Assembly (NCBI GenBank): GCA_963826535.1
Contig: CAWGXL010000011.1
Coordinates: 803,521-867,520, forward strand
Length of the DNA stretch: 64,000 bases
Direction of reading: 5' to 3'
Source of the DNA: an uncultured bacterium
GTDB lineage: Bacteria; Patescibacteriota; Microgenomatia; Levybacterales; UBA12049
The stretch's first letter is position 1. The number at the start of each line of letters is the position of its first letter. The translations under genes and the position numbers were made by a program. The notes below the pieces were generated by a model, which had not been told where the DNA came from, did not search any database, and saw only the letters and a list, made by a program, of their open reading frames with translations. Of this stretch, positions 1-64,000 are shown piece after piece.

Positions 1-2230
1 TGAAAGGAAGCATTAAGATAAATTCTTCCTCCTTTTCTCCGGGTAATCTCATAATCATATGACGGGGAGACATGACTGAAGCCGATTCGCCTTCGCTTAC
101 GGCAGAATCCGGCTGTTCCTGGGCAATTGATGGTATTTCCCATTGATCTTCTTTGTTGTAAAAGATTTGAGGGTCTTCCATATGATATGTGGTGTAGATT
201 GCTGTTTGTAACGTGAAGATATCTTCAGGGTAACGCACATGAGACATTAGGCTTTTTGGCATCTGGGAGATCGGACGGAAGGTTTTTGGGAAAATTTTAG
301 CATATGTTTTGATGATGGGGTCATCGGGATCTGCAAGATACAGTGTTACTTTTCCATCATAGGCGTCCACAACCGCTTTGACTGAATTTCTTATATAGTT
401 GACATCATTATCCTGAAGTGAAAGAGGTTGTGAATAGGGATAGCGGTCAGAGGATGTGTAGGCATCGACAATCCAATAGAGCTTACCTTCGGCAACTACG
501 AGATACGGATCGCGATCGTAAGTCAGAAATGGCGCAATTTTTGCTACTCTTTTTTTAATCTCCCGGTTATAGAGGATTCTGCTCGCGGAGGTTACATCGC
601 CGGACAAAAAGATTTTCATTGAGCTAAAATGCAAGGTGAAAAAGAGCCGTTTGAGTAAAGAGTCTATTTGCACTCCGCCGCTGCCTTTATAGTCGGAATA
701 AACGTTTTCTTCTCCTTTGGGGTAATCAAATTCTTTGGAGTTGGATTTAACTATTATAAAATCGTTGGCTAATTCTCCAAAGTAAATCTCAGGTCGCTTG
801 ACATCAAGTTCTTTGACAGTTGATTTCGGAGGTAAGTCTTTGACAAATAATACAGGTAAGCCTTCGGGTGTGACCTGGTTTACCGGACCAGCGGTAATAC
901 CGTAGCCGTGTGTAAAGGTCAGATGTTCATTGATCCAATTTTTGTTGGGAAGGCTTTCTGCGGCGAGTTCTCTTGGGGAAAGCATAATTTGGCGAATTTC
1001 CCCGTTGAGCGTGTAACGGTCATTATCAACAGAGGCAAATTCATAGTATGTTCTGATTTCCTGAATTTGTGAGAAAGTTGAGAGAAGCGGATCTCTATCC
1101 CAGAGACGGACATTTTTAATGGTCAGATTATTTGCCGCAATATCTGCTGCTGTGAGAGGCTTGTCCGAGTTTATGCCTCGTTTTTCTATATTTTCCAGGC
1201 TATATGCTTGCCTGGTTGCAGCTATATTGTGTTTAATAAACGGGGTTTCTTTGACTAATTCGTTTGGGGCAACAATTAATCTTTGAAAGATGGAGGGGAT
1301 TATAGCAGTGGCAGCTCCTATTAAAAACACCAGAAAGATTGTTCCGAATAGCGGCGAAAGCTTACCACTAATTCCGTAGAACAACGCCATAAGAGCTGCT
1401 ACGATATAAACAATGACTGAAATATGTATTAAGGGGATCATTACGTTTGCATCAGTAAAAGTAGCGCCGGATACCGGGCCGCTTTGAGCGGTTAGGAGAT
1501 CATATAAAGAGAGTTGGGTACCTATTGCAACCAGGGCAATGAACAGAAATAAAAGTATAGCAATATGCAGTCTGGCTCCCGGGTCAGTAATTTTGGACCT
1601 ATCAGGTTTAAGAAGTGAGTGGCCATTTTTACCAGACATATTGCTCAGATTAAATTTGGCTAATAATTCCGATAAATTTAATTTGCCCCGTAAAATATAG
1701 ATAATTCCGCAGCCTATAAGAGCGAGGAGGCATAGAAACTTGGCTATTCCTAATATCAGTGAATAAATCGGTAGTGAAAAGACATAGAATCCTATATCTA
1801 ATCCAAATAATGGATCCTTTTCTCCAAAAGGTACTGCTTCCATAAATTTCAAAATATCATGCCAAGCTGAGGAGACGATTAGTCCAATTAGGAATGCAAT
1901 TAATAAGCTTAGGATTATGCAAAGTCTTTTTACTAACCGACCACTTAGGCTTACGGGTTGGCCGGTGAGAGATGGCGGTAAAACCATAACCCATGGGATT
2001 TTCGAGCTGGCAGACAAAAGAAAATTTATTAGGAGGAATGTTAAAGCTACTATGGCGGCTATGATGCCAATAACAACTTTGACAGTTAATGATTTGATGA
2101 AAATTTCAGTGAATCCGACTTCGGAAAACCACCACCAATCTGTAACAAGGTCAACGATAGCAGAGGAGAAAATAAGAATTGCAATTATTATTCCTATGAA
2201 TGCCCATAAGAAGAGATTTGTAATTTTCAT
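1..2230 (-). CDS. Large polytopic membrane protein, probable UPF0182 family; C-terminal part runs off the window start
   Basis: Reverse-strand ATG at 2230..2228 (MKITNLFLWAFIGIIIAIL...). Read by eye, the frame appears open to position 1. Hydrophobic N-terminal segments precede a long soluble region. Absent from the ORF track because it leaves the window; overlapping + ORFs (e.g. 1917..2315) are shadow ORFs. Confidence 0.5.
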   Translation of the reverse strand, partial: MKITNLFLWAFIGIIIAILIFSSAIVDLVTDWWWFSEVGFTEIFIKSLTVKVVIGIIAAIVALTFLLINFLLSASSKIPWVMVLPPSLTGQPVSLSGRLVKRLCIILSLLIAFLIGLIVSSAWHDILKFMEAVPFGEKDPLFGLDIGFYVFSLPIYSLILGIAKFLCLLALIGCGIIYILRGKLNLSELLAKFNLSNMSGKNGHSLLKPDRSKITDPGARLHIAILLFLFIALVAIGTQLSLYDLLTAQSGPVSGATFTDANVMIPLIHISVIVYIVAALMALFYGISGKLSPLFGTIFLVFLIGAATAIIPSIFQRLIVAPNELVKETPFIKHNIAATRQAYSLENIEKRGINSDKPLTAADIAANNLTIKNVRLWDRDPLLSTFSQIQEIRTYYEFASVDNDRYTLNGEIRQIMLSPRELAAESLPNKNWINEHLTFTHGYGITAGPVNQVTPEGLPVLFVKDLPPKSTVKELDVKRPEIYFGELANDFIIVKSNSKEFDYPKGEENVYSDYKGSGGVQIDSLLKRLFFTLHFSSMKIFLSGDVTSASRILYNREIKKRVAKIAPFLTYDRDPYLVVAEGKLYWIVDAYTSSDRYPYSQPLSLQDNDVNYIRNSVKAVVDAYDGKVTLYLADPDDPIIKTYAKIFPKTFRPISQMPKSLMSHVRYPEDIFTLQTAIYTTYHMEDPQIFYNKEDQWEIPSIAQEQPDSAVSEGESASVMSPRHMIMRLPGEKEEEFILMLPF

Positions 2231-2317
2231 TAATGTAGAAACGAACTATACTATATCAAATTTTTTATATATTGACAAGTTATCTAAATTAGGTTACTGT
2301 TATTGTAGAGAATAAAT

Positions 2318-2794
2318 ATGAGTGAAACACACCCACATCCTACGCATCCAAAAGAGCACTTGAATCAATTGGAGACCTGGTTGGATCAATATCTGGTTAA
2401 AAAGGCTCCGGCATTACCAAAAGGAGGGAAAGAGTTTATTGTTAAGATTGCGCCCTGGCTTGTAATAGTAGGTGCTGTTTTATCGATTCCGGCAATTTTT
2501 GCGATATTTGGAGTTACTTCTATGATGTCAGCAGCTCCCGGAGGAACGGCAGTTGCAGTTGCGCTTGGCCCAACATATTATTTATCAATTATTTTATTGA
2601 TCGTAGTTATCGTCATGGAATTATTCGCGTTGCCAGGTTTGTTCGCACGGACGAAATCAGGTTGGAATTTAGTTTTTTATGCTACTCTAATTAGCGCTGT
2701 TTCTTCCCTGGTGTCGATGAATTTAGGAGCGTTGATAATAGGTACATTATTATCTTTATATCTTCTTTTCCAAGTGAGAGAATACTATAAGTAG
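2318..2794 (+). CDS. Hypothetical integral membrane protein
   Basis: 158 aa ORF with 4 predicted hydrophobic helices (VIVGAVLSIPAIFAIFGV, YLSIILLIVVIVMELFALPGLF...); no recognisable catalytic motif. Confidence 0.45.
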   Translation: MSETHPHPTHPKEHLNQLETWLDQYLVKKAPALPKGGKEFIVKIAPWLVIVGAVLSIPAIFAIFGVTSMMSAAPGGTAVAVALGPTYYLSIILLIVVIVMELFALPGLFARTKSGWNLVFYATLISAVSSLVSMNLGALIIGTLLSLYLLFQVREYYK

Positions 2795-2926
2795 TCCATT
2801 TCCACAGTAAAAATTAATAAAATTCTTACATTCTAATTAAACTTTTCACATTATATTCATATCATGTTAACCTATTGTTGAATTATAGTTATATGAATAG
2901 TAAGCGAATTATTGTAACAATTACAT

Positions 2927-3361
2927 ATGAATACTACAGGCAAGATAGAAGAATCAAAGAAAGAGCTAGTAGCTTTTGAAGCTACCAAGAGGGAGATAAT
3001 CCGGGGGCTTTTTATTTTCTTATTAGTGGGTGAAGTTTTCCTTTTTTTAAGGATTATTTTTAGGGCAATTGGAGCAAATCCCGGAACAGCGTTCGGGGGT
3101 TTTATTTATACAATTAGCGGTTTTTTTTTGTTACCGTTTTTTGGGATCTTTCCACAGTTACAAGATGAAATTGTGGCAGGAAAATCGGCATTGGATGCGC
3201 AAGCATTTCTTGCTTTTTTCTGTTACCTTGTTTTAATACCCCTGGCAATGGCAGTTGTTTCAATAGTTATAAATATGCTTAAAACCAGAAAACAAGCGGA
3301 CGAAATAATTGAGAAAGATAATCCTGTTGATCCTTCAGAAATTGATAATATGGTAAAGTAA
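2927..3361 (+). CDS. YggT-like integral membrane protein (weak)
   Basis: 144 aa; motif FLRIIFRAIGANP...FIYTISGFFLLPFFGIFP resembles the YggT/Ycf19 repeat (R..L.W...P.N....FIY.IT.P.L.PFR.I.P). Confidence 0.35.
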   Translation: MNTTGKIEESKKELVAFEATKREIIRGLFIFLLVGEVFLFLRIIFRAIGANPGTAFGGFIYTISGFFLLPFFGIFPQLQDEIVAGKSALDAQAFLAFFCYLVLIPLAMAVVSIVINMLKTRKQADEIIEKDNPVDPSEIDNMVK

Positions 3362-3375
3362 GGGAAAATGAACAT

Positions 3376-3957
3376 TCAAAAAGACCTTTTGTATGCTAAG
3401 CGTTTTTTGAGAAGATTTTCTCTATATCCGCCTTCTTTTTGATGTTTTAATTCAACGGCATTTATTTGGCGATCCAGTAGAAATCCACTTCTTTTAAGAA
3501 GATCAATGAGGTAGTTTACTGTCGCTTCTAATCCTTCCCGTCCTTCTAATCCCCCTAATTCTTTGGTGACAGAGGTGGTAGAGGGAATAGGGGGATTAGA
3601 AGGACTAGAATACCAAGAGGGATAACCTTCAAAAATTTGGTGGAGTTTGTAGAGTCGTGGATCATTCTTGCTCCAATAAGATAATCTTTCAATGCGGACT
3701 ATGTCTTCAAAGTCTTCCAAAGCTTCCATGCCTGACGCCTTTGCCACATCATATAGCTTGAGCTTAGAAGAGAGACTTCTTTCGGAAGAACCTTCTACAA
3801 TATTTTGTTTGTGAGATCTTAGGGCTTGTTTTATTTGGTCGCGTTGGCGTGAGTCCTCAAATTTTCTATAATATTTCGGTACAAAATCCCAGCCTAAATC
3901 AAAGGCAATTTGAGCCAGTTTGTAACTGATAAGACTTTTGTAACCAGCTTCTGCCAC
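3376..3957 (-). CDS. Four-helix-bundle protein (23S rRNA IVS / bAvd-like family) with ~90 aa C-terminal extension
   Basis: N-terminal 100 aa follow the pattern YKLA..I......FVPKY...RQ.DQI..A.RS...NIVEG......S.KLKL....A.AS..E...DFEDI, typical of TIGR02436 four-helix-bundle proteins. Confidence 0.45.
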   Translation of the reverse strand: MAEAGYKSLISYKLAQIAFDLGWDFVPKYYRKFEDSRQRDQIKQALRSHKQNIVEGSSERSLSSKLKLYDVAKASGMEALEDFEDIVRIERLSYWSKNDPRLYKLHQIFEGYPSWYSSPSNPPIPSTTSVTKELGGLEGREGLEATVNYLIDLLKRSGFLLDRQINAVELKHQKEGGYRENLLKKRLAYKRSF

Positions 3958-4024
3958 GTATTTAGAATAGCATATTTTAACTATTGTTTATTGTAGGAGT
4001 AAAAGTTGGTGTATAATAAAAACT

Positions 4025-4441
4025 ATGAATATGTTCAAAAAAACTACAGCAAAGACACCGGGTGAATATATTGCAGGTTTGGAAGAGCCTAGGAAAGGTC
4101 AAATTAAAAAGTTGCATGAGTTGATTGTCGCGACGGTGCCGAAATTGAAGCCTTTTATTATTGTTGGGATGATCGGTTATGGAACGTACCACTATAAATA
4201 CGCGAGCGGGCGGGAAGGGGATTGGGCTATTATTTCACTTGCGTCACAAAAGAATTATATTTCTTTGTATGTTTGCGGTGTAAAGAACGGAAAGTATATT
4301 GCTGAGGGTTATAAGGATAAACTTCCGAAAGCGAATATCGGAAAGAGTTGTATCAGGTTTAAAAAAGTGGAAGATATTGATCTAAATATTATTAAAACTA
4401 TTTTGCGGGAAGCAGAAAAAGCTCCGGCGTATTCGGCATGA
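4025..4441 (+). CDS. DUF1801 (YdhG-like) domain protein
   Basis: 138 aa; architecture of small DUF1801 proteins (PGEYIAGLEEPRKGQIKKLHELI...GMIGYGTYHY...ISLASQKNYISLY). Confidence 0.5.
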   Translation: MNMFKKTTAKTPGEYIAGLEEPRKGQIKKLHELIVATVPKLKPFIIVGMIGYGTYHYKYASGREGDWAIISLASQKNYISLYVCGVKNGKYIAEGYKDKLPKANIGKSCIRFKKVEDIDLNIIKTILREAEKAPAYSA

Positions 4442-4455
4442 AACGCCTTTTATTT

Positions 4456-4597
4456 TGCCCGGGGTCCTGTCGCTCTCTCGTCCCGTCCGATGTCCTCGGT
4501 CGCAAGCTCCCTGCGGGCACTCGACGGGCCCCTTCCACGCCTGTCAAGCAGGCGAGCTCCTTCGTCCGCTCCCTCCGGTCGCGCCACCCCTCGCGCT
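4456..4597. repeat. GC-rich intergenic element; longer copy of the element inserted in-frame in ychF at 27307-27398
   Basis: About 75 bp (ggggtcctgtcgctc[t/c]ctcgtcccgtccgatgtcctcggtcgca[a/g]gctccctgcgggcactcgacggg) match the ychF insert with 2 mismatches, plus a shared 3' tail ccctccggtcgcgccacccct. GC about 70% in an AT-rich genome; contains internal inverted repeats (gtcccgtc/gacgggac, gcagg/cctgc). ORFs 4438..4644 and 4490..4696 are just its translation. Confidence 0.6.
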
Positions 4598-4752
4598 ATT
4601 TTGAATTTTGTGGCTGGGATTCACCAAGTATTGAATATTGTTGAGTTTTGGTGGATAATATCGGCAAGGCCCTCCACATCTTACTACTCGCCTTAGTTCA
4701 TTTGAACTGCGGCTTGAAGAGCGATTGTTGGCGGGTAAAGGGGGTGGGAATT

Positions 4753-5178
4753 ATGATAGAAGTAAATTATTTGGCAGTTTTGGTTGCAGCGGTGGTTTCG
4801 ATGGCAATTGGTTTTCTATGGTATCATCCGGTTTTATTTGGAAAGCAATGGATGAAATTGAAAGGCTACACGTCTGAAAGTCTGAAAAAGGTTCAAAAGG
4901 AGATGGGGAAGTTATATGCGTTGAGCTTTGTTGTCGCATTAGTGACAGCATATGTCTTGTCACATGTAATGACATTTTCAGAGAACTATTTTGGTTATCC
5001 AATGTTGCAGACGGGGTTGACGACGGCTTTTTGGATGTGGCTTGGATTTATGATGCCGGTGCAGATTACAGCAACCATTTTTGGAGACAAAAAGTGGAAA
5101 CTTTTTGCTATTGATACAGGATACCAGCTTGTGTCGGTACTCGCGATGGGTGTTGTATTAGGCTTAATGATGAGTTAA
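4753..5178 (+). CDS. DUF1761 family membrane protein
   Basis: MIEVNYLAVLVAAVVSMAIGFLWYHPVLFGKQW... matches the N-terminal signature of DUF1761; start moved to the internal ATG after the GC-rich element. Confidence 0.5.
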   Translation: MIEVNYLAVLVAAVVSMAIGFLWYHPVLFGKQWMKLKGYTSESLKKVQKEMGKLYALSFVVALVTAYVLSHVMTFSENYFGYPMLQTGLTTAFWMWLGFMMPVQITATIFGDKKWKLFAIDTGYQLVSVLAMGVVLGLMMS

Positions 5179-5183
5179 TCCGC

Positions 5184-5876
5184 TTGCAATTGCAGAAGAG
5201 TGATTATATAATGATTTTAGGAATGAATAAAAATCTTCTTATCGGTATTGTAATTGTTTTGTTGATCCTAATTGGTGGGGGATATATGTTCCTAAACCGT
5301 TCTCAAAATCCTCAACCTTCTACAATTGAAACAACTGAAACTACCCAGGTTACAAATACAGCCGGGGTTGTAGAGAAAAAATCAATTAAGAGTCTTTTAG
5401 CTCTAGGCAGCAATCAAACATGTACTTTTGAAGATAAAGAGACAGGAAGTTCAGGTACGGTTTTTATAGACTCCGGAAAATTTAGAGGGGATTTTTCGTC
5501 AAATGTAAACAATGTTGTATCGAATTCGCATATGATCGCTGACGGTAAGGATGTCTATGTTTGGACGGATAATTCTAAAGAGGGATTTAAAATGTCTGTA
5601 GATTCTATAGAGAAAATTAATGAAGGCGGACCGAAGACTGTTGATATAAATAAAGAGGTTGATTATTCATGTACTCCGCAGGGAGCTGAAGTTTCAAAAT
5701 TTGTCTTACCAACAGACGTAGTGTTCTCTGACTTTAGCAAAATGATTGAGGATGCAGCAAAATTGAAGCAGAATGGCACCAGCAATACTACTCAGAGTCC
5801 ACAATCAAATTGCGGCGTGTGCGATAGTGTTCCGGCAGAATCTCAGGCGCAATGCAGAGAAGCGCTAAGGTGTTAA
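5184..5876 (+). CDS. Hypothetical membrane-anchored / secreted protein with Cys-rich C-terminus
   Basis: N-terminal TM/signal helix (LLIGIVIVLLILIGGGYMF), Thr/Gln-rich linker, C-terminal CGVCDSVPAESQAQCREALRC. Confidence 0.4.
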   Translation: MQLQKSDYIMILGMNKNLLIGIVIVLLILIGGGYMFLNRSQNPQPSTIETTETTQVTNTAGVVEKKSIKSLLALGSNQTCTFEDKETGSSGTVFIDSGKFRGDFSSNVNNVVSNSHMIADGKDVYVWTDNSKEGFKMSVDSIEKINEGGPKTVDINKEVDYSCTPQGAEVSKFVLPTDVVFSDFSKMIEDAAKLKQNGTSNTTQSPQSNCGVCDSVPAESQAQCREALRC

Positions 5877-5893
5877 TTATGCTCTATTCAATT

Positions 5894-6553
5894 TTATACC
5901 GTAACTTTTTTTAGCTTCTTAAAAGATCTTCGTTTGTAGTAGAACCATCCAATAATAATTAATAGAAGCGTGAAAATTCCTATTTGTATAAACGACTCAG
6001 TACTTTCTAATCCTCCAAGAATTGATTGATAATTGGATATACCGGTATAGCCAAAATATAGAAAAAGTAGGTTTCGGATTATAGAACCTGCAAAAGTTGC
6101 TATTAAGTAAGTAACAATGCTGAGTTTAATAATCCCGCAGCTTATAGAAAGTGGTGCACTGGGGATTATTGGTGTGGCCCTGGCAACAAAAAGTAATAAA
6201 TAATTTTTCCATCCGGTTCCAAATTTCTTGCCTAAATATTCAGTGTCCTCTTGTGTTAGAAAGAGTATTTTTCCATATTTACTGGTCACAATATTTTTTG
6301 TTTTTAGCGCAACAGCATAAAGCACCCAAGCTCCGCCTGTTTTACCAATTGCTCCGAGAATAGCCAGCAAGCAGATAGTTATTAGGGCGTGTTCCTGTGC
6401 TTTAGCAATTGAACCTGAGAGTGTTAAAACAAGAGGCGAAGGGATAGGCGCTATGACTTCTTCAATAAATGAACCGAAAAGTACGAATGGCTGCAGGGGT
6501 ATAGTTGTTGAAAAAGCTATGAATAATTCTGCTATGTCTTTAAATATTTGCAT
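5894..6553 (-). CDS. DedA/SNARE-associated family membrane protein
   Basis: 219 aa; DedA core motifs (GKTGGAWVLYAV..., FVARATPIIPSAPLSISCGIIKLS). Confidence 0.6.
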   Translation of the reverse strand: MQIFKDIAELFIAFSTTIPLQPFVLFGSFIEEVIAPIPSPLVLTLSGSIAKAQEHALITICLLAILGAIGKTGGAWVLYAVALKTKNIVTSKYGKILFLTQEDTEYLGKKFGTGWKNYLLLFVARATPIIPSAPLSISCGIIKLSIVTYLIATFAGSIIRNLLFLYFGYTGISNYQSILGGLESTESFIQIGIFTLLLIIIGWFYYKRRSFKKLKKVTV

Positions 6554-6639
6554 TGTTCACGTAAATTATATCAAATTCAGGTTTTTAGTTTTTTTGAGTT
6601 CTTGACCTTGACTTTGGAAATGTAATAGAATTAAATTAT

Positions 6640-7794
6640 ATGTTAAAAGCGGAACAACGAAAGTGGGTTGAGTCTACCGGGTGGTCGGAACCAATAGGCG
6701 GGAAACTAGGGTCAAGTCCACAGTTGGTATTTGTTTTTGGTGGCAGTTCCATTGTTAGTCTTCCTAAAACTTATGATGATTTAAAAGTCTTATATCCACA
6801 ATCTCATATTTTACTATGTTCAACAGCGGGGGAAATTCTTAATACTACTGTTACTGATAACTCGCTAGTTGCAACAGCAGTGTATTTTGAAAAAACAACT
6901 TTACAATTTAGCCAAACTGATGTTACGCAAGCCGAAGAGAGCTATGACGCGGGAGTCAAGTTGGCGACACAACTAGCTCATGAAGGATTAGTTCATTCTA
7001 TGGTGTTTTCAGATGGTTTACGCGTTAATGGTACTGCTTTAGTTAAAGGCTTGATTGAACACCTGCCGGTTAATGTTTCTGTAACGGGTGGTTTGGTTGG
7101 TGATGGAAGCGACTTCAAGCATACATATGTCGGATTAGATTCTGTGGCTCAGGAAGGAAAGATCATATTAATTGGTTTCTATGGCCAATCTTTAAAAGTG
7201 GGATACGGTTCAAAGGGAGGGTGGGATCCGTTTGGTGTTGAGCGATTAATTACTAAATCGAAAAATAATATACTTTATGAGCTAGATGGGAAACCCGCGC
7301 TGGCTTTATATAAAGAATATTTAGGCGAATTAGCGTCAGGCTTGCCCGGTACCGGCTTGCTTTTTCCTTTAAACTTAAGACTGAGTGATGATACCACAGG
7401 TAAGAATGTGGTGGTGAGAACTCTGCTGGCTATTGATGAGAAAGATCAGAGTATGACTTTTGCCGGAGATATGCCTGAGGGTGCTTTTACAAAACTTATG
7501 AAGGCAAACTTTGAACGGTTAGTTGACGGCGCATCTGAGGCGGCAAGTTTAAGTACTGAATCTATAGGTAGTCATAAATCAGAGTTGGCTCTATTAATCA
7601 GTTGCATTGGCCGTAAATTAGTGTTGAAGGAAAGGATTGAAGAAGAAACCGAATCAGTCCGGTCTTTACTTGGGGATCAAGCAGTAATAACTGGGTTTTA
7701 CTCTTATGGCGAGATATGTCCGACAGCTCCTAGCGAAAAGCAATGCCGTTTACATAATCAAACAATGACAATAACTACTTTCAGAGAAGATTAA
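6640..7794 (+). CDS. FIST domain sensor protein (FIST-N + FIST-C)
   Basis: 384 aa; length and composition typical of FIST proteins; immediately precedes a histidine kinase (1-nt gap). Confidence 0.55.
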   Translation: MLKAEQRKWVESTGWSEPIGGKLGSSPQLVFVFGGSSIVSLPKTYDDLKVLYPQSHILLCSTAGEILNTTVTDNSLVATAVYFEKTTLQFSQTDVTQAEESYDAGVKLATQLAHEGLVHSMVFSDGLRVNGTALVKGLIEHLPVNVSVTGGLVGDGSDFKHTYVGLDSVAQEGKIILIGFYGQSLKVGYGSKGGWDPFGVERLITKSKNNILYELDGKPALALYKEYLGELASGLPGTGLLFPLNLRLSDDTTGKNVVVRTLLAIDEKDQSMTFAGDMPEGAFTKLMKANFERLVDGASEAASLSTESIGSHKSELALLISCIGRKLVLKERIEEETESVRSLLGDQAVITGFYSYGEICPTAPSEKQCRLHNQTMTITTFRED

Positions 7795-7795
7795 T

Positions 7796-9199
7796 ATGCT
7801 GCATAAAATACTTCTTAGGCAATTAATTAAGCAGTATGGCTCGGAAGATCGCATTCCTACCGAATTAAATACTTTATTTGAATCGGTAAGCGCTGTATAT
7901 CAACATGCGGATGAAGACCGTAAGCTTATTGAAAGATCTTTAGATATCAGTTCGCGAGAATTAGAAGCTATTAATTTGCAGTTGCGATCCGAGCATGATC
8001 TGATAGAAAGTGAGGTTATAAAACGCACCCAAGAATTAGTAGCTGAAAGAAACAGGATTTCACTTACTTTAGCAAGTATTACCGATGCTGTTATTGCGTT
8101 AGATTTAGAGAATCGTATTATAATTTTTAATAAGGCAGCTGAAGTATTGTTGAATAAATCTTCTAAAGAAGTTCTGGGGCGAAAAATAGGGGAGATTATT
8201 AGAGTATATGATAATCATATAGAGATCACACCAGATGAGTATGCCCGATCAGTTGCCGAAAAGGTTACAGGCATTGTTTTTACGAAAAAAGCTTTGAAAT
8301 ATGTAAGTGGAGATAAAGTAGGGTATGTTAATTTTATAAGTGGCAATATAACGGATGGTCAACAGGCAAATATGGGTTGTATTATCAGTATGCATGATGT
8401 TTCTGAAGAAAGACAACTCGAAGAAATGAAAATCGATTTTGTTTCAATGGCGGCTCATGAACTTCGCACACCGTTGACAGTAATTCGCGGTTATGCTTCA
8501 ATGCTGCAAGATAAAAAGACACAAAATCTTTCCGCAGACCAGGAAAAATTTGTAGACCGGCTGGCAGTCAGTGCTGATACGCTGTCAAATTTAATCGATA
8601 ATTTGTTAAATGTCTCACGTATTGAGCATAATTTATTGAGATTAGACTTGAAAGTAGTTGATCTGGAAAAAAATATACATAAAATTATTGATGATTTAAG
8701 TAATTCTGCCAGAACTAAGGGACAAAGTTTAACATTTGTAAAAGAGAAAGAAAGTTTTCCATTAGTAAAAGTCGATAATTTTAGGATTGGGGAGGTGTTA
8801 ATAAATCTTATCGGTAACGCAATAACATACACAGAGGCCGGCGGGAGCATTGAAGTAAAGTTGGAACAAAAAGATAATATGCTCATAGTTTCTATAAAAG
8901 ATACCGGTCCGGGTATACCTCCAGAGGCGATTCCAAAATTATTTTCTAAATTTTTCCGGGTCGGGGGGGCTCTGGAACGAGGGTCAAAGGGAACAGGACT
9001 GGGATTATATATTTCGAAATCAATTGTTGAAATGCATGGTGGTCAAATAGGAGTTGAAAGTGAACCTGGCCATGGTGCGCGGTTTTATTTTAAGTTACCC
9101 ATAACGACTGAGAAAGAAGTAGCTCATGGAGAGGGGGGCTCTGTGGTCTTAACAGAAAGATCGGGATTTGTTTTAAACAATGAAAGACAAAACAGATAA
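7796..9199 (+). CDS. Sensor histidine kinase (coiled coil / PAS / HisKA / HATPase_c)
   Basis: H-box MAAHELRTPLTVIRGY, N-box LINLIGNAITYT, G-boxes DTGPGIP and GTGLGLYISKSIVEMHGG. Confidence 0.85.
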   Translation: MLHKILLRQLIKQYGSEDRIPTELNTLFESVSAVYQHADEDRKLIERSLDISSRELEAINLQLRSEHDLIESEVIKRTQELVAERNRISLTLASITDAVIALDLENRIIIFNKAAEVLLNKSSKEVLGRKIGEIIRVYDNHIEITPDEYARSVAEKVTGIVFTKKALKYVSGDKVGYVNFISGNITDGQQANMGCIISMHDVSEERQLEEMKIDFVSMAAHELRTPLTVIRGYASMLQDKKTQNLSADQEKFVDRLAVSADTLSNLIDNLLNVSRIEHNLLRLDLKVVDLEKNIHKIIDDLSNSARTKGQSLTFVKEKESFPLVKVDNFRIGEVLINLIGNAITYTEAGGSIEVKLEQKDNMLIVSIKDTGPGIPPEAIPKLFSKFFRVGGALERGSKGTGLGLYISKSIVEMHGGQIGVESEPGHGARFYFKLPITTEKEVAHGEGGSVVLTERSGFVLNNERQNR

Positions 9200-9214
9200 C
9201 TTGAATAAAAATTT

Positions 9215-9610
9215 ATGAAAAAGATTCTAATTGTCGAGGATGATTTTTATATTAGTGATATTTATGAAAGATCATTTAAAGCCGCAAGTTATGATGTCGA
9301 TACAGCCGGTGACGGAGAAGTAGCAATACAAAAAGCCAAGAATAATGAGTATGATTTAATATTGCTTGATATTATGTTGCCAAAGATTACAGGCATTGAG
9401 GTACTCCGGACGCTTAGATTAAAGGGCGCAAATACAGAAGAAACACTAATTTTTATGATTACCAATTTGGGTCAGGATAATATTATTAGTGAAGCATTTA
9501 AGATAGGCGCTGACGGGTATTTTATTAAAGCTCGACTTAATCCAAATGAAATAGTAAATGAAATTAACAAAATCTTTCAAGATAAGGAAATCTCCAGTAA
9601 ATCGCATTAA
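9215..9610 (+). CDS. Response regulator, stand-alone receiver (CheY-like) domain
   Basis: MKKILIVEDD...LILLDIMLPKITG...; phospho-acceptor Asp in LLDIMLP; no output domain. Confidence 0.8.
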   Translation: MKKILIVEDDFYISDIYERSFKAASYDVDTAGDGEVAIQKAKNNEYDLILLDIMLPKITGIEVLRTLRLKGANTEETLIFMITNLGQDNIISEAFKIGADGYFIKARLNPNEIVNEINKIFQDKEISSKSH

Positions 9611-9780
9611 AATAATGATTCTTCAAGACTTGATATATTCTAATAAAATAAAATTGTGGACAAAAAAGTAAATTGTAATTGATGTAAAATGTTGCCATTC
9701 TGTAAGATTTTATCTTCTTAATCAATTCTTACCTAACAATATTGATTTACACACGTCTACGTTGTTAGAATAGGAATCGT

Positions 9781-10611
9781 ATGAGCAAACAGTGGTTGGT
9801 GGGGGTTGTGATAATTATTATAGTTGTCGGTGTGGGGTATGTTCTGCTTCAAAATCAATCCAGTACTGTAGATCAGCCAAAAGAGACTGCTGATCCTCAA
9901 GTTACAAATGCGGCTGCGCTGGATGAGGGTGGAGATATTGCAGTGACTACGGAAGATGTGGGGTATTTTGAAAACAGCAAAGGGTTTTATGCTAGGCCGA
10001 CGGAAGAGGGAGATTATCCGGGTGTGGTCATGATTCATGAAAATCGTGGGTTGAGGCCGGAAATCAAGCAAACCGCCGAGCAGCTTGCGCGACAGGGTTA
10101 TTTGGTGCTGGCGGTAGATCTTTATAAAGGAAAAGTTGCGGAAGAACAGACTGAAGCCAGGGCGTTAACAACTAATTTTAAGCAGGAAACTGGAGTTGAG
10201 AATATGCGTGCCGCAGCAGCATATTTGCGCGCGCAGGGAGCTGATAAGTTAGCTTCCCTTGGATGGTGTTTTGGCGGAAGACAGTCTGTAGAGCTTGCAA
10301 TTTCGGGGGAACCACTTGATGCGACTGTGGTGTATTATGGTGGTAATATGGCGACGACTACAGACAGATTAGCTCCTATAAAGTGGCCAGTCCTTGGTAT
10401 TTTCGGTGATCAGGATCAGGCTATCCCGGTTACTACTGTGCGCGAGTTTGAGTCATCGCTCAACACACTTGGCGTTGAAAACGAAATTTATATATACCCT
10501 GGTGTGGGGCATGCGTTTGCGAATCCGTCGGGGCAAAATTATGCGCCGGCGGAAACAAAAGATGCATGGGGTAAAACCATCACATTTCTAGAAAAGCATT
10601 TGAAGAGTTAA
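9781..10611 (+). CDS. Dienelactone hydrolase family protein
   Basis: N-terminal TM anchor then DLH fold (PGVVMIHENRGL...GYLVLAVDLY...GWCFGGRQS...GVGHAF). Confidence 0.7.
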   Translation: MSKQWLVGVVIIIIVVGVGYVLLQNQSSTVDQPKETADPQVTNAAALDEGGDIAVTTEDVGYFENSKGFYARPTEEGDYPGVVMIHENRGLRPEIKQTAEQLARQGYLVLAVDLYKGKVAEEQTEARALTTNFKQETGVENMRAAAAYLRAQGADKLASLGWCFGGRQSVELAISGEPLDATVVYYGGNMATTTDRLAPIKWPVLGIFGDQDQAIPVTTVREFESSLNTLGVENEIYIYPGVGHAFANPSGQNYAPAETKDAWGKTITFLEKHLKS

Positions 10612-10624
10612 TATTAATATGGTC

Positions 10625-11377
10625 CTAAAAAATGATAGTATTGAGAGAAATTTTTTCTGCAAGATCAGGATGTGCCTGGCATATGGACTCCCTTAAAAAA
10701 GATTGGAATGTCATGGGGAATATCCCACTCCCGTTATAGCTTTGTTCTGTTATGTGTATTCTCTTGTTGGAATGTTGTTCTCGATACTTTCTTGTCATTA
10801 GTCTGCCTTTTTCGCTTTTAAGCGCATCAACGCCTGACGCAAAAATTGCATGCAGTTTAGGTTGAAGCCCATGTATTCTAACAATTTGATTTAATACTTC
10901 TCCGAGTTCTTCAAATTCTTCAGTGGGGTAAATATGCGAGTGGTTTAGATATCCATATTTATCTATGTGGACATCTATTTTTTTCTGAGGGATAATTGTG
11001 GCAAAGGCTATCATTTGATAAAGGGCAAATCCTCTTGTCTTATTCCAATGTTCATGCAATGTTTCATCAGAAATGTTAAATATCCCTGTCGCTGTACTTC
11101 TACTTGGTATGTCGAAAGCGGCATGTGTACGATCCATTGCAGTTTTGATATGTGAAAGTTGGCCGATGTTCAATTCGGAAAGAGCAAATTCTTTTGCGTC
11201 AAAATCCGGATCCCTGGTGAGGGCTTCAGCGGTGAGAAATGTTTTAGCACCAAAAGTTAGCGGGATAAGAGAATTTGCTTCTAAGTCAGCACGAAACCAG
11301 GTGTCTTTTACTACTGGTCTAGGATTTTCGATTTTTGCTCCTCGTGGAGGATTTTCGATTTCTAGCAATTGTTTCAT
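10625..11377 (-). CDS. Hypothetical protein
   Basis: 250 aa ORF with good coding look; N-terminus has duplicated IENP(P)RGAK motif matching a 22-bp DNA direct repeat at 11300-11370; no confident family assignment. Confidence 0.45.
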   Translation of the reverse strand: MKQLLEIENPPRGAKIENPRPVVKDTWFRADLEANSLIPLTFGAKTFLTAEALTRDPDFDAKEFALSELNIGQLSHIKTAMDRTHAAFDIPSRSTATGIFNISDETLHEHWNKTRGFALYQMIAFATIIPQKKIDVHIDKYGYLNHSHIYPTEEFEELGEVLNQIVRIHGLQPKLHAIFASGVDALKSEKGRLMTRKYREQHSNKRIHITEQSYNGSGIFPMTFQSFLRESICQAHPDLAEKISLNTIIF

Positions 11378-11459
11378 AGTCTTTATGTTTCAATCGCGCT
11401 TGTTATCTGCTCGCTTTCAGAATTCTTCTCAACTCTCCTTTCTTTGGTGTCTATCCCGC

Positions 11460-12635
11460 AATTATAACATAGGTTGTGTTGCCAGGTTTTTAGTGTTGTT
11501 TGTATAAGTTACGAAACATTTTAGACATTTCGTAACTATGGATCATTACGCAAAAGCATACCCAATCTTTAGTAGAATCAAAGGCATTGAGGAGGTGAAA
11601 GAGATGCTCAAAAGCCTTAAACGGTTCTCTAGGGATGAAGTCGCACAAGAACGATTACGCATCATTGAGTTTTATGACGAGTATGGAGAGCGTGCAACGA
11701 AAAAAGCTTTTCGAGTTGGAAGGAATACCCTTTGGGTTTGGAAGCAACGATTAAAAAACAATAAAAACAAACTATCGTCACTTATTCCTGATTCCACAAC
11801 GCCTAAATCCAAAAGACAAATGCAAACTCATCCAAAAGTACTTTCATATATCCGTTACTTGCGGGAGAAACATCCCCGTCTGGGAAAGGAAAAGATAAAA
11901 CCACTTTTAGATCAATATTGCAAGAAAGAAGAGCTAGTAGCAATAGGAGAATCAACTATCGGAAAGGTCATTAAAAGAAATAATTTCTATTTCCAAAAGA
12001 GTGGCAAGATCTATCATAATCCTTCACATAAATTTGCTAAGGCAAAAAGAAAGAAGCGGGACAGGATCAAGAAGCCGCCAAGACCGCAGTCTTTTGGCTA
12101 TATTGAAATGGATACAGTCATTAAATTTGTTGATGGAATAAAAGTATATTTTTTAACAGCCATAGATGTGAAGCTTAAATTTGCATTCAGCCTGCCCTAT
12201 GGCAAACTCAATAGCCGTAATACTGTTGATTTCTTCAAGAAGCTCCATTCAGTATATCCAATAACAATTATCACTGTGCAAACAGACAATGGCTTAGAGT
12301 TTCTTGGAGAATTTGAAGAATACCTTGAAAAACAAAATATACCACATGTTTTTATATATCCCAGATGCTGCAAAATCAACGGCACTATTGAACGGTTCAA
12401 TAGAACCATCCAAGAAGACTTTATTGATGAAAACTTACATATTATTGCAGACCGAAAACTATTCTCTTCCAAATTAATCGAATATTTGTTATTCTACAAT
12501 ACAGAGCGACCACATAAATCCTTGGGATTACAATCCCCATTGGGATATTTATTAAAACATGGAGGTATGTCTAAAAACTCCGTAACTTATACATTGTTTT
12601 GAATTAATAATTCTTTCTGTTATAATTCCCAATAA
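11460..12635 (+). mobile_element. IS481-family insertion sequence (single transposase ORF)
   Basis: DDE integrase-core transposase ORF flanked by imperfect inverted repeats: aattataacatagg at about 11463 and its complement ctgttataatt at about 12621. Confidence 0.55.
11538..12602 (+). CDS. IS481-family DDE transposase (rve integrase core)
   Basis: N-terminal HTH region, then DTV...TDNGLEF...YPRCCKINGTIERFNRTI...YNTERPHKSLG (rve-domain catalytic residues). Confidence 0.8.
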   Translation: MDHYAKAYPIFSRIKGIEEVKEMLKSLKRFSRDEVAQERLRIIEFYDEYGERATKKAFRVGRNTLWVWKQRLKNNKNKLSSLIPDSTTPKSKRQMQTHPKVLSYIRYLREKHPRLGKEKIKPLLDQYCKKEELVAIGESTIGKVIKRNNFYFQKSGKIYHNPSHKFAKAKRKKRDRIKKPPRPQSFGYIEMDTVIKFVDGIKVYFLTAIDVKLKFAFSLPYGKLNSRNTVDFFKKLHSVYPITIITVQTDNGLEFLGEFEEYLEKQNIPHVFIYPRCCKINGTIERFNRTIQEDFIDENLHIIADRKLFSSKLIEYLLFYNTERPHKSLGLQSPLGYLLKHGGMSKNSVTYTLF

Positions 12636-12662
12636 AGTAAATAGATTACTTGTTACCAACGA

Positions 12663-14253
12663 ATGTCAGTAGAATATATCAGTACCCGAGGAGGGGGTGA
12701 GAGGTGCCAATTTACCGAAACTCTTTTGAAAAGTACCGCTGGTGATGGCGGGTTATATGTGCCGGAAACTTTTCCACGGTTTTCTCCCGAAGATTTACAA
12801 AGTCTTACACCTTTTACTTATAGCGAGCGGGCAGCAATTATTATTAGTCGTTTACAGCCTAATTTGGACAAGGGGGCAATACTTGCGGATACGCGACTCG
12901 CATATGGCAATAATTTTGATCATCCAAGCATTGCACCGGTTGTTCAATTGAATTCCAATCCAAATAATTCTCTAAGTTACCTTCAGTATATTCAGGAATT
13001 GCATCACGGACCAACTTCGGCGTTTAAAGATATGGGGCTGCAATTGAAGCCCCGATTATTTTCTCGTGCAGTAGAACAAGTTAATTTAAGAAGAGACAGT
13101 GAAGGGAGGGCACCTCTACATTATCTAATTTTGGTGGCGACTTCGGGCGATACAGGGAAAGCAGCGCTTGAGGGGTATAGAGATATTCCAGGGTGTTCGG
13201 TTATAGTCTATTTTCCTGATAATGGTGTGTGGGATACAAAAATTATCAATGACTACTCAAGAAGGTGGAAATGTTTCGGTTCATCCAATGAGTGGGAATT
13301 TTGATCAAATACAAAAACGTGTGAAAGAAATGTTTAAAGATAAAAAAGCAGAATCGGAGTTAAAAGATAGAAACGTAGTATTGTCATCGGCAAATTCGAT
13401 TAATTGGGGAAGAATTGCTCCTCAAGTAGTGTATCACATAAACGCGTATGTAGAGCTTATGCGTCAAGGTGCGGTTCGTCCAGGGGATATGATTGATATT
13501 GCTGTGCCAACAGGTAATTTTGGTAATGCACTTGCAGCTTTTTATGCAAAGCAGATGGGGCTGCCGGTGGACAAGTTTATTTGTGCGACAAACGAAAATA
13601 ACGTTGTGACTCAATTTCTCAAAACCGGTGTCTATGACTTGAGAAATCGAGAGATTGTACCAACCCATTCTCCATCAATGGATATTTTAGTTGCTAGTAA
13701 TATTGAAAGGTTACTATATTCACTTACCGGTGATCCACAAAAGATAAGTAAGTGGATGCAAGAACTTGAGGCAAGCAATTATTTTGCTGTAGATCCTGAA
13801 ACAGCAGCCAGGCTCAAGGAAGAATTTTATACTGGATCAGTAAACAATAATAAAAGTTTAACAAATATCAAACGCGTCGTCGAAAAGACCGGGTATTTAA
13901 TGGATACACATTCTTCTGTTGCGCAAGCAGTTGCAGAAGAATATTTAGAAGTGACCGGATCTAATAAACCGGTTGTTGTTGCATGTACCGCACATTGGGC
14001 AAAGTTTGGCCCAAATGTACAGCGCGCTTTGACCGGGCGGCCGGGATTGTCAAAAGATGAAGCTCGCGCAGTTAATTTGGAAGATGAATTTGGGGCGATA
14101 GAATCGGTGATAGGAATGGTTCCCGGTGCATCTGTGCCAATAAATATTTTGGAGCTTGCACGAAAACCAGAGATACATCAAACTGTATTTGATACCACTT
14201 TGGCTGGTGTTAAAGAATCTGTGGATGTATACTTAAAGAGAAAAAAATTATGA
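12663..14253 (+). pseudogene. thrC: Threonine synthase (ThrC, long form with Thr_synth_N) interrupted by a frameshift near 13225
   Basis: ORF 12663..13304 (MSVEYISTRG...AFKDMG PLP-lysine motif...IVYFPDNGV) and ORF 13222..14253 (...IQKLSMTTQEGGNVSVHPMSGNFDQIQ...) are consecutive ThrC segments in frames 0 and +1. The shift falls inside the run ggtgtgtggg. Confidence 0.7.
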
Positions 14254-14283
14254 GAGGTTATTTAAGTTAGGGTTTTGCCGGAG

Positions 14284-14730
14284 TTATTTTTCTGATAGTT
14301 CTTTTAGTTTTTGTAGGGCTTTAGGCCATGTTTTTTGAAAGTAGGGTTTGAATTCGTCGTTTGATTCCATATCCACAGACAATTCAGTCTGATCACCTTG
14401 AGTTTTAAAAGAATAGTTTTCAAACCCAACCCAATTTTTGGCTTCCTTGCTTGTAGTATCTTCAACTCCGTTACTGACGACTCCTAGATGTTTTATGGAG
14501 ATGAAGTCATTTGGTGTGCTTTCCGCGATGGTGCTTACCATGCCACCTTCTTTACCTTTTTCATCAGGACCGAGAAATAGTATTTTACTACCCTTTTCCC
14601 AGTTTCCAACATAATATGATCCCGGCATAAATATTGCAGACCATTCACGATAGGACTTGTCATCAAACATTGTGTCCCAAACCTTTTCTTTAGGGGCGTT
14701 GATTTTTATTGAAAAATGTACTTTTTGCAT
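14284..14730 (-). CDS. SRPBCC / AHSA1-like (activator of Hsp90 ATPase homologue) family protein
   Basis: 148 aa; KEKVWDTMFDD..YREW pattern of AHSA1/START-like fold proteins. Confidence 0.55.
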   Translation of the reverse strand: MQKVHFSIKINAPKEKVWDTMFDDKSYREWSAIFMPGSYYVGNWEKGSKILFLGPDEKGKEGGMVSTIAESTPNDFISIKHLGVVSNGVEDTTSKEAKNWVGFENYSFKTQGDQTELSVDMESNDEFKPYFQKTWPKALQKLKELSEK

Positions 14731-14808
14731 GTGTGCTAATTATAACATTTGCTGGCAAATCTGAAAATGTGGTTGACTTTTGGAGTGTTATAAGATTTAA
14801 TATGGTTT

Positions 14809-15342
14809 ATGGAAGAGAAGAGTAAAGCTGCTGATACTGCTGCTCAGAGTAGTAAAGGCGGCATAGGTTGTTTTGGGACATTTCTCATTGGTCTTATTGT
14901 TTTACTGGCTTTGGGATTTGGCGGTAATGCAGCGATAGGTTTTTATTTTGAGGAGTGTGACGGTGATGAAGATATTATTGAATGTATAATGAGTTTGGGT
15001 GAGGACGAGCCGGAGCCTGAAGGAGCGGTTGTTGCAACAGGGACGTACAGCTATAAGGATTATTCTGTTGAGGTAACAGCTAATATTCCAATGGAAGGAG
15101 GAGCGGTGACAGGTTCTATAACGGGCGCATGTGATGGGAAGGTGAAAGGAAAATTCGATGGACAAAATAATGGAGTTATAAGTGGTAAGATAACCGGAAC
15201 TTGCGATCCTTTTGTCGTTAAAGTTCCGGCTAGCGCAGATTTTAGCGGGACAGTAAATAAAGATAATAAAAATGTGCCGATTCGTTTTACAGGTCGCGGT
15301 CCAGGATTTACACACGAGGGCTCAATGTCACTATCTTATTAG
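14809..15342 (+). CDS. Hypothetical membrane-anchored Gly-rich protein
   Basis: N-terminal TM helix (GTFLIGLIVLLALGF), acidic linker, repetitive GxITGxCDGKV segments. Confidence 0.4.
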   Translation: MEEKSKAADTAAQSSKGGIGCFGTFLIGLIVLLALGFGGNAAIGFYFEECDGDEDIIECIMSLGEDEPEPEGAVVATGTYSYKDYSVEVTANIPMEGGAVTGSITGACDGKVKGKFDGQNNGVISGKITGTCDPFVVKVPASADFSGTVNKDNKNVPIRFTGRGPGFTHEGSMSLSY

Positions 15343-15404
15343 TGTGTATTAAGATAAATCAACTTTAATGAATAATAGCTTCTAATGAAAGGGGGTGGAA
15401 ATTT

Positions 15405-15833
15405 ATGAAAATGAATCCAGTTGTACATTTTGAAATGCCGTATAAAGACCGAAAGCGTATGGCCGATTTCTATGCTAAATCTTTTGGTTGGAAGCCACAA
15501 ATGCTTGGTTCTGAAATGGGAAACTATGTGGTAGTTTCTACTTCCGAGATGGATGCGAAGACGCAATTTCCTAAAAAACCCGGAATGATCAATGGAGGTT
15601 TTTATAAGAGGACGAAGAAATCGCAATATCCTTCGGTGGTAATCGCAGTTGATGACATTCGGGTTGCGATGAAACAAGTAAAAAAAACAGGTGGTAAAGT
15701 ACTTGGCGGCCAGAAGCCCGGAGAGCCGGACGATATTCCCGGCATTGGATTGTATGTGGCATTTGTGGATACTGAAGGCAATCGAGTCGGTATGTTGCAG
15801 CCATCGCCAATGATGAAAGCGGGGTCTAAATAA
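15405..15833 (+). CDS. VOC (glyoxalase/bleomycin-resistance) family protein
   Basis: 142 aa; VHFEMPYKDRKRMADFYAKSFGW...GLYVAFVDTEGNRVGM typical of VOC fold. Confidence 0.6.
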   Translation: MKMNPVVHFEMPYKDRKRMADFYAKSFGWKPQMLGSEMGNYVVVSTSEMDAKTQFPKKPGMINGGFYKRTKKSQYPSVVIAVDDIRVAMKQVKKTGGKVLGGQKPGEPDDIPGIGLYVAFVDTEGNRVGMLQPSPMMKAGSK

Positions 15834-15883
15834 AAATAGTTTTGCACTGCTTGCTAGATTCTTTTTGGGCAATCTGGTAAAAT

Positions 15884-16123
15884 ATGTTTATGAAAAAGCA
15901 GATTAATCAAGATATTGTTGTTGATCCAAAAGTCCGATTCGGTAAGCCTGTTATTGCTGGTACCCGAGTGCCGGTTGAATTGATAGTTGGTAAAATTGCG
16001 GGAGGCATGACATTTGAAGAAGTTGCGAAAGAGTATGATCTAACAAATAAACAAATTCGGGCAGCGCTTCGATATGCGGCGGACGTTATTGCATCAGAAG
16101 GAGTCATTAGTATAGTAAACTGA
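15884..16123 (+). CDS. DUF433 domain protein (antitoxin-like)
   Basis: 79 aa; PVIAGTRVPVELIVGKIAGGMTFEEVAKEY matches the DUF433/COG2442 core. Confidence 0.55.
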   Translation: MFMKKQINQDIVVDPKVRFGKPVIAGTRVPVELIVGKIAGGMTFEEVAKEYDLTNKQIRAALRYAADVIASEGVISIVN

Positions 16124-16127
16124 AGAT

Positions 16128-16304
16128 ATGGGGAAAAGAGATAAAACAAAATTAGTAAAAGCATATACAAAATACCGCACAGCAAAGAAAAAACGTAATG
16201 TGTTGGAGGTTTTTCGTTCTTTTATGCCGGAGATAATTTTTCGTACTACAAAGCTTGAAGGGGAGTCGGTTACTCGTAAAATGATTTCCTCATTATTCAA
16301 GTAA
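16128..16304 (+). CDS. Small protein carrying a Fic inhibitory-helix motif (VbhA-like antitoxin candidate)
   Basis: 58 aa (MGKRDKTKLVKAYTKYRTAKKKRNVLEVFRSFMPEIIFRTTKLEGESVTRKMISSLFK). Contains [ST]xxxE[GN] (TTKLEG); ends 3 nt before the Fic gene in a different frame; below the ORF-track length cut-off. Confidence 0.4.
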   Translation: MGKRDKTKLVKAYTKYRTAKKKRNVLEVFRSFMPEIIFRTTKLEGESVTRKMISSLFK

Positions 16305-16307
16305 TAC

Positions 16308-16934
16308 ATGTACAATTCATCCACAAGACCTAAAAGCGCAACTTCATATAAGGAAACAGTATTTGGTATTATTCCACGATCAAAATTGCTAATACTTGAA
16401 ATTGAGGGAACGAAAAAAGGGCTTGAATATATAGGTGAATTGGTTAAAGAAGATAAAAATACTCCGATTACACCTGAACTGATTTGTAAATTGCATAATG
16501 TTTCCTTTGGTTGGATTTTTCCCGATTGGGCAGGGCAGTATAGGAAAATACAAGTTACATTTTCTGATAAAGAAGCTCCGCAATATTTTCAAGTATCTGA
16601 GCTTGTGACAAATCTGTGCGCAGACATAGCGGAGCGAATAAAACATTTGCCTGCTAAAGAAAAAGAGGAATATATTATTGATGTTGTTATGCTGCTTGCA
16701 TGGTTTCAGCATCGGTTTGTATTCATTCATCCATTTCAGGACTATAACGGACGAACGGCCCGGATGTTGACTATTCATATTTTGTTAAAACTCAATTTGC
16801 CGCCAATCGAGCTAAAAGCTGAAACTGAGGCAGACAGAGAACAATATCTTACTGCAATGCAAAAAGCTGATAAAGGGGATTTTGCTCTTTTAGAACAGTT
16901 GATAAGTACTGCACTTTCGGAGGCTTTGCAATAA
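16308..16934 (+). CDS. Fic family protein (AMPylation / filamentation induced by cAMP)
   Basis: Canonical Fic motif HPFQDYNGRTARML (HPFx[DE]GNGRxxR). Confidence 0.8.
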   Translation: MYNSSTRPKSATSYKETVFGIIPRSKLLILEIEGTKKGLEYIGELVKEDKNTPITPELICKLHNVSFGWIFPDWAGQYRKIQVTFSDKEAPQYFQVSELVTNLCADIAERIKHLPAKEKEEYIIDVVMLLAWFQHRFVFIHPFQDYNGRTARMLTIHILLKLNLPPIELKAETEADREQYLTAMQKADKGDFALLEQLISTALSEALQ

Positions 16935-16939
16935 CAAAT

Positions 16940-18172
16940 TTATTTCTTTGCGGTTATTGCGAGAATTGAAGGTTGATTGTTGTAAGATTTCCAATATTCA
17001 TTGCCATATTTTTTTATCCCTTCCTCTGAAACATTAGGTTCGGTAAAATCGACTGATGAAAATCCGGCTTGTAAAAGTGTTTTTGAGAGAGTTTCTTTTC
17101 CCCATCTAAAATTATAGAAGTGAAGGACCTCTTTAAAATTATTAAATAAAGATTGATAAATGGATATTCTGCGCGGTGCACCATCGGAATCCGGGATAAC
17201 GCCTTCATCAAAGCTTATACCAACTCCATATTTGGGGTCGGTAGGTACATGAATGTTTGGATGATCAAGTAGCGCGAAAAATACCGCGTTTTTCGAGAGT
17301 AGTTTGTATATATTTTGTGTGACAATTGTTAGTTCATCAATATTCATTGCGTGGTCAAGGAGAAATGCACCCAAAACAACGTCTGTATTGCCAATCAAAT
17401 TTGAGGGAATAGTCGAAAGAAAATCTTTGGAGTATGGATCGAGATTGAAAAACTCAATACCCATAGGATTTTGTAATTCTTCCATGCGGGCGATCTGAGT
17501 TTGTTTGTAGGAAATGTCAAAACTTGCTACTTTTGCGACCCCAATTTTTTTTGCCAGACGGGCACGATATCCACTACCGCCGTGAAGAACTATTGTATAA
17601 TCTTCTTTTGCGTGTTTTTTCAATGCGCTTATAACTGCAGGATCATAGATGTAAATTTGCGCCGGTGTTTGTTCGACTAATTTATATTCTATGGCTATTG
17701 GATCGTATTGCATTCTATTAATATCTCGAAAACGCAGTTTTCCCGAGAAATCTTCTTTAATTTTTTGAAATGTTTCTTCAAATGTGTCAAATATATAGTC
17801 GCAGTAGAAACGAACCCATGGATGTTTTTTTCTTGCCTTGTCCGGGATCACAGCGTAAGTTTTTTTATCAAAAAGTTCTTTTGCTATGGTAAGTTCGCAA
17901 GCGGCTCCTAATGAGATTTGAGAAAGATCAATGACAAATGCGTCAGCATCTTTAATAAAGTTTTTGTCTTTAGCCAGAATGAAGGATGGGTTGTAGTCCG
18001 GATTTTCAAAATCTTCTTTACCTTCATAGCCGATAAACTGTTCAACAATTTCCAAATTAAATGTATTTGCAAGGGCGTGTAAACTTTCACGTTCTTTTAT
18101 AACCTGCTCCCAAGTTTTTCCGGTGAAGGCTGCAGAAACAAATATTTTTGGAATTTGTAATGATTTTGACAT
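16940..18172 (-). CDS. Fusion: nucleoside 2-deoxyribosyltransferase-like (SLOG-fold) N-domain + class I SAM-dependent methyltransferase
   Basis: N-terminus PKIFVSAAFTG...DADAFVIDLSQISLGAACELTIAKELFDKKTYAV resembles NDT/LOG-like Rossmannoid proteins; C-terminal half has MTase motif I VLHGGSGYRARLA. Confidence 0.45.
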   Translation of the reverse strand: MSKSLQIPKIFVSAAFTGKTWEQVIKERESLHALANTFNLEIVEQFIGYEGKEDFENPDYNPSFILAKDKNFIKDADAFVIDLSQISLGAACELTIAKELFDKKTYAVIPDKARKKHPWVRFYCDYIFDTFEETFQKIKEDFSGKLRFRDINRMQYDPIAIEYKLVEQTPAQIYIYDPAVISALKKHAKEDYTIVLHGGSGYRARLAKKIGVAKVASFDISYKQTQIARMEELQNPMGIEFFNLDPYSKDFLSTIPSNLIGNTDVVLGAFLLDHAMNIDELTIVTQNIYKLLSKNAVFFALLDHPNIHVPTDPKYGVGISFDEGVIPDSDGAPRRISIYQSLFNNFKEVLHFYNFRWGKETLSKTLLQAGFSSVDFTEPNVSEEGIKKYGNEYWKSYNNQPSILAITAKK

Positions 18173-18295
18173 TTATTAAAATTATTTAAAATAGTTTATC
18201 ATAACCAATAAAGTTTTGCCTTGTGGTAAATTCATTGCCGGCTAAAATTTGAAGATTTGGTATAATAATATAGAATTCTTTTTAAGAACAAAAGC

Positions 18296-18673
18296 ATGAA
18301 TCCAAATAAGGAAAAACCAAAAAATATTAGCGAATATATAAATGCTGCGCCCGAAGAGGCTCAGGATAAACTGCGTGAAATGCTTGCCAGTCTACGTAAA
18401 GCGGCTCCTGGAGCCGAGGAAAGTTTGAAATGGGGACAACCGGCTTTATCTTACGAATGGATACTGTTCCAGTTTGCCGCTTTCAAGCATCATATAAGTT
18501 TATATCCAACACCGTCAGCAGTGAAAGCCTTTGCAAAAGATCTTTCGGGCTTTAAAACATCCAGCAGTACAATTCAGTTTCCATTGGATAAACCGCTGCA
18601 GTTATCTCTAATTCGCAAGATTGCTCTTTTTCGAGTTCGGGAAAGTGAGGAGAAAGGTGTGAAGTGGATGTGA
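18296..18673 (+). CDS. DUF1801 domain protein (second copy in window)
   Basis: 125 aa; same architecture as 4025..4441 (ISEYINAAPEEAQDKLREML...ISLYP). Confidence 0.5.
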   Translation: MNPNKEKPKNISEYINAAPEEAQDKLREMLASLRKAAPGAEESLKWGQPALSYEWILFQFAAFKHHISLYPTPSAVKAFAKDLSGFKTSSSTIQFPLDKPLQLSLIRKIALFRVRESEEKGVKWM

Positions 18674-18700
18674 CGAATTAGGGGGCACTTTGCTTGTTGA

Positions 18701-19855
18701 TTGATTTATTTACCCTTCGAATGTATAATTTGCTCCATGAATGAACTCCCAAGAATTTCTGCAGATCAAACAGGAGCTTTACAAAGGCCTGGAGCTGACA
18801 GTGGTAGACAAGAACAACGGTCAATTGCATTAGAGATTGTTGTTCTTAATGAACATACACTGGGAAATATTTTGAGTGATCCGTCCCGAGGCGTGAGCTT
18901 ATTTCGCAGTTTAGTTTTTTCTCCTTATAGCTTAGAGGGATTCGCAGATAATCCGGACGGACAGCAACATTTAGCTGACTTTTATATTAATACATTTGGT
19001 CTTAACAGACGCGGAGATTTATTGGATGTGGGTTTTGGAACGAATATCCATATTCCATATAGATTCGCAAAAAGGGGAATTACTGCATATGCACTCGATA
19101 GATATACGGTTGAACCTAAAGCGGAAACATGGCATGCTCCGCACGAAGAGACTTTAAATGTTCATGGTATTAGGCTGGTAAGCGGAGACATAGCCGGATT
19201 AGGGGAAAGAGATTCTACTCTTCGTGATCATAGATTTGGTACTATACTTTTCAATGGATCATGGGATGCAAGTGGAAATAATTTTACTGTTGGAGGAGAA
19301 GTTGCAGATTTTAAAAGAATGGAGCTTGGTGTAGAAGAGCCTTTTTTTGATTTTGTTGATCGCGAAAGGTCTACTATTTTACAGACATGTCGTGAACATT
19401 TAACAGATACTGGTATGATAGGGGTGGTTTCTCCCCGCTACGCATTTCATGGATCAGGGTATGACTTTGATCAATTACCCGAGGAAAAACTTACATTTAT
19501 TGATCTTTTTGGGAAATTCAAAGATCTTGGCGCAAAAAGAATCAATGTAATAGGGCTTTCACAGCAAGGCTTTGATCAACTAATGACTGTAGCACAAACT
19601 CAACTTGCTGATTATATAGCAAAGCATGGACAATCTGTGTTTTTTCAGCCAATTAAAAGAGGGGAGCAGCAGCTAGTAAGAGATCAATTGCTATCACCTT
19701 TACAAATTGACATTCAAGATCAATATAAAAATTGGCCTAAAGACTCAAATCCTCAAGGACAAGTGGAGCGAATAAGGTCATCAGTGCAAACTGCCGAACA
19801 ATTTCCAGCTTTTAGTCAAGTCGCACGCATTGATGCAATGTTTGCTGAGTTTTAA
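18701..19855 (+). CDS. Hypothetical protein with SAM-methyltransferase-like motif
   Basis: LLDVGFGTNIHIPYRFAKRGITAYALD resembles MTase motif I; start uncertain (internal ATG at 18737). Confidence 0.35.
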   Translation: MIYLPFECIICSMNELPRISADQTGALQRPGADSGRQEQRSIALEIVVLNEHTLGNILSDPSRGVSLFRSLVFSPYSLEGFADNPDGQQHLADFYINTFGLNRRGDLLDVGFGTNIHIPYRFAKRGITAYALDRYTVEPKAETWHAPHEETLNVHGIRLVSGDIAGLGERDSTLRDHRFGTILFNGSWDASGNNFTVGGEVADFKRMELGVEEPFFDFVDRERSTILQTCREHLTDTGMIGVVSPRYAFHGSGYDFDQLPEEKLTFIDLFGKFKDLGAKRINVIGLSQQGFDQLMTVAQTQLADYIAKHGQSVFFQPIKRGEQQLVRDQLLSPLQIDIQDQYKNWPKDSNPQGQVERIRSSVQTAEQFPAFSQVARIDAMFAEF

Positions 19856-19871
19856 CTGATATAATTTCTTT

Positions 19872-20450
19872 ATGATTATAGGTAAAGATGATTTGGTTTT
19901 GATTTTTGAGACTTCTGAGGAATTTTCCCAATGGCTGGAAAAGCATCATAAAACTGTATCAAGCATTTGGCTTCGGATGTATAAAAAGAAATCCGGGAAG
20001 AAATCTATAAATTATGGTCAGGCTCTGGACGAAGCACTTTGTTATGGATGGATAGATGGTATTGTAAAGAAATATGATGGGGACTCTTATGTGCAGCGTT
20101 TTACTCCGAGACGGCCAAAGGGGAATTGGTCTAAGAGAAATACAGAGCATATTGCGCGCTTACTAAAGGAGGGAAGAATGAAGCCATCGGGAATTGCAGA
20201 GGTTGAGGCTGCAAAGAAGGATGGAAGATGGGAGGCTTCGTATCCCTCTCCTGCAAACGCAAAAATTCCGGAGGATTTTCTTGACGAAATTGCGAAGAAT
20301 AAAAAAGCAAAAGCTTTTTTTGATACACTTAGCAAAACTAATCTTTATTTTATTGCGTATAGGTTGCTGACGGCTAAAAGGCCGGAGACTTTGGAGAGAA
20401 GGAAAGAGGTTATTTTGAAGATGTTAGAAAGGGGTGAGAAGTTTTATTGA
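19872..20450 (+). CDS. YdeI/OmpD-associated family protein (DUF1905-like)
   Basis: 192 aa; QWLEKHHKTVSSIWLRMYKKKSGKKSINYGQALDEALCYGWIDG signature. Confidence 0.55.
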   Translation: MIIGKDDLVLIFETSEEFSQWLEKHHKTVSSIWLRMYKKKSGKKSINYGQALDEALCYGWIDGIVKKYDGDSYVQRFTPRRPKGNWSKRNTEHIARLLKEGRMKPSGIAEVEAAKKDGRWEASYPSPANAKIPEDFLDEIAKNKKAKAFFDTLSKTNLYFIAYRLLTAKRPETLERRKEVILKMLERGEKFY

Positions 20451-20508
20451 GAAATTACATATCCTGGTATTATTTCTCTTGGTATAACCTCTTCATATAA
20501 AATTTTTT

Positions 20509-20730
20509 ATGCCGATTAAATTTTCTGTTCACGCAAAAAACCAATTAAAGAGACGGAGAATTCCTCAAAAGTTAGTAGTTGATACAATTCGCAATCCGGA
20601 AAATAAAAGTTCAAGTTTTAATAATAGAATATTGCGACGAAAGTCAGTTGGTGGTAAGATATTGGAAGTAGTAACCAAGACCGAAGGACAGAAAATTACT
20701 GTAATTACTGGTTATTATATAATAGAATAA
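20509..20730 (+). CDS. DUF4258 domain protein (putative toxin of DUF4258/DUF2283 pair)
   Basis: 73 aa; FSVHAKNQLKRRRIPQKLVVDTIRNPE; 3 nt before a DUF2283 gene. Confidence 0.5.
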   Translation: MPIKFSVHAKNQLKRRRIPQKLVVDTIRNPENKSSSFNNRILRRKSVGGKILEVVTKTEGQKITVITGYYIIE

Positions 20731-20732
20731 AT

Positions 20733-20933
20733 ATGAAAATTAAATATGATTCAAAAGTTGATGCTGTTTATATTGAATTGGCAAAGGGAAGGTACAAGGT
20801 TAGCCGAGAAATTTCGGACGCGGTTGTTGTGGATGAGGACAGACATGGAAAAGTATTAGGAATTGAAATTTTGGATGCTACGGAAAATATTCCTTCGTTT
20901 GATCCTAAAAAGATTTCAATTCAAACTGCTTAA
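20733..20933 (+). CDS. DUF2283 domain protein (putative antitoxin)
   Basis: 66 aa; YDSKVDAVYIELAKG...VVVDEDRHGKVLGIEILDA matches DUF2283. Confidence 0.55.
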   Translation: MKIKYDSKVDAVYIELAKGRYKVSREISDAVVVDEDRHGKVLGIEILDATENIPSFDPKKISIQTA

Positions 20934-21101
20934 TTTGATATAATTTCTTCATGAATTTGAGTGTTGGGGAATTCAGGTTATTTATCCAATTTTACAAGTT
21001 AGATTCAAATTAAAGGAAAATACAACTTATCGATAGCAGCATTTTTATATGGCTAAGATAAATAAAAACTATATAAAAAGTATAGAGGAGAATTTAAAAA
21101 T

Positions 21102-22406
21102 ATGAAATCTACTGTAAGCCATATGATTGAAATATTGCCTGATGAAAAAATTTCAGTTTTTAAATCAATTGCTGAAAAATTCGGAACACCGCTGTATGTT
21201 TATTTTGAAGATGAACTTATCAAAAAATTAGAGATATTTAAAGCCATTCCGGCTCCGTATGGTTTGATTGTGCGATACGCTATCAAAGCAAATTCGACAG
21301 CCGCGATAATAAGTTTGTTTGAAAAACAGGGAGCGCATTTTGATGCGAGTACTTTTAACGAATGTAGTCGTTTGATAAAAGGTGCGGGAATAACCGGTGC
21401 AAAAATTCGCTTAACCAGTCAGGAAGTACAGTCACCAGAACAGCTTAAATTTATCGCAAAAAATGGAATTCTCTACACAGCCTGTTCACCACTGCAGCTT
21501 GAGACATACGGAAAAGTAATGCCAAATACAGTGGTAGGCGTACGGTTCAATATCGGCATCGGATCGGGTCACATTCCACAAGTGTCAACAGGGGGAACTA
21601 ATTCATCATTTGGTATTTATCAGCAAAGAGATGAGATTGATGAGCTGCTTAAAAAATATAAACTAACAATCACTACTGCACATTTTCATATCGGTTCAGG
21701 GAGTGATCCTGAGAAACAGAAAATAGCAATTGAGTTGGGATTAAAAATTGTAAAAAACTATCCAACAGTTGACACCATTAATATGGGTGGTGGATTTAGA
21801 GTTGCGATAATGAATTATGAGAAAGCGACTGACGTTGAGGAGGTCGGGGAGAAAATGTGTAGTTCGCTTTCAAATTTTGAAAAAGAAACGGGAAGAAAAA
21901 TCAAGCTTGAAGTCGAGCCGGGGAAAGCTCTTGTGATGAACCCAGGATATATTGTTACAACTGTTGTAGATAAAGTTAGTACAGGGCCTAAAGGAGAAGA
22001 ATTTCTTAAAGTAAATGGAGGGATGAATATGAACGCGCGAATTCCAATGCATGGAGCTGCGCATCCGTTTGTTGTTATTCCAAAAAAAGATAATAAAAAT
22101 GTGCGAAAATATGTAGTAAACGGTATATGTTGTGAAAGCTCTGATATTTTGACAATACGTCCGCGGGAGACGGAAATTATTGAGCCTAGGGCAATGAAGG
22201 AAGCTGAGGTCGGGGATTTATTTATTGTTGGAGGGGCAGGTGGATATTGCTCTTCTATGGCTCCCGTAAATTACAATTCCCAGCAAATTCATCCGGAAAT
22301 TCTGGTAAGAAGTAATGGTAAACTTGATCTTATCAGGAGAAGACAACCCATTGCAGATATTTGGAAATATGAAAGAGTTCCGGAAGATCTTAAATTAAAT
22401 TTATGA
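21102..22406 (+). CDS. PLP-dependent Orn/DAP/Arg decarboxylase family protein (diaminopimelate decarboxylase-like)
   Basis: 434 aa; TPLYVYFEDELIKKL, RYAIKAN (PLP Lys), fold-type III decarboxylase length and order. Confidence 0.65.
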   Translation: MKSTVSHMIEILPDEKISVFKSIAEKFGTPLYVYFEDELIKKLEIFKAIPAPYGLIVRYAIKANSTAAIISLFEKQGAHFDASTFNECSRLIKGAGITGAKIRLTSQEVQSPEQLKFIAKNGILYTACSPLQLETYGKVMPNTVVGVRFNIGIGSGHIPQVSTGGTNSSFGIYQQRDEIDELLKKYKLTITTAHFHIGSGSDPEKQKIAIELGLKIVKNYPTVDTINMGGGFRVAIMNYEKATDVEEVGEKMCSSLSNFEKETGRKIKLEVEPGKALVMNPGYIVTTVVDKVSTGPKGEEFLKVNGGMNMNARIPMHGAAHPFVVIPKKDNKNVRKYVVNGICCESSDILTIRPRETEIIEPRAMKEAEVGDLFIVGGAGGYCSSMAPVNYNSQQIHPEILVRSNGKLDLIRRRQPIADIWKYERVPEDLKLNL

Positions 22407-22966
22407 AAAATGCATTTATTATTCATGGAGCATATGGAAATCCGGAAGAAAACTGGATTACGTGGCTAAAGCAGGAACTGGAAAATATTGGTATCGCAAC
22501 AATTGTCCCCAAATTTCCAACTCCCGAAGGGCAGAATCTTGAAAACTGGATGAAGGCTTTTGAACCTTTCAAAAAACAATTAAACCATGAGTCCATTATC
22601 ATAGGACATAGTATTGGAGTAGCATTTATCTTGAGAGTTTTGGAGAGTATCGACGTTAAAATTAAGGCAGCATTTTTAGTTGCGGGGTTTTTAAAGGGAA
22701 TAGGGGATGCGGAATTGGATGCTATGAACGAAACTTTTTACGGAAAACCTTTTGATTGGAAAAAAATCAGGAAAAATTGTCGAGAGTTTGTGTGCTACAG
22801 TTCGGATAATGATCCTTTTGTACCGCTGTGGCAGGGGCAGGAAGTGGCGGACGGGGTGGGAGTAGAAATATCACTGGTTAAAGGCGCGGGACATTTTAAT
22901 ACGAAAGCAGGATATACGAAGTTTCCGCTTTTGCTTGAGAGAATAAGGTCATTATGGAAGGAATAG
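22403..22966 (+). CDS. YdeN/RBBP9-like alpha/beta serine hydrolase
   Basis: 187 aa; FIIHGAYGNPEENW...IGHSIG (nucleophile elbow) ...GAGHFN. Confidence 0.55.
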   Translation: MKNAFIIHGAYGNPEENWITWLKQELENIGIATIVPKFPTPEGQNLENWMKAFEPFKKQLNHESIIIGHSIGVAFILRVLESIDVKIKAAFLVAGFLKGIGDAELDAMNETFYGKPFDWKKIRKNCREFVCYSSDNDPFVPLWQGQEVADGVGVEISLVKGAGHFNTKAGYTKFPLLLERIRSLWKE

Positions 22967-23021
22967 TAGGATGTGAGTCTTTTTGTTGTACTTACACCAG
23001 ATAAATTGTAGACTATACTAT

Positions 23022-23342
23022 ATGTCCCTTGGAGTCGTGGCTTCAAAGAATAAAGTCCCTATTCGTTTAACCGAAGAACGGTGGATTCATATAACTACAG
23101 CTCATCCGGAAATCGATCCTTCTGAGTCAACTTTTGCATTAGATATTGTTAAAAGTCCGGAGGCGGTTTTAGCAGGTGATAGAGATGAATTACTTGCCGT
23201 TAAGAAGAAGAATAGAAAGAAAGTATGGTTTGTGGTAGTATATAAGGAGATTAATAGTAAAGATGGGTTTATTTTGACAGCTTATTTAACTACTGATGAG
23301 AGGTGGTTGTTTAAGAGAAAGGTTGTATGGAGCAGAACATAA
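23022..23342 (+). CDS. Putative toxin-like small protein (DUF4258-like), upstream partner of DUF2283
   Basis: 107 aa from internal ATG; IRLTEERWIHITTAHPEI resembles the 20509 DUF4258 protein; overlaps next gene by 16 nt. Confidence 0.3.
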   Translation: MSLGVVASKNKVPIRLTEERWIHITTAHPEIDPSESTFALDIVKSPEAVLAGDRDELLAVKKKNRKKVWFVVVYKEINSKDGFILTAYLTTDERWLFKRKVVWSRT

Positions 23343-23569
23343 TTAAATCAACTACTGGCGTGATAAGTAATATTCTGGGTTTGGCGAAACTTGGGGATTC
23401 TAAGTTGTGGATTGATTATGATAAAGATGCGGATGTTTTGTATGTAAGTTTTGGTAAACCTCAAAAGGCTGATGATTCTATTCAAGGTGAGGATGGAATT
23501 GTCCGCAGGAAAAAGAAGAATAAGTTGATTGGTTTAACTTTCCTCAACGCAAGTAGGTTTGCAAAGTAA
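23327..23569 (+). CDS. DUF2283 domain protein (second copy)
   Basis: 80 aa; KLWIDYDKDADVLYVSFGKP...IGLTFLNAS. Confidence 0.5.
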   Translation: MEQNIIKSTTGVISNILGLAKLGDSKLWIDYDKDADVLYVSFGKPQKADDSIQGEDGIVRRKKKNKLIGLTFLNASRFAK

Positions 23570-23628
23570 TATGTATTAGTACTTTTTAGTTTTGTTTTTT
23601 TCACCCTTTTGGTATAATTAGCTCAACT

Positions 23629-23916
23629 ATGTTTAATAAAGAAAGCAAGAAGAATTGTCCGTATTGCGATTATGAAGATTCAGTAAAAAATTTTATGACT
23701 TGGGAAAACGATAACGAGAGAGGCGCGCTTGGTAAGACTCCAGATGGCTTCATAATGATTCTTTGTCCAAAATGCAAAAATCATATCAAATATGATACTT
23801 TGGGAAATTCTTTTTTGAAAAAAAATCAAAGAGCAAATAGTACTCTTGTATTCAATTCAATTTTCGTATTAGTAATATTGCTCGTACTTTATTTTCTAAT
23901 AAAAGTATTTTTTTAA
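23629..23916 (+). CDS. Zinc-ribbon membrane-anchored hypothetical protein
   Basis: CPYC...CPKC zinc ribbon plus C-terminal TM helix (VFNSIFVLVILLVLYFLIKVFF). Confidence 0.4.
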   Translation: MFNKESKKNCPYCDYEDSVKNFMTWENDNERGALGKTPDGFIMILCPKCKNHIKYDTLGNSFLKKNQRANSTLVFNSIFVLVILLVLYFLIKVFF

Positions 23917-23989
23917 ATATAATATTATTTTTCGGGTGGGATAGGTTGCCATTTCATTTTATTTCGTACTATTCCTAAATCTGATATAA

Positions 23990-24220
23990 TTGCACGAAAT
24001 GAAAAGTAATAAACTCATCCGTTGCCCAGCAGGACTTAGATTTCTTTATGGGGCGCTAATAACTTTTATTGAAGAGAAAAATATATTACGGAAAAATATT
24101 GCCGATTACCCTGAAAGACAATCTTCGAAATACAATAAAGTTACTATTGAAAAGCTTGATAGGGTAATCAAAAAGACAGAAATTTTAATAAAAGAAACTG
24201 AAAAAGATTTGAAAACGTAG
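23990..24220 (+). CDS. Hypothetical small protein
   Basis: 76 aa ORF; no homology recognised. Confidence 0.25.
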   Translation: MHEMKSNKLIRCPAGLRFLYGALITFIEEKNILRKNIADYPERQSSKYNKVTIEKLDRVIKKTEILIKETEKDLKT

Positions 24221-24249
24221 CTCTGTTCATTTCTTGGTAAAATCACATC

Positions 24250-24336
24250 TATGAATCTATCTGTGGGAATTGTTGGGTTGCCGAATGTTGGGAAGTCGAC
24301 TTTGTTTAATGCTATTGAAGAAGTAGGCGGGACTTG
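24250..24336 (+). pseudogene. Displaced/decayed copy of the ychF 5' end (first 28 codons, then stop)
   Basis: atgaatctatctgtgggaattgttgggttgccgaatgttgggaagtcgactttgtttaatgc encodes [21 protein letters not shown], identical in protein to the ychF N-terminus at 27117. About 75% nt identity with mostly synonymous changes; has its own TAAAAT -10 box 8 nt upstream. Confidence 0.65.
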
Positions 24337-24388
24337 ACAGGATAGCTAATAAGTTATAACATTGTTATAATATAATTTTGGAGGTGAT

Positions 24389-24628
24389 ATGCAGCAGAAG
24401 GTAATACAAATAGGGAATTCGTCAGGAATCACCTTACCGCGATCTATAAGACAGAATGCGGGATTGAAACCTGGAGATAAAGTCGAGGTCAATACAAAGG
24501 GCTCGGATATTATTATTTCTCCTGTTAAGAAGGTAAAAGTGGCGGGTGTAAACGCGAAATTTGTGAAAATGGTTGATGAGTTTATTAATGAACATGAAGA
24601 TGTACTCCGGGAACTCGCCAATAGATGA
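24389..24628 (+). CDS. AbrB/MazE/SpoVT-family antitoxin
   Basis: VIQIGNSSGITLPRSIRQNAGLKPGDKVEV swapped-hairpin motif; GGAGG RBS; overlaps the Doc gene by 4 nt (ATGA). Confidence 0.7.
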   Translation: MQQKVIQIGNSSGITLPRSIRQNAGLKPGDKVEVNTKGSDIIISPVKKVKVAGVNAKFVKMVDEFINEHEDVLRELANR

Positions 24629-25008
24629 AATACCTTACTCCTCAGCGTGTATTGGCGATTCATGATCAATTAATCAAGAGATTCGGAGGGTCATTTGGGT
24701 TGCGAGATTTGGGTCTGCTTGAGTCTGCGGTTGCAAGACCGAGGGCAAGTTATGGAGGGGAAGATCTCTACCGGACAATTTTTGATAAAGCCGCTGCTCT
24801 TCTTCATTCGCTTTTAAAAAATCATATGTTCGTAGATGGGAATAAGCGGACAGCTCTTGCTTCAGCGGGTGTATTTTTGAAATTGAATGGATACAAGCTT
24901 ATAAATAAACATAATGAAGAGTTGGAATTTGCACTTAAAGTGGAAAGTGAAAGTTTGTCTTTGGAGGAAATTGCGGAGTGGCTTGAGAAGAATAGTACTG
25001 AGGTTTGA
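24625..25008 (+). CDS. Doc (death-on-curing) / Fic-fold toxin
   Basis: Doc motif HMFVDGNKRTALASAGVFL (HxFx[DN]GNKR). Confidence 0.75.
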   Translation: MKYLTPQRVLAIHDQLIKRFGGSFGLRDLGLLESAVARPRASYGGEDLYRTIFDKAAALLHSLLKNHMFVDGNKRTALASAGVFLKLNGYKLINKHNEELEFALKVESESLSLEEIAEWLEKNSTEV

Positions 25009-25154
25009 AGCTGGGGGTTTAATGAGGTAGTATGCGTTGCGGCCAGTCCTACTGTCATCACCCAAGTCAAAAGACTAATTTAATCCTCAAATTAATCTTT
25101 TAATACACTTTGCCACTTGACAGCTTCATATACATGTGATATAAAAAGATTATC

Positions 25155-25994
25155 ATGATTAATGAATCCGTACAGTCAGATAAAAAGGAAACTCAAAGCG
25201 TAACTAATGCCTCATCACCTCAGAAAAGAAAGCGGGGAGCATTTCCTCGACTATCTCTTAAAAAGAGTTTGGAACTTTCTAAGGCTATATATAAGCTTGG
25301 ACAAGGTGAGCCAATTAGAAGGTTAAACATTTTTGATAGTTTAGGAAAATCGGCAGAAAGTGGTTCAAGCAGGAGTTTAGTCACTAATTCAAGCGCTTAT
25401 GGTTTAACAAAAGGAGGCTATCAAGCTGATTATTTGGAGCTGACAGAAAAAGGGAAAATGCTAATTTCTATCAATGAAGAAAGGAAGAAATATGAAGTCG
25501 CATACGATATTTTATTTGCCAATGATCTTTTTTCAGGTTTTATTGAATATTGGAAAAATAAACAGCTTCCGTCAGATGAAATAGCTCCAGATTGGTTTGT
25601 GAGAAATTTTCAACTTACAGCCTCAGATGCAAAAGCAGCTTGGGATGTAATAAAAGAGAATATAGACGATTGGAAGCTTACAGAATTGCTTTCGGGTAAA
25701 CAGGTAATTCTTTCTAAAGATATTGCTTCAGAGAGCTTGAAGAAAATATTTGGAAATTTACATGAAGCAGAAATACTTGAGGCAACCAGAGGTATCTCTG
25801 AGACGCTTACAAAAGTAGAAGAGAAAGAACCATCTCTGGTGCAGTCTAATACTATTGAACAAGGGTTAGCTGGATTTGAGAGAAAATATACATATGGCAC
25901 AGCCCGTATGATTTTTCCTGCAAAAATGAAACAAACAGAATTGGATAAGATGAAAATGGCAATTGATGGACTAGTAGAAGTTGTAGAACCATAA
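25155..25994 (+). CDS. Hypothetical protein (orphan) inside island block
   Basis: 279 aa ORF in an AT-rich region; preceded by TTGACA-17nt-TATAAA promoter at about 25108-25140; no recognised domain. Confidence 0.5.
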   Translation: MINESVQSDKKETQSVTNASSPQKRKRGAFPRLSLKKSLELSKAIYKLGQGEPIRRLNIFDSLGKSAESGSSRSLVTNSSAYGLTKGGYQADYLELTEKGKMLISINEERKKYEVAYDILFANDLFSGFIEYWKNKQLPSDEIAPDWFVRNFQLTASDAKAAWDVIKENIDDWKLTELLSGKQVILSKDIASESLKKIFGNLHEAEILEATRGISETLTKVEEKEPSLVQSNTIEQGLAGFERKYTYGTARMIFPAKMKQTELDKMKMAIDGLVEVVEP

Positions 25995-26001
25995 TTAATT
26001 G

Positions 26002-26122
26002 GGGAGCGTATCCAACGAGGCCGAAGGTAAGTAGTGTCCAAAGCTACTACGTCGATGCGATATATTTTGATATCAATATGCTCTGAGGCGTTCCGTCACA
26101 GGTTCGAATCCTGTCCTCCCCA
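26002..26122 (+). ncRNA. tRNA-like element (canonical T-arm + acceptor 3' strand; aberrant or fragmentary body)
   Basis: 3' end acaggTTCGAATcctgt-cctcccc-a gives a perfect T-stem/T-loop and an acceptor strand pairing with 5' ggggagc (1 mismatch). The intervening about 85 nt cannot be folded into D/anticodon arms by eye. Followed by a terminator. Confidence 0.35.
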
Positions 26123-26195
26123 GTGCTAAATCTATTAATAGTTGAAATTTTAGCTTCAATTTGCTATTATGATTGTGATATCAAAATGTACTAGC

Positions 26196-26218
26196 AAACA
26201 ACCTCCTTCTGGAGGTTT
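26196..26218 (+). terminator. Rho-independent terminator
   Basis: cctcc-ttct-ggagg followed by tttttt. Confidence 0.5.
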
Positions 26219-26246
26219 TTTGTGGGTAAAATTGCTATAATCCTAT

Positions 26247-26297
26247 TTATGAACTTATCGGTGGGGATTGTGGGATTGCCGAATGCGTGGGGGAGTT
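26247..26297 (+). pseudogene. Second decayed copy of the ychF 5' end (13 codons, then stop)
   Basis: atgaacttatcggtggggattgtgggattgccgaatgcg encodes [13 protein letters not shown]; own TATAAT box (gctataat) 8 nt upstream. Confidence 0.55.
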
Positions 26298-26356
26298 GAC
26301 TTTCTCTTATAAGATTATTACATGATATTGGAAATGTTCTATGGTATACTACAACT

Positions 26357-26821
26357 ATGGATAAGGTATCAATTTCTGTTCGAAAACTTAGAAGTAATCT
26401 TGAGAAAATTTTAGGCCTTAAAATTTCTATAGCTTGGAAAGGTTTTGGTTCTGCACTTTTTCTAGAATTGGGGAATCTTCATGAAGAATTAGCATGGGAA
26501 AAAGGAGGGAAAATTACTACTGCTAAAGTGGGCGAATGGACTTTATCAAGTGCTGGCGCCTGGAAATTACTTAGAAATGGAAGGATGTTGCTAGATGCTG
26601 AAAAAGCAAAAGAGTCTCAAATTGAAAAAGTGATTAAAGGTTTTGAAAATCTTACTATAAAGTCAGTAGATATCAGTGATAAGCTAGTATTGCGTTTATT
26701 AAATAATGAGATTATTGAGTTTAATAAAGCAGAATATGGGTTTTTCAATTTGTTATTAAATGAAAAGACGAATATAGGTTATGAGAATGATAAGCCGTAT
26801 ATTCAGCAGTTAAGTCTATAA
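26357..26821 (+). CDS. Hypothetical protein
   Basis: 154 aa ORF between the second ychF-fragment copy and ychF; no homology recognised. Confidence 0.4.
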   Translation: MDKVSISVRKLRSNLEKILGLKISIAWKGFGSALFLELGNLHEELAWEKGGKITTAKVGEWTLSSAGAWKLLRNGRMLLDAEKAKESQIEKVIKGFENLTIKSVDISDKLVLRLLNNEIIEFNKAEYGFFNLLLNEKTNIGYENDKPYIQQLSL

Positions 26822-26828
26822 ATAATAT

Positions 26829-27035
26829 TTATCTTCTTTTCGTTTTTTTAACGTCACCAGCTACTTCTAAAAATTCATTACCCTTTTCTAAAAGTTCCCG
26901 GAAAGAAAAGCTATTTGATTCCTTTTGGTAATATTTTCCAAGGTATCGATGGAATTTGTTCTTTTGACTTAGATCGGTAATGCCTAGCTTTTTGCAAATA
27001 CTCTCAAAATCTTTATTTTTATCTCTATTTGTCAT
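26829..27035 (-). CDS. Hypothetical small basic protein
   Basis: 68 aa; convergent with 26357 gene. Confidence 0.35.
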   Translation of the reverse strand: MTNRDKNKDFESICKKLGITDLSQKNKFHRYLGKYYQKESNSFSFRELLEKGNEFLEVAGDVKKTKRR

Positions 27036-27116
27036 AGTGAAACATTTTTAATTTGTCCTCATTATATCAAAGTTTTTTTATTTCGTTTCTTTTTGTAACT
27101 TGGTATAATCAGATGT

Positions 27117-28346
27117 ATGAATCTTTCTGTTGGGATAGTCGGATTACCAAACGTAGGAAAATCTACTTTGTTTAATGCGCTTTTGAAGAAGCAGCAGGCG
27201 TTGGCGGCGAATTATCCGTTTGCTACTATTGAGCCGAATGTGGGTGTGGTGGCGGTGGCGGATTCGCGGTTGGAGAGGTTGGCGGAGATTGTGGCAGAGG
27301 AGATGCGGGGTCCTGTCGCTCCCTCGTCCCGTCCGATGTCCTCGGTCGCAGGCTCCCTGCGGGCACTCGACGGGACACCCTCCGGTCGCGCCACCCCTTC
27401 TTTACCTCCGATAAAGCCGGCGATGATTTCTTTTGTGGATATTGCGGGGCTTGTGAAGGGGGCTTCGGAGGGGGCGGGGTTGGGGAATAAGTTTTTGTCG
27501 CATATTCGGGAGGTTAGGATTATTGCGCATGTTGTGCGGGCTTTTTCAGACGCGGATGTGGTGCGGGAGGGGAGTGTGGATCCTCAGAATGATTATATAA
27601 CTATAGGGACAGAGTTGATTCTTGCGGATTTGCAGACGGTTGAGAAGCAGCGGAAGAGTAAGGCGGTGAAGACTGATGTGGTGAAGAAGTTGGCGATTGA
27701 GAAATTGTATAAGGCATTAAATCAGGGAAATGCTGCGAGGGAAGTTGTATTGACAGATGAAGAAAAAGAATCAATTAGTGATTTATTTTTGTTATCAGGT
27801 AAGGCGGAAGTTATTGTTCTTAATGTTTCGGAGCAGGATTATACAAAAGATAAAATTCCTGAGATTATAAAAAAATATTCTGAATATTTTCAAGGTGGTA
27901 GTTCGTCGACCTCACCCCAACACTCTCCTAATAGGAGAGGGAGTAATTCTATGATTGTCATATGCGCGAAAATTGAGTCGGAACTTTCGGAGTTGTCGGA
28001 GGAGGAACAGAAGGAATATTTAAAAGGATTGGGTCTCACGCAATCGGGATTGGAGCGATTGATTCAAAAGGCTTATGAAACTTTGGGACTTATATCTTTT
28101 TTGACAGCGGGGGAGAAAGAGGTGAGAGCTTGGACTATAAGAAAAGGTATAAGCGCGCAAATGGCGGCGGGGGAGATTCATACGGATTTTATTAAGAAGT
28201 TTATTAAGGCGGAAGTTGTGGGATATGATGACTTTGTTGAAGTAGGCGGGTGGAAGAAGGCAAGGGAGCAAGGGAGGGCGAGGCAAGAGGGAAGGGATTA
28301 TTTGATGAAGGACGGGGATGTAGTGGAGTTTAAAATAGGAACTTAG
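27117..28346 (+). CDS. ychF: Ribosome-binding ATPase YchF (Obg-like GTPase family) with in-frame insertions
   Basis: G1 [18 protein letters not shown]3 [28 protein letters not shown]-terminal TGS domain. 409 aa versus about 363 typical: extra GC-rich segment 27307-27398 and palindromic segment around 27923-27939. Confidence 0.85.
27307..27398. repeat. GC-rich RPE-like element inserted in-frame within ychF
   Basis: Near-identical to 4461-4535 (2 mismatches over about 75 bp). Encodes [34 protein letters not shown] between conserved YchF segments EEMRG and [11 protein letters not shown]; no stop codons. Confidence 0.6.
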
Positions 28347-28717
28347 GGAGTTTGTCTAGATATAAGTCTTCTAAAAATTTGCCTTACCCTTCTTTCTCTT
28401 TTTGGAGTTTCTGCTTGAGGAGTTATTGCTGGAGGCTTGTCTAATTCTATGACTGTTGGTTTTCTTAACCCAGGCCATGCTCTTTCAATTTCGCTTCTAA
28501 CTAAGTTGAAATAGAAGTTTTTAGTTCTTTCGGAATATAGTCCTTCAAGTCCTCGCACAGCCTCATTTATTTGCTCTTCAGACAAGCCATGACCCTTTTC
28601 TCCATATATTTTTATCACGTCTTCCTTTTCGCGTGGTGATAGATGATTTAGTGCTGTAGGGGTATCTCTTTGTTCTGCTGACATAAGTTTTGGTATGATG
28701 CAAATATTATAATTCAA
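28343..28717 (-). CDS. Hypothetical protein
   Basis: 124 aa ORF convergent with ychF (4-nt overlap); likely start at internal MSAEQRD. Confidence 0.35.
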   Translation of the reverse strand: MNYNICIIPKLMSAEQRDTPTALNHLSPREKEDVIKIYGEKGHGLSEEQINEAVRGLEGLYSERTKNFYFNLVRSEIERAWPGLRKPTVIELDKPPAITPQAETPKRERRVRQIFRRLISRQTP

Positions 28718-28798
28718 ATATTTATAGTGTCAAGCTGGTGTGTCTTATAGTACAATTCCTCTTGAGAGCAAACGCGAGTCTATGTTACAATAGCAGAC

Positions 28799-29077
28799 AT
28801 GAGAAGTTATGATTTGGTAGTTGTTTTGCGGCCGTCATTGGATGATAAACTGAGAAAGAAATTGATTGATGGGTTTAAGACAATACTTAAGGACATGAAG
28901 TTTACCAAAGAGGAAGAGTGGGGACAGAAGCCTCTGGCATATGTTATAAAAAAAGAAGTTGCAGGTTATTATTACCTTTATAAATTTGAGACTGAGAACA
29001 CAATCCCGGCGGGGTTTGAGCAAAAGCTCATGGCGCAGGATAATATATTGAGACACTTATTATTGAGGACAAAATAG
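28799..29077 (+). CDS. rpsF: 30S ribosomal protein S6
   Basis: MRSYDLVVVLRPSLDD... canonical S6 N-terminus; rpsF-ssb-rpsR order. Confidence 0.85.
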   Translation: MRSYDLVVVLRPSLDDKLRKKLIDGFKTILKDMKFTKEEEWGQKPLAYVIKKEVAGYYYLYKFETENTIPAGFEQKLMAQDNILRHLLLRTK

Positions 29078-29196
29078 TTAAAAGTTCAAAGTGCAAAGTT
29101 AAAAGTTAAGGAATATTTTATAAACAGTCTTTCATTAATAATAATTTTGAATTTTTCACTTTTAATTTTGAATTTGAGCGACTGAAAGGAGCGATT

Positions 29197-29748
29197 ATGG
29201 CTAAGAGTTTGAATAGGGCACAGTTGATCGGGAATTTGACACGGGATCCGGAGTTGAGATATACGCCTAACGGAAAGGCGGTTTGTAGTTTTGCGATTGC
29301 AACCAATAGATCTTGGACAACAGAGACGGGTGAGAAAAGGGATGAAGTGGATTTTCATAATATTGTTGCTTGGGGTAAGTTGGCCGAGATTTGTAGTCAA
29401 TATCTTGTCAAAGGACGAAAAGCATATGTTGAGGGTAGATTGACCACGCGGTCATGGGCAGGACAGGACGGTCAACAGAAAACGCGCACGGAAATTGTTA
29501 TTAATGATATGCTTATTTTAGATAATAAGGGAGGGGCTGTCACAGGTCAGGGCACCGAAAGCCCCCCACAACGCCCACGCTCCGAGGGGCAAGCCGGTGA
29601 GGCGAGGCCCGCTTCCGCTAAAAGCATTGGCGATGCGAAGAAGAAAACTGTGAGTAAGCAGAAGGCTGAATCCGAAGAACAAGGCGAGGAGCAAGCTCCG
29701 GCTGAGAAATCGGAGGAAGAAGTGTCACCAGAGGATATACCTTTTTAA
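29197..29748 (+). CDS. ssb: Single-stranded DNA-binding protein
   Basis: LNRAQLIGNLTRDPELRYTPNGKAVCSFAIATNR... OB fold; acidic C-terminal tail ending DIPF. Confidence 0.85.
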   Translation: MAKSLNRAQLIGNLTRDPELRYTPNGKAVCSFAIATNRSWTTETGEKRDEVDFHNIVAWGKLAEICSQYLVKGRKAYVEGRLTTRSWAGQDGQQKTRTEIVINDMLILDNKGGAVTGQGTESPPQRPRSEGQAGEARPASAKSIGDAKKKTVSKQKAESEEQGEEQAPAEKSEEEVSPEDIPF

Positions 29749-29898
29749 ACAAATTTTAAGCACGAATATCGAAGCACGAAATTCGAAACAATGACAAAAA
29801 TATAAATGACCAAATTCTCGAAACGTTTTTGTTATTTGTATTTTGAACATTTGAATTTGTTTCGGATTTCGATATTCGAATTTCGAATTTTTTAGAAT

Positions 29899-30147
29899 AT
29901 GGCAGAGAGAACTAGGCAGACAAAAAGAAGAAGAGTTGTATCAGTACCACAGGAATGTTATTTCTGTAAAGAAAAAATAGTTCCTCTATATTCCGATATT
30001 TCTGTTTTGCAACGGTATACCACTGATCGTGGAAAAATTATGGGGCGGTCACGGAGTGGTACTTGCGCAAAACACCAGAGAAGGCTCACTTCGAACATTA
30101 AATATGCGCGTCATCTGGCTCTTCTACCATTCGTTGGAGGAGAATAA
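29899..30147 (+). CDS. rpsR: 30S ribosomal protein S18
   Basis: 82 aa; CYFCKEKI...DYKNVSLLQRY-type S18 core. Confidence 0.85.
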   Translation: MAERTRQTKRRRVVSVPQECYFCKEKIVPLYSDISVLQRYTTDRGKIMGRSRSGTCAKHQRRLTSNIKYARHLALLPFVGGE

Positions 30148-30235
30148 ATAAATTCAAAATTCAAAATTACAAATTCCAAATAATATCAAAATTCTAATTT
30201 CCAAAATTCAAAACGTTTTGGATTTATGAATTTAA
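30136..30235. repeat. AT-rich repeat shared with 51921-52015 (about 90 bp), part of a large imperfect palindrome centred on AAAACGTTTT
   Basis: aataaattcaaaattcaaa..aaattccaaataatatcaaaattc.aat...aaaacgtttt is near-identical at both loci; the 30250-30330 arm is the reverse complement. Confidence 0.6.
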
Positions 30236-30332
30236 ATATTTGTCCCGCAAGGGGATCAAGAAATTTATTGGAATTTGGTGCTTTGGATTTGAGATTTATA
30301 AGTTGGTTTATTTTTGAATTGTAAATTGAATC

Positions 30333-30890
30333 ATGACTTCCCTGCCTGTTATTCTTTCTTCCGGTGTTGAATCTATTGTCAAAGCAGGTGATATTGTCAA
30401 TGCAGGGCAGATAATCGCTAAGAAAGCAACTCGGACAGATTATATTGTTAATCTTGCTCACGAATTTTCCTCCTCTATAGAAAAAGTACGGAAAACCTTA
30501 CGAAAAAACCCGGGGGATAACGTAAAAGAGGGAGATGTACTGGCTGTCAAAAAGAATTTTTTTAACTTGAGTGAGGAAAAGCTGTTAAGTCGCGTTTCAG
30601 GAACCATTTTAAGATATGAGCGCGATACCGGTAATTTAATCATTTCCCGAATTCCTCAGGGAAATTTTCCGGATATAGTTTCACCTGTTGATGGAACTGT
30701 TAGTATATGCGATAATGATAAAATTGTCATAAGCACTGACAAAGATGTTTATTCAGGGAGAAAGGGTAGCGGAGGTAGTGTGACCGGCGAAGTTTTTATT
30801 CTGGATGGCGCTTTCTCGAAAGACGGGGATTCGGGGGGAGCGCGATATCTTTGTACTATGATTTGGATAGCCGCGCGGTTGAAAAAATAG
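30333..30890 (+). CDS. Hypothetical protein
   Basis: 185 aa ORF; overlaps next ORF (TTG start) in another frame - possibly one frameshifted gene. Confidence 0.3.
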   Translation: MTSLPVILSSGVESIVKAGDIVNAGQIIAKKATRTDYIVNLAHEFSSSIEKVRKTLRKNPGDNVKEGDVLAVKKNFFNLSEEKLLSRVSGTILRYERDTGNLIISRIPQGNFPDIVSPVDGTVSICDNDKIVISTDKDVYSGRKGSGGSVTGEVFILDGAFSKDGDSGGARYLCTMIWIAARLKK

Positions 30891-31123
30891 TTATTGGAAG
30901 AAATTTTCGCCGCGATCTACTAATTAAGTGCATTGGGATGGGAGCGATTGGAATAGTTGGTACCGAGATCAGAGATGAAGATATTGAATATCTAATTCAA
31001 CGTAACATGCGGGTACCCATCATAGAGGTAGACAATAATACAATAGAACAGACAATACAATGGAAAGGCAAGAGATTTTACCTGAACAGCCAAGAAAAAG
31101 TAATAATATTCCTTCACGCTTAA
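30851..31123 (+). CDS. Hypothetical protein (TTG start)
   Basis: 90 aa; GMGAIGIVGTE glycine-rich motif. Confidence 0.25.
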   Translation: MYYDLDSRAVEKIVIGRNFRRDLLIKCIGMGAIGIVGTEIRDEDIEYLIQRNMRVPIIEVDNNTIEQTIQWKGKRFYLNSQEKVIIFLHA

Positions 31124-32376
31124 GAGTGTTTCTTTTGGTTGTTATAGCAGGATTAATCGGGTATTATCTTGGTGTAACAAAGATAGCGATAGACCTCCGA
31201 AATTATCAGCCACATATTGAAGTCACCAGTAAAGCACCACCACCTTCTGCGAGTAATGTTGATTTTGGCCGCGTTTGGGCAGTTATGCAGAAATTGGAGT
31301 CTACCTACTATGATAAAAAAGCAATAGATGGGGAGAGGTTTCTTAATGGTGCGGTAGAGGGGGTAGTAAATAGTTTGGATGATCCATATACTGTGTATTT
31401 GCCGCCTGCGAAAAATAATGATTTCAAACAAGGGTTAGCAGGAAAGTTTGAGGGGATTGGCGCAGAACTTGGCATGAAAGGAAAACAGATTATTGTAGTC
31501 GCTCCGCTTGACGGCAGTCCTGCCCAAAAAGCAGGTTTGCAGCCCGGGGATGCGATTCTTAAAGTAAACGCGGAATTTACAAATGGTTGGACACTAAGCC
31601 AGGCGGTAGATAAGATCAGAGGTGAGAAGGGGACAGAGGTGACTTTAACTATTTTGCATCAGTCAGATGCAAAACCGAAAGAGATTAAATTGACCCGGGA
31701 TACTATAACTATCAAAAGTGTTACCACTTGGGTTAAAAGCGTAAAGGATATTGATGGAATAAAACCACAGGCAGCTGGGCTTAAGAATTTTCAGGATACA
31801 AAAGTTGTATATATTCGATTGTCACAATTTGGGGATAGCACAAATAAGGAATGGCAAAATGTAGCGACACAAGTTGACCGCACTCTTAAGGCAGATAAAG
31901 ATATTAGAGGTGTTATTTTGGACTTGAGGAATAATCCGGGAGGATATCTTACAGATTCTGTTTATATAGCATCTGAATTTATCCGGGACGGGACAGTTGT
32001 CAGTCAAGAAGACCGGAACGGAGATAGAACTTCGTATAAAGTAACAGGCCGCGGATTATTATTAGATGTACCGTTGATAGTTCTTGTTAATAAAGGATCG
32101 GCATCAGCAAGTGAGATTGTAGCAGGTGCTATGCAGGATCATACACGTGCAAAGTTGATCGGAGAGATTACTTTTGGAAAAGGAACTATCCAGCAAGCAG
32201 AGGATCTGGGTGGAGGGGCCGGTCTTCATATCACAATCGCGAAATGGCTCACGCCGGACGGAAACTGGGTACACTTGAAAGGCCTCACGCCGGATATCTT
32301 GGTCGATCCGGATAGTAAAGATCCATCTCATGATATACAGCTTGAGAAAGCAGTTGAGGAATTGGTGAAAGAATAG
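31060..32376 (+). CDS. S41 family C-terminal processing peptidase (CtpA-like) with PDZ domain
   Basis: N-terminal TM anchor; PDZ (GIGAELGMKGKQIIVVAPLDGSPAQKAGLQPGDAILKVN); S41 core (LDLRNNPGG, catalytic SASASE...GKGT). Confidence 0.8.
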   Translation: MERQEILPEQPRKSNNIPSRLRVFLLVVIAGLIGYYLGVTKIAIDLRNYQPHIEVTSKAPPPSASNVDFGRVWAVMQKLESTYYDKKAIDGERFLNGAVEGVVNSLDDPYTVYLPPAKNNDFKQGLAGKFEGIGAELGMKGKQIIVVAPLDGSPAQKAGLQPGDAILKVNAEFTNGWTLSQAVDKIRGEKGTEVTLTILHQSDAKPKEIKLTRDTITIKSVTTWVKSVKDIDGIKPQAAGLKNFQDTKVVYIRLSQFGDSTNKEWQNVATQVDRTLKADKDIRGVILDLRNNPGGYLTDSVYIASEFIRDGTVVSQEDRNGDRTSYKVTGRGLLLDVPLIVLVNKGSASASEIVAGAMQDHTRAKLIGEITFGKGTIQQAEDLGGGAGLHITIAKWLTPDGNWVHLKGLTPDILVDPDSKDPSHDIQLEKAVEELVKE

Positions 32377-32513
32377 TTTAAAGTTCAAAATGCAAAGTTC
32401 AAAATTAAAGTTAATAATTTAAAGTTATCCATCAATTTTGAATTTTAAATTGCAACATTTCATTTTAACTTTGAAGTTTAGATCCCCATTGGGGACACTA
32501 TTAATTTGTTTCT

Positions 32514-33671
32514 ATGCGAAGACTTATTATTTTAATTGTTATTCTTGTACTTATTTTAGGTGCAACGAGTGTGGTACAGAGGTATGTTCCTGCTTTGAAT
32601 AATTTAATCCGGGATAATTCAAAGATTGTTATACCTCAGAGAGAGGCTGTAAAAATAGTTTCCGAGGAATCGATAACCATTGGCATTGTCAAGAAAGCGG
32701 GTGAGTCGGTTGTGACTATTTCAGAAGAGCGCGAACCCAGTTCAAATTTAAATCCTTATTTTGATTTCGGTCCTTTTGGTTTTCAGATTCCCGGTCAAGA
32801 AGAACTGCAACCGCAACAACCACAGAGCATTGGTTCAGGATTTGTTATTTCAAAGGAAGGGATGATTGTGACAAATAAGCATGTTGTAAGTGACTTACAA
32901 GTGAAGTATTTTATTATCACAAGTAGTGATAAAAAATATACAGTGCAGAAAATTTACCGTGATCCATTAAATGATGTCGCGCTTATACAAATTGACCTTA
33001 ATGAAAACCCGGGAGCAATTCTTAAGCCCATTGATTTGGGCGACTCTACTGATTTACAGGTTGGTCAATATGTTGCGGCAATTGGTACAGCGCTTGGTGA
33101 ATTCCGTAATACAGTTACAACCGGGATAATTTCAGGTTTGGGGCGGGGGATTACAGCAGGTAGTTTTTATGAAGGATCTGTTGAGCGGCTTGATAATGTT
33201 ATACAAACCGATGCGGCAATCAATCCAGGTAATAGCGGAGGACCACTTTTGAATTCTACAGGTCAGGTGATTGGAGTGAATACAGCGGTTTCGGCTAGCG
33301 GACAGAATATTGGTTTCGCGATTCCTATAAATGTTATTAAGGATTCGCTGAATAATTTCAATCAGACAGGACAATTTAACAGGCCGTATTTAGGTATTGC
33401 ATATAGATTTATTTCCAAAGATATTGCAATATTAAATGATCTGCCTGAGGGAGCGTATGTCCAGAATGTCGTGCAGAGTTCGGCAGCGGATAAAGCCGGT
33501 GTGGAAACAGGAGATATAATTACTAAGATTGATGGGCAACAGATTGATGTGAGTAATCAGCTGTCATCTATTATTGCGAAGAAAAAAGTAGGAGACAGGA
33601 TAGCAATTTCTCTTTTCCGCGATGGAGAAATACAAGATATTCAAGTAGTGCTTGAATCGGTCACGGAATAA
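32514..33671 (+). CDS. HtrA/DegP family serine protease (trypsin-like + PDZ)
   Basis: TNKHVV (His), D in NDVALI, GNSGGPL (Ser), C-terminal PDZ (GDIITKIDGQQI). Confidence 0.85.
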   Translation: MRRLIILIVILVLILGATSVVQRYVPALNNLIRDNSKIVIPQREAVKIVSEESITIGIVKKAGESVVTISEEREPSSNLNPYFDFGPFGFQIPGQEELQPQQPQSIGSGFVISKEGMIVTNKHVVSDLQVKYFIITSSDKKYTVQKIYRDPLNDVALIQIDLNENPGAILKPIDLGDSTDLQVGQYVAAIGTALGEFRNTVTTGIISGLGRGITAGSFYEGSVERLDNVIQTDAAINPGNSGGPLLNSTGQVIGVNTAVSASGQNIGFAIPINVIKDSLNNFNQTGQFNRPYLGIAYRFISKDIAILNDLPEGAYVQNVVQSSAADKAGVETGDIITKIDGQQIDVSNQLSSIIAKKKVGDRIAISLFRDGEIQDIQVVLESVTE

Positions 33672-33737
33672 CAATTATTGATGGGTCTTGCAATTTTAGA
33701 TACTTAATATATAATAATATATAAGAAAGATATATAG

Positions 33738-33761
33738 ATTCCCGCCTTCGCGGGAATGACA
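33738..33761. repeat. 28-bp-family palindromic element, solo copy (ATTCCC-N8-GGGAAT core)
   Basis: attcccgccttcgcgggaatgaca; immediately upstream of the RBS of the 33772 gene. Confidence 0.6.
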
Positions 33762-33771
33762 GGGAAGGAAT

Positions 33772-34512
33772 ATGCCGAGAAAAACTGTAAACAATAATAC
33801 TACTAAAGAATCTAAAGCCGTATCTTCGAGTAAAGCTAAGAACTCAACCAATACTTTTGCAAGATCATCTCAGAAGCAACCGGTAAATAGTCAAGACAGT
33901 GAAAAAGCAACCGGTGGCAGGCGAGCAATAAGGGTTCATAGATCGTCTATTATTGTCGCCCTGGTTATTATTCTTTTGGGCGTGCTTTTGTATTTCGGGC
34001 GCGGATTTATAATCGCCGCGGTTGTGAACGGGCAGCCAATCAGCAGGTTCTCATTAATACAAGAGACAGAGAAAGCAAGCGGAAGACAAGCATTAGCTTC
34101 ATTGATCAGGAATGCATTGGTTGAACAGGAGGCTAGAAAACAAAATGTGACGATTAGTGAAAAGCAAATTAACGATCAAATTAAAACTATAGAAAATAAT
34201 TTATCAAAGCAGGGCCAGAAGATTGATCAGATGTTGGCTTTGGAGGGAATGACCAGGGATGATTTGCGCCGAATAATCCGTCTTGATTTATTAGTTACCA
34301 AACTGATTGAAAAAGATATTAAAATAACCGACAAGCAAGTTAATGATTATATTGAGAAAAATAAAGAAACATTACCCAAAGATAAAAGTGAAGCTCAATT
34401 GAAAAAAGAAGTTGCTGAGCAATTGAAAAAGGAGCAGCTTCCTCAGAAGGCGCAAGCATGGTTCGCGGAGCTTGAAAAAAAGGCAAATATTATGAAGTTT
34501 GTTGATTATTGA
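33772..34512 (+). CDS. SurA N-terminal-domain-like periplasmic chaperone (no PPIase domain recognised)
   Basis: N-terminal basic region + TM anchor, then LIRNALVEQEARKQNVTISEKQINDQIKTI... resembling SurA_N / PrsA N-domain. Confidence 0.45.
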   Translation: MPRKTVNNNTTKESKAVSSSKAKNSTNTFARSSQKQPVNSQDSEKATGGRRAIRVHRSSIIVALVIILLGVLLYFGRGFIIAAVVNGQPISRFSLIQETEKASGRQALASLIRNALVEQEARKQNVTISEKQINDQIKTIENNLSKQGQKIDQMLALEGMTRDDLRRIIRLDLLVTKLIEKDIKITDKQVNDYIEKNKETLPKDKSEAQLKKEVAEQLKKEQLPQKAQAWFAELEKKANIMKFVDY

Positions 34513-34588
34513 TTGAAGATTGAGTTATTTGTAATTTTTCCTCTAAGAATGTATACCCGAATAAAATCCAGTTGCCCTCACTCTTTTG

Positions 34589-34614
34589 TAATTCCCGCGA
34601 ACGCGGGAATCCAG
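34589..34614. repeat. Palindromic element, left copy flanking GIY-YIG gene
   Basis: taattcccgcgaacgcgggaatccag. Confidence 0.65.
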
Positions 34615-34637
34615 TAGAATATAAATAATTTTACCCT

Positions 34638-34922
34638 ATGTATTATATCTATATACTTGCATCAGCGAGAAATGGTACTTTATATATTGGCGTTACGAAT
34701 GACATAGTCCGTAGGGTTTGGGAACATAAAAATAATCTTGTTGAAGGTTTTACCAAAAAATATAGGATTCATACCCTTGTCTATTATGAATCTGTTGAAA
34801 ATAGTATAAGCGCTATTACACGGGAGAAACAACTTAAGAAATGGAATCGGTACTGGAAAATTAAATTAATCGAAGAAAACAATCCTGAATGGAAAGATCT
34901 TTATGATGAAATTATCAAATAA
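34638..34922 (+). CDS. Small stand-alone GIY-YIG nuclease family protein (UPF0213/YhbQ-like)
   Basis: YYIYILASARNGTLYIGVTNDIVRRVWEHK... GIY...YIG motif with Arg and Glu catalytic positions. Confidence 0.8.
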   Translation: MYYIYILASARNGTLYIGVTNDIVRRVWEHKNNLVEGFTKKYRIHTLVYYESVENSISAITREKQLKKWNRYWKIKLIEENNPEWKDLYDEIIK

Positions 34923-34944
34923 GAGGTTTGAATTATTATACCTT

Positions 34945-34972
34945 CTGGATTCCCCTGTCCAGGGGAATGACA
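34945..34972. repeat. Palindromic element, right copy flanking GIY-YIG gene (inverted relative to left copy)
   Basis: ctggattcccctgtccaggggaatgaca = reverse complement of the 39579 copy. Confidence 0.65.
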
Positions 34973-35015
34973 ATCTATTTGCTGCAAGCAGTGAGGAATT
35001 AAACTTTAAAATAGA

Positions 35016-35228
35016 TTAAACATGATGATGCCTATCGGTGTCCCAGGGATCCCGAGGCTTGTCTCCGGGTTCAAAAGGCTTAAGTTTTACTTTCGTGACT
35101 GGTTTAATTGGTGTCATTTCTTGTTGAGTTTTATGAGCGGTAACTGAAGGTAGAATATCTTTCCCGCGAGCCGCCTGACCTCTATCGGTTATGTGTCTAT
35201 CCATACCTGTTCTTCTTCCCGTTTCCAT
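35016..35228 (-). CDS. Hypothetical small protein
   Basis: 70 aa ORF, basic and His-rich C-terminus; weak. Confidence 0.25.
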   Translation of the reverse strand: METGRRTGMDRHITDRGQAARGKDILPSVTAHKTQQEMTPIKPVTKVKLKPFEPGDKPRDPWDTDRHHHV

Positions 35229-35416
35229 AATTGAAGAGAATATATCATAGATACAATCTGATTGTCAAACAATTTTTTATACTGTGATGCTATAGAGCAG
35301 GTTAGAATATATCAGACATCTTATTGCTTTTTATAAGCTCAAAGTGGTTTTTTAATTTGGTCTCTTGACAAAGCTCGGGTTGTTTTGTGTATTATATATA
35401 GAGAGGTGGTGATAGG

Positions 35417-35578
35417 ATGAAAAAAAAGAGAACGGTAAAATCAAATAGAGTTAAAAACGTTAAGAGTTATGCGCTGGGAGGAAGTAAAAAAAAGTTATAT
35501 GGAATAGATCATGATTTTATTTTAATTGTAGGAGGGGCATTTGTGCTGGTTATACTTGGTTTAATGTTTCTTTCTTGA
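35417..35578 (+). CDS. Small basic membrane peptide (53 aa)
   Basis: MKKKRTVKSNRVKNVKSYALGGSKKKLYGIDHDFILIVGGAFVLVILGLMFLS. Preceded by TTGACA-17nt-TATTAT promoter (35367-35397) and GAGAGGTGGTG RBS; below ORF-track cut-off; 3' end overlaps the convergent nuclease gene. Confidence 0.4.
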   Translation: MKKKRTVKSNRVKNVKSYALGGSKKKLYGIDHDFILIVGGAFVLVILGLMFLS

Positions 35579-37094
35579 GTTGAGGTTGAGTCAACCAATT
35601 CGCGGATAGGGTTTCTGTTGAGGTTATTTGATCTGAATTCAGAATCCTGACTTTTTTGTAATTTTGGGGTTGAGAGAGATATTGTTTGATAATTTTATAT
35701 ATATCCAGGTCAAAAGTGTAATCATTGCCCCATTGTTCGATTGCCCCATTGTTAAATAATTCAGCTAATGATTGATTTGATGGGTTATTAATATTTGTAT
35801 CTTCCTGTTCTATTTTTACATTACCTAAATAACACCATTTGTTAATTAAGATATATTCTTTTTTATGAACGTCGCTTTCTTCTATAATTATTTGTCCAGG
35901 AAAAGGCCAAGGTTTTATTTTTGAAGATGCGAATGCGGTTATAAATTTTAGATTGTGAACAATCGGCTTTTCGGTGCCAATACATGCGCCTTTGCATCTT
36001 CCCAGTCTGTTAGCAAAACAGCCATTTTTGGAACGAGAGAGACCGGTTGATTCCAGTCCTAGTAATTTTTCGCAAAGTGAATATTTTTTTACAATATCTG
36101 CAAGAAATGATTTTGCTTGTTTTCGGGATCTAAAAAAACCTAGAAAAGAGTCTAACATTGTAGGATCAATGATAGTGATTGCCTCAAGAAAACATTCCCG
36201 GTATCCATTTTTGTTTAATTTGCTTTTTAGCGCAATTAGTTCATGTTTGACGCGGGATTTTTTATTATATAGTGGCAGAAGTTTTTTTATCAGTTCTGAT
36301 TCCAGAAAAAGTGCTCCGAGTTCTCCTGCTGTGGGAATGGTTTCAATATGTTCAATTTGTTGAGAAATTTTCATCTCAGTCGAAGAGTGGATGTCGGATG
36401 CGAAGTGTGACAGCACGCGGTCTCTGATATTTTTGCTTTTGCCAATGTAAAGAGGGATGCCATTTTCTGAATAAAAAATATAGACTCCAGGCTGTTCAGG
36501 TAAAGTATCAATTTCAGCGTGGGGGATTTTCAAAGGTAGGGAAGGTTTTTTGAGTGCTTTTTTAACGGCATTCTCAACGTGCTCGAGCGGGAAATCCTGG
36601 AGAATTTTATTGTAAAAGCTGACGAGTACTTTCGCATCATCGAGTGCTCGGTGACGTTTAACGCAGGTAAAGCCATGTCGTTCAATAAGGCTATCTAAAT
36701 TGTGATGCAGAAACTGAGGATAAAGAAGGCGTGAGAGACGGACTGTGCAAAAGTGCTTGGAGGAGAAAGAGATGTCACGTCTAAGGAATTCATTTTTCAG
36801 AAAACTATAGTCGAAGCGGACATTGTGGGCAATGAATATGCAGTCATTAAGTATGTCGAGTATGTCGGTTTGGATTTGACGGAATGTCGGTGCTTTTTCC
36901 AGATCTTGCTGTGTGATGCCCGTTAGTTGAGTGATCTCAGGTGCAAAACGCGTCTGCGGGTCGATGAGTGAGTGGAATGATTTTGTGATTTTATTGTCTT
37001 CTACGCGAAGAATACCGATCTCAATAACCCGGTCATAGAGAGAGTGCATTCCGGTTGTTTCGATGTCGACGAAAGCGAGTTTGGATGGCAGCAT
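35550..37094 (-). CDS. DnaQ-like 3'-5' exonuclease (DEDDh) fused to UvrC/Cho-like GIY-YIG nuclease domain
   Basis: Exo I FVDIETTG, Exo II IAHNVRFD, Exo III HRALDDA; then GVYIFYSENGIPLYIGKSKNIRDRV (GIY-YIG). Same architecture as mycobacterial Rv2191-type proteins. Confidence 0.75.
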   Translation of the reverse strand: MLPSKLAFVDIETTGMHSLYDRVIEIGILRVEDNKITKSFHSLIDPQTRFAPEITQLTGITQQDLEKAPTFRQIQTDILDILNDCIFIAHNVRFDYSFLKNEFLRRDISFSSKHFCTVRLSRLLYPQFLHHNLDSLIERHGFTCVKRHRALDDAKVLVSFYNKILQDFPLEHVENAVKKALKKPSLPLKIPHAEIDTLPEQPGVYIFYSENGIPLYIGKSKNIRDRVLSHFASDIHSSTEMKISQQIEHIETIPTAGELGALFLESELIKKLLPLYNKKSRVKHELIALKSKLNKNGYRECFLEAITIIDPTMLDSFLGFFRSRKQAKSFLADIVKKYSLCEKLLGLESTGLSRSKNGCFANRLGRCKGACIGTEKPIVHNLKFITAFASSKIKPWPFPGQIIIEESDVHKKEYILINKWCYLGNVKIEQEDTNINNPSNQSLAELFNNGAIEQWGNDYTFDLDIYKIIKQYLSQPQNYKKVRILNSDQITSTETLSANWLTQPQLKKETLNQV

Positions 37095-37233
37095 AATTTA
37101 GCAAATGGCTAATAGTTTATCAGATGTTGATTTTAGACTATTTTGGCTTGATATTCAATGAGGCGAAATTTATAAAGTTTCTTTTGATGCTCTCTTTTGA
37201 TGTCTTGATCGGTATTTAGGATAATGTTAGAAT

Positions 37234-37584
37234 ATGATCATGAATAAGTTAATTCCGATTAGTAAATTTTATAAAAACGCGAAACAGATTACCCATCTTT
37301 CTCAAACGTCCGTAGTTATAGATGAAAAAGGTAATCCAATAGGCTTTGTTTTCGGAAGAGACGCATTTATATCCGCCTTGGAGCATTTTGATGAAGCTTT
37401 TGAAGAAATGGTAAAAGACCAAAAATTGGCATATAATAATCCGGCGGGAAAATTAATTGACATTATTGAGGAAAAACTTCCTTTAAACCCTAATTTTGTG
37501 AAGGGGCTTAAAAAAACTGTAAAAGAGACAAAAAAGCATGAGTGGATTCCTTTTGAGGAAGTCGTGCGTTCTTTACATGTATAA
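37234..37584 (+). CDS. Putative antitoxin of RelE/ParE pair
   Basis: 116 aa; directly upstream of and overlapping (8 nt) a RelE/ParE toxin gene. Confidence 0.5.
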   Translation: MIMNKLIPISKFYKNAKQITHLSQTSVVIDEKGNPIGFVFGRDAFISALEHFDEAFEEMVKDQKLAYNNPAGKLIDIIEEKLPLNPNFVKGLKKTVKETKKHEWIPFEEVVRSLHV

Positions 37585-37834
37585 TGTTGTATTTACACCT
37601 CACGCAAAAAAGGATTTGATAAAGCTCCCCAAAAATGTTCAAAATAGAATAATCAAAAAAATTAAATTTTTTACAAATAGCGAAAATCCGTTAGCATTTT
37701 CAAAACCATTGATAAATTTGCCTCCTCTTACCCACCGTTTCAGAGTCGGAGATTACAGAGTTGCCTTTTATATTACGGAAAATATCATAACAATTGACCG
37801 AATCGAGCATAGAAAAGATGTCTATTTGAATTAA
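37577..37834 (+). CDS. RelE/ParE family toxin
   Basis: MYNVVFTPHAKKDLIKLPKNVQNRIIKKI...FRVGDYRVAFYITENIITIDRIEHRKDVY - classic RelE/ParE core. Confidence 0.7.
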   Translation: MYNVVFTPHAKKDLIKLPKNVQNRIIKKIKFFTNSENPLAFSKPLINLPPLTHRFRVGDYRVAFYITENIITIDRIEHRKDVYLN

Positions 37835-37836
37835 GC

Positions 37837-39540
37837 ATGGAAAAAATATTTTTTGAAATAACTGTAGTTATATGTATTGCTGCGGCACTAGCTATTGTAT
37901 TCAGGTTTTTTAAACAGTCTGAGATTCTTGCTTATATATTGACCGGGATTATTCTGGGGCCACTTGCATTTGTCAAACTTGATAGCGGGGAAGTGATGCA
38001 TTCTTTGGGACAAATCGGGATTACTTTACTACTATTCATGTTGGGTTTGGAGCTTCGGGTGAGTGAGATCCGGTCGGTTGGGAAAGTGGCTCTAATAACC
38101 GGGACAGGGCAGATAATTTTTACTACCGGCGTTGGTTTTCTGCTGTGTATTGTTTTGGGCTTTTCGTCTTTGACTTCGTTATATATGGCTATTGCATTGA
38201 CATTTTCAAGTACGATTATTATTGTAAAACTTCTTTCAGATAAGAAAGATCTGAATAGCCTTTATGGGAAAATATCAATTGGAATTTTACTCGTTCAAGA
38301 TTTTGTGGCGATTATGGCTCTTATTTTTCTTTCGGGATTTCAGAATGGCGGTGAGTCCGGCCTGCCTGCCGGCAGGCAGGTCTCTCCCCTCAGTTTCGGA
38401 TTTTTAATACTTAAAACAGTTGTGCTTTTTGGAGTGGTTATTCTTTTAAGTAATACGATTTTGCCAAAACTTATTAATAAAATTGCGAGGTCTTCGGAAA
38501 TACTTTTCTTATTCAGTCTGGCATGGGCTTTTGGCATGTCAGCGCTTGTCAGTTCGCCTCTAATTGGATTTTCTATAGAAATAGGAGGATTCTTGGCCGG
38601 GCTTGCGCTGGCTAATTCAATGGTGAATTTTCATATTGTGGCAAAAGTAAAAGCGCTTAGGGATTTTTTCATCACAATCTTTTTTGTTACTTTGGGTATG
38701 AGTCTGGTTTTTGATGATATATCCAGAATTTGGATCCCTGCAGTTATATTGGCACTTTATGTACTTATTGGAAATCCAATTATCATGACGTGTATTTTGG
38801 GTTTTTTGGGATACAGAAAAAGGACATCGTTTCTAGTCGGATTGACAATTGCGCAAATTTCAGAGTTCAGTATGATCTTGGTTTTTATGGGAAGTAAATT
38901 AAATCATGTAAGTGACGAGATTGTATCTATTATTACATTAGCCGGGACAATTACATTTGTATTTTCACCTTATATGATTATGAACGGTAATTTAATTTAT
39001 AAAAAAATGTCTCCATATTTATCCATTTTTGAACGGAAAAAAACGCAGGAGCAAACTATTGAAACAGAAAATTTTAATAATCATGTTATTATGGTCGGAG
39101 CTAATAGAATGGGGGAAAGTATTCTGGATGCATTTATAAAGAATGGAACGGATGTACTAGTTGTAGATTTTGATCCAGATGTGATCTCGCGCTTATCTAA
39201 GAAAAAAGTCCGTAGTCTTTACGGAGACATTGTGGACATTGAGATTCAGGAAAAAATAAATCTTAACAAAGCCCGGCTTGTTGTTTCAACCGTTCCTGAT
39301 GTTGATGATAATTTAATTCTGCTTGAAAGTCTACGGATCCAGAATAAAAAGGCACTGGTTGTGCTTTGCGCTATGGAGAAGGAAGATGCAACGGTTTTGT
39401 ATAAAGCAGGCGCGGATTATGTTGTATTACCGCATTTGGCGGGCGGGAGGCATTTGGCAAAAATATTGGTTGATAAGAATCATCTTGAGATTATTGAGGA
39501 CTATAAAGCCCGAGACCGTTCGGTTCTTCTAACGGGGTAA
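37837..39540 (+). CDS. Monovalent cation:proton antiporter (CPA2) with C-terminal RCK/TrkA-N domain
   Basis: 12-13 TM helices then Rossmann HVIMVGANRMGESILDAF; contains a perfect GC palindrome in-frame at 38361-38380. Confidence 0.8.
   Translation: MEKIFFEITVVICIAAALAIVFRFFKQSEILAYILTGIILGPLAFVKLDSGEVMHSLGQIGITLLLFMLGLELRVSEIRSVGKVALITGTGQIIFTTGVGFLLCIVLGFSSLTSLYMAIALTFSSTIIIVKLLSDKKDLNSLYGKISIGILLVQDFVAIMALIFLSGFQNGGESGLPAGRQVSPLSFGFLILKTVVLFGVVILLSNTILPKLINKIARSSEILFLFSLAWAFGMSALVSSPLIGFSIEIGGFLAGLALANSMVNFHIVAKVKALRDFFITIFFVTLGMSLVFDDISRIWIPAVILALYVLIGNPIIMTCILGFLGYRKRTSFLVGLTIAQISEFSMILVFMGSKLNHVSDEIVSIITLAGTITFVFSPYMIMNGNLIYKKMSPYLSIFERKKTQEQTIETENFNNHVIMVGANRMGESILDAFIKNGTDVLVVDFDPDVISRLSKKKVRSLYGDIVDIEIQEKINLNKARLVVSTVPDVDDNLILLESLRIQNKKALVVLCAMEKEDATVLYKAGADYVVLPHLAGGRHLAKILVDKNHLEIIEDYKARDRSVLLTG
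38361..38380. repeat. Perfect 20-bp GC palindrome inserted in-frame in the antiporter gene
   Basis: cctgcctgccggcaggcagg (encodes ...LPAGRQ...) within a locally GC-rich about 45-bp patch in an AT-rich gene; related gcctgccggcaggc at 58019-58032. Confidence 0.6.
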
Positions 39541-39578
39541 TAAATGGAATAAGTTACTCAAGTTATAAAAAAATGATT

Positions 39579-39606
39579 TGTCATTCCCCTGGACAGGGGA
39601 ATCCAG
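39579..39606. repeat. Palindromic element, left copy of an empty pair
   Basis: tgtcattcccctggacaggggaatccag. Confidence 0.65.
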
Positions 39607-39661
39607 AAGATATAAATATTTCTACATTAAAAAAGTAAATGGAAAAACTTATTTTTACCTA

Positions 39662-39689
39662 CTGGGTTCCCGCGTTCGCGGGAATGACA
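39662..39689. repeat. Palindromic element, right copy of an empty pair
   Basis: ctgggttcccgcgttcgcgggaatgaca; reverse complement of the 34589 copy type; 55-bp AT-rich spacer between the two. Confidence 0.65.
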
Positions 39690-39712
39690 ATAAACTGGGT
39701 AGCACGAGCAAG

Positions 39713-40585
39713 TTATTTCTCTTCGAATGGGTGTTCGTTGGGGATTTCGCCGTCCAGTATATTCGGGAGGTTTTTCCAGGATTTGTTGATGCGGTGGTCG
39801 GTGAGGCGGTCTTGGGGGAAGTTGTAGGTTTTAATTTTTTCTGAGCGCATACCACGGCCTACTTGTGTAGCTCTGAGAGAAGCGATTTGGGTCTGCTGTT
39901 TTTCGAGTTCTATTTCCCAGAGTTTGGCGCGGAGTAATTTCATAGCGATTTCGCGATTTTGTATTTGTGAACGCTCGGCTTGGGCTGTTACAACAAGACC
40001 GCTGGGTTTATGACGGATGCGCACGGCAGTTGAGACTTTGTTTACATTTTGCCCGCCATGGCCTCCGCTACGAAATGCTTCGAACTCAATGTCATCGGGG
40101 TTAATATGTAAATCTATATCTTCAAGTTCAGGGAGAATAGAAACAGTGCTGGTTGAAGTATGAATGCGGCCTTTTTTTTCGGTTGCAGGTGTTCTTTGGA
40201 CTCGATGGACACCTGCTTCAAATTTAAATATATTAAATGCGCCTTTCCCTAATATTTTAATTATGTATTCATCCAGTCTTTCGACTGTGAAGCCTTTTTT
40301 TTGCGCGAAACGGGTGTACATACGCAGGAGTTCTTCCGCCCATAATTTGGCCTCGTCACCGCCGGCTGCGCCTTTGACTTCAAGAATGATATTGCGTTCA
40401 TCGAAATTATCCTGCGCCTTTGTTTGGGAATTTTTTAGACTATCTTCAATCACTTTTTTTTCTTCTTCAAGATTAGTTAGTTCTTGCTGGGCTAAGGTTA
40501 TTAATGCAGGATCGGAAAGTAAGGTTTTTGTTTCCTCGATTTTTTGTTCAAGCTCCTGAAGTTGTATTAATCGGTAGTCGGACAT
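39713..40585 (-). CDS. prfA: Peptide chain release factor 1 (short form)
   Basis: GGQ motif [12 protein letters not shown]; PAT tripeptide ([14 protein letters not shown]) marks RF1 rather than RF2; no frameshift site. Confidence 0.8.
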
Positions 40586-40588
40586 TTG

Positions 40589-40888
40589 CTATTTTAGGCC
40601 TATGAGCATTTCTCGGAGTGTTTTGGGGCCTTCTTGTGATTTTTTCTTTTCTTCAATTTTTTTCACTTTTTTCTGTTGGTATTTTTGAGCATTTTCTTGT
40701 TTGGTCTGGAATTTTTTAATTAATGATCCGGAGTCTACAAATTTTTGCTGTCCGGTGTAGAATGGATGGCAATCGCTGCAGAGTTCTATGTGAATTGTTT
40801 CCCGGGTAGATCCGGTGGTAAAACGATTACCACAGACACAAATGACTTGAGCGTTGTCGTAAAATTTAGGATGAATATTTGCTTTCAT
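40589..40888 (-). CDS. rpmE: 50S ribosomal protein L31 with C-terminal Lys-rich extension
   Basis: MKANIHPKFYDNAQVICVCGNRFTTGST...HIELCSDCHPFYTGQQK. Confidence 0.85.
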   Translation of the reverse strand: MKANIHPKFYDNAQVICVCGNRFTTGSTRETIHIELCSDCHPFYTGQQKFVDSGSLIKKFQTKQENAQKYQQKKVKKIEEKKKSQEGPKTLREMLIGLK

Positions 40889-41012
40889 TATACTTATTAT
40901 AGCCTAATTTTGAATGCTTAGCAAGTGAAAAGTAGGAAGATTATTCTGCACAGATGTAAAAATCTCATTAAAAATATCTAGCGAGCTTCTGCGCGTCAGT
41001 GCAAAATAGTGT

Positions 41013-42395
41013 TTATTGAGTTTGGGGTAGTTCGGCTTTGATAAGCTCTTCGGTTCCTTTCGTAGTAGTTTCAATTGCAGCAGCAGCAATTGCCCCCAAT
41101 AAAAATAGTAACACTTTGCCCAAAGTCAATTTATTTTTTTCTTCTGGCGTTAGATTGTCTCCTTTATTTTCAAGTTGATTTATTTCTTGTTTAAGATTGT
41201 TTTGTTCTGTTGAAATATTTTCAGGTTTAATATTTTTTAATGTATCTGCTGTTGAAATAATCGTATCTGGATTTTGGCTTAATTTTTTAATAATCTCCGC
41301 TCTTTTATCCGGAGATACTTTCATATCGGCCAATTGTGCTCCGATTTCACCCATAGCATTTAACTGTTTTTGTTCTTGGGATAATTCATTTTTCTCGGCA
41401 GATTCTGCAGGAGGTTGTGCTTCCGTTGCTTGCGTAGCAGGCTTATCTTCAATTTTCGTTGTAGGTTCAATTGCTTGAACTTGAGGTTGCTCGGGAGCCG
41501 GGTGTTCAACCTTGGCCGTGTCCGGTAGTGGTGATTCACCAGAGGGTGGGGGAGAACTTGATTCAGCAGTTACAGGTTGGGATCGTTCTCCGCCTGATGA
41601 TTGGTTTTTAGTTGCCAGGCGTGCTGCTTTTTTCATATCTAGTTCCGCGTTTTTGTCCTTGACCCATTTAGCCTTTCTGTCAGCTAGTTGTTGGGCTGAT
41701 TCCGTAACAGGCTTCTCAACTCTGGTAGTATCTGCATTTGGCGTTTCGGAAACGGGTGGAGGTTTGGGTTGTCCGGATTTCGCTTTTCCTAACTTGCCTT
41801 GGACCCAGGCTTTCAAGTTCTTTTTGTAATTTTCTGCCCGGGTACGCTCATCATTTTGTAAGGCTTGTTCAGTAACAGGAAGTTTAACATTAGCTTGTTC
41901 GGCATTCGGTGTTTCGGCAGTTTGTGGGGGAGAGGTTGCTTCTGCTGTTGGAGTAGTTTGTTCGGGAGCCGTCTGTGTTGTTTTAGTTTCTGTTTGTTGT
42001 TCCTGCGATGGTTTTGGAACAGAGGGTTCAACTTGGACCGTATCGAGTTTTGTTACTTCATCTGGTTGTCGGGACGATTTTGCTTCAGCTAAAGGCTTAA
42101 CACTTGCAGCCGCTTTTGTATCTAGGGTGTCTTGATTTTTGCTATTGTCGGTGGATGCATTTTGTTTGTATTCTATCTGCGGTTTATCTTTGCCTGTCTT
42201 AAAAAACATTTCCATTATACCCCTAGCATCTTTGCCTTGGCCTATTTTAATAGTGTCAAGTACTCCTTGTGCTTGTGCATCTTTTGGCTTAGGAGTTTCC
42301 GCTGGTTTTACAGACTGACTCATCTCTGCTCCTTTTTCCCGTATTGATGGAGTTGTTTCACTGCTTGTCGTATTCATTATTAGTACTTTTACCAA
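41013..42395 (-). CDS. Low-complexity Pro/Thr/Glu/Lys-rich protein with single C-terminal TM helix (tail-anchored)
   Basis: 460 aa, PEQTTPTAEATSPPQTAETP repeats; C-terminal LGKVLLFLLGAIAAAAI. Confidence 0.45.
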   Translation of the reverse strand: MVKVLIMNTTSSETTPSIREKGAEMSQSVKPAETPKPKDAQAQGVLDTIKIGQGKDARGIMEMFFKTGKDKPQIEYKQNASTDNSKNQDTLDTKAAASVKPLAEAKSSRQPDEVTKLDTVQVEPSVPKPSQEQQTETKTTQTAPEQTTPTAEATSPPQTAETPNAEQANVKLPVTEQALQNDERTRAENYKKNLKAWVQGKLGKAKSGQPKPPPVSETPNADTTRVEKPVTESAQQLADRKAKWVKDKNAELDMKKAARLATKNQSSGGERSQPVTAESSSPPPSGESPLPDTAKVEHPAPEQPQVQAIEPTTKIEDKPATQATEAQPPAESAEKNELSQEQKQLNAMGEIGAQLADMKVSPDKRAEIIKKLSQNPDTIISTADTLKNIKPENISTEQNNLKQEINQLENKGDNLTPEEKNKLTLGKVLLFLLGAIAAAAIETTTKGTEELIKAELPQTQ

Positions 42396-42462
42396 GTCAT
42401 GCTTTTATGATTTTTTTATTCTTAATAAACATTTATTTAAAATATTTATTTTATATTTGGCT

Positions 42463-43437
42463 TTAGATGTTTTCGGTTTTTTGGTGATCAATAACATTTA
42501 TGTTCTGATTGGCGATTTGCGCTTGTGGTCTGGGTCTTAATAGATGGAAGGGGTGGTAGTGGATGCGGCCTTCGGAGATGAAGATGCCTATAAATATTAG
42601 CGCTGCGCCCAAAAGAAATGTGGTTGTAATAGTTTCTCCCAGTAAAGGTTTGGCAATGAGTATGGCGATAAGCGGATCAGCATAGGAGAAGACAGCGACT
42701 TGATTGGCAGATATATATTTCATGGCAAATGTGTGAAGAGTATAGGCAACTGTTGAACAAAGTACGGCACCAAATAAAATGCCTATAATGCTTTTTAAGT
42801 CAAAGCTGAGTAGTTGGCTTGTATTTCCGGCTTCAAGAAAAACTAGAGGCAGGAAACTGATAGAAGTTATAGTAAAAATCCAGAATGTTAAGGTCAATGG
42901 ATTATATTTGGGAGCAATTTCTTTAAGCATAAGTGTGTAAAAAACCGAAAGTCCCATTGAGACAATGAATAATAAATTGCCAATTAGCGAGCTGTCCATG
43001 CCGTTTTCAAACAGTGGACGCATAACAATTATTACGACCCCAATGAGGCTGATAATTGTACCTTGGACCATTTTTTTCTTCAATTTTTCATGTAGAAAGA
43101 TTGTTGAACCAATGATTAAGAAGATTGGGGCAGCTGATGCTATTACAGGTACATTAATACTTGGTGAGAACTTTAGTCCAACATAATAATAGGCGATATG
43201 GAAGGTTAGTCCGATTACCGATATAAACATGAGTATTGGCCAATCCGCGCTATGTATTTTAAGTTTTTTGCGGATAAAGGGATAAAGAATAGCTGCAGCA
43301 AGCGAAAAGCGAAGAAAAGCGAGAGTAAAAGGTTGGATTTCGTCTAAAGACCATTTAAAAATAGGCGGCGCCGCGCCCCAAATAAGGTTGGCAACGATTA
43401 AGGAGAGTACTGCGAGTTGAATCTTGGACAGTTTCAT
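42463..43437 (-). CDS. EamA/DMT superfamily transporter
   Basis: 10 TM helices, two EamA repeats (LIVANLIWGAAPPIFK...). Confidence 0.7.
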   Translation of the reverse strand: MKLSKIQLAVLSLIVANLIWGAAPPIFKWSLDEIQPFTLAFLRFSLAAAILYPFIRKKLKIHSADWPILMFISVIGLTFHIAYYYVGLKFSPSINVPVIASAAPIFLIIGSTIFLHEKLKKKMVQGTIISLIGVVIIVMRPLFENGMDSSLIGNLLFIVSMGLSVFYTLMLKEIAPKYNPLTLTFWIFTITSISFLPLVFLEAGNTSQLLSFDLKSIIGILFGAVLCSTVAYTLHTFAMKYISANQVAVFSYADPLIAILIAKPLLGETITTTFLLGAALIFIGIFISEGRIHYHPFHLLRPRPQAQIANQNINVIDHQKTENI

Positions 43438-43470
43438 TGTGTAGACTTATTCTACTATATCATATTTTTA

Positions 43471-44745
43471 TTACTTGAGCGCTTCCAGGAGTTTTTCGAG
43501 GGTGTATTGTTTTTGCAGACGGGTTTTTAGGTTTTTTAGGGTTACTACATTTTTTTCTAATTCTTCAGGACCAATTATAATCACATTTGGAATTCCTTTT
43601 TGGTCTGCATATTTGAGTTGTTTTTCCAGAGGATTTTTTTCTTTTATTTCACCGAGATATATTTCAGTGTTGATATTGTCCGAACGAAGAATGGAGGCGA
43701 TTTGTAGAGATTGTTTCATGAGTTTTTCATTAAACACTGTTATCAGTACTTGAGCTACTTTTGCTTTTATATCAGGAATTTTATTGAATTGTTTGAGCAA
43801 TTCTTGTATAGGCATATCTCCCGGCGCCATTCCAACTCCGGGAATTCTTTCTCCCCCAATTGTTGCTGTTAAATTATCAAACCTGCCACCACCAAAAATT
43901 GCCCTTTTCAATCCTTGAGTTTTATCCCATGCTTCAAAGACAGTACGAGTATAGTAGTCAAAACCTCTAAATATTTTGGGATCAAATTCTATATATTGCT
44001 TAATATCAGAGTAATTTTCTAATGAATTAAATACTTTTTTCAGCCATTCGGATTTTGTGTAATCCTTGTTATCTATGAATTCAAATAGTGATTCTATTTG
44101 ATTTTCAGATAAGTCAGAGGTCTTTTTTATTTTTGCTAACAATTCAACTCTAGGAAGTTTATCAATTTTGTCGAGTAATCTAATTAATGTAGGACGATCC
44201 TTTATGGCAATATTTTGTTTATCACAAAAATCTTCAAAGAATGATCTGTCGCTTACTTTGATTACTACTTCATCAGGCGTAAGATTCAGTTCTTTAAAAA
44301 ATTCGGCTGCAATTGCCAGGATTTCTGCGTCGGCTTCCGGTGTTTCGGGACCTAAGATATTGATTTCCCATTGGAAGAATTCCCGGCCTCTCCCTTTTTG
44401 GGGCTGTTCATATCTCCAACCGCGGCCAAACATAAACCATCTAATTGGTTTTAATAGTTCCTGAGATTTTTGAGCGACCATACGAGCGACAGTGGGGGTG
44501 AGCTCGGGACGCAAGACAAGCAGATTGTTGTCTTTGTCTTTTAGTGTAAAGACTTGTTCTTTCAAAATTTCTTCATTTGTTTTATTTGCGTATAAGTCAA
44601 GATATTCAATTTCCGGTCCGTCATATTCTTGATAACCAAATTTTTCAGATACTTTTTTCATTTTTTGGTACAACCAATTGCGGAGCGCTAAATCATCCGG
44701 GTAAAAATCTCTGGTTCCTTTAACTGGCGATATTGTTTTATTCAT
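43471..44745 (-). CDS. hisS: Histidine--tRNA ligase
   Basis: Class II motifs: KGTRDFYP (motif 1 region), FRYEQPQKGRGREFFQ (motif 2), GGGRFD (motif 3); C-terminal anticodon-binding domain present, so HisS rather than HisZ. Confidence 0.8.
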   Translation of the reverse strand: MNKTISPVKGTRDFYPDDLALRNWLYQKMKKVSEKFGYQEYDGPEIEYLDLYANKTNEEILKEQVFTLKDKDNNLLVLRPELTPTVARMVAQKSQELLKPIRWFMFGRGWRYEQPQKGRGREFFQWEINILGPETPEADAEILAIAAEFFKELNLTPDEVVIKVSDRSFFEDFCDKQNIAIKDRPTLIRLLDKIDKLPRVELLAKIKKTSDLSENQIESLFEFIDNKDYTKSEWLKKVFNSLENYSDIKQYIEFDPKIFRGFDYYTRTVFEAWDKTQGLKRAIFGGGRFDNLTATIGGERIPGVGMAPGDMPIQELLKQFNKIPDIKAKVAQVLITVFNEKLMKQSLQIASILRSDNINTEIYLGEIKEKNPLEKQLKYADQKGIPNVIIIGPEELEKNVVTLKNLKTRLQKQYTLEKLLEALK

Positions 44746-44827
44746 AATGGTGTTTAATCATGAGTTTATTATACATTGAAAAGTTGAAAGTTTAAAGCGC
44801 AGCTAAAAATATAAAAATTGTACCTCA

Positions 44828-45538
44828 CTACATCAGTCTCCTTTTTTGTTGGGCGATAGTTATTTTATCTCTTATATCATCAAGAATCTGCTTGTCTCTT
44901 TGGCTCATTTTTTCTTCAGATTCAATCAGCCGTGTAGCGACTTGGTGAAATCTTTCAAGTTCTATAATATTGTTTGCCGCAATTGTCCGGCCTGAATCAA
45001 CCACATCAATTATTCCGACACAATCGTTAAATACATACTGTATTGCTTCTGTTTTTCCGGGAGATTCAAATATCGTAATTTCTTTTACACCTCTTTCATT
45101 TAAAGTTTCTTTGGAGATATTGGGAAATTTTGTGACAACCATTTTATTTTTTAAATCAATTACTCCAATTGATCCGTTTCTTATTCTTGTTTCTTGTTCA
45201 AATCGTTTAGTTACGCCTATAAAAAGAGCAGGTCTAGTTATGTCTGGGAAGAGTTCGTATATCGGAAGTGCTTCGCCTGCATTGGCGTTGAGTCCGGCTT
45301 CCCATAAGATGTCACTTCCGGTTATCCCTGCTTTTAAATTTGAGCGGGTGTCTTTTAGAATGCGCGGTATATCGCTTGCCCGCATAACGATAAGATCAAG
45401 CGGCATATTTTTTACCGGAACAAGATACTGCTTGCCGCAGTCCGTAAAATCCAGACCAACTGCTTTTAACAGTTTGTTAACATTTGTTTGTAGTTCTCCG
45501 CCGGGAAGAGCTATTCTTGTACGTTCGATATCTTTCAT
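44828..45538 (-). CDS. hisG: ATP phosphoribosyltransferase (HisG-like)
   Basis: TRIALPGGEL (cf. RIAIPSKGRL), DIPRILKD...GITGSDIL, C-terminal DVVDSGRTIAANNI (cf. DLVSTGATLRANGL). Confidence 0.65.
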   Translation of the reverse strand: MKDIERTRIALPGGELQTNVNKLLKAVGLDFTDCGKQYLVPVKNMPLDLIVMRASDIPRILKDTRSNLKAGITGSDILWEAGLNANAGEALPIYELFPDITRPALFIGVTKRFEQETRIRNGSIGVIDLKNKMVVTKFPNISKETLNERGVKEITIFESPGKTEAIQYVFNDCVGIIDVVDSGRTIAANNIIELERFHQVATRLIESEEKMSQRDKQILDDIRDKITIAQQKRRLM

Positions 45539-45639
45539 AAAAAAACATTTTTTTCAACAAAAAAACCTCACGTTCGTTATTTACCATTTGGCCTATATGA
45601 ATAGGTAATGGTGAAATAAGGAACGAGAGGTATTCGACG

Positions 45640-45900
45640 AGCTCATACTCATGAGCAATATCCTCCATACCTTAGCATTCGCCTTTTAGTACTATTCGTA
45701 CACGGCTCATGCTGCGGTATTCGGAGGATGATGAGATCGTTGTCCCATCAAAAAAGGACCTCTCGCGGTCCCATCCTTGATTCCTAAAGGCATTTTTCCT
45801 TTAGGCTCTTCGGCCGACTCCGCGTTACGACATCGACTGTTGTAGTTTACGGTTCAACTTCCGTAAGGCATTTTTGCCTTCAGCTTCCGGATCGTGACTC
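45640..45900 (-). promoter_or_regulatory. Candidate T-box riboswitch leader (tRNA-His-sensing) upstream of hisG-hisS
   Basis: On the minus strand: strong stem cctaaagg-aaaaatg-cctttagg (Stem III-like), then aaucaAGGAUGGGACCGCGag matching the T-box consensus AGGGUGGNACCGCG (12/13). Bulge UGGG implies discriminator C73 (tRNA-His). Then ggacc-gcgaga-ggtcc + UUUUUU terminator. Confidence 0.45.
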
Positions 45901-46074
45901 CGGTCAGACGCTTTATAAATCTTTAATTGTTCTGTTATTTTAGCATAAAAGAATATTTTGTCAAATTTTGTAGGCTATTTTATCAGCTTTCGTAGAGGTT
46001 GTGAAGTGCTTTTGTTACTGGATACGTTTATTTGCTATTTGTTTAAAACCGATAGAAAATCAGCAATTTTAGTT

Positions 46075-46911
46075 TTATTTAGCTTGTATATATTCTTTTT
46101 GGGCAACTTGATTAAGTATTAGTCTAAAATCGCTAAATACTTCAAGTCCATTCTCCTTCCCAAATGATCCACTAGGGCCTCTAGCAACACCTAGTACTTT
46201 TCCTTCATTATCTACCAAAGGCCCACCGCTATTGCCTGGTAAAACTCTTCCATTATAGTAAAGATGTAGGTCTTTTGTCTCAGTTACCCCTTGCCTTTTC
46301 ATCAAAGCTTGCATATAAGGAGTGTGGTTGGGAGGCTCTTTAGTAGAAACTTTGCCTATACTTATTAAAGGTCTTTGAGAGTCAGCCCAAGCTTCTTTAA
46401 ATTCACCGGGAAACCTAATGGCTGCAGCATTTTGAGTTGTATCATGGCGCACATTCTGTTCGGATATCTCAACTCCTTCATTATCGCCTTCAAATGGAAA
46501 TATAGCTGCATCAGTTGCATGCATGCCATTAGATTTAGCGGTGATGCTATCATAAAGCAAATCAGGATTTTTCATCACCCCTTCTATCATTTCTCCTTTA
46601 TTATCTCTGTAGTGATACTTCAGTGATTTTTCAGGATGAGCTAACATTTCGTCTATTACATGTGTTGCTGTTACTAAATATTTATTCCCCTCATAGGAAA
46701 TGATTACTCCACTGCCACCAGGTTCTGAAGGGTTTTCACTTACAAGTACGGTTGCATTAACAGCTTGTTGTAATTCTGGAATAACACCTTGTTCAGATTT
46801 AAAATAATGAGTCCTATCTTGAAATGTAGGATTTTGGAATGTTGCTGTGTCTAATGAATCCCTAACTTCAGTAGCTGGTCTATACCCAGTTTCTATAAAA
46901 CCTGCATCCAT
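46075..46911 (-). CDS. Trypsin-like (S1 family) serine peptidase, no signal peptide
   Basis: His in YLVTATHVI, Asp in ATDAAIFPF, Ser in GNSGGPLVDNEGKVLGVA. Confidence 0.7.
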   Translation of the reverse strand: MDAGFIETGYRPATEVRDSLDTATFQNPTFQDRTHYFKSEQGVIPELQQAVNATVLVSENPSEPGGSGVIISYEGNKYLVTATHVIDEMLAHPEKSLKYHYRDNKGEMIEGVMKNPDLLYDSITAKSNGMHATDAAIFPFEGDNEGVEISEQNVRHDTTQNAAAIRFPGEFKEAWADSQRPLISIGKVSTKEPPNHTPYMQALMKRQGVTETKDLHLYYNGRVLPGNSGGPLVDNEGKVLGVARGPSGSFGKENGLEVFSDFRLILNQVAQKEYIQAK

Positions 46912-47076
46912 ATTTATTATTAGTATATCAAAAATGTGGCAAAGAAGAATGCTATTGTTTAGCTTTAATTTCGGATTGAGGGAGTTATTAGATTTCTATA
47001 AGTTGTTTTGGGGATTTTTTGTTAGCTATTGAGATGCATGGGTAAATAAGGAAGATTTTATTATTTTGATATGTAT

Positions 47077-47883
47077 TTATTCTTTTTGGGCAACTTGTTT
47101 AAGTATCTGTCTAAAATCGCTAAATATATTATTCTCACCAAATCCACTAGGGCCTTCAGCAACACCTAGTACTTTTCCTTCATTATCTACCAAAGGCCCA
47201 CCACTATTGCCTCGTGTAATTTTTCCATTATAGTAAAAATATAGATCTTCTATCTCATTTACCGTTTGTATTTCCAAAGCATGCATGTAAGTATTGTATA
47301 TAAGAGGCTTGTTAGGAAAGGCATTTCCTATACTAATTAAGGGTCTTTGAGATTCAACCCAAGCATGTTTAAATGCACCAGGAAATCCTATGGCTGCAGT
47401 ATTTTGGGTTACATTATGTAGCAAACTCTTTTCAGATATTTCAACTCCTTCATTGCCGCCTTCAAATGGAAATATAGCTGCATCAGTAGATCGCAGACCT
47501 TTAGATATAGCTGTAATGCTATCATAAAGCAAATCAGGATTTTTCATCACCCCTTCTTTTATCTCTCCTTTACTATCTCTGTAGTGATATTTAAGTGACG
47601 TTTCAGGATGAGCTAACATTTCACCAATCACATGTGTTGCTGTTACTAAATATTTATTCCCCTCATAGGAAATGATTACTCCACTGCCACCAGGTTCTGA
47701 AGGGTTTTCACTTACAAGTACGGTTGCATTAACAGCTTGTTGTAATTCTGGAATAACACCTTGTTCAGATTTAAAATAGATAATTCTATCTAAAGGTGTA
47801 GGATTTTGGAATGTTGCTGTGTCTAATGATCTCCTTACCTCAGAAGTTTGTCTATATAGAGCTTCTACAGCATTTGAAACCAT
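47077..47883 (-). CDS. Trypsin-like (S1 family) serine peptidase, tandem paralogue
   Basis: Same triad motifs. About 150 bp (47640-47790) are 100% identical to 46661-46810 of the neighbour, with identical upstream catatttattattagt; C-terminal halves diverge. Confidence 0.7.
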   Translation of the reverse strand: MVSNAVEALYRQTSEVRRSLDTATFQNPTPLDRIIYFKSEQGVIPELQQAVNATVLVSENPSEPGGSGVIISYEGNKYLVTATHVIGEMLAHPETSLKYHYRDSKGEIKEGVMKNPDLLYDSITAISKGLRSTDAAIFPFEGGNEGVEISEKSLLHNVTQNTAAIGFPGAFKHAWVESQRPLISIGNAFPNKPLIYNTYMHALEIQTVNEIEDLYFYYNGKITRGNSGGPLVDNEGKVLGVAEGPSGFGENNIFSDFRQILKQVAQKE

Positions 47884-47990
47884 ATTTATTATTAGTGTAG
47901 CAAAAAAGTTTTGTAAATCAAGCTCATTTATTAAGATTGGCATTAACTAAGGAGAGGGTGGTTTGTATGAAATTTTGAGTGAGGGGAATA

Positions 47991-49109
47991 TTAAATTTCT
48001 ATAAGGTTTTTGGGGGATTTGGTTAGTTGGATAAGTTTATTGTTTTGGATTGTAAAGAGGTCTTCGGTGCGGACGCCGAATTTATCAGGCAGGTAAATTC
48101 CCGGCTCTATTGAGAAGACCATTCCATTTTGGAGTTTATCTTTTGATTTTGGTGAGAGTCTGGGGGCTTCGTGGACTTCAAGGCCAATCCCGTGTCCGAG
48201 TCCGTGGGGGTAGGCAGGATAACCCTTGGAAACTATATAAAATCTTGCAGCATTATCTAAATCTAGTGTTTTTATTACTCTAGATTGTTTTATTGTTTCA
48301 TTGTTATATTGTTCAATTGCTTTTTGTTGGGAGGCGAGGACGGTTTCATAGATACGTTTTTTTTCAGGTGAAACTTTTCCGAAATGTATTGTCCGCGTCA
48401 TGTCGGAGCAGTAATTTTCGTATTTTACGCCAAAGTCTAGAAGTATAAATTCGTTGTTTTTTAATTTGCGGGTTCCTGTTTTGTGGTGGGGAATGGCGGC
48501 GTTTTCTTCGAATGCAAGGATTGTCGCGAATGAAATGTCGGAACCTTGTTTTCTTATGAAATGTTCGAGCTCAAAAGCAATATCTTTTTCTGCCATTCCG
48601 ACTTTTATAAAGGACAGGATATGAGTGAAAGCCTTATCGCCAATCTGACATGCTTTTTTAATTTTTTTTATTTCTTTTTGAACTTTGATTATTCTGAGTG
48701 ACGATAGGTCGATGTGATTAATTTTTTTAATTAATTTTTTATTATTATTTAGGCGAGATAAAATTTTTTCATGCTCGTATACAGTGAGGTTATGTGCGTC
48801 AATTCCGAGGGACTTAATATTTTCTTGCTTTAAAATTTTTTCTAATTCTAATATTTTTTCATGACTTGTTGTTTCAGAACCTACTAAAAGTTTGAAGTCT
48901 TTAACATGTTTTTTTACAGCGTGCACGTACCTTCCATCGGTAATTATATAATTGTTATTTTTTGTAATAAGCAGAAAAGCTTCTCTTTCCATGTTTGAGA
49001 AATAAGAGAAATCTGTTAGATAGATAATATCTGGGACAGAGGAGATGAGGGCCGCGTCTAAAGACTTAGTAGAAAGTAATTTTTTAAATTTTGATAGACG
49101 AGTGTTCAT
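47991..49109 (-). CDS. M24 family Xaa-Pro aminopeptidase / prolidase
   Basis: HGLGHGIGLEVHEAPRL and other metal ligands (D...D...H...E...E pattern) of the creatinase/prolidase fold. Confidence 0.8.
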   Translation of the reverse strand: MNTRLSKFKKLLSTKSLDAALISSVPDIIYLTDFSYFSNMEREAFLLITKNNNYIITDGRYVHAVKKHVKDFKLLVGSETTSHEKILELEKILKQENIKSLGIDAHNLTVYEHEKILSRLNNNKKLIKKINHIDLSSLRIIKVQKEIKKIKKACQIGDKAFTHILSFIKVGMAEKDIAFELEHFIRKQGSDISFATILAFEENAAIPHHKTGTRKLKNNEFILLDFGVKYENYCSDMTRTIHFGKVSPEKKRIYETVLASQQKAIEQYNNETIKQSRVIKTLDLDNAARFYIVSKGYPAYPHGLGHGIGLEVHEAPRLSPKSKDKLQNGMVFSIEPGIYLPDKFGVRTEDLFTIQNNKLIQLTKSPKNLIEI

Positions 49110-50011
49110 TGTTTATATATTTTCAGAAAATTTTCCACTGCTTCGGCGGACATGGCTTCGTCGGCTTCTTTGGAGAAGCCGCCGATGTGGGGAGTTAGAA
49201 TAACGTTGGGAAGTCCAAGAAATTCTTTTTTGAAATTTGGTTCATTTTCAAAGGTGTCTAGTGCGGCGCCGTTTATGTCCCCGTTTTTTAGCGATTTAAT
49301 GAGATCTTCCTCATCGATAATGCCGCCGCGAGAGGTGTTGATAATACACGCACTTTTTTTGATTAAGGCAAGTTTTTCTTTATTAATTAAGCCGCGAGTT
49401 TCGGAATTTAGGGGGAGGTGGAGAGTAATAATATCAGAATTTTTCAATACTTCATCAAGTTCGCATTTGCGCGCGCGGCGCTCTTTTAAAGTTTTTTCGT
49501 CAAGGTATGGATCGTAGGCAATTATTTCTTTGATGCCAAAAGCGATTAGTTTTTCTATAGTTAATTTGCCGATCGCACCGCAACCTAAAAAGCCTATGGT
49601 TTTATTTTTTAGTTCGGAGCCTATTTTTTCTTGGCTTCGCCAGCTACCTTTTATCAGTAAGTCCATTTGTAGCGGAATTTTCCTGATCAGCAAAATCATA
49701 AAACAGACGACAAGTTCGGATACCGCGTTCGCATTTGAACCGGGGCTACTTATGACTTTTATCCCTCTTTTTTCGCAAGCTTTTATGTCAATATTTTCCA
49801 GTCCTACGCCTGCACGGAGAATATATTTTAGGTTGGGGTATTCATCGAGTAAAGTAGAAGTAACTTGTGTATAAGTTCGAATGAAAAATGCTCCGATTTC
49901 TTTTTTATTTCCTGCGTTTCGTATTTCTGTTTGTAACGTAAAGCCATTCTTTTTTAACAAAACTAGCGCCTTTGGATGGATTTCCGGGTCTTCGAAAATT
50001 AGGAATTTCAT
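49106..50011 (-). CDS. D-isomer-specific 2-hydroxyacid dehydrogenase family protein
   Basis: NAD-binding GFLGCGAIGK, catalytic RG...E...H arrangement. Confidence 0.75.
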   Translation of the reverse strand: MKFLIFEDPEIHPKALVLLKKNGFTLQTEIRNAGNKKEIGAFFIRTYTQVTSTLLDEYPNLKYILRAGVGLENIDIKACEKRGIKVISSPGSNANAVSELVVCFMILLIRKIPLQMDLLIKGSWRSQEKIGSELKNKTIGFLGCGAIGKLTIEKLIAFGIKEIIAYDPYLDEKTLKERRARKCELDEVLKNSDIITLHLPLNSETRGLINKEKLALIKKSACIINTSRGGIIDEEDLIKSLKNGDINGAALDTFENEPNFKKEFLGLPNVILTPHIGGFSKEADEAMSAEAVENFLKIYKQ

Positions 50012-50017
50012 ATGAAT

Positions 50018-50857
50018 TTATTCTATTGCGGGTTTAGTGGGAGTAATTTTTTTAGTAATATTTGGCGATGGAGATAAATCTTCAGTTATGGTTGGTTCGG
50101 GAATAATTATTTTCGGATTTGTGGGTAGTTCGGCTAGATCCAGAATTCGGCTGGCGACGAGAAGAGCAGGATCAATTTTATCCGGGAAACCTGTAACCAT
50201 GACCCTATCGCCAATATTTAATTTTGAAAAACCAAATTTGGTAACACCATCATCTTTGGTATATGAAGAGATATTTGTTATGGTTTGGATATCAACTTTT
50301 GTTTGTTTTTTATTATCGGAAATTACTGTAATAGTGAAATTTTTACTATCCAGCTCGGCAATCCGGCCTGAAAGATATGTTGGCGTGATTAGAGAATCAA
50401 TAAATCTAGCAAGGATTCTTTGGGATTGCTTATTGTAAAGGCCCAGGACGCTGATTTTTGTACCTTTTACTAGGTCAGATAATCCAAAGCTACTTTTTGC
50501 CGAAGGAGAGGAAAATTTGGTTATTTCATCCACATCTAAAAATCTGGTTTTTCCTGTCATATCGGTGAAAGTGACTTGGTTGCCAGAGGAATCGGTAACA
50601 TTGCCAATAATTCCTCTTTTTTCAACAAGATTTAATTCTGCTACACGTGAGGCGATGCGATCTTTGAGTTGATTTATCTGTTTGTTTAATTTTTCTCCTA
50701 CAATATTTTGGGTGGAAGATGAAGTCGCGGATGGGGCGGTCGTTGCTTGAATTTGCGCAGTTTTTTTGGTTGGGACTGGAGTAGCGGCTATTATTGGACT
50801 AACAATTAGATTTATTAAAAGTATTGCTGATAAAAATGCGAAAAATAATTTTTTCAT
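50018..50857 (-). CDS. Hypothetical secreted protein
   Basis: Signal peptide MKKLFFAFLSAILLINLIVSPIIAAT; no recognised domain. Confidence 0.45.
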   Translation of the reverse strand: MKKLFFAFLSAILLINLIVSPIIAATPVPTKKTAQIQATTAPSATSSSTQNIVGEKLNKQINQLKDRIASRVAELNLVEKRGIIGNVTDSSGNQVTFTDMTGKTRFLDVDEITKFSSPSAKSSFGLSDLVKGTKISVLGLYNKQSQRILARFIDSLITPTYLSGRIAELDSKNFTITVISDNKKQTKVDIQTITNISSYTKDDGVTKFGFSKLNIGDRVMVTGFPDKIDPALLVASRILDLAELPTNPKIIIPEPTITEDLSPSPNITKKITPTKPAIE

Positions 50858-50864
50858 ATTTTAC

Positions 50865-51299
50865 TTAAAAATTTTCTGTTGAGTAGGTTACTGTCCTTAT
50901 TACTTTCTTTTCTTCACCGTCCGGAAACACAGCAGTAATTTGAATCATATTTGTTCCATCACTTATCGTATCACTTAAAGTAAAGTCCCCATTGGATGCA
51001 GGGACTACAACTTGATCACTGGTTTCAGTGGAGACTATTATTGTAGCTTTGGGGCTTGTTTTTCCAGTTATAGTGATTGTTTTGGTATTTACGACTGATT
51101 CATCTTTTGGGTTTTCAACAGTTAAGAAATTTTCATTATTGGGTGTGGGTGTTGGAGTAATTTGGGTTTTGACGGTAAGTGGTTGGTTTTTTGCCAGGGG
51201 AACTGTTTTTGTCATTTGATAGAGGTAAAATGCCACTCCGGCAGCAATCAGACCTACGATTACCGCAACTAATGATAAGATAACTTTTTCCGCTTTCAT
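50865..51299 (-). CDS. Hypothetical membrane-anchored Thr-rich protein
   Basis: N-terminal TM (ILSLVAVIVGLIAAGVAFYLY), TPTPTP linker, beta-rich C-terminus. Confidence 0.45.
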   Translation of the reverse strand: MKAEKVILSLVAVIVGLIAAGVAFYLYQMTKTVPLAKNQPLTVKTQITPTPTPNNENFLTVENPKDESVVNTKTITITGKTSPKATIIVSTETSDQVVVPASNGDFTLSDTISDGTNMIQITAVFPDGEEKKVIRTVTYSTENF

Positions 51300-51315
51300 A
51301 AGATTCTATATAAAG

Positions 51316-51921
51316 ATGAGGCAAGTACGGCTTCATAATACGATAAAAGCAACCTCTTGTCAATATTGGCGCGCATATGCTAGGATGGGGTACATGGAAA
51401 TTGCTCTTCTCCCTAAAGACTCATTAAGAATAAAGGGGAAACGCGCGTCTTTCGCTGTGGATCCTCCCTCCTCGGAGGGCAAGCAAGATAAAAATCCGTA
51501 CTCTGCGGCAATTGTTTTAACACGATCAATTGATCAGTTACAAATCCAGCATGATGCTGTTGTTATTAATGGTCCAGGTGAATACGAGATTGGAGGAATA
51601 AAAATGAACTCCAGTAGCAGTGAAGAGGATATTATTTATAATCCGAATGTGGATGGGGTGGACATTCTTTTGGGAAAACTTACATCCATTGAGAAAATGC
51701 AGCATAAGTTAAAAGAACAACATATTATTTTAGTGTATGTTGATTCAATATCAAACGTTTCATTTGTAAATTCTCTTGCCTCTAATGTGGTTATATTTTA
51801 TGGAGAACTTGCCTCTAAACTTGTTGAGTCGTTGGGGAAAGGAAATGTTGCCACTATGTCGAAATATTCAGTTACACTTGATAAGCTTCCTCAGGAAGTT
51901 GTGACAGTGATACTTGAATAA
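51316..51921 (+). CDS. Hypothetical protein (start probably at internal ATG about 51376-51385)
   Basis: ORF upstream of dnaB; no homology recognised. Confidence 0.35.
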   Translation: MRQVRLHNTIKATSCQYWRAYARMGYMEIALLPKDSLRIKGKRASFAVDPPSSEGKQDKNPYSAAIVLTRSIDQLQIQHDAVVINGPGEYEIGGIKMNSSSSEEDIIYNPNVDGVDILLGKLTSIEKMQHKLKEQHIILVYVDSISNVSFVNSLASNVVIFYGELASKLVESLGKGNVATMSKYSVTLDKLPQEVVTVILE

Positions 51922-52015
51922 TAAATTCAAAATTCAAAGCACCAAATTCCAAATAATATCAAAATTCAAATAATTAAATCCAAAACGTTTTTAATTTAGA
52001 ATTTTGATATTGGGA
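51921..52015. repeat. AT-rich repeat, second copy of the 30136-30235 element
   Basis: ataataaattcaaaattcaaagcaccaaattccaaataatatcaaaattcaaataattaaatccaaaacgttttt. Confidence 0.6.
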
Positions 52016-52060
52016 TTTATTTGTGATTTGTTATTTTGGATTTGGAATTTGATTTTTATT

Positions 52061-53380
52061 ATGGCTATACGCACCCTTCCGCATAATGATACTGTAGAGC
52101 AGAATATTCTAGGCGCAATACTAATTGATAAAGACGCCATTATTTCGGTGTCGGAAATTCTTCTCCCAAAAGATTTCTATAGCGATATGAACGGTATTAT
52201 TTATGAGGCAATGCTTGTCTTGTATGAGCAGCGTGCGCCTATTGATCTTCTTACTTTAACTGAGGCACTTAAAAAGAAAAAACAACTTAAAAAAGTGGAT
52301 TCGGGATATTTAACCGACTTAGTTGAAAAAGTGATGACTGCAGTAAATGTGGAATCATATGCGAAAATTGTGAAAGAGAATGCCACAAAGCGAAATCTTA
52401 TTCATGCCGGAAATGAGGTAGCAGAGCTTGGGTATGCTGAGGAGAAGGAAGTGAAGGAGATTTTGGATAGGGCAGAAGGAGCAATTTTTTCCATTTCTCA
52501 AGGACATATGAAGGGCGGGTTTGTGCCGATTAAGTCTGCACTTACTGAGAGCTTTGACAGGATTGATGAGCTGCATAGAAAAGGGGAAGGAATGAGAGGT
52601 GTCAGAACCGGTTTTATTGATTTGGATAATATTCTGTCGGGAATGCAGAAGTCAAATCTTTTGATTTTGGCTGCCAGACCGGGACAGGGCAAGACAGCGC
52701 TTGTTTTAAATATTGCACAACATATTGCATTAAAAGACAAATTACCAGTCGGGATTTTTTCTTTGGAAATGAGTAAGGAGGAGCTTGTTGACAGGTTTCT
52801 AATCTCACAATCAGATGTGGATGCTTGGCGTCTGAAGACAGGACGTTTGTCGGAGGACGATTTTACTAAAATATCTCAAGCAATGGGGGAGTTGGCAGAA
52901 GCGCCTCTTTTTATTGATGATACACCCGGGCTTACAATTGTTGAGATGCGCAGTAAGGCACGAAGGTTGCAGATGGAGCACAATTTGGGTCTTTTGGTGG
53001 TTGATTATTTGCAGCTCGTCGATCCGGGTCGTAGATATGATAATAGAGTACAGGAAGTGTCGATGGTTTCGCAGGCTTTGAAGAATTTGGCGAGGGAGTT
53101 GAATGTACCGGTTCTTGCGGCTTCGCAGCTATCGCGGGCTGTTGAACATAGAGGGGAGAGACGGCCGCAACTCGCTGATTTGAGGGAGTCAGGTGCAATT
53201 GAGCAGGATGCTGATGTGGTGATGTTTATTTACCGGCCGGATAGTGAAGTGAGACAAGGGCAAATCCCGATAAAGATGCTTATTGCCAAGCATAGGAATG
53301 GTCCGACGGGGGAGATAGATATGTTGTTTTTTGGAAATAGGATTAGGTTTGGAAGTGTTGAGAGAGCTAGACAGGAGTGA
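52061..53380 (+). CDS. dnaB: Replicative DNA helicase DnaB
   Basis: N-terminal domain NDTVEQNILGAILID; Walker A ARPGQGKTALVL; Walker B/arginine finger region; no intein (normal length about 440 aa). Start set at MAIRTLPH. Confidence 0.85.
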   Translation: MAIRTLPHNDTVEQNILGAILIDKDAIISVSEILLPKDFYSDMNGIIYEAMLVLYEQRAPIDLLTLTEALKKKKQLKKVDSGYLTDLVEKVMTAVNVESYAKIVKENATKRNLIHAGNEVAELGYAEEKEVKEILDRAEGAIFSISQGHMKGGFVPIKSALTESFDRIDELHRKGEGMRGVRTGFIDLDNILSGMQKSNLLILAARPGQGKTALVLNIAQHIALKDKLPVGIFSLEMSKEELVDRFLISQSDVDAWRLKTGRLSEDDFTKISQAMGELAEAPLFIDDTPGLTIVEMRSKARRLQMEHNLGLLVVDYLQLVDPGRRYDNRVQEVSMVSQALKNLARELNVPVLAASQLSRAVEHRGERRPQLADLRESGAIEQDADVVMFIYRPDSEVRQGQIPIKMLIAKHRNGPTGEIDMLFFGNRIRFGSVERARQE

Positions 53381-53752
53381 ACTTTATTAAATTAAAATTT
53401 ATTAAGAGGTATCACTGATAATTATACTAAGGATGAGTAAGTTATTTTTGAGTTTGTTTTTAGTTCGAGATTCATAGCGTTTTTGAGTAGTTTGACAAGT
53501 TTCCCCTCAATTCTGAGATTTTTCATATTCATTAAGTTTTTCAAGATTAAATTTGAGAAGTAAAACATTGTATTTAGTAATAAAAAAGAGTTCTGTAAGT
53601 TGTCTTGGTTTGACAGGATAGTATTCATTATTTCAGTTCATTCGTATATTGCGCATTTTTAAAGTAATTGGTGAGGTATTTACTGATTGACAATTTTTGT
53701 AAAGTTTGCTGTACTTAGTTGTAGAGTTATATAAATCAGTGCTAAAAAGTTC

Positions 53753-55816
53753 TTGGAAGATAATGATTTTATGAATTTTAAGAAAACAATTCCAAATATT
53801 TATAAAAGTTGGGGTATGTACTTAGTAGTATTAATGTGTCTATTCTTCCTGGCGATTACTTTCTTTACTGTTAACTCACTGCAAAAAGAAAAAACTAATT
53901 ATATAAGTAAGGCTCAATCATCCTTGGTACTTACAGCCTTTCCGGGTGCTGAAGGATTTGGTGCTAAGGCAACGGGCGGACGCGGGGGGGCTGTCATCAA
54001 AGTTACTAATTTGAATACATCCGGAATGGGTAGTTTACAGTGGGCAGTCGATCAACCTGGAGCGCGTGTAATAGTTTTTGGGGTTTCGGGGGTTATTCCC
54101 GGTGATGTTCGTATTTCCCACGGCGATATCACTATTGCCGGCCAAACAGCACCCGGCGCGGGTATTACGATCAACGGGCATCTGTCTACCCAGTATGGAA
54201 CCACGTTTGGCAATATAATCGTTCGTCATATTCGCGTACGACCACCGGGATTATCAGCCAGTTGGCCTGCCGGTCAGCATGACTCTATTCAGTTTTCTAC
54301 GAACAATACTATGATCTTGGATCACGTTGACATGTCCTATGGCGTTGATGAGACGGTGGATATGTGGGGAGGAGCGCGGGATATTACTGTACAGTGGTCA
54401 GCGATCACTTTTCCCGATACAGCGAGTTCGCATAATGTCGGATTCATCAATGGACCGGGAGGAGGCCGAGTTTCTATCCACCACAATCTTTTTGCGCATA
54501 GCAGATCCCGCAATCCGGCGCTTTCAGATGGGCCTTCCGATACGGTCAATAATGTCGTATACAACTTCCGTGAAGGGTTCGTGCACCACAACCCTGTAGC
54601 CGGAGACTTCAACATTATCGGGAACTATTTTAAATCTGGAAGTAATGCAGCAACCTCACCATTATGGTTTGACCCGGAAAATACACCAACCTCGCGGTAT
54701 TTCGTCTCTGATAACTACGTCGATCATCCCGGGAAATTTGTGGGTATTGTCAATAATCCATACACAACAGCCGGCTTTAGCACGTACTCCTTTGCGTGCT
54801 GCGGCATAACCTCTGCTCACTTCAATTATTCTACCGCTTTCGATTACAGTAGTTTTACGGGGTATGCACCCCTTACCGTGAATTCGCCCCAGACGGCCTA
54901 TACTACTGTATTGGATAAAGCAGGTACGTGGCCGCGTGATATTGTAAATCGGTGGGCAGTGGATGATGTTAAGAACCGCACGGGAGTGTGGGGGGCGCGT
55001 CGGCCTGCAAATTTCATGGATGGGTTAAATCCCGGTGTATATCCTGCCGATGTGGACAATGATGGTATAGCGGATAGTTGGGAAGCATCTCACGGCCTCA
55101 GTTCTTCTAATCCTAATGATTATAATTCTCTCCGGCCTTCCGGGTATACGGCGATCGAAGAATACATTAATGAACTGGCTGATTCTTTGACCGGTGCTAC
55201 TACCACACCCCCTCCATCACCAAGCGAACCCACTCCTACCAGCATTACAACCCCTACTTCGACACCATTACCGACATTTACCCCTATCCCTACACCAACA
55301 CCGACTCCCATTTTTACACCAACACCTACTCCTACATCTGTGCCTACTCCAACTCCAACAAAGACTCCGACACCAACTCCCGTCCCCACAGGCAATGGAC
55401 TGACAGGCTTATACTTTCCCAATAGAACCCTAAGCGGTGCACCTACTCTTGCCAGGATTGATCCTGCAGTCAATTTCATTTGGGCAACCGGTGCGCCCTC
55501 TCCCGCTCTTCCCTCCAATAACTTCTCTGTACGCTGGACAGGATATGTAATGCCACAATACTCCCAGCAATATACCTTCTATACTCAAAGCGATGATGGA
55601 GTAAGAGTGTGGGTAAACGGAATAAGGATAATCAATAATTGGACTGATCATGGGTCAACAGAAAATAGCGGAAAAATAAACCTCACAGCCGGAGTAAAAT
55701 ACACAATCAAACTAGAGTACTATGAAAAACAGGGCAATGCTCTTATCCAATTACGCTGGAGCAGTCCCTCCCAAGCAAAAGTTATTATTCTTCAGAGCAG
55801 GTTATATAGTAATTGA
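53753..55816 (+). CDS. Secreted right-handed beta-helix (pectate-lyase-like) protein with Pro/Thr linker and C-terminal PA14 domain
   Basis: N-terminal TM/signal; GAEGFGAKATGGRGG...WAVDQPGARVIVFGVSG pectate-lyase-type start; PTPTPTP linker (55200-55390); PA14 signature GLYFPN...FSVRWTGYV...YTFYTQSDDGVRVWVNG...KYTIKLEYYE. Confidence 0.7.
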   Translation: MEDNDFMNFKKTIPNIYKSWGMYLVVLMCLFFLAITFFTVNSLQKEKTNYISKAQSSLVLTAFPGAEGFGAKATGGRGGAVIKVTNLNTSGMGSLQWAVDQPGARVIVFGVSGVIPGDVRISHGDITIAGQTAPGAGITINGHLSTQYGTTFGNIIVRHIRVRPPGLSASWPAGQHDSIQFSTNNTMILDHVDMSYGVDETVDMWGGARDITVQWSAITFPDTASSHNVGFINGPGGGRVSIHHNLFAHSRSRNPALSDGPSDTVNNVVYNFREGFVHHNPVAGDFNIIGNYFKSGSNAATSPLWFDPENTPTSRYFVSDNYVDHPGKFVGIVNNPYTTAGFSTYSFACCGITSAHFNYSTAFDYSSFTGYAPLTVNSPQTAYTTVLDKAGTWPRDIVNRWAVDDVKNRTGVWGARRPANFMDGLNPGVYPADVDNDGIADSWEASHGLSSSNPNDYNSLRPSGYTAIEEYINELADSLTGATTTPPPSPSEPTPTSITTPTSTPLPTFTPIPTPTPTPIFTPTPTPTSVPTPTPTKTPTPTPVPTGNGLTGLYFPNRTLSGAPTLARIDPAVNFIWATGAPSPALPSNNFSVRWTGYVMPQYSQQYTFYTQSDDGVRVWVNGIRIINNWTDHGSTENSGKINLTAGVKYTIKLEYYEKQGNALIQLRWSSPSQAKVIILQSRLYSN

Positions 55817-55891
55817 ATTAACTAAGCGCAAATTTAATTTGCCGGAATTTACCTCAACAAACACTGATTTCTGCTACAATTAGGGTAGAAA

Positions 55892-57217
55892 ATGATAGCG
55901 ATATTCAAAAAGTATTTATATTTTCCGGTTGCTTGGTATTTCCGGTTCTTTGCTGGTATTAGGTTGCGCCGTTGGTCTCCGCGGATTGTGGTTGTAACGG
56001 GTTCCAATGGAAAGACAACGCTGCTTCATTTGCTCGAGGCGCAATTTGGAAGTAAGGCTAAGTATTCACATCATGCCAATAGCAGCTTTGGGATTCCCTT
56101 TGATATTCTTGGTCTGCGAAGGACTAAATTATTTAAGTCGGAATGGATAGGATTATTTTTTCGGGCGCCATTTAGAGCTTTTTTATCTCCTTTTCAAGAA
56201 AAAATATATATAGTTGAAGCTGATGTTGACAGACCGGGAGAAGGGAAATTTCTTGCTTCATTTTTAAAACCTGAAGTTGTATTGTGGATTAGTTTGGGGA
56301 GGACACATGGCATGAATTTTGAAAAACTCGTAAGACAGAAAAAATTTCAAACTGTTGAGGAAGCTATTGCTTTTGAATTTGGATTTTTTTTGGAATATTG
56401 TCAAAAACTTGCGTTAATTAATGGAGATTCACCATTGATAGTTAAGCAAACTAAAAGATTAAGAGTTGATGCAAAAATAATTAAAAAAAATGAACGTTTT
56501 GTAAAATATGAAGTGGATCTGGCCGGAACAAATTTTCAAATTGATGGAAGTAGATATATATTTGAGGGATTACTACCGGAAGAGATATTTTATTCGATTG
56601 TTATGTGCAAAAGCGTACTGGAGTATTTTGATCTACCGTTTGATCAATCATTTTCAAAATTAGTATTACCACCTGGAAGAAGTTCGATTTTTCAAGGAAT
56701 TCGTGGGGTTACAATTGTGGATAGTAGTTATAACGCAAATCTCTCATCAATGAATACAATTTTGCTTATGTATGATAAATTTCTCGCAACTCATAAATGG
56801 GGAGTGCTTGGAGATATGTTGGAACAAGGAGAAGGTGAGCAGAAAGAACATGAGAGATTGGCTGAATTGATTGGGCTTTATGATTTTGAGAGAATTATTT
56901 TGATGGGGCCGAGGGTGAGTAAGTATACATATCCGGTATTAATTCAAAAGTCAAAAGTCAAAAGTCAAAATCACAACTCAAAAGTAAAAAGTGATAACGA
57001 CAAGAGGGAAGATCTAGTTATAGAGAAGTTTTTGGGGCCGAGGGAGACGTTGGATTATTTATTGGCGAATTTGCGAGGAGGGGAGACGATACTTTTTAAG
57101 GGTGCGAGATTTATGGAGGGAATTATTGAGAATTTATTGTTGGATAAAAAAGATAAAGTGAAGTTGTCCCGACGGGAAGAGGTTTGGGAGAAAAGGAGGA
57201 AGGGATGGGGATTATGA
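55892..57217 (+). CDS. Mur ligase family protein (MurF-like)
   Basis: P-loop VVTGSNGKTTLLHLLEAQFG; contains in-frame heptamer-repeat insert SKVKSQNHNSKVKSD (56946-56995). Confidence 0.65.
   Translation: MIAIFKKYLYFPVAWYFRFFAGIRLRRWSPRIVVVTGSNGKTTLLHLLEAQFGSKAKYSHHANSSFGIPFDILGLRRTKLFKSEWIGLFFRAPFRAFLSPFQEKIYIVEADVDRPGEGKFLASFLKPEVVLWISLGRTHGMNFEKLVRQKKFQTVEEAIAFEFGFFLEYCQKLALINGDSPLIVKQTKRLRVDAKIIKKNERFVKYEVDLAGTNFQIDGSRYIFEGLLPEEIFYSIVMCKSVLEYFDLPFDQSFSKLVLPPGRSSIFQGIRGVTIVDSSYNANLSSMNTILLMYDKFLATHKWGVLGDMLEQGEGEQKEHERLAELIGLYDFERIILMGPRVSKYTYPVLIQKSKVKSQNHNSKVKSDNDKREDLVIEKFLGPRETLDYLLANLRGGETILFKGARFMEGIIENLLLDKKDKVKLSRREEVWEKRRKGWGL
56946..56995. repeat. Heptamer tandem repeat (AAAAGTC x3 + degenerate units) inside Mur ligase gene
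   Basis: aaaagtcaaaagtcaaaagtcaaaatcacaactcaaaagtaaaaagtg. Confidence 0.6.
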
Positions 57218-57954
57218 TTAGTTCAAAGTTCAAAGTTCAAAGTTCAAAGTTAAAAAATGAAAAAATTTATATTTTGCATGGGTGGGCGTATACTACTGAT
57301 AAGTGGCAGCCGTTGATTGAAAAACTTAGGAAAGAGGGAATTGAGGCTGTAATGCTTAAGATACCCGGGCTTACTGCACCACTCAATGAGGTTTGGAATC
57401 TCGATAATTATGTTGGCTGGTTGAAGGAAATATTGGATAAAGAAAACGATAGGGTGATTTTACTTGGGCACTCAAATGGCGGACGTATAGCTCTTACTTT
57501 TACTGCTAAATATCCTGAAAAAGTAAAACAATTAATTCTTATCGACAGCGCCGGAATTTATCATAACGAACTACCTATACAGATAAAGCGGTTTGTATTT
57601 GGGAATATCGCTAGGGTAGGACGCAAATTTACTAATTCTCAAACTTTGCGAAAATTACTCTATAAATTGACAAGAGAAAGTGATTATGAGAGAGCTAATC
57701 CATTGCTTCGAAAGACTATGCAGAATTTAGTTCGTACAGATATATCGGATTTATTTCCGCATATTCACTTACCTGTAACGATTATTTGGGGTGAGCTGGA
57801 TGAAATGACATCACTCTCTGATGGGAAAATTATGCATCAGAGCTTAAAGAATTCGACATTTCATGTTATTCGTGGGGCAAGACATTCACCCATGTTTACC
57901 CATGTAGAAGAGGTGGGGGAGATAATAATAAAAGTATTAAGTATTAAGTATTAA
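57184..57954 (+). CDS. Alpha/beta hydrolase fold protein
   Basis: YILHGW...LLGHSNGG (nucleophile elbow GHSxG)...GARHSP; N-terminus has heptamer repeat SSKFKVQSSKLK; C-terminal 7 aa and stop are encoded by the GTATTAA repeat. Confidence 0.65.
   Translation: MGEKEEGMGIMISSKFKVQSSKLKNEKIYILHGWAYTTDKWQPLIEKLRKEGIEAVMLKIPGLTAPLNEVWNLDNYVGWLKEILDKENDRVILLGHSNGGRIALTFTAKYPEKVKQLILIDSAGIYHNELPIQIKRFVFGNIARVGRKFTNSQTLRKLLYKLTRESDYERANPLLRKTMQNLVRTDISDLFPHIHLPVTIIWGELDEMTSLSDGKIMHQSLKNSTFHVIRGARHSPMFTHVEEVGEIIIKVLSIKY
57220..57251. repeat. Heptamer tandem repeat (AGTTCAA x4) at 5' end of hydrolase gene
   Basis: agttcaaagttcaaagttcaaagttcaaagtt. Confidence 0.65.
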
Positions 57955-57974
57955 GTATTAAGTATTAAGTATTA
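57934..57974. repeat. Heptamer tandem repeat (GTATTAA x5.9) spanning stop codon of hydrolase gene and abutting DegT start
   Basis: gtattaagtattaagtattaagtattaagtattaagtatta followed directly by ATG of next gene. Confidence 0.8.
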
Positions 57975-59224
57975 TGGCGATTTTTAATTCATTGGGATCA
58001 AATTATAGTTTTGGCCTTGCCTGCCGGCAGGCGGGTTTTGCAATACTGAGTTTATTCGCGAATGACAGTAAGAAGTGTGGTTTAAAACTCAGTAAATTTT
58101 TGGAGGAAAAATATGGCGGGCAGGTTTTATTGACATATAAAGGGCGAGAAGCCCTTCGACTGGCTTTTAGGGCAATTAATCAGAAGGGTGCCGAGGTTGG
58201 TATTTGTGGATTTACTTGTTATGCGGTATACGAAGCGGTTACTTTGGAGGGTTACAAGGTACGGTATTTGGATATAGCAGAGGGAGATTTGAATTTTTCT
58301 TTTGCTAATCTCGTGCAAGGCATTAAAAAATATCCATTAATAAAAGTGATTATAATTCAGAATACTCTTGGTTATCCTTGCGAGATAGAGAAGATTGCGA
58401 AATATTGTAAAGAAAAAGGGATTATTTTAATTGAGGATTTGGCGCATTCGATTGGAGCAAAATATGAAGATGGAAGGGAAGTAGGAACTGTTGGTGATTT
58501 TACGGTGTTGTCTTTTAGTCAGGACAAGATGGTTGATGGAATTTCAGGGGGAGCGGTAATAGTTAAAAGTTCAAAGTTCAAAATTCCCCACAAGAGGACT
58601 ACCTTCTTCGAAGGGTCGCAAAGTTTGGAACTTGGAGAATTACCTATGAGTCAACAGACAAGGGATAGATTTTATCCGTTATTTACTTGGATTATTAGAA
58701 AGACTTATGAATTTGGATTGGGGAAATTGTTGCATGCTTTTCTAAAAAAATTTAATTTGCTTTCCCAGCCGATGAGCAATTTGGATAAAGACATAATTTA
58801 TGGATTGCCGGATTGGTATTGCTGTTTAATTTATAGGCAATTTAGAAGCATGGAAGGTGATTTGAATCATCGAAGAAAGATAGCATCAGTGTACGCGGAT
58901 AGACTCAAAAAGGATGTTTTGTCTAGTATACTAGTCAGAAAAATACCTAAGGCGGCGAATTTGCGTTTTCCGATTTTTGTTGCGAATAGGAGTAATCTTG
59001 TTGAATTTTTGAAGAAGAAATATATTTTCGTATCAGATATTTGGTATGATGCACCGATTGCGCCGAAAAAATATTTACATATGACAGATTATAAAAATCA
59101 GTGTCCAAATGCGGAAAAAATTTCTAAAGAGATATTAAATCTGCCGACACATAGGAATGTGAGCGAGATGGACGCGAAATTTATTGCTGAAAAAGTGAAT
59201 GAATGGGTGGAAGGAAAAACTTGA
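57974..59224 (+). CDS. DegT/DnrJ/EryC1/StrS-family PLP-dependent aminotransferase (divergent)
   Basis: IILIEDLAHSIGAKYEDGREVGTVGDFTVLSFSQDKMV (PLP-Lys region); contains GC palindrome gcctgccggcaggc (58019-58032) and AAAGTTC repeat (about 58560-58582) in-frame. Confidence 0.6.
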   Translation: MAIFNSLGSNYSFGLACRQAGFAILSLFANDSKKCGLKLSKFLEEKYGGQVLLTYKGREALRLAFRAINQKGAEVGICGFTCYAVYEAVTLEGYKVRYLDIAEGDLNFSFANLVQGIKKYPLIKVIIIQNTLGYPCEIEKIAKYCKEKGIILIEDLAHSIGAKYEDGREVGTVGDFTVLSFSQDKMVDGISGGAVIVKSSKFKIPHKRTTFFEGSQSLELGELPMSQQTRDRFYPLFTWIIRKTYEFGLGKLLHAFLKKFNLLSQPMSNLDKDIIYGLPDWYCCLIYRQFRSMEGDLNHRRKIASVYADRLKKDVLSSILVRKIPKAANLRFPIFVANRSNLVEFLKKKYIFVSDIWYDAPIAPKKYLHMTDYKNQCPNAEKISKEILNLPTHRNVSEMDAKFIAEKVNEWVEGKT

Positions 59225-60251
59225 AATGTCGAGTATAACTATAAAACCAGTAGAAAATGAGAAGGAGTGGGAAAATTTTCTTGATAAACATGATGAGGCT
59301 AATTTTCTTCAGTCATGGTATTGGGGCGAATTTCATAGGAAGTTGGGAAAAGATGTTGTCAGACGCGGATTTTATCGTGATAAGCAACTAGTTGGCGCGA
59401 TGCTTTCAATAGTTGAAAATGCTAAGAGGGGGAGATATTTGACTGTGCCGGGTGGGCCGATTATTGATTGGGAGGATGAGTTATTGGTTGATGCTGCATT
59501 TGTTGAAATGAAGCGGGAGGCACTCGAGATGGATTGTGTTTTTGTCCGTATACGGCCGCAGCTTGTCACAGATGATTCAGTAAAAAAGAAATTTAGGCAG
59601 TATGGATGCAAAGATTCGCCTATGCATTTACACGCAGAGCTTTCGAATATATTGGATATTACTAAATCAGAAGAGGAGTTGTCGGCACAGATGAGAAAGA
59701 CTACAAGATATGAAATAAGAAAGGCTCAAAATTTATCAATAATGATTGAGAAAAGTAAAGATGAAAAATCCATAAAAGCATTTTATGATCTACAGATTGA
59801 AACCGCCAAGCGGCAGAAGTTTGTGCCTTTTTCATTTTCTTTTTTTCGGGAGCAATTTAAGGTATTCTTTGAATCGGATCGCGGGCTTTTATACACTGCT
59901 TTATATGATGGGAAAGTATTGGCACAGGCATTTATTATTTTTTACGGTGCTGAGGCGGTTTATCATTATGGGGCGAGTACTGATGAGGGGAGGAAGTATC
60001 CGGGAGCTTATCTTCTCCAATGGGAAGCGATTAAAGAGGCGAAGCGGCGAGGGATGAGGCGATATAATTTTTGGGGAGTAGCTCCCCTTGAGGCAAAGGA
60101 TCACAGGTTTTATGGAGTGTCGGTGTTTAAGAGAGGGTTTGGAGGACAGGATGTTTCGTATTTGCACGCGCAGGATTTAGTAATTGATAAGTTTCGGTAT
60201 TTGATTAATTATTTGGTTGAGATGGTTAGGAAGAGAATAAGGAAGGTGTAA
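59199..60251 (+). CDS. FemAB-family peptidoglycan bridge aminoacyltransferase (FemX-like)
   Basis: 350 aa; WEEFL..H....FLQSWEW N-terminal pattern; tandem GNAT-like halves; TRYEIRKAQ motif. Confidence 0.65.
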   Translation: MNGWKEKLEMSSITIKPVENEKEWENFLDKHDEANFLQSWYWGEFHRKLGKDVVRRGFYRDKQLVGAMLSIVENAKRGRYLTVPGGPIIDWEDELLVDAAFVEMKREALEMDCVFVRIRPQLVTDDSVKKKFRQYGCKDSPMHLHAELSNILDITKSEEELSAQMRKTTRYEIRKAQNLSIMIEKSKDEKSIKAFYDLQIETAKRQKFVPFSFSFFREQFKVFFESDRGLLYTALYDGKVLAQAFIIFYGAEAVYHYGASTDEGRKYPGAYLLQWEAIKEAKRRGMRRYNFWGVAPLEAKDHRFYGVSVFKRGFGGQDVSYLHAQDLVIDKFRYLINYLVEMVRKRIRKV

Positions 60252-60266
60252 GTAGGCGTAAAATAT

Positions 60267-60737
60267 TTAATATAAATCGTCTTTTTCTTGAGCAGGTTGT
60301 TCTTTTTTGTTCATACATGTCATTGAAGCAAATCCTACTAAAAGTCCTCCTACAGCAAGGGCCGAATCTAATAGAAATCTAGGCATATTTTCTGATCTCG
60401 CTTTCGAAGATTCTCTGTCGTATGCTATAGTATCTCTTACTCTTTTTAGAATTCCACTTTTTTTAGTTTGTGATAAAACAGTTTCTTCGTGTGCCCCACC
60501 TGCGCATATTTCTAGTCCTTTTCCTAATTCTTTTGCAGAAAGTGGATCATATTCATTACGTAGTTCTATATCTCTATTGATAAGATTATTCGTAGTAATA
60601 ATGCTGTCAACTGTACCTCCTAGCGCAAGCGCTGCTCCTGCACCAAGAGTAATTTCTAAAAAATCCCTTCGGGATTGAGATTTCAATCCATTTGATTCGT
60701 TTGGATTGGGTTGTCTACCGCCTTCTGGATTTGACAT
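60267..60737 (-). CDS. Hypothetical Tat-signal protein with C-terminal TM helix
   Basis: SRRDFLEITLGAGAALALG twin-arginine motif; C-terminal ALAVGGLLVGFASMTC. Confidence 0.4.
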   Translation of the reverse strand: MSNPEGGRQPNPNESNGLKSQSRRDFLEITLGAGAALALGGTVDSIITTNNLINRDIELRNEYDPLSAKELGKGLEICAGGAHEETVLSQTKKSGILKRVRDTIAYDRESSKARSENMPRFLLDSALAVGGLLVGFASMTCMNKKEQPAQEKDDLY

Positions 60738-60839
60738 GATGAGATTTTAGACAATGGTTGTGTGTTTGTCAATGATTTATAGTTACTATTTTATTTAAGC
60801 GATTTTTGAAAAAATGATATGTAGTATAATGTTTTCTAT

Positions 60840-61433
60840 ATGAAATTGATTGTGCTTGCTTCTACATCTTCGAGAAGGAAAACTTTGTTGAAACAATTGG
60901 GTTTGGAATTTATTGTTATATCGAGTAAGGTTTCGGAAAAATTAAATCCGCGGTTGAAACCGAAAGGTCAGGCAGAGGCGTTGTCGCTGCAGAAGGCCAT
61001 GGCGGTCGCAGATATTTATAGACACACAAAAAATGGTGGGTCGCCGCTTATTATTGGGGCAGATACAATAGTTTCGATTGACGATGAAATATTGGGAAAA
61101 CCAAAATCCGCGCGAGAAGCAAAACGGATGCTTAAGAAACTAAGCGGAAAGATACATTGTGTTATTACGGGTTTTACAATTATTGATATGGGTTCTAGAA
61201 AAATAGTAACAAAGTCAATTGAAACTGTTGTGCATTTTAAAAAATTAAACGTGTTGGAAATTAGTGAATATATAAAAAAGGAGAAATTTTTGGATATAGC
61301 AGGTTCTTACGCGATACAGGGATTAGGTGCGGTTTTTGTTGAGAAAATAGATGGTGATTATTTTAATGTGGTTGGATTGCCACTGCATGCATTGACAGTG
61401 GAACTGCGGAAGTTTGGGGTGGAGGTTTTATAG
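60840..61433 (+). CDS. maf: Maf family nucleoside triphosphate pyrophosphatase
   Basis: LIVLASTSSRRKTLLKQLGLEF...GADTIV...E. Confidence 0.8.
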   Translation: MKLIVLASTSSRRKTLLKQLGLEFIVISSKVSEKLNPRLKPKGQAEALSLQKAMAVADIYRHTKNGGSPLIIGADTIVSIDDEILGKPKSAREAKRMLKKLSGKIHCVITGFTIIDMGSRKIVTKSIETVVHFKKLNVLEISEYIKKEKFLDIAGSYAIQGLGAVFVEKIDGDYFNVVGLPLHALTVELRKFGVEVL

Positions 61434-61464
61434 ACGTAAGACTTAAGACTATGATGTAAGATTT

Positions 61465-62235
61465 ATGATTGGTAAAAAGAAAGAATATAAGGCGTTGATG
61501 TTGGATTTGGATGGGACAACTATTCCTAATAAACGAGATGGGAGACCTTCTAAGAAAGTTATTGAGGCGGTTACGAAGGCACAAAGGAAACTTCATGTAG
61601 GGGTGGTAACTGGTAGGCCATTTCCTTATGCAAAGCAGATTGTTCGTGAATTGGGACTAACTGGGCCTTCAATAATGGCAAGCGGAGCAGAGATTATTGA
61701 TGTTGAAACGGGTAAGCTATTATGGTCGAGAAAGATTTCTGCGCAGGCAACTAAAGCAGTTCTAGATTTATTTGAGAAGAGGGCCTTGAAACTGTCTATC
61801 TATGATAGTGATCGCTATAAGAATCAAGAAGAGTTTGATCCGAGAAACCCTCCCAACGTTCCTTTTGTAATCTCTGTTCAAGATTTACCTTTATCATTGA
61901 GTGACAATATTTTTGCAGATCTAAATCATCTTACTGATATTGCAGTGCAAAAAATAGTTGGATGGAAGCCTGATACGGTTTGGTTATCAATTACTCATAT
62001 AGAGGCAACTAAGCAACTTGGTATTTTTGAGATTGCAAAAATATTGGAAATTGAGACGCATGAAATTATTGGAGTAGGTGAGGGATATAATGATTTTCCA
62101 TTACTGATGGCATGCGGATTGCGGGTCGCGATGGGGAATGCGGTTGAGGAGTTGAAAGAGATAGCGGATTATATAGCACCGTCTGTAATGGACGACGGAG
62201 TGGTTGATGTTATAAATAAATTTGTTTTGAGGTAG
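61465..62235 (+). CDS. HAD-IIB (Cof-type) hydrolase
   Basis: Motif I LMLDLDGTT; Cof-like cap; C-terminal GDGYNDFPLL (motif III-IV). Confidence 0.75.
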   Translation: MIGKKKEYKALMLDLDGTTIPNKRDGRPSKKVIEAVTKAQRKLHVGVVTGRPFPYAKQIVRELGLTGPSIMASGAEIIDVETGKLLWSRKISAQATKAVLDLFEKRALKLSIYDSDRYKNQEEFDPRNPPNVPFVISVQDLPLSLSDNIFADLNHLTDIAVQKIVGWKPDTVWLSITHIEATKQLGIFEIAKILEIETHEIIGVGEGYNDFPLLMACGLRVAMGNAVEELKEIADYIAPSVMDDGVVDVINKFVLR

Positions 62236-62258
62236 ACTATTGTAAATCAAATAAAGGT

Positions 62259-63842
62259 GTGGTAGAAGTGGAAGATATGAAGAAATCTATAATGATTACG
62301 GATTTGGATTTGATAAAGCAAGACGCGGCAAATATTGTAATGGACGCAATACGCGCTAATCTCGTTTCTTATGTTGATGTCAGAATAGAAGCATCGGAAG
62401 GGGCCGGTTCTTATGTTGAGGATGATAATCCACGGCAAACAAGTAAGGATTGGGGTTTGTCATTGGGCGTTCGGGTAATTGGCGGAGATAAGTTTCACTC
62501 GTCAGGATTTTATGGAAGAGGTTTAGGTGTTGTTGATTTTCAAAATTTTACTACTGTGCTGCTTGAGGCATTAGAGATTGCTAGAGATCGTGCGATTTTA
62601 AATGCGAAATATAAGAGTGTTTTTAAGGATTCATACAAACTTTTTGGGAAAACGGTTCAGGCAGTAAAGCTTGCTCCAATCGAAGTGAATCATACAGTCG
62701 TGGCTCCGGAATTTGAAATTGATCCGCGTAAGGTAACTCCAAAACAAATTACTGACTATGCTATGCAGGCGGCACAAGCAGCGAAAAACCATCATTCATT
62801 TGTGAAGAGGGTTGAAGTCGCGATAAATACCTCGATAAGCCGGCAAATGTTTATTTCTTCTGAGGGGGCAATGATTGATCAAGGCACATGTAGTAGTGGA
62901 GGGACAGTTTTTATTGTAAGCGCAAACGATTCGGGTGATAAGCCGGTTGATCTTTATCATCACACAGGTAATCAATTGGGATTTGAGGCATTAACAAAGG
63001 GGAAGAATGCACATGGACTGACATTTGAAAAATTTGCAAGACATATAGCAGATGAGACAGTACAGCTTTGTAATGCTAAACCCGCACCTGCGATAGATAA
63101 GCCTGCGACAGTTGTACTTGATCCTGATCTTGTAGCACTTTTTGCACATGAGATTATCGGGCATCCATCGGAATTGGATAGGGTACTTAAATGGGAAACA
63201 GGGTATGCAGGAAGGTCCTGGTTTTTTAAAGATTTAGAGAATAATATGATTGGTCAACAGGTCGGTTCTCCAATTCTCACTGCATTTTCCGATCCGACTC
63301 TAAAGGGTGGCTACGGACATTATCTTTATGATGATGAGGGAACTAAGGCAAAACGTGTGTATCATATAAATAATGGGGTATATCAGGATTTTATGAATAG
63401 CCGGCAGACAGCGGCAGTTTTGGATGTTGAGCCGAACGGGCATTATAAAGCGAATGATGCATCAGTAGTACCACTTATCCGTATGTCAGTATCGGCAATT
63501 GCAGCCGGTAAATCTGATCCAAAGAAAATTATCTCGGAAGTAGAACATGGATATTATGCAGTCGGTCATAGAATCCCATCTATTTCCGAGTCACGGGAGA
63601 ATTTCCAAATTGCGCCGCGTCTGATTTACGAGATCAAAAATGGACAAATTGGGCAGGTATACCGGAATGGTCGCATAACCTCCGATTCAAAAAACTTTTT
63701 TATGTCAATTGACGCGCTTGGAAATGACTTTAATATTTTTCCTATACCTAACTGCGGTAAAGGTCAGCCTATGCAAGCGAAGCAGGTCGGAAATGGGGGT
63801 CCGACAGCGAGGGGAAAAGCTAAAATCGCCAGAGGGGATTAG
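62259..63842 (+). CDS. tldD: TldD/PmbA family metallopeptidase
   Basis: 527 aa; HEIIGHPSELD HExxxH zinc site in the position conserved in TldD; next gene is its paralogue partner. Confidence 0.7.
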   Translation: MVEVEDMKKSIMITDLDLIKQDAANIVMDAIRANLVSYVDVRIEASEGAGSYVEDDNPRQTSKDWGLSLGVRVIGGDKFHSSGFYGRGLGVVDFQNFTTVLLEALEIARDRAILNAKYKSVFKDSYKLFGKTVQAVKLAPIEVNHTVVAPEFEIDPRKVTPKQITDYAMQAAQAAKNHHSFVKRVEVAINTSISRQMFISSEGAMIDQGTCSSGGTVFIVSANDSGDKPVDLYHHTGNQLGFEALTKGKNAHGLTFEKFARHIADETVQLCNAKPAPAIDKPATVVLDPDLVALFAHEIIGHPSELDRVLKWETGYAGRSWFFKDLENNMIGQQVGSPILTAFSDPTLKGGYGHYLYDDEGTKAKRVYHINNGVYQDFMNSRQTAAVLDVEPNGHYKANDASVVPLIRMSVSAIAAGKSDPKKIISEVEHGYYAVGHRIPSISESRENFQIAPRLIYEIKNGQIGQVYRNGRITSDSKNFFMSIDALGNDFNIFPIPNCGKGQPMQAKQVGNGGPTARGKAKIARGD

Positions 63843-63898
63843 TAGTTAGCTGTCAGCTTTCAGCTATCAGCAATTAGATTTTATTTTAAACGAAGTTT

Positions 63899-64000
63899 AT
63901 GGTTGATTTGAAAAATTTACAAAAAGTTACAAAAGAGGGATTGGATATTCTAAAGAAAGAAAAGGGATTGATAGAAGGTGTGGTTTATGCTTCGGCGAAT
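63899..64000 (+). CDS. TldD/PmbA family paralogue (PmbA/TldE-like), N-terminal fragment running off the window
   Basis: MVDLKNLQKVTKEGLDILKKEKGLIEGVVYASAN resembles PmbA/TldD N-termini; partner arrangement. Confidence 0.4.
   Translation, partial: MVDLKNLQKVTKEGLDILKKEKGLIEGVVYASAN

Follow-up and report, generated by a model that had tools for sequence, protein, structure and literature searches.

A small gene for a GIY-YIG nuclease lies here between two inverted copies of a 28-bp palindrome, and a second inverted pair of the same palindrome nearby encloses no gene. This arrangement raises the questions of whether the gene and its repeats form a unit, whether that unit moves, and whether the gene-less pair is a site that it could occupy. 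A sequence-only reading had proposed such a repeat-bounded unit as new and had taken the pair at 39579/39662 as an empty site giving direct evidence for it. We addressed both proposals across the window, that is, the whole 64-kb stretch of DNA that was analyzed (Table 1).

Table 1. Positions of the repeat copies, the nuclease gene, and the composite units within the 64-kb window
Feature	Position	Strand	Description
c1	33734-33761	-	Solitary NTS / CGTC-1 hairpin repeat (TGTCATTCCCGCGAAGGCGGGAATCTAT); interval from htrA-like stop to SurA-like start
Whole NTS-ssn-NTS module (TTGT...ACAA)	34586-34975	+	~390 bp; DNA similarity to two other loci (L001, L003) bounded exactly here
c2	34587-34614	+	Left NTS of ssn module; G-type stem; tag TGTA, not TGTC
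ssn leader	34615-34637	+	TAGAATATAAATAATTTTACCCT; AATATAAATAA core kept in other Patescibacteria-type modules and gonococcus
ssn gene	34638-34922	+	94-aa single-domain GIY-YIG nuclease, SsnA homolog; sole credible ORF between c2 and c3
c3	34945-34972	-	Right NTS of ssn module; lineage-specific C-type stem (CCCCTGGACAGGGG)
Gene-less G/C heterodimer doublet (pair B)	39578-39693	-	~115 bp; between convergent Kef-type antiporter and release-factor genes
c4	39579-39606	+	C-type NTS of pair B
Doublet spacer	39607-39661	.	55 bp, AT-rich; conserved within doublet family
c5	39662-39689	-	G-type NTS (TGTCATTCCCGCGAACGCGGGAACCCAG) of pair B

The motif ATTCCC-N8-GGGAAT, allowing at most one mismatch, occurs exactly five times in the window (chance expectation, 0.16; 0 of 100 shuffles got to five copies), which bears out the earlier count of five 28-bp palindromic copies. 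All five are intergenic. Oriented TGTC...CCAG, they align as TTGTCATTCCC, then a stem interior of one of two kinds, G-type (GCGAACGC) or C-type (CTGGACAG), then GGGAATCCAG. As single-stranded DNA (ssDNA), each copy folds into a hairpin with a stem of 8 bp and a loop of 4 nt (−8.9 kcal/mol for c1), and both pairs are arranged with the TGTC ends outermost and the CCAG ends innermost. The TGTC-type ends described by the sequence-only reading are present in c1, c3, c4, and c5, but not in c2. Likewise, c2 and c3 are in opposite orientation, but they are not the mutual reverse complements that had been claimed, sharing 22 of 28 positions and differing in their stem interiors; the exact reverse complement of c3 is c4 (28/28), and c5 matches c2 at 26/28 positions. 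That c2 and c3 bracket nothing but the 94-aa GIY-YIG gene, in 330 bp, and that c4 and c5 bracket 55 bp were both correct.

Repeats of this build have been described twice. CGTC-1 tagged REPs consist of a tag (CGTC or TGTC), an 8-bp stem that begins with AT, a loop of 4 nt, and a CCA tail; they occur largely as inverted dimers, many of them heterodimers, with spacers of 20 to 100 bp that are often conserved (Di Nocera et al., BMC Genomics 2013, PMC3733652). The family is the dRS3 of Neisseria; it was listed from five phyla, Patescibacteria not included, and in 2013 no dedicated transposase was apparent (PMC3733652). The 28-nt NTS of Neisseria meningitidis (Nm) reads CGTCATTCCCGCGMAVGCGGGAATCYRG (Chenal et al., Nat Commun 2025, PMC11893778), and c1, c2, and c5 differ from this consensus at 2 of 28 positions. 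The published SRM regex matches c1 and c5 exactly. A scan of the 64 kb for the CGTC-1 architecture (tag, 8-bp stem from AT, 4-nt loop, CCA tail) returned only c1, c3, c4, and c5, with 0.1 expected; c2 was absent solely through its TGTA.

Judged by sequence, the 28-bp elements are NTS/SRM sites, alias CGTC-1 REP or dRS3. Like CGTC-1/dRS3, they combine tag, stem, loop, and CCA tail with an intergenic location and inverted (hetero)dimers, and unlike the CGTC-1 repeats of PMC3733652, one dimer here contains a GIY-YIG gene, as in Chenal et al. 2025. Two departures were counted against an Ssn/NTS reading: the C-type stem of c3 and c4 is 6/28 positions off the Nm NTS and fails the SRM regex at one stem position, and c2 fails it at the tag C, having A at a site that governs cleavage. 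Over the whole window, an Rfam scan at gathering thresholds gave 0 matches. We also considered and rejected identity as intrinsic terminators, as no copy combines a hairpin with a T-run: the interval 33600-35600 contains no terminator-like site (GC-rich hairpin plus T-run), and the sole such site in 39300-39900, at 39510-39523, falls within the antiporter gene and at none of the elements.

The window protein matches the Pfam GIY-YIG family alone (PF01541; E = 2.6e-14, residues 1 to 74) and terminates directly after the catalytic core, with no DNA-binding extension. A tblastn search of PLSDB found N. gonorrhoeae NZ_CP119140.1 (E = 8e-30, 61% identity), the PLSDB matches being two gonococcal chromosomes filed as plasmids, and pairwise BLASTP against the gonococcal ORF gave 55/90 identities (61%) with no gaps (E = 3e-41). 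Nm SsnA, of the Ssn family (cd10448), is a 94-aa single-domain GIY-YIG nuclease with catalytic Y6, Y17, and E64, the last a metal-binding glutamate (PMC11893778). We compared the window protein with Nm SsnA through the gonococcal ORF, whose length of 94 aa, Y6/Y17/E64 (the residues published for Nm), and location within a cluster of NTS copies led us to take it as the SsnA ortholog; the homology criterion of the published study is E < 1e-10. Residues Y5/Y16/E63 of the window protein align with the catalytic Y6/Y17/E64, and an alignment of 30 homologs shows no variation at Y5, Y16, R26, H30, or E63. A sequence search of the PDB recovered no Ssn structure, only marginal UPF0213 matches (1ywl and 1zg2, E = 0.015 to 0.018) and spurious sums over WD40 repeats. 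A weak tblastn match at 3613-3840 (E = 0.019) was rejected as a second ssn gene.

The likeness to Neisseria SsnA/NTS therefore extends to both partners: a 94-aa single-domain GIY-YIG protein with Y/Y/E at equivalent positions and 61% identity to the gonococcal ortholog, and a repeat, (C/T)GTCATTCCCGCGnAnGCGGGAATCCAG, composed of tag, 8-bp stem, 4-nt loop, and a C 3' of the stem, which lies on both gene flanks with more copies nearby. Unlike in Neisseria, the host genome is ~0.9 Mb, AT-rich, and Patescibacteria-type, and there are 5 copies in 64 kb, compared with 16 in the 3.3 kb surrounding gonococcal ssnA. The pair here is cleanly inverted with tags outward, unlike that of the gonococcus, where a truncated copy lies upstream and a direct one downstream; the lack of a simple inverted arrangement in gonococcal ssnA was also counted against an Ssn/NTS reading. 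One module end in the window carries a lineage-specific stem variant (CCCCTGGACAGGGG).

Is the proximity of gene and repeat a property of this locus or of the family? A homolog scan with one genome per GTDB species yielded >486 relatives, and we tested the association on the best 80 of these, which are 60 to 76% identical to the window protein. These best 80 come from Levyibacteriota and other Patescibacteria, Omnitrophota, Chloroflexota, Nitrospirota, Planctomycetota, Acidobacteriota, Bacteroidota, Zixibacteria, and all proteobacterial classes. Using the detector GTCATTCC-N10-GGAATC, we found correctly oriented elements on both sides of the gene at 32/80 loci (40%) and on one side at 21/80, so that 66% have an element on at least one flank. 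These values agree with the 42% of ssnA homologs with SRM on both sides and the 71% with SRM nearby that were published across phyla (PMC11893778). The remaining 27/80 loci have no element recognizable by the detector used, an observation likewise counted against an Ssn/NTS reading.

Among these best 80 loci, the elements usually lie 14 to 34 bp before the ATG and 3 to 29 bp after the stop; in the window, 23 bp separate the end of c2 from the ATG, and 22 bp separate the stop from the start of c3. Element density is 3.9/kb within 150 bp of ssn versus 0.083/kb beyond 500 bp, a ~45-fold enrichment. The 209 distinct elements of other genomes have the consensus (C/T)GTCATTCCCGCG(A/C)A(A/G)GCGGGAATCCA(G/T). 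The association of ssn with NTS across phyla is real and fixed in orientation and spacing. The repeat-bounded unit of GIY-YIG gene and palindrome that had been proposed is thus reproduced on 80 loci, and it had already been published (PMC11893778).

The conservation of the repeat concerns its fold as well as its letters. We selected 54 distinct elements by the unpaired anchors GTC-N20-CCA, independently of pairing, and all 8 stem pairs were at least 91% Watson-Crick. Compensatory double substitutions occur at pairs 6/21, 9/18, and 4/23, and the unpaired tag and tail are also conserved. The hairpin, not sequence alone, is under selection.

Taken together, the locus is very probably an Ssn/NTS system, consisting of an SsnA-family GIY-YIG protein and its cognate NTS/SRM sites. 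As such, it is another instance of a pairing already described in 2025, and the novelty that had been claimed for the gene-repeat unit does not hold (PMC11893778, PMC3733652). What the present analysis adds to Chenal et al. 2025 is the sharp borders of the module in unrelated contexts, its absence from syntenic sites, and a dispersed family of doublets.

The gene-less pair proved to be a two-hairpin form of the repeat and no unoccupied target. The sequence-only reading had placed it in the same left/right configuration as the module, and it is instead the module's G/C heterodimer flipped, with the G-type-then-C-type order of the module on the minus strand. As ssDNA, pair B would form one long foldback (z = −4.8). 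Among 227 elements from 85 sources, the C-type stem is confined to this window, and the likeness of c3 and c4 runs on past CCAG for 11 of 14 bases (P ~9e-5), so that module and doublet have a recent common origin. We dropped the simplest form of this relationship, a deletion of the ORF from the module, after aligning the spacer with the leader plus trailer gave a score of 9 versus 7.4 ± 2.0 for shuffled sequence; in the permutation test, 488/2000 shuffles were at least as good (p ~0.24).

A metagenome scan with the C-type 25-mer identified 9 contigs, 0 of which carry ssn homologs. The C/G heterodimer is present on 5 of the 9, in 4 cases with a ~62-bp spacer, and pair B aligns over its full length at 82 to 85% with the doublets of those four contigs. 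Pair B is therefore not a vacant site: its locus is not that of the module, its orientation is flipped, and its conserved spacer is common to ssn-less doublets elsewhere, so the direct evidence expected from an empty site falls away. It is a member of a dispersed non-coding dimer family, the counterpart of REPINs, NIME units, and HH dimers, and dimers of this form were on record for the repeat family (PMC3733652). Like NIMEs, it has a short AT-rich spacer between inverted ATTCCC-N8-GGGAAT copies, and unlike NIMEs, which are long many-unit mosaics bounded by dRS3, it is isolated, though of a conserved-spacer family.

We infer the nuclease biochemistry at this locus by homology with the Neisseria enzyme. 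Nm SsnA binds one strand of the NTS, solely as ssDNA, and cuts a few nucleotides upstream; it does not act on dsDNA, RNA, or the complementary strand (PMC11893778). The window protein would, by this homology, bind its NTS only as folded ssDNA, in the form of the 8-bp/4-nt hairpin, for which replication, repair, or DNA uptake are candidate occasions. It may recognize the (C/T)GTC tag on the 5' side of the stem together with the C on its 3' side and would nick a few nucleotides 5' of the tag, on the tag strand only. Because the tags point outward, cuts are predicted just outside each end of both module and doublet, on opposite strands.

Cleavage by Nm SsnA is governed by the three nucleotides that precede the palindrome (PMC11893778), so cutting is expected to be weaker at the left end of the module, where the c2 tag has A. 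Altering the palindrome sequence with the hairpin kept abolishes Nm SsnA activity (PMC11893778); since sequence is needed as well as the hairpin, recognition of c3 and c4 by the window enzyme is not guaranteed. The single nuclease gene may serve the non-coding doublet in trans, much as RAYTs do their REPINs. For the system as a whole, candidate roles drawn from the literature are restriction of incoming NTS-bearing ssDNA, as in Neisseria, or maintenance and spread of the repeat.

Does the unit move? A possible, still tentative answer is that the module is an active selfish element of ~360 to 390 bp, mobilized through its single-stranded hairpin ends by the GIY-YIG nuclease, which would excise or copy NTS-ssn-NTS; the doublets would be non-autonomous, MITE/REPIN-like derivatives, and horizontal transfer would carry the element from phylum to phylum, Patescibacteria included. 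Chenal et al. raised the idea, likening NTS-ssnA-NTS to an insertion sequence and to RAYT/REP, with movement not demonstrated there (PMC11893778). The borders of the module favor it. The two closest protein relatives (87 to 88% identity) sit in quite different neighborhoods yet have the whole ~385-bp module in common, and the DNA similarity (~83%) begins at TTGTC and ends at GACAA, giving sharp borders in three unrelated contexts. Further support comes from an alphaproteobacterial contig with two ~90% identical copies 30 kb apart, bounded by a longer variant hairpin. Two-sided modules in 29 other genomes span 353 to 414 bp, and neither a target-site duplication nor a conserved flank was found at these 29; absence of target duplication is also a feature of IS200/IS605.

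Synteny points in the same direction. Four relatives share the gene order S6-SSB-S18-x-CtpB-HtrA-SurA-like-small TM protein-(Cho-like)-Kef-RF-L31, with SurA-like proteins 59 to 76% identical to that of the window. At the genus-to-family distance of these comparisons, among which there is no filled/empty allele pair, the ~10 kb of each relative is without ssn, doublet, or any NTS copy, and the Kef-RF gap is 6 to 28 bp versus 172 bp in the window. Module, doublet, and solitary copy were gained in the window's lineage. Also consistent with a selfish element are the 60 to 76% protein identity over many phyla among the best 80 of >486 relatives, the spread of the conserved-spacer doublet family over several contigs, and the finding that tags outward is the commonest orientation of gene-less short pairs in 85 sources (33 versus 17, 13, and 13).

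Other observations weigh against an active selfish element. The nearest relatives, at ~60 to 76% identity in the neighboring protein, are beyond strain level. No covalent intermediate forms when GIY-YIG nucleases hydrolyze DNA, so host functions would have to join the strands, and cuts predicted on opposite strands differ from the one-strand chemistry of IS200/IS605. The tag at the module's left end is mutated, and the likeness of the doublet spacer to the untranslated ends of the module is not significant. Viral contigs gave partial N-terminal GIY-YIG matches only and 0 copies of an Ssn homolog, which leaves a phage vector unsupported. The data fit insertion of module, doublet, and solitary copy, plus horizontal spread of the gene. 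We infer mobility of the ssn gene from this pattern; GIY-YIG hydrolase chemistry alone does not explain integration.

The closest analogy to a selfish Ssn element is RAYT/REPIN. Both have one small enzyme gene bracketed by inverted tagged hairpins and dispersed gene-less inverted doublets without target duplication, and in both the hairpin is recognized as ssDNA, here presumably so by homology. The likeness is one of layout, and we rejected membership: there is no HUH-Y1 transposase inside the module, and the tag is TGTC. The enzymes, a hydrolytic GIY-YIG nuclease versus an HUH/Y1 transposase, are unrelated in fold and chemistry, and the tags are CGTC (TGTC in the window) versus GTAG. Unlike RAYTs, which are mostly inherited vertically, ssn has strong cross-phylum similarity.

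Quite improbable, in our view, is a homing-type invasion, in which the doublet would be a vacant target and a free-standing GIY-YIG homing ORF would have inserted between its hairpins. GIY-YIG homing endonucleases exist, and module and doublet do agree in their two end types and in the relative order of these, differing essentially by ORF plus spacer. However, the two units lie at different loci in opposite orientation and so form no allelic filled/empty pair, and the doublet has its own conserved 55- to 62-bp spacer without detectable kinship to the ORF flanks. Identity as a GIY-YIG homing endonuclease was rejected: the protein ends after its catalytic core, and the NCBIfam intron-endonuclease model TIGR01453 matches residues 4 to 36 only, at 18.5 bits, below its cutoff of 56.05. 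The ~90-residue GIY-YIG core is like that of UPF0213/YhbQ-type proteins and of I-TevI-type homing endonucleases, from which the window protein differs in its marginal sequence matches, lack of a DNA-binding extension, and genomic setting. Homing also needs dsDNA cutting, and the characterized relative does not cut dsDNA (PMC11893778).

That the copies are generic structural repeats (ordinary REP, terminator, or mRNA-stabilizing hairpins coincidentally placed around a GIY-YIG gene) is scarcely credible: the intergenic location of the copies, the position of pair B between convergent genes and of c3 after the ssn stop, and the action that REP-type hairpins can have on transcripts (discussed in PMC3733652 and generally known) would suit it, but we reject it because of the ~45-fold enrichment beside ssn homologs at fixed orientation and spacing in 80 genomes, the selection on the hairpin, the lack of any terminator-like copy or Rfam match, the conservation of an unpaired tag and tail that a purely structural hairpin does not need, and the published experimental evidence that the homologous protein binds the repeat (PMC11893778). 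A generic REP or terminator palindrome with no enrichment around GIY-YIG genes was what the sequence-only reading had named as its own refutation, and the enrichment found is the opposite.

The repeat family has been catalogued since 2000-2013, and its pairing with a nuclease was described in 2025. To this, the locus adds an Ssn/NTS system with a nearly Neisseria-identical recognition sequence in a minimal Patescibacteria-type genome, where copies are few and syntenic relatives allow their gains to be placed. Whether the unit and its gene-less doublets move can be asked more cleanly in a compact genome with few copies than in Neisseria, which has hundreds, and the same holds for how the C-type stem co-evolves with its nuclease. 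If mobility is true, the long-orphaned CGTC REP superfamily would gain a mobilizing enzyme, and a GIY-YIG-based counterpart of RAYT/REPIN would be defined.

Two copies of ssn, the small GIY-YIG nuclease gene, lie 30 kb apart in one alphaproteobacterial MAG (contig JAFARO010000004.1; loci L016 and L036), and a variant, longer form of the hairpin, GTCATCCCCGGCGAG...GGGGACCCAGG, flanks each of them. Our detector for NTS, the 28-bp hairpin repeat that flanks ssn in the window, missed this variant at both loci, and therefore some of the 27 ssn homolog loci classed as unflanked may have divergent motifs. Some ssn homologs also carry C-terminal tails, e.g., GFPPARE or GCPPARA (P0086, P0108, P0017, and P0013; alignment A5). 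These tails come from translation that reads through into the NTS hairpin downstream, suggesting either loss of the stop codon or gene calling into the repeat. Upstream of the gene, the core of the ssn leader, AATATAAATAAT, is common to Patescibacteria-type modules and Neisseria gonorrhoeae across phylum distance and may represent a −10-like promoter element that travels with the gene. Separately, PLSDB records NZ_CP119140.1 and NZ_CP119142.1 are nearly unannotated N. gonorrhoeae chromosomes of 2.17 Mb, and their filing as plasmids is a database artefact.

Directly to the right of the ssn module in the window are ∼370 bp of extra DNA (34976 to 35350), including a small ORF, that are absent from syntenic relatives. 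In those genomes, the SurA-like gene is followed within ∼100 bp by the promoter of a small TM-protein gene. This stretch could represent another, unrelated insertion or a piece of a larger acquired block. A second GIY-YIG gene, which is Cho-like and unrelated to ssn, lies 600 bp from ssn; it keeps the same position in relatives, and no NTS copies flank it. Beyond it is a ParE-type toxin gene with a putative antitoxin ORF upstream, a pair that is missing from the syntenic relative L090, where the Cho-like and Kef-type antiporter genes are adjacent. Across all 64 kb of the window (1 to 64000), no Rfam family (tRNA, rRNA, riboswitch, etc.) scored at or above its gathering threshold, and GC skew was positive almost throughout.

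Coordinates of features in the window and on compared contigs (L numbers)
Feature	Position	Strand	Remarks
ssn leader	window 34615-34637; L108:1455-1488		alignment A8
ORF, 70 aa	35016-35228	-	within the extra DNA; no Pfam match
Cho-like gene	35550-37094	-	DnaQ-like exonuclease fused to GIY-YIG/UvrC-middle/Cho-C region
Putative antitoxin ORF	37234-37584		upstream of the toxin
ParE-type toxin	37538-37834		between Cho-like gene and Kef-type antiporter
C/G doublets inside outer inverted repeat	L104:903-1072; L106:818-987; L099:2451-2587		alignment A7
Second tagged hairpin repeat	L003 about 660-700; L088 about 6900-7010; L090 about 5750-5790		

Several metagenomic C/G doublets, which are NTS pairs without a gene between them, are enclosed by an outer inverted repeat, ACTCATGTTACGCA ... 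TGCGTAACGTGAGT, which is reminiscent of the Halothiobacillus CGTC-1 dimers reported inside a 41-bp palindrome. The nesting could reflect either a palindromic target that is preferred or a composite element of larger size. A further hairpin repeat with a tag, GTCATTTCGA(G/A)CG...GAAATCC, is present on related Patescibacteria-type contigs without the ATTCCC type and is arranged as an inverted dimer on L088. This repeat may constitute a separate SRM class served by a nuclease of its own.

What the first reader, a model, noticed from the sequence alone, without database searches (positions are those of the whole stretch)
38361..38380. Perfect GC palindromes inserted in-frame in unrelated genes (antiporter, DegT aminotransferase, ychF)
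cctgcctgccggcaggcagg (a 20-bp perfect palindrome) sits inside the CPA2 antiporter gene between two TM segments. The related gcctgccggcaggc sits near the 5' end of the DegT-like gene (58019-58032). ctctcctaataggagag sits in ychF (27923-27939). All preserve the reading frame and form local GC islands. Together with the 92-bp element this points to several families of small palindromic elements colonising coding sequence in this genome.
Basis: seen in the sequence. Interest (0 to 1): 0.55.

Follow-up and report, generated by a model that had tools for sequence, protein, structure and literature searches.

The report
Tiny cosmopolitan palindrome inserted inside genes
A 20-base perfect palindrome that sits as a clean 7-codon insert in two unrelated genes of this ultra-small (CPR/Microgenomates) bacterium belongs to a repeat family found letter-for-letter in many distantly related bacteria and phage contigs; the insert is real and looks selfish or neutral, and how it spreads is unknown.

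Summary
CCTGCCTGCCGGCAGGCAGG ("P20") at 38361-38380 and its variant at 58016-58035 are each exactly 21-nt (7-aa) in-frame inserts. Both are absent from all 119 closest homologues of the CPA2 antiporter and of the DegT-like gene. They are read in different frames, so the similarity is in the DNA, not the protein. The antiporter insert lies in a disordered inter-helix loop.

P20 is not specific to this genome. The same 20-mer occurs in at least 119 stretches of species-representative genomes (many CPR classes, Omnitrophota, Bacteroidota isolates, Planctomycetota and others). It also occurs at 42 sites in IMG/VR, against 0, 0 and 1 for control palindromes. Flanks are unrelated. There are no target-site duplications and no linked gene. 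Elsewhere it is a 7-aa insert in S6, MetH and ValRS, and it also sits in tRNA loops.

The ychF hairpin is not a perfect palindrome. It is an in-frame copy of the known BoxC/PIT/"TM" intrastrand-triplex repeat. CPR YchF proteins have two insertion hotspots filled by several such repeat families.

Verdict: real, REP/RPE-like selfish micro-inserts kept where they are 3n long and fall in loops. P20 itself appears undescribed, and its mechanism of spread is unknown.

The parts
38361..38380 (.). P20: perfect 20-bp palindrome CCTGCCTGCCGGCAGGCAGG
   Evidence: Read directly; found in the hairpin scan; 0 of 100 shuffles give any match with up to 3 mismatches. The mRNA hairpin has a free energy of -22.5 kcal/mol, z -3.2.
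38359..38379 (+). 21-nt (7-aa, GLPAGRQ) insert relative to orthologues. The boundary is ambiguous by 1 nt and can equally be read as G+P20 at 38360-38380.
   Evidence: Codon alignment with the syntenic relative L001. Absent from 119 homologues. A 7-residue gap appears against KefC 8bxg.
37837..39540 (+). Host gene: CPA2 cation:proton antiporter (Na_H_Exchanger + TrkA_N)
   Evidence: In the AF2 model the insert falls in loop 172-183 between helices 142-171 and 184-206, with pLDDT below 50 for residues 170-181.
58016..58035 (.). Degenerate P20 copy CTTGCCTGCCGGCAGGCGGG (2 mismatches to P20), containing the perfect 14-bp palindrome 58019-58032
58013..58033 (+). 21-nt (7-aa, GLACRQA) insert in the conserved N-terminal segment of the DegT-like protein. 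The boundary is ambiguous by 2 nt and can be read as CCTTGCCTGCCGGCAGGCGGG, i.e. P20 plus 1 nt.
   Evidence: Alignment of 120 homologues: only the window protein has these 7 residues.
57974..59224 (+). Host gene: DegT/DnrJ/EryC1-family aminotransferase
27910..27943 (-). BoxC/PIT/TM-type repeat (the family I called 'E2'). On the - strand it reads CTCCCTCTCC-TATTA-GGAGAGTG-TT-GGGGTGAGG.
   Evidence: family identified through PMC4666352.
27891..27932 (+). 42-nt (14-aa) insert at YchF hotspot 2, as placed by alignment with L001. The real boundaries are uncertain, because the repeat extends to 27943.
   Evidence: Gaps of 13-16 residues against PDB YchF structures. Hotspot statistics.
27117..28346 (+). 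Host gene ychF (409 aa, against a modal 367 aa in the clade)
27305..27398 (+). The '92-bp' GC-rich element, in-frame at YchF hotspot 1.
4459..4598 (+). Intergenic copy of the 92-bp element. It carries a nested 42-nt GC-rich insert (4529-4570) that contains the hairpin GCCTG-TCAAG-CAGGC (4539-4553).

Best explanation
The two palindromes are copies of a specific, cosmopolitan 20-nt palindromic repeat (P20). It was inserted, with one extra base (21 nt), into the DNA of two unrelated genes after this lineage split from its nearest sampled relatives.

The copies survive because of three properties. The insert is a multiple of three. The sequence has no stop codon in any frame; being a palindrome, both strands read alike. 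And it landed in segments that tolerate extra residues: an inter-helix loop of the antiporter, and an N-terminal segment of the DegT-like protein that lies ahead of its Pfam and PDB-aligned domain. The insert is translated as 7 meaningless residues and does nothing for the protein, so it is selfish or neutral DNA of the REP/RPE kind.

The ychF hairpin is the same phenomenon with a different, already known repeat (BoxC/PIT/TM).

Shown: family membership, insertion polarity, insert size, frame independence, loop location, cosmopolitan distribution, and the absence of target-site duplications (TSDs), shared flanks and linked genes.

Inferred: the mode of spread. My preferred guess (about 0.3) is copy-and-paste without a dedicated linked transposase. 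One route is template switching to another copy during replication or repair, with the nascent palindrome snapping back into a hairpin and so setting the insert boundaries. Another is a trans-acting enzyme that handles single-stranded hairpins. Seeding between phyla would be by horizontal transfer, including phages.
For: Insertion polarity and size:
- 21 nt absent from 119/119 homologues in each gene and from syntenic L001.
- The two copies are read in different frames.
- The antiporter insert lies in a loop with pLDDT below 50 and faces a 7-residue gap in KefC.

A specific sequence family:
- 42 sites in IMG/VR, against 0, 0 and 1 for the inside-out version and two composition-matched palindromes.
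- With the stems fixed and the 4 central bases left free, CCGG accounts for 42 of 56 sites, and the rest are mostly single-base variants.

The palindrome alone is the unit:
- Flanks are unrelated between genomes.
- No TSD in 94 of 166 sites, and only 5 sites have one of 5 nt or more.
- No recurrent neighbouring gene and no split arms flanking a larger element.

The same 7-aa insert occurs in other conserved proteins: S6, MetH and ValRS. An exact P20 sits in another lineage's YchF. P20 also occurs in tRNA variable, D and T loops.

Selection filter: sites are 2.3-fold depleted deep inside long ORFs (23/84 against 63% of random positions).

Parallel colonisation of YchF hotspots by several repeat families: 38/120 and 30/120 homologues.

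Genuine biology: present in cultured isolates (Salinimicrobium soli, Hyunsoonleella aquatilis, Salegentibacter, Spongiimicrobium) and in long contigs.
Against: - No filled/empty polymorphism was observed. The one site tested in metagenomes (ValRS of L056) was filled in all 3 contigs, so recent mobility is not shown.
- No enzyme, intermediate or target rule was identified.
- Only 2 copies were seen in 64 kb, and the rest of the 894-kb source genome could not be read.
- The GTDB scan pattern required GGCC on one side. This biases the left flank and the GLPAGRQ frame of those examples.
- 27% of sites lie inside long ORFs, which is a mild depletion for a purely random insertion process.
- The excess of 21-nt (P20+1) variants in ORFs is not significant (7/16 against 13/58, p = 0.11).
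- Letter-perfect identity across phyla is hard to explain by neutrality alone. It could mean constraint, and therefore function.
Confidence: 0.7

Rival explanations
1. P20 is a functional cis-element kept by selection where it sits. It could act as an RNA hairpin (pausing, mRNA stability or a processing site) or as a dyad-symmetric DNA site for a widespread dimeric protein. The protein insert would then be a by-product.
For: The sequence, including the CCGG centre, is strongly conserved across phyla. The mRNA hairpin is very stable (-22.5 kcal/mol, z -3.2). For the separate 92-bp element, synonymous sites are far more conserved than in the host gene (84% against 42%), which shows that DNA- or RNA-level constraint or recent transfer exists for such inserts.
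Against: The insert is not conserved at orthologous positions in any of 119 homologues of either gene. It occurs in unrelated places: protein loops, tRNA loops and intergenic DNA, with no positional rule. No gene is associated with it. The DegT copy has decayed (2 mismatches; fold z -1.47).
Confidence: 0.12
2. Each palindrome arose locally and independently, through slippage of the TGCC/GGCA tetranucleotide plus template-switch 'perfection' of a quasi-palindrome. No copying from another locus would be involved.
For: P20 is (CCTG)2CC|GG(CAGG)2, a tetranucleotide-repeat palindrome. Nested or expanded forms exist, e.g. (CCTG)4CCGG... in L047.
Against: Orthologues have no seed sequence at the site (GAG CCG ATT in L001). 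The identical 20-mer recurs in more than 150 unrelated contexts, whereas the inside-out arrangement of the same repeats is absent from IMG/VR (0 against 42). The length is nearly constant, with a mode of 20.
Confidence: 0.05
3. The 7 residues are a horizontally spread peptide module with a function in the protein, for example a recognition or cleavage motif.
For: The GLPAGRQ peptide recurs in many proteins.
Against: That recurrence is largely forced by the scan pattern. The two window copies encode different peptides, GLPAGRQ and GLACRQA. The same DNA occurs in tRNA genes and non-coding DNA. In the model the insert is disordered.
Confidence: 0.03
4. The palindrome is an assembly or library artefact, such as a palindromic linker or a chimeric junction.
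For: Most carriers are metagenome-assembled genomes.
Against: These are clean insertions between adjacent codons with the flanks intact. The insert is 21 nt in the antiporter, DegT, S6 and MetH, with a summed 7-aa gap in ValRS. It is present in cultured isolates and in long contigs. The same filled allele appears in 3 independent metagenome contigs. Composition-matched palindromes are not found.
Confidence: 0.02

Closest known systems
REP / REPIN elements (repetitive extragenic palindromes mobilised by RAYT tyrosine transposases), including intragenic REPs (Di Nocera et al. 2013, PMC3733652)
   Same: A short (20-40 nt) GC-rich palindrome repeated in the genome. It carries no coding capacity of its own. 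REPs are occasionally found in-frame inside genes, where they add a few residues.
   Different: P20 has no GTAG or CGTC tag and no conserved flank. It is a perfect rather than an imperfect palindrome. It is single rather than dimeric. The identical sequence occurs across many phyla, whereas REP families are species- or genus-specific. Both window copies are intragenic. No RAYT was seen near any copy.
Rickettsia palindromic elements (RPE; 'selfish DNA in protein-coding genes'). Recalled from the literature and mentioned in PMC3733652.
   Same: Palindromic repeats inserted in-frame into unrelated, often essential genes. They are translated as extra surface segments, and the same element is also found intergenically.
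   Different: From memory, RPEs are about 100-150 bp and confined to Rickettsia. P20 is 20-21 nt and cosmopolitan. Of the elements here, the window's 92-bp element is the closer analogue in size.
BoxC / PIT / 'TM' G/C-rich intrastrand-triplex motif (Holder et al. 2015, PMC4666352)
   Same: The ychF element matches the three-block architecture CCCTCTCC - GGAGAGGG - GGGTGAGG. That family is highly conserved, is present in more than 260 genomes, has no associated mobility genes and has no known function. This is the same 'cosmopolitan small structured repeat' behaviour now seen for P20.
   Different: BoxC/TM was characterised in intergenic DNA: its distances to neighbouring ORFs and the rearrangement of intergenic regions were analysed. 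Here it is in-frame inside ychF, in a CPR bacterium. P20 is a plain palindrome, not a triplex motif.
Mitochondrial GC clusters, Neurospora 'PstI palindromes' and the translational-bypass 'byp' elements of yeasts. Recalled from the literature; yeast GC-cluster papers are listed.
   Same: Small GC-rich palindromic units scattered in an AT-rich genome. They are suspected to be mobile, have no transposase, and are sometimes inside coding sequence. The Neurospora unit is about 18 nt, close to P20 in size.
   Different: Those are organellar and lineage-specific. Byps are not translated and need not be 3n, whereas the inserts here are 3n and open in frame.
MITEs (miniature inverted-repeat transposable elements)
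   Same: Non-autonomous, made of inverted repeats, and able to sit in genes.
   Different: P20 has no target-site duplication. At 20 nt it is far below MITE size. No parent IS with matching ends was found.

Membership tests
REP/REPIN (RAYT-associated) | Short (about 20-40 nt) palindromic unit | tested here: met
   A 20-nt perfect palindrome.
REP/REPIN (RAYT-associated) | Conserved GTAG (or CGTC) tetranucleotide tag at one end (PMC3733652) | tested here: not met
   Flanks are unrelated. Among the 42 IMG/VR sites listed, only the two L142 copies are immediately preceded by GTAG. The window copies are flanked by TCCGG/TCTC and TTTGG/GGGTT.
REP/REPIN (RAYT-associated) | High copy number per genome, mainly extragenic, often in inverted pairs | tested here: inconclusive
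   There are 2 copies in 64 kb, both intragenic and single. The rest of the 894-kb genome was not readable. In other low-GC loci 27% of sites lie deep inside long ORFs.
REP/REPIN (RAYT-associated) | Cognate RAYT (Y1 HUH transposase) gene in the genome | not testable with these tools
   Only the window is available. No recurrent gene family lies within 3 kb of P20 in about 150 loci.
MITE | Target-site duplication flanking terminal inverted repeats | tested here: not met
   94 of 166 sites have no flanking direct repeat, 67 have 1-2 nt, and only 5 have 5 nt or more. The net insert is 21 nt, that is 20 + 1.
MITE | Derivation from an autonomous IS with the same ends | tested here: not met
   No arm pairs enclose a transposase-sized segment, and there are no shared flanks. 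The search covered only about 1.2 Mb of fetched loci.
Rickettsia palindromic elements | In-frame insertion in unrelated ORFs, with the same element also outside genes | tested here: met
   genes; intergenic or tRNA.
Rickettsia palindromic elements | Element length of about 100-150 bp and restriction to Rickettsia (from memory) | tested here: not met
   P20 is 20-21 nt and occurs in many phyla.
BoxC/PIT/TM intrastrand-triplex motif (for the ychF element only) | Three consecutive blocks, CCCTCTCC(C) / (G)GGAGAGGG / GGGTGAGGG, separated by short loops | tested here: met
   The - strand of 27910-27943 reads CCCTCTCC-TATTA-GGAGAGTG-TT-GGGGTGAGG. It has 1 mismatch to the 19-nt core. It matches the consensus of 132 IMG/VR copies and Table 1 of PMC4666352.
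BoxC/PIT/TM intrastrand-triplex motif (for the ychF element only) | Formation of a stable intrastrand triplex by the single strand | not testable with these tools
   This needs CD or NMR, as in PMC4666352. The second block is degenerate here (GGAGAGTG).
BoxC/PIT/TM intrastrand-triplex motif (for the ychF element only) | Intergenic location (as characterised in E. coli) | tested here: not met
   The element is in-frame inside ychF. E. coli K-12 copies, e.g. in the alx-sstT spacer, are intergenic.

The most novel reading that the evidence does not exclude
P20 is a self-propagating 20-nt palindrome and the smallest mobile DNA unit described. It moves within genomes and between bacterial phyla, with phages among the carriers. 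It inserts without target duplication, through a hairpin- or cruciform-dependent mechanism that needs no linked transposase. Together with BoxC/TM and other cosmopolitan hairpin repeats it forms a 'micro-mobilome' that continually adds short loops to conserved proteins and tRNAs, especially in CPR bacteria.
Probability: 0.3. Interest if true: 0.85.

Novelty: new variant of a known kind. Interest (0 to 1): 0.62.

Why it matters
If P20 is what it appears to be, three things follow.

1. Essential, conserved proteins (ValRS, AlaRS, MetH, S6, YchF, transporters) and tRNAs in many phyla carry identical 7-codon or 20-nt inserts of non-protein origin. This affects alignment, phylogeny, gene calling and structure prediction for CPR and other uncultured lineages. 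It also explains many odd low-complexity 'GLPAGRQ / PHPDPLLRGEG / IASSSTPRND' segments.

2. A letter-perfect 20-mer shared across phyla, without target duplications, flanks or a linked enzyme, points to an insertion or transfer mechanism that is not yet described. The long-standing puzzle of how BoxC/PIT-type repeats spread becomes testable with a second, simpler family that also occurs in cultured Flavobacteriaceae.

3. The recurrent hotspots in YchF provide a natural map of where proteins tolerate insertions.

Tried and rejected
- Target-site duplications. Flanking direct repeats of 7 nt or more are enriched (21 observed, against about 3 expected), but they rarely abut the element (5 of 166). 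They look like local low-complexity DNA, so I rejected them as TSDs.
- A parent element. I searched for separated P20 arms enclosing 0.2-4 kb, ran all-against-all BLAST of ±400-nt flanks, and clustered neighbouring ORFs. Nothing recurrent was found.
- A target motif. There is only a weak purine-before / pyrimidine-after preference. G^TT junctions appear in a few coding cases but are not general.
- An empty allele. The single metagenome scan, with anchors either side of the ValRS site of L056, gave 3 contigs, all filled and identical. The exact-match look-up for the window antiporter found no record, so no strain-level relatives could be retrieved.
- E. coli and GenBank phages hold no exact P20, only 91% matches in 7 genomes.
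- Whether the 21-nt asymmetric variants are a coding-specific subfamily. There is a trend only (p = 0.11). In IMG/VR there are 7 such variants against 42 perfect copies, with no dominant extra base.
- The tRNA-origin idea. It was raised by P20 followed by T-arm sequence in L118 and L058. I rejected it because those are tRNA(-fragment) genes into which P20 is inserted.
- Integron attC-like, Xer/dif-like and adapter or linker identities. I considered these from memory and dropped them for lack of any matching feature.
- Literature. There are no hits for the 12-mer or the encoded peptides, and none linking palindromic elements with CPR.
- The 92-bp element is not in IMG/VR as an exact 23-mer.
Full report
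THE OBSERVATION

The window is 38.3% GC. At 38361-38380 it reads CCTGCCTGCCGGCAGGCAGG, a perfect 20-bp palindrome that I call P20. This lies inside ORF 37837..39540 (+), a CPA2 antiporter with Na_H_Exchanger and TrkA_N domains. At 58019-58032 it reads GCCTGCCGGCAGGC, inside the DegT-like ORF 57974..59224. The wider stretch 58016-58035 matches P20 with 2 mismatches. At 27923-27939 in ychF (27117..28346) it reads CTCTCCT-AAT-AGGAGAG. This is an interrupted inverted repeat, not a perfect palindrome, and its arms are only 57% GC.

Chance does not explain the first two. The 12-mer CCTGCCGGCAGG occurs twice exactly. No match to P20 with up to 3 mismatches appears in any of 100 dinucleotide-preserving shuffles.

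ARE THEY INSERTS?

Antiporter. In an alignment of the window protein with its 119 best homologues (58-77% identity; Microgenomates/Levybacteria-like CPR bacteria), the window protein alone has 7 extra residues in the loop FQNGGE|GLPAGRQ|VSxLS. A syntenic relative covering ychF through the antiporter (L001, GCA_041643235.1) lets the DNA be compared codon by codon. The extra sequence is exactly 21 nt, GGCCTGCCTGCCGGCAGGCAG (38359-38379). This is P20 plus one G, with a 1-nt ambiguity in placement. E. coli KefC (8bxg) also shows a 7-residue gap there. An AlphaFold2 model built on 40 homologues puts the insert in the non-helical stretch 172-183, between helices 142-171 and 184-206. This is the least confident part of the membrane domain, with pLDDT below 50 for residues 170-181.

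DegT-like gene. Among 120 proteins (the window protein and 119 homologues), only the window protein has GLACRQA, between the conserved NSLGSNYxF and GFxxxxL. The insert is again 21 nt (58013-58033). With its 2-nt ambiguity it can be read as CCTTGCCTGCCGGCAGGCGGG, which is P20 with one extra T and one A-to-G change.

The two copies are translated in different frames (GCC GGC AGG against TGC CGG CAG). The similarity is therefore in the DNA, not the protein.

ychF. Relative to L001, the window gene has a 42-nt insert at 27891-27932 plus the separate '92-bp' element. Relative to solved YchF structures, both positions are gaps.

P20 IS NOT A FEATURE OF THIS GENOME ALONE

GTDB representatives. The carriers include:
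- many CPR classes (Davies-, Levy-, Curtiss-, Shapiro-, Roizman-, Gottesman-, Ames-, Yanofsky-, Nealson-, Zambryski-, Staskawicz- and Falkowbacteria, WWE3, Saccharibacteria, Peregrini- and Peribacteria);
- Omnitrophota, Bacteroidota, Planctomycetota, Nitrospirota, Elusimicrobia, Margulisbacteria and low-GC Gammaproteobacteria MAGs;
- cultured isolates: Salinimicrobium soli KCTC 32163, Hyunsoonleella aquatilis SJ7, Salegentibacter sp. R32 and Spongiimicrobium sp..

54 of the 119 loci are 45% GC or less. The motif nearly always extends to the full palindrome, most often 20 nt and next most often 22 nt.

IMG/VR. The exact 20-mer occurs at 42 sites in 35 stretches. Controls gave far fewer: the inside-out arrangement GGCAGGCAGGCCTGCCTGCC gave 0, and two palindromes with the same arm composition gave 0 and 1. 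With the 8-nt stems fixed and the four central bases left free, CCGG accounts for 42 of 56 sites, and most of the rest are single-base variants of it. This is therefore one specific sequence family. It is not a class of hairpins that selection favours for stability alone.

Absences. P20 is absent from 5,426 complete E. coli genomes and from GenBank phages, apart from imperfect matches.

ANATOMY OF THE FAMILY

- Flanks differ completely between genomes. All-against-all BLAST of ±400-nt flanks finds only related viral contigs and other small repeats.
- There is no target-site duplication: 94 of 166 sites have none, 67 have 1-2 nt, and 5 have 5 nt or more.
- No pair of separated arms encloses a larger element. 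No gene family recurs within 3 kb.
- In the unbiased IMG/VR set the base before P20 is a purine in 34 of 42 sites, and the base after is a pyrimidine in 31 of 42. Nothing stronger was found.
- P20 often abuts or nests in other small hairpin repeats.

P20 IN OTHER GENES AND IN tRNAs

In loci of 50% GC or less, 23 of 84 sites lie deep inside ORFs of 200 aa or more, against 63% of random positions in the same loci. This is a 2.3-fold depletion, but a quarter of copies are still intragenic.

I could check three further proteins by alignment. In S6 of a Daviesbacterium the insert is 7 aa. In MetH of a Bacteroidales MAG it is a 7-residue gap against E. coli MetH. In ValRS of a Levybacterium the gaps of 3 and 4 residues against T. 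thermophilus ValRS sum to 7. An exact P20 also sits in YchF of a forest-soil CPR bacterium (P0309). There the net gain over the modal loop length is 5 aa, and the loop itself is variable.

P20 also occurs inside tRNA genes:
- the variable loop of a viral tRNA-Met that still scores 50 bits with the Rfam tRNA model;
- the D-loop of a viral tRNA-like sequence, which I read by eye as tRNA-Lys and which neither the Rfam scan nor ARAGORN called;
- between the T-stem and T-loop of three tandem tRNA-Leu 3' fragments in S. soli.

P20 has no stop codon in any frame, by inspection. This is unremarkable for an 80% GC sequence, but it is a precondition for surviving inside genes.

THE ychF HAIRPIN IS A DIFFERENT AND KNOWN REPEAT

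The stretch 27910-27943 matches, with 1 mismatch in the 19-nt core, a motif that I first called E2: CCTCACCCCAAC-CCTCTCC-loop-GGAGAGGGAG. It occurs in 4,752 of 5,426 E. coli genomes, for example twice in the K-12 alx-sstT spacer.

A sequence search of the literature identified it as the BoxC / PIT / 'TM' G/C-rich intrastrand-triplex motif of Holder et al. 2015 (PMC4666352). That paper lists 23 copies in MG1655, including the alx-sstT pair. It reports the motif in more than 260 genomes, stable triplex formation in vitro, association with rearranged loci, and no nearby mobility genes. It offers horizontal transfer only as a hypothesis. Its characterisation concerned intergenic regions. Here the repeat is in-frame within ychF.

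YchF SHOWS THE GENERAL PHENOMENON

Among the window protein and its 119 best YchF homologues, the modal length is 367 aa. 38 of the 120 carry 5 or more extra residues at hotspot 1 (after EIxxEE). 30 of the 120 do so at hotspot 2 (before VVICAKIE).

The extra residues are recognisable translations of a small set of repeats:
- BoxC/TM, as PHPDPLL(K/R)GEG, in P0243 and P0332;
- P20, as LPAGRQ, in P0309;
- the 92-bp element in P0299;
- several others, such as IASSSSTPRND and SGQARMT.

The same repeat appears in different frames in different lineages.

For the 92-bp element shared by the window and P0299 (whose YchF proteins are 64% identical), the element is 87.5% identical in DNA, against 65.7% for the rest of the gene. 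At third codon positions the figures are 84% against 42%. The element is therefore either younger than the host-gene divergence or constrained at the DNA level. Other homologues of the antiporter and DegT families also carry lineage-specific inserts from further hairpin families.

HOW IT MOST LIKELY WORKS

What is shown: P20 copies are insertions of a defined repeat unit. They are kept in genes only when in frame and where extra residues are tolerated (an inter-helix loop in the one case modelled). The unit carries nothing but itself.

What is inferred: the inserts are selfish or neutral and are translated as 7 residues without function. The mRNA gains a strong local hairpin (-22.5 kcal/mol, z -3.2, for the antiporter copy), and the decayed DegT copy has lost most of that.

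The mode of spread is not shown. The absence of target duplications, of a target motif, of a parent element and of a linked gene argues against classical IS or MITE transposition. The absence of a GTAG or CGTC tag argues against RAYT-type REP mobilisation as currently defined.

My preferred guess is templated copy-and-paste. One version is a switch of the nascent strand to another copy during replication or repair, with the new palindrome folding back and so setting the boundaries. Another is a trans-acting enzyme that handles single-stranded hairpins. Occasional transfer between phyla would follow, and phage contigs do carry copies. The 1-2-nt junction ambiguities (G or GG) are compatible with microhomology, but they are too short to count as evidence.

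I did not observe any filled/empty polymorphism. The only site tested was filled in all three metagenome contigs.

RIVALS

- A selected cis-element remains possible, because identity across phyla is striking. However, nothing is conserved at orthologous sites, and the positions follow no rule.
- Local de novo origin is contradicted by the lack of seeds in orthologues and by the absence of the inside-out palindrome.
- A functional peptide is contradicted by frame independence and by the tRNA and intergenic copies.
- An artefact is contradicted by the clean 21-nt in-frame inserts, the cultured isolates, and the independent contigs.

COMPARISON WITH WHAT IS KNOWN, AND NOVELTY

In-frame colonisation of genes by palindromic repeats is known: Rickettsia RPEs, and intragenic REPs in several species (PMC3733652). 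A cosmopolitan, highly conserved small structured repeat without mobility genes has one precedent, BoxC/PIT/TM (PMC4666352).

P20 fails the tested defining features of REP (no tag), MITE (no TSD, wrong size, no parent element) and RPE (wrong size and host range). In behaviour it resembles mitochondrial GC clusters and the Neurospora PstI palindromes; that comparison rests on memory.

I found no paper containing the P20 sequence or its peptides, and none describing such inserts in CPR bacteria. The library excludes much subscription literature, so this is absence of evidence only. I rate the finding as a new variant of a known kind. For the ychF element, it is a known repeat in a new, intragenic setting.

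LIMITS

- Only 64 kb of an 894-kb genome was readable.
- The GTDB scan was truncated, and its pattern forced GGCC on one side. This biases the left flank and the GLPAGRQ frame.
- Coding status in other loci was judged from open frames, not from annotation.
- Insert length was verified against homologues in the antiporter, DegT, S6 and MetH (7 aa each) and in ValRS (gaps summing to 7). One YchF case showed a different net gain.

Noticed in passing
window 27305-27398 and 4459-4598; L297 501-1703: The '92-bp' GC-rich element is in-frame in ychF and also intergenic. The intergenic copy carries a nested 42-nt GC insert (4529-4570). The same element sits at the same YchF position in a protein only 64% identical. 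There the element is 87.5% identical in DNA against 65.7% for the rest of the gene, and 84% against 42% at third codon positions. An exact 23-mer from it is absent from IMG/VR.
   Followed up: partly
YchF homologues P0241-P0360 (window ychF 27117-28346): CPR YchF has two insertion hotspots. 38/120 and 30/120 homologues carry 5 or more extra residues there. These residues are translations of a small recurring set of hairpin repeats (BoxC/TM, P20, the 92-bp element, 'IASSSSTPRND' types), sometimes in different frames.
   Followed up: partly
window 24222-24312 vs 27088-27178: A 91-nt stretch that is 77% identical to the ychF promoter and first ~20 codons lies 2.9 kb upstream. The DNA between the two copies holds a small overlapping gene pair that looks like a toxin-antitoxin pair by sequence (not searched against any family library) and two further ORFs. 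It looks like an island inserted at the ychF 5' end.
   Followed up: no
window 30330-31120: A gene that is a single 284-aa ORF in the relative L001 is split into two overlapping frames here. The cause is a 4-nt gap beside a G6 run (~30826-30840). This is either a pseudogene or a homopolymer sequencing error.
   Followed up: partly
window 33738-33757, 34591-34610, 34949-34968, 39583-39602, 39667-39684: Another hairpin family, (GTC)ATTCCCGCGAACGCGGGAAT(GACA) and a CCCCTG variant. Two copies lie between the convergent antiporter and release-factor genes. Related 'GTCATTCCCGCGAA' sequences flank P20 in other genomes (L030, L040).
   Followed up: no
L146 2239-2330; L153 ~490-560; L118 4740-5300: P20 occurs inside tRNA genes. 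One is the variable loop of a viral tRNA-Met that still scores 50 bits with Rfam. One is the D-loop of a viral tRNA-like sequence (read by eye as tRNA-Lys; neither the Rfam scan nor ARAGORN called it), on a contig that also has a group I intron about 0.65 kb away. In Salinimicrobium soli, three tandem 181-nt units are each a tRNA-Leu 3' fragment with P20 between the T-stem and T-loop.
   Followed up: partly
L116 (Bacteroidales MAG) MetH ORF 1888-5707 (-): The same MetH carries the 7-aa P20-type insert and a second insert of about 44 aa from another hairpin family (VIAREERPKQSH...CFATLAMT). Both are absent from E. coli MetH.
   Followed up: partly
window 57937-57973: A (GTATTAA)5 microsatellite spans the end of the upstream hydrolase-like ORF and the spacer just before the DegT start codon.
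   Followed up: no
window 29073-29100, 32372-32399, 57217-57258, 58558-58585: An AT-rich repeat, AATAGTTAAAAGTTCAAAGTTCAAA, occurs four times, and two copies lie inside ORFs. The DegT copy sits next to a window-specific 10-aa insert, PHKRTTFFEG. AT-rich repeats may therefore also enter coding sequence here.
   Followed up: no
window 46028-48020: Tandem units of about 975-1000 nt at 72-86% identity, indicating adjacent paralogous genes.
   Followed up: no
L280 230-1945 (P0098); L281 168-1388 (P0183): A more distant antiporter homologue carries an independent insert, from another GC-rich repeat, in the same inter-helix loop as the window (…SAGSASSLQAGSGQ…). A DegT homologue carries a 'RAGRQARMT'-type insert elsewhere in the protein. 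Lineage-specific repeat-derived inserts therefore recur in both gene families.
   Followed up: partly

Follow-up and report, generated by a model that had tools for sequence, protein, structure and literature searches.

On the minus strand of the window (the whole 64,000-nt stretch of DNA that was analysed), a short-form hisG is followed by hisS and by a gene for an EamA-family transporter. The first two genes had been named in this order in an earlier, sequence-only reading, and both assignments hold, with HisG matching TIGR00070 at 86 bits (cut-off 75.75) and HisRS matching TIGR00442 at 348 bits (cut-off 286.75). The hisG-hisS adjacency is also found in three of the other loci with HisG/HisS homologues (L003-L005), and the hisS-EamA order is kept in two more (L007 and L008). 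A HisG search of genome contigs detected no relatives, and an exact-protein look-up with the window HisG returned no match.

A leader on the same strand precedes these genes; it starts with a sigma-70-like promoter (45964-45937) and finishes with a U7 tract at 45559. The sequence-only reading had placed a candidate T-box leader at 45640-45900; that region is real, but its limits are too narrow for the full element (45964-45559), which includes a second and much stronger terminator that had not been described. The promoter-like site is strong (11/12 in a promoter scan) and lies 23 nt 5' of the conserved AAAGCG at the 5' end of the leader, and a TTGACA/TAnAAT pair occupies the equivalent position in L006 and many other members of the leader family described below. 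From the sequence, transcription is expected to start at about 45930. The folding z-score of the 397-nt leader is -9.3. The features assigned to the locus are as follows.

45937-45964, minus strand: promoter-like site, with TTGACA at 45964-45959, a 16-nt spacer containing TG, and TAAAAT at 45942-45937
45882-45914, minus strand: ultrashort Stem I, made up of helices P0 and P1 and a 7-nt terminal loop
45865-45880, minus strand: Stem II equivalent P2, AAGGCA-AAAA-UGCCUU, a simple hairpin with a conserved A-rich loop
45839-45864, minus strand: predicted Stem IIA/B pseudoknot with F-box-like sequence; IIA is ACGG/CCGU, and loop GUUG (45858-45855) is matched by CAAC (45842-45839)
45813-45837, minus strand: extra hairpin P4, GUCGA..UCGGC with inner UCGU/GCGG
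45783-45810, minus strand: purine linker AAGAG (45810-45806) and Stem III, CCUAAAGG/CCUUUAGG (45805-45783)
45759-45778, minus strand: T-box sequence, with the A1 5' strand AAGGA (45778-45774), the bulge UGGGACC (45773-45767) and the A2 5' strand GCGAGAGG (45766-45759)
45750-45772, minus strand: small hairpin T1 followed by U6, GGGACC-GCGAGA-GGUCCU, from the terminator scan (-10.8 kcal/mol)
45641-45749, minus strand: lineage-specific structured insertion of ~110 nt in the A2 loop, with hairpins at 45749-45730, 45729-45660 and 45656-45641
45618-45630, minus strand: antiterminator 3' strand, with CCUCUCGU (45630-45623; A2, with GCGAGAGG) and UCCUU (45622-45618; A1, with AAGGA)
45559-45631, minus strand: main intrinsic terminator T2, a long hairpin (45631-45565) and U7 (45565-45559), -28.7 kcal/mol
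42463-45538, minus strand: putatively regulated genes, hisG short form (45538-44828), hisS (44745-43471) and the EamA-family transporter (43437-42463), assigned with Pfam and NCBIfam

Homologous leaders of the same type, here called His-type, were detected in other genomes and metagenomes, 27 in the first pattern scans and 61 distinct sequences in the end; the census of loci was made with nhmmer and the decoding module. The His-type members were collected by matching UGGG, and the presence of that tetranucleotide in 61 of 61 is hence a product of the search. Their labels are almost all Patescibacteria, Microgenomates, Gottesmanbacteria, Daviesbacteria, Levyibacteriota or Saccharibacteria. The closest relative by hisS (L006, 75% identity) has the same leader, with compensatory changes, in front of an aminotransferase-aminotransferase-hisS operon. 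The loci of more distant HisG/HisS homologues (L001-L005, L007 and L008) have neither a long upstream region nor a T-box motif, and therefore supply no comparative information. Over 27 sequences, 92.9% of the cells in the proposed structure are paired and 24 of its 50 pairs are changed on both sides, compared with only 32-53% paired in slid controls. For four of five measures, no shuffle out of 500 came up to the real alignment, and for the fifth, the number of further pair types, 4 of 500 did.

The 5' portion of the leader is a compact decoding module. The basal helix of Stem I, P0, pairs AGC (45912-45910) with GCU (45884-45882) within a conserved AAAGCG...GCUG frame, and compensatory changes are found in L070 (AAC/GUU) and L117 (UGC/GCA). 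The upper helix P1, CCGGA/UCCGG (45903-45887), is paired in 27 of 27 sequences, with two covarying pairs, and occurs as nine complementary stem variants among the 61 members. Its terminal loop, GUCACGA (45898-45892), holds the triplet CAC (45896-45894) followed by a purine. This hairpin, with its CAC, is present as the sequence-only reading had described it. The canonical internal-loop position for a specifier, which that reading had proposed to check, is not where the triplet lies: Stem I in the window consists of 5 bp capped by a 7-nt terminal loop, lacking both an internal specifier loop and a distal platform. The Rfam T-box model RF00230 puts AAAGCG-UGA...GAGCU on the Stem I base and skips ~75 model positions. 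Stem I may have a simple K-turn (GA motif) at its foot, where RF00230 aligns that segment and P0 covaries in two sequences, but the 3' strand in the window has AA instead of the expected GA and several members have an inserted hairpin at that site.

Beyond Stem I, P2 is aligned by RF00230 to Stem II; 96% of its cells are paired, and each of its five pairs shows changes in both strands. No S-turn (loop E) is present in this stem, a hairpin of 5-6 bp with a CAAAAU or AAAA loop in which the GAA/AGUA positions of the model are gapped in the RF00230 alignment. The next segment, ACGG-AAGUUGAA-CCGUAA, is able to form a IIA/B pseudoknot with the downstream CAAC, and RF00230 aligns the region to CGUUA. 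The F-box-like CCGUAA lies at 45852-45847; the F-box CCGUCA of known T-boxes belongs to the IIA/B pseudoknot (PMC7583486). The IIA/B sequence is nearly invariant in the family, the only supporting variation being one U-A to U-G change (L071) and ACAG/CUGU for ACGG/CCGU in an Arg-type leader (L080). Since the IIA/B pseudoknot and helix A1 are both invariant, covariation cannot support either of them. Hairpin P4, with five of nine pairs changed on both sides and 89% of cells paired, has no counterpart in the Rfam T-box model and is treated as an insertion in the RF00230 alignment.

A conserved AAGAG linker leads into Stem III, the 8-bp hairpin CCUAAAGG-AAAAAUG-CCUUUAGG that had been recognised in the sequence-only reading; seven of seven counted pairs covary, with the caveat that MAFFT misaligns them in part. 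The reported match to the T-box consensus is also there: AAGGAUGGGACCGCG (45778-45764) has one mismatch to AGGGUGGNACCGCG and is the sole such site in the 64 kb. The motif by itself is weak evidence, as shuffling the window gave at least one match at ≤2 mismatches in 28 of 100 cases. Judged from the sequence, the geometry of the predicted antiterminator is canonical, with A1 (AAGGA/UCCUU), a 7-nt UGGGACC bulge, whose UGGG is complementary to the 3'-CCCA of tRNA-His, and A2 (GCGAGAGG/CCUCUCGU). A2 is paired in 98.6% of cells and has three compensatory pairs, with variants such as GCGGAAGG/CCUUUCGU (L087) and GCGGAGG/CCUUCGU (L026 and L035). In the RF00230 alignment, CUCGUUCCUU falls on the antiterminator's 3' side.

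Two hairpins with U-runs overlap this structure. T1, located inside the A2 loop, pairs the T-box bulge and thereby sequesters UGGGACC. Changes in its 3' arm are confined to C to U, with G-U pairs retained, and an extended version is found in L080 and L117. T1 is the short terminator of the sequence-only reading, and its hairpin and U6 do exist; however, it ends ~210 nt and not ~130 nt before the ATG at 45538, and it is not the competitor of the antiterminator. That competitor is T2 (45631-45565), the 5' arm of which is the antiterminator 3' strand, so that terminator and antiterminator are mutually exclusive, an arrangement the sequence-only reading had suggested looking for by folding. The 17 basal pairs of T2 are 92% paired, seven are changed on both sides, and a conserved C-U mismatch falls at the C that pairs in A1. 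The terminator state is ~11 kcal/mol more stable than the enforced antiterminator. T1 as the sole regulated terminator was ruled out on the grounds that the T2 5' arm complements the T-box strand and the two covary.

The structured insertion in the A2 loop of the window is absent from most members, in which the gap there is 20-29 nt. Its first two hairpins are common to the window, L033 (Daviesbacteria) and L134, with five covarying pairs, and the third is common to the window, L006, L017 and L021. The resulting 135-nt A2 loop may weaken antiterminator formation in the window.

A search of the window with RF00230 gave no match at the gathering score or at E ≤10 over 801 nt. The sequence-only reading had listed the lack of a significant RF00230 match among its grounds for refutation, and in formal terms this one applies; relatives lacking the ~110-nt insertion nonetheless score 32-47 bits (E 1.1e-8 to 7e-4) and align over the whole model. 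The absence of a match in the window is likely due to its insertion in the antiterminator loop, and the 5' part of the window leader alone reaches 16.2 bits (E=0.077). In family members, the positions that RF00230 gives to the base of Stem I, Stem II, IIA/F-box, Stem III, the T-box and the antiterminator 3' strand agree with those assigned by hand. The gathering cut-off is 93 bits; no relative attains it, and the cut-off thus misses every family member tested. At gathering score, Rfam found only tRNAs in the window and 18 member loci. Weak matches of the leader to mir-1, SAM-V and snoRNA models were dismissed as chance matches to hairpins.

The assignment to histidine rests on the loop, the bulge and the genes. 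The loop GUCACGA is present in 57 of the 61 His-type members; three of the other four were missed by the search pattern, and only L094 is truly without CAC. The leaders precede tRNA-His(GUG) genes, his operons or hisS. About half stand before a tRNA-His(GUG) gene; others head hisG-hisD-hisC operons, and several of these loci have hisS farther along. G-1 and C73 are found in every one of the 32 linked tRNA-His genes, in agreement with the earlier proposal that the variable base of the UGGG bulge matches the C73 discriminator of tRNA-His. A sister class of six distinct leaders has the loop triplet CGC and the bulge UGGU or UGGC. One of these (L139, UGGU) has two tRNA-Arg genes downstream, both with A73, and argS ~4 kb beyond; the arginine context rests on this single locus, and no linked tRNA-Arg is available for UGGC. 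Specifier, UGGN base and the identity of the downstream gene therefore vary together between the His and Arg classes, which, with the histidine gene context, bears out CAC as the His specifier, offered only as a possibility by the sequence-only reading. One weak point remains in the UGGG-C73 reading: C73 of tRNA-His normally pairs with G-1, and it is unclear how the fourth pair would form. The T-box 'C rule' (PMC7583486) predicts a specifier with C in last place, which CAC and CGC both have.

The minus-strand element at 45964-45559 is very probably a promoter and a tRNA-His-specific T-box riboswitch that controls hisG-hisS(-EamA) by transcription attenuation. The central proposal of the sequence-only reading, a His T-box before hisG-hisS in a CPR-like genome (CPR, candidate phyla radiation), is thus supported by comparative evidence from the family, its gene context, the sister class and the Rfam matches of relatives. 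The leader is best described as a real but very divergent T-box, for which there are no experimental data: that it binds tRNA, senses charging and terminates transcription is inference. By analogy with the established T-box mechanism, CAC would be bound by the GUG anticodon of uncharged tRNA-His and UGGG by the 3'-CCCA of the tRNA, and this pairing would stabilise the antiterminator and allow RNA polymerase to read into hisG-hisS. The 3' end of charged tRNA-His would be unable to dock, and the more stable terminator would therefore form. T1 would probably serve as an initial terminator or a pause site and so give more time to a tRNA for which there is no Stem I elbow platform to capture it.

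A different role for T1 would make the transcript a T-box-derived small RNA of ~180 nt, ending at T1, that binds or buffers tRNA-His in trans and is no cis switch. T1 does resemble a real intrinsic terminator, 59 of 61 members having retained a run of five or more U, and in many loci the next gene is a tRNA and not an mRNA. This reading is nevertheless very unlikely: the conservation of CCUCUCGUUCCUU, downstream of T1, and its covariation with the T-box strand make it part of the antiterminator, which requires transcription to continue past T1; moreover, the gene neighbourhood is consistently histidine-related, and the Arg sister class lacks T1. Equally little weight is given to a translational, class II-like T-box in which T2 is a sequestrator of the ribosome-binding site and not a terminator. 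An ultrashort Stem I has hitherto been tied to translational actinobacterial T-boxes (PMC7583486), and in four members (L029, L100, L135 and L148) the GGGAG(G) of the T2 3' arm stands 6-7 nt ahead of the AUG, where it could also serve as a Shine-Dalgarno sequence. In the window, however, T2 ends ~27 nt before the hisG ATG (45538) and contains no Shine-Dalgarno sequence, a run of 4-7 U follows T2 in all 27 aligned members, and about half of the members precede an untranslated tRNA gene. A tRNA, often the first downstream gene, is not open to translational control.

The window also contains an ORF, MGQRSHHPPNTAA (45748-45707), with two His codons followed by Pro-Pro, at which a stalling ribosome could control the terminator in the manner of a histidine leader-peptide attenuator. 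The ORF is retained in L033 as MRQRSHHPPKTAA, but it lies within the insertion that most members lack, has no Shine-Dalgarno sequence ahead of its AUG, and consists of nucleotides that the conserved RNA hairpins account for. This explanation was dropped because L134 keeps the same RNA domain with neither the ORF nor His codons, and hardly any credence is left to it. Just as little attaches to a chance resemblance, that is, an ordinary structured intergenic region with terminators and a T-box-like 14-mer. The motif is not rare in shuffled sequence and the window has no significant Rfam match, yet such a coincidence is counted as already refuted by the 61 conserved homologues with covariation, and it leaves the joint variation of specifier, bulge base and downstream genes between the two classes, and the RF00230 E-values of relatives (down to 1e-8), to be explained.

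T-boxes of hisS and of his operons are known in Firmicutes. The CPR leaders share with class I transcriptional T-boxes (Firmicutes, RF00230, for example tyrS of Bacillus subtilis) the 7-nt UGGNACC bulge between A1 and A2, an antiterminator 3' strand common to an intrinsic terminator with U-run, purines before Stem III, a specifier with C in last place, a UGGN base that matches the tRNA discriminator, aminoacyl-tRNA synthetase and amino-acid biosynthesis genes as presumed targets, and alignment over the whole RF00230 model; a Stem IIA/B with an F-box is predicted in them as well. They differ in having no long Stem I, and with it neither an internal specifier loop nor the distal interdigitated T-loop platform on which the tRNA elbow stacks, and no S-turn in Stem II. 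Further differences are the extra hairpin P4 between IIA/B and Stem III, an A2 loop containing the T1 hairpin and U-run that pairs the bulge, an origin in Patescibacteria and not Firmicutes, and RF00230 scores of 32-47 bits (16 for the window) against a cut-off of 93.

The other near relatives in design are the class II translational ileS T-boxes of Mycobacterium tuberculosis and Nocardia farcinica, which have an ultrashort Stem I (Sherwood 2015; structures 6UFG and 6UFM; as cited in PMC7583486). As in these, the specifier lies in the apical loop of a short Stem I (GU-CAC-GA in the CPR leaders), insertions atop helix A2 are tolerated (PMC7583486), and there is no elbow-binding platform; the F-box is CCGUCA there, and the F-box-like sequence in the window is CCGUAA. 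Without such a platform the RNA presumably depends on Stem II and the IIA/B pseudoknot. The ileS T-boxes are Ile-specific and sequester the Shine-Dalgarno sequence, whereas the CPR leaders are specific for His or Arg, end in intrinsic terminators and often precede tRNA genes, and must consequently act on transcription. In the ileS structures, a Stem II S-turn docks on the codon-anticodon helix, and the CPR Stem II has no S-turn. A lineage-specific structured insertion in the antiterminator/terminator domain is also known as stem Sa of the staphylococcal glyS T-box (PMC9177973), but stem Sa is part of a canonical glycine T-box with a long Stem I, and the window insertion (45749-45641) is unrelated to it in sequence. 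The enterobacterial hisL attenuator likewise couples charging of tRNA-His to termination before hisG; hisL does so by ribosome stalling on a run of His codons, whereas the window RNA is inferred to read the tRNA directly and has no conserved leader peptide.

T-boxes are regarded as mainly a feature of Firmicutes and Actinobacteria, and no report of them in the CPR was found in the searchable literature. The family is large and apparently undescribed in CPR bacteria; its tRNA-reading stem is minimal and is coupled to transcription terminators. An ultrashort Stem I has so far been reported for translational actinobacterial T-boxes, and T-boxes acting on transcription are held to need a long Stem I platform for fast tRNA capture (PMC7583486); new here is the joining of an ultrashort Stem I to terminators. 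The balance of evidence tips modestly towards an undescribed, Patescibacteria-wide class of T-box, in which a platform-less ultrashort Stem I is combined with termination at two successive terminators, the first pairing the NCCA-binding bulge and perhaps serving as a programmed pause. Such a class would cover at least His and Arg and would often control the cognate tRNA gene, ahead of a biosynthetic operon.

If this is true, the class contradicts the need of transcriptional T-boxes for a Stem I elbow platform, and the family offers a natural counter-example to the long-Stem-I platform rule (PMC7583486). Direct tRNA sensing would likewise be extended to reduced-genome episymbionts, and the family points to tRNA-charging sensors, the sensing being inferred, that are widespread in Patescibacteria. 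Both the ~75-nt decoding module and the unusual dual-terminator design recommend the family as a minimal model for structural and kinetic studies, and it may also supply a native regulatory part for Patescibacteria genetic tools. The leaders also flag genes tied to histidine or arginine supply in auxotroph-like organisms. Among the genes so marked are some for peptidases and racemase-like proteins, and several whose products have no known function.

The leader lies on the minus strand in an intergenic region of 536 nt, between a gene for a trypsin-like peptidase (end 46075) and hisG (ATG 45538). A promoter near consensus (TTGACA-16-TAAAAT, with an extended -10 TG) is present at 45964-45937, and the leader (397 nt) is unusually structured, with a folding z-score of -9.3. 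The four sequence features on which a sequence-only reading had based its proposal of a tRNA-His T-box were all found on this strand: an 8-bp hairpin resembling Stem III (CCUAAAGG/CCUUUAGG, 45805-45783), a T-box motif (AAGGAUGGGACCGCG, 45778-45764, one mismatch against AGGGUGGNACCGCG, with no second such site in the window), a short terminator hairpin (GGGACC/GGUCCU + U6, 45772-45750; T1) and a hairpin with CAC in its loop (CCGGA-GUCACGA-UCCGG, 45903-45887). T1 is about 210 nt from the ATG, not the approximately 130 nt given in that reading, which also omitted a second, far stronger hairpin with a U7 run directly upstream of hisG (45631-45559; T2). The downstream genes were correctly named, with a short-form hisG above the TIGR00070 cut-off and a true hisS above the TIGR00442 cut-off, followed by an EamA transporter gene.

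The Rfam T-box model, RF00230, had been put forward as a check, and it gave no match at gathering score in the whole window; no tRNA genes, and no Rfam families at gathering score, were detected anywhere in the 64 kb. A search restricted to 45400-46200 gave no match at E<=10, and the 5' part of the leader alone gave a 3'-truncated match (16.2 bits, E=0.077). Because the model is negative in the window and the T-box 14-mer by itself is statistically unremarkable there, the window sequence alone could not decide the question. The likely reason for the failure of RF00230 is an insertion in the loop of antiterminator helix A2:

45749-45641, minus strand: insertion in the A2 loop, about 110 extra nucleotides forming three hairpins

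Other T-boxes are known to carry insertions on helix A2 (PMC7583486), stem Sa being one example (PMC9177973). Hairpins 1 and 2 are common to L033 (a Daviesbacteria MAG; L numbers denote loci from other genomes or metagenomes) and L134, with five covarying pairs, and hairpin 3 is common to L006, L017 and L021. No Rfam family matches 45641-45749. Part of the insertion forms a long, irregular hairpin whose core, CAUGAGCC...GGCGAAUG (tandem G-A), is conserved and likewise common to L033 and L134. A small ORF within it (MGQRSHHPPNTAA, 45707-45748, minus strand), containing His-His-Pro-Pro, is retained in L033 (MRQRSHHPPKTAA) and not in L134; it probably arises incidentally from the conserved RNA structure.

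No comparative information was gained from HisG relatives. The closest HisRS relative (L006, 75% identity) has the same leader before an aminotransferase-aminotransferase-hisS operon, about 110 nt shorter than that in the window and with compensatory changes in three stems. In a specifier-agnostic pattern scan of one genome per species, 27 distinct members were found, and almost every one bears the label Gottesmanbacteria, Daviesbacteria, Levyibacteriota, Microgenomates, Saccharibacteria, Paceibacterota or 'Patescibacteria group'; the pattern also picked up a small number of canonical T-boxes from Firmicutes, with GUUGAACCGU, as in the family, at their Stem IIA/F-box. A second scan, with the loop triplet left free, yielded 51 metagenome loci. 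The total of distinct His-type leaders (bulge UGGG) is 61. Nine loci (L017, L026, L035, L061, L067, L080, L099, L105 and L117) carry the NCBI titles 'uncultured Gammaproteobacteria' or 'Pseudomonadales' (co-assembly TPA MAGs); their leaders and gene content are of the Patescibacteria type, and the taxonomic labels look doubtful.

Members without the insertion found in the window align with RF00230 over its full length. L051 scores 43.8 bits (E=1.1e-8), and seven of nine further loci, including both His and Arg types, score 32-47 bits (E 1e-7 to 7e-4). The family is unannotated because no score obtained reaches the 93-bit gathering cut-off.

Correspondence of leader elements with the T-box model, from the RF00230 alignment of members
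Stem I base (GA motif): AAAGCG-UGA...GAGCU
Stem I body: about 75 positions deleted
Stem II: P2
Stem IIA and F-box: ACGGAAGUUGAACCGUUA
P4: handled as an insertion
AAGAG and Stem III: next after P4
Antiterminator: T-box and the CUCGUUCCUU strand

A helix model comprising P0 and P1 (Stem I), P2, Stem IIA, pseudoknot IIB, the extra hairpin P4, Stem III and the antiterminator helices A1 and A2 was scored on an alignment of the 27 sequences. In this model 92.9% of cells are paired, and 24 of the 50 pairs have changes on both sides. None of 500 shuffles reached the observed value for four of the five measures (four did for the remaining one, further pair types), and controls in which the 3' partner was slid by 1-3 columns were 32-53% paired. 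The antiterminator pairs AAGGA|UGGGACC|GCGRGAGG with a downstream CCUCUCGU|UCCUU, so that a 7-nt bulge separates a 5-bp A1 from an 8-bp A2, in exact agreement with the canonical T-box geometry. A2 is complementary in all members, with a terminal mismatch in five; L087 has a compensatory variant (GCGGAAGG/CCUUUCGU), L026 and L035 have lost one base pair from both strands (GCGGAGG/CCUUCGU), and the window has A-U in place of G-U.

The mutually exclusive folding anticipated for a T-box is borne out, in that the antiterminator strand CCUCUCGUUCCUU doubles as the 5' arm of T2. Pairing is 92% over the 17 basal pairs of T2, seven of which have changes on both sides, and the C that pairs in A1 forms a conserved C-U mismatch in T2. 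T1 sits within the loop of A2 and engages the T-box bulge itself in pairing; its U-run is retained in 59 of 61 members, and its 3' arm shows only C to U changes, which preserve G-U pairs. The calculated energy in the window is -91.2 kcal/mol for the terminator state vs -80.0 kcal/mol for the enforced antiterminator; a predicted terminator more stable by about 11 kcal/mol is as expected of a switch whose on state depends on a ligand. In L029, L100, L135 and L148, the 3' arm of T2, GGGAG(G), precedes the first gene's AUG by 6-7 nt; the terminator could thus sequester the ribosome-binding site too, making dual transcriptional and translational control possible. Between T2 and the tRNA-His gene, L026, L053 and L170 have in common a conserved spacer (GAUGGCU...GAUCAAUCCCGUA..., about 100-130 nt) that may be another structured element.

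The loop GUCACGA was counted by pattern in 57 of the 61 His-type leaders; of the other four, three were missed by the pattern and one (L094) lacks CAC. UGGG, a collection criterion, is present in all 61. About half have a tRNA-His(GUG) gene within 75-200 nt, followed by hisG-hisD-hisC, and hisS is further downstream in several. All 32 leader-linked tRNA-His genes have G-1 and C73, and their 3'-CCCA is therefore complementary to UGGG. A sister class of six distinct leaders has the loop GUCGCGA (CGC, Arg) and the canonical GGUGG T-box with a UGGU or UGGC bulge. In one case (L139) two tRNA-Arg genes come next, both A73, and argS lies about 4 kb beyond; L080 has His and Arg leaders on one contig. 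Such joint change of loop triplet, discriminator-pairing base and downstream gene identity is the signature of a T-box specifier. Both CAC and CGC end in C, as predicted by the 'C rule' for T-box specifiers (PMC7583486).

At L011, L022, L026, L035, L051, L053, L054, L061, L070, L071, L077, L080, L124 and some 20 metagenome loci (L128, L130 and L134 among others), a tRNA-His(GUG) gene sits immediately after the T-box terminator and before hisG. From this position, or that after an Arg-type leader, the cognate tRNA gene appears to be T-box-controlled. We know of no earlier description of such control.

Covariation among relatives, the RF00230 alignments and the agreement in specificity support the tRNA-His T-box proposal, and the leader very probably functions as a tRNA-His T-box that acts through termination. 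The T-box reading thus stands, with the terminator identity and Stem I anatomy in need of correction. The anatomy, alternative pairings, conserved specifier and bulge, terminators and gene contexts rest on sequence and comparison; tRNA binding, antiterminator stabilisation and charging discrimination are inferences drawn from the T-box mechanism as established (PMC7583486). Uncharged tRNA-His would pair its anticodon with CAC and its 3' end with UGGG, stabilising the antiterminator and allowing readthrough into hisG-hisS; the aminoacyl group of charged tRNA-His would block docking, and T2 would form. Since tRNA genes follow many of the members and a U-run is present at T2 in 27 of 27 aligned members, control must be exerted at the level of transcription. 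The leader would work like class I T-boxes and is homologous to them, and its decoding module resembles the ultrashort Stem I of the translational actinobacterial ileS T-boxes. Transcriptional T-boxes generally require a long Stem I platform (reviewed in PMC7583486). Tentatively, we infer that T1 is an early terminator or pause, compensating for slow tRNA capture without an elbow-binding platform, and that the A-rich loop of Stem II takes the place of the S-turn purine string.

The window locus belongs to a large class of sub-threshold T-boxes in Patescibacteria, which has His and Arg specificities and apparently often controls tRNA genes; the class is more interesting than the single locus. 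No literature linking T-boxes with CPR or Patescibacteria taxa was found, although coverage was partial and absence is not proof of novelty; the portion of the TBDB paper available (PMC7778990) does not mention CPR or Patescibacteria T-boxes.

Several other features of these loci were observed. In the window, G exceeds C on the plus strand almost everywhere (1-64000), and two tandem trypsin-like peptidase paralogues (46075-46911, 47077-47943) lie immediately upstream of the leader. The short-form hisG adjoins a true hisS with an anticodon-binding domain, without hisZ (43471-45538), and the 64 kb contain no further gene of histidine biosynthesis (hisD, hisC, hisB). This adjacency also occurs in the distant relatives L003, L004 and L005; the HisZ regulatory subunit might be replaced by HisRS, or else hisG may have a different role. 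Genes other than his or arg genes are found behind His or Arg leaders at some loci (L161 among them), including M20 peptidases (L029, L155) and DapF/CntK-like proteins, putative racemases judged by eye only (L135, L148, L122); several leader-linked proteins (L021, L071, L132, L139, L155) have no Pfam match.

In the outlier L094 (7300-7450), the Stem I hairpin is CGUAU-UCCCC-AUACG, with CAU immediately 5' of the stem; the remaining leader, UGGG and the downstream tRNA-His are intact. In L067, about 90-250 nt after the T-box (locus minus strand), the arrangement GGUGGCAUUAGCUCAAUGGUAGAGCGUCCCGAU[tRNA-His]UCGGGAAUGUUGGCGGUUCAAAUCCGCUAUGCCACCCA places a complete tRNA-His within the apparent anticodon region of a second tRNA-like sequence. 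Finally, the linked tRNA-His genes of L054, L124, L147, L158 and L165 (ARAGORN) have an aberrant T-arm, GCGGG-AGCGUUA-CCCGU instead of GGUUCGAAUCC, as also seen in L083, L099 and L117. These genes preserve the GUG anticodon, G-1 and C73, and may represent specialised or non-translational variants.
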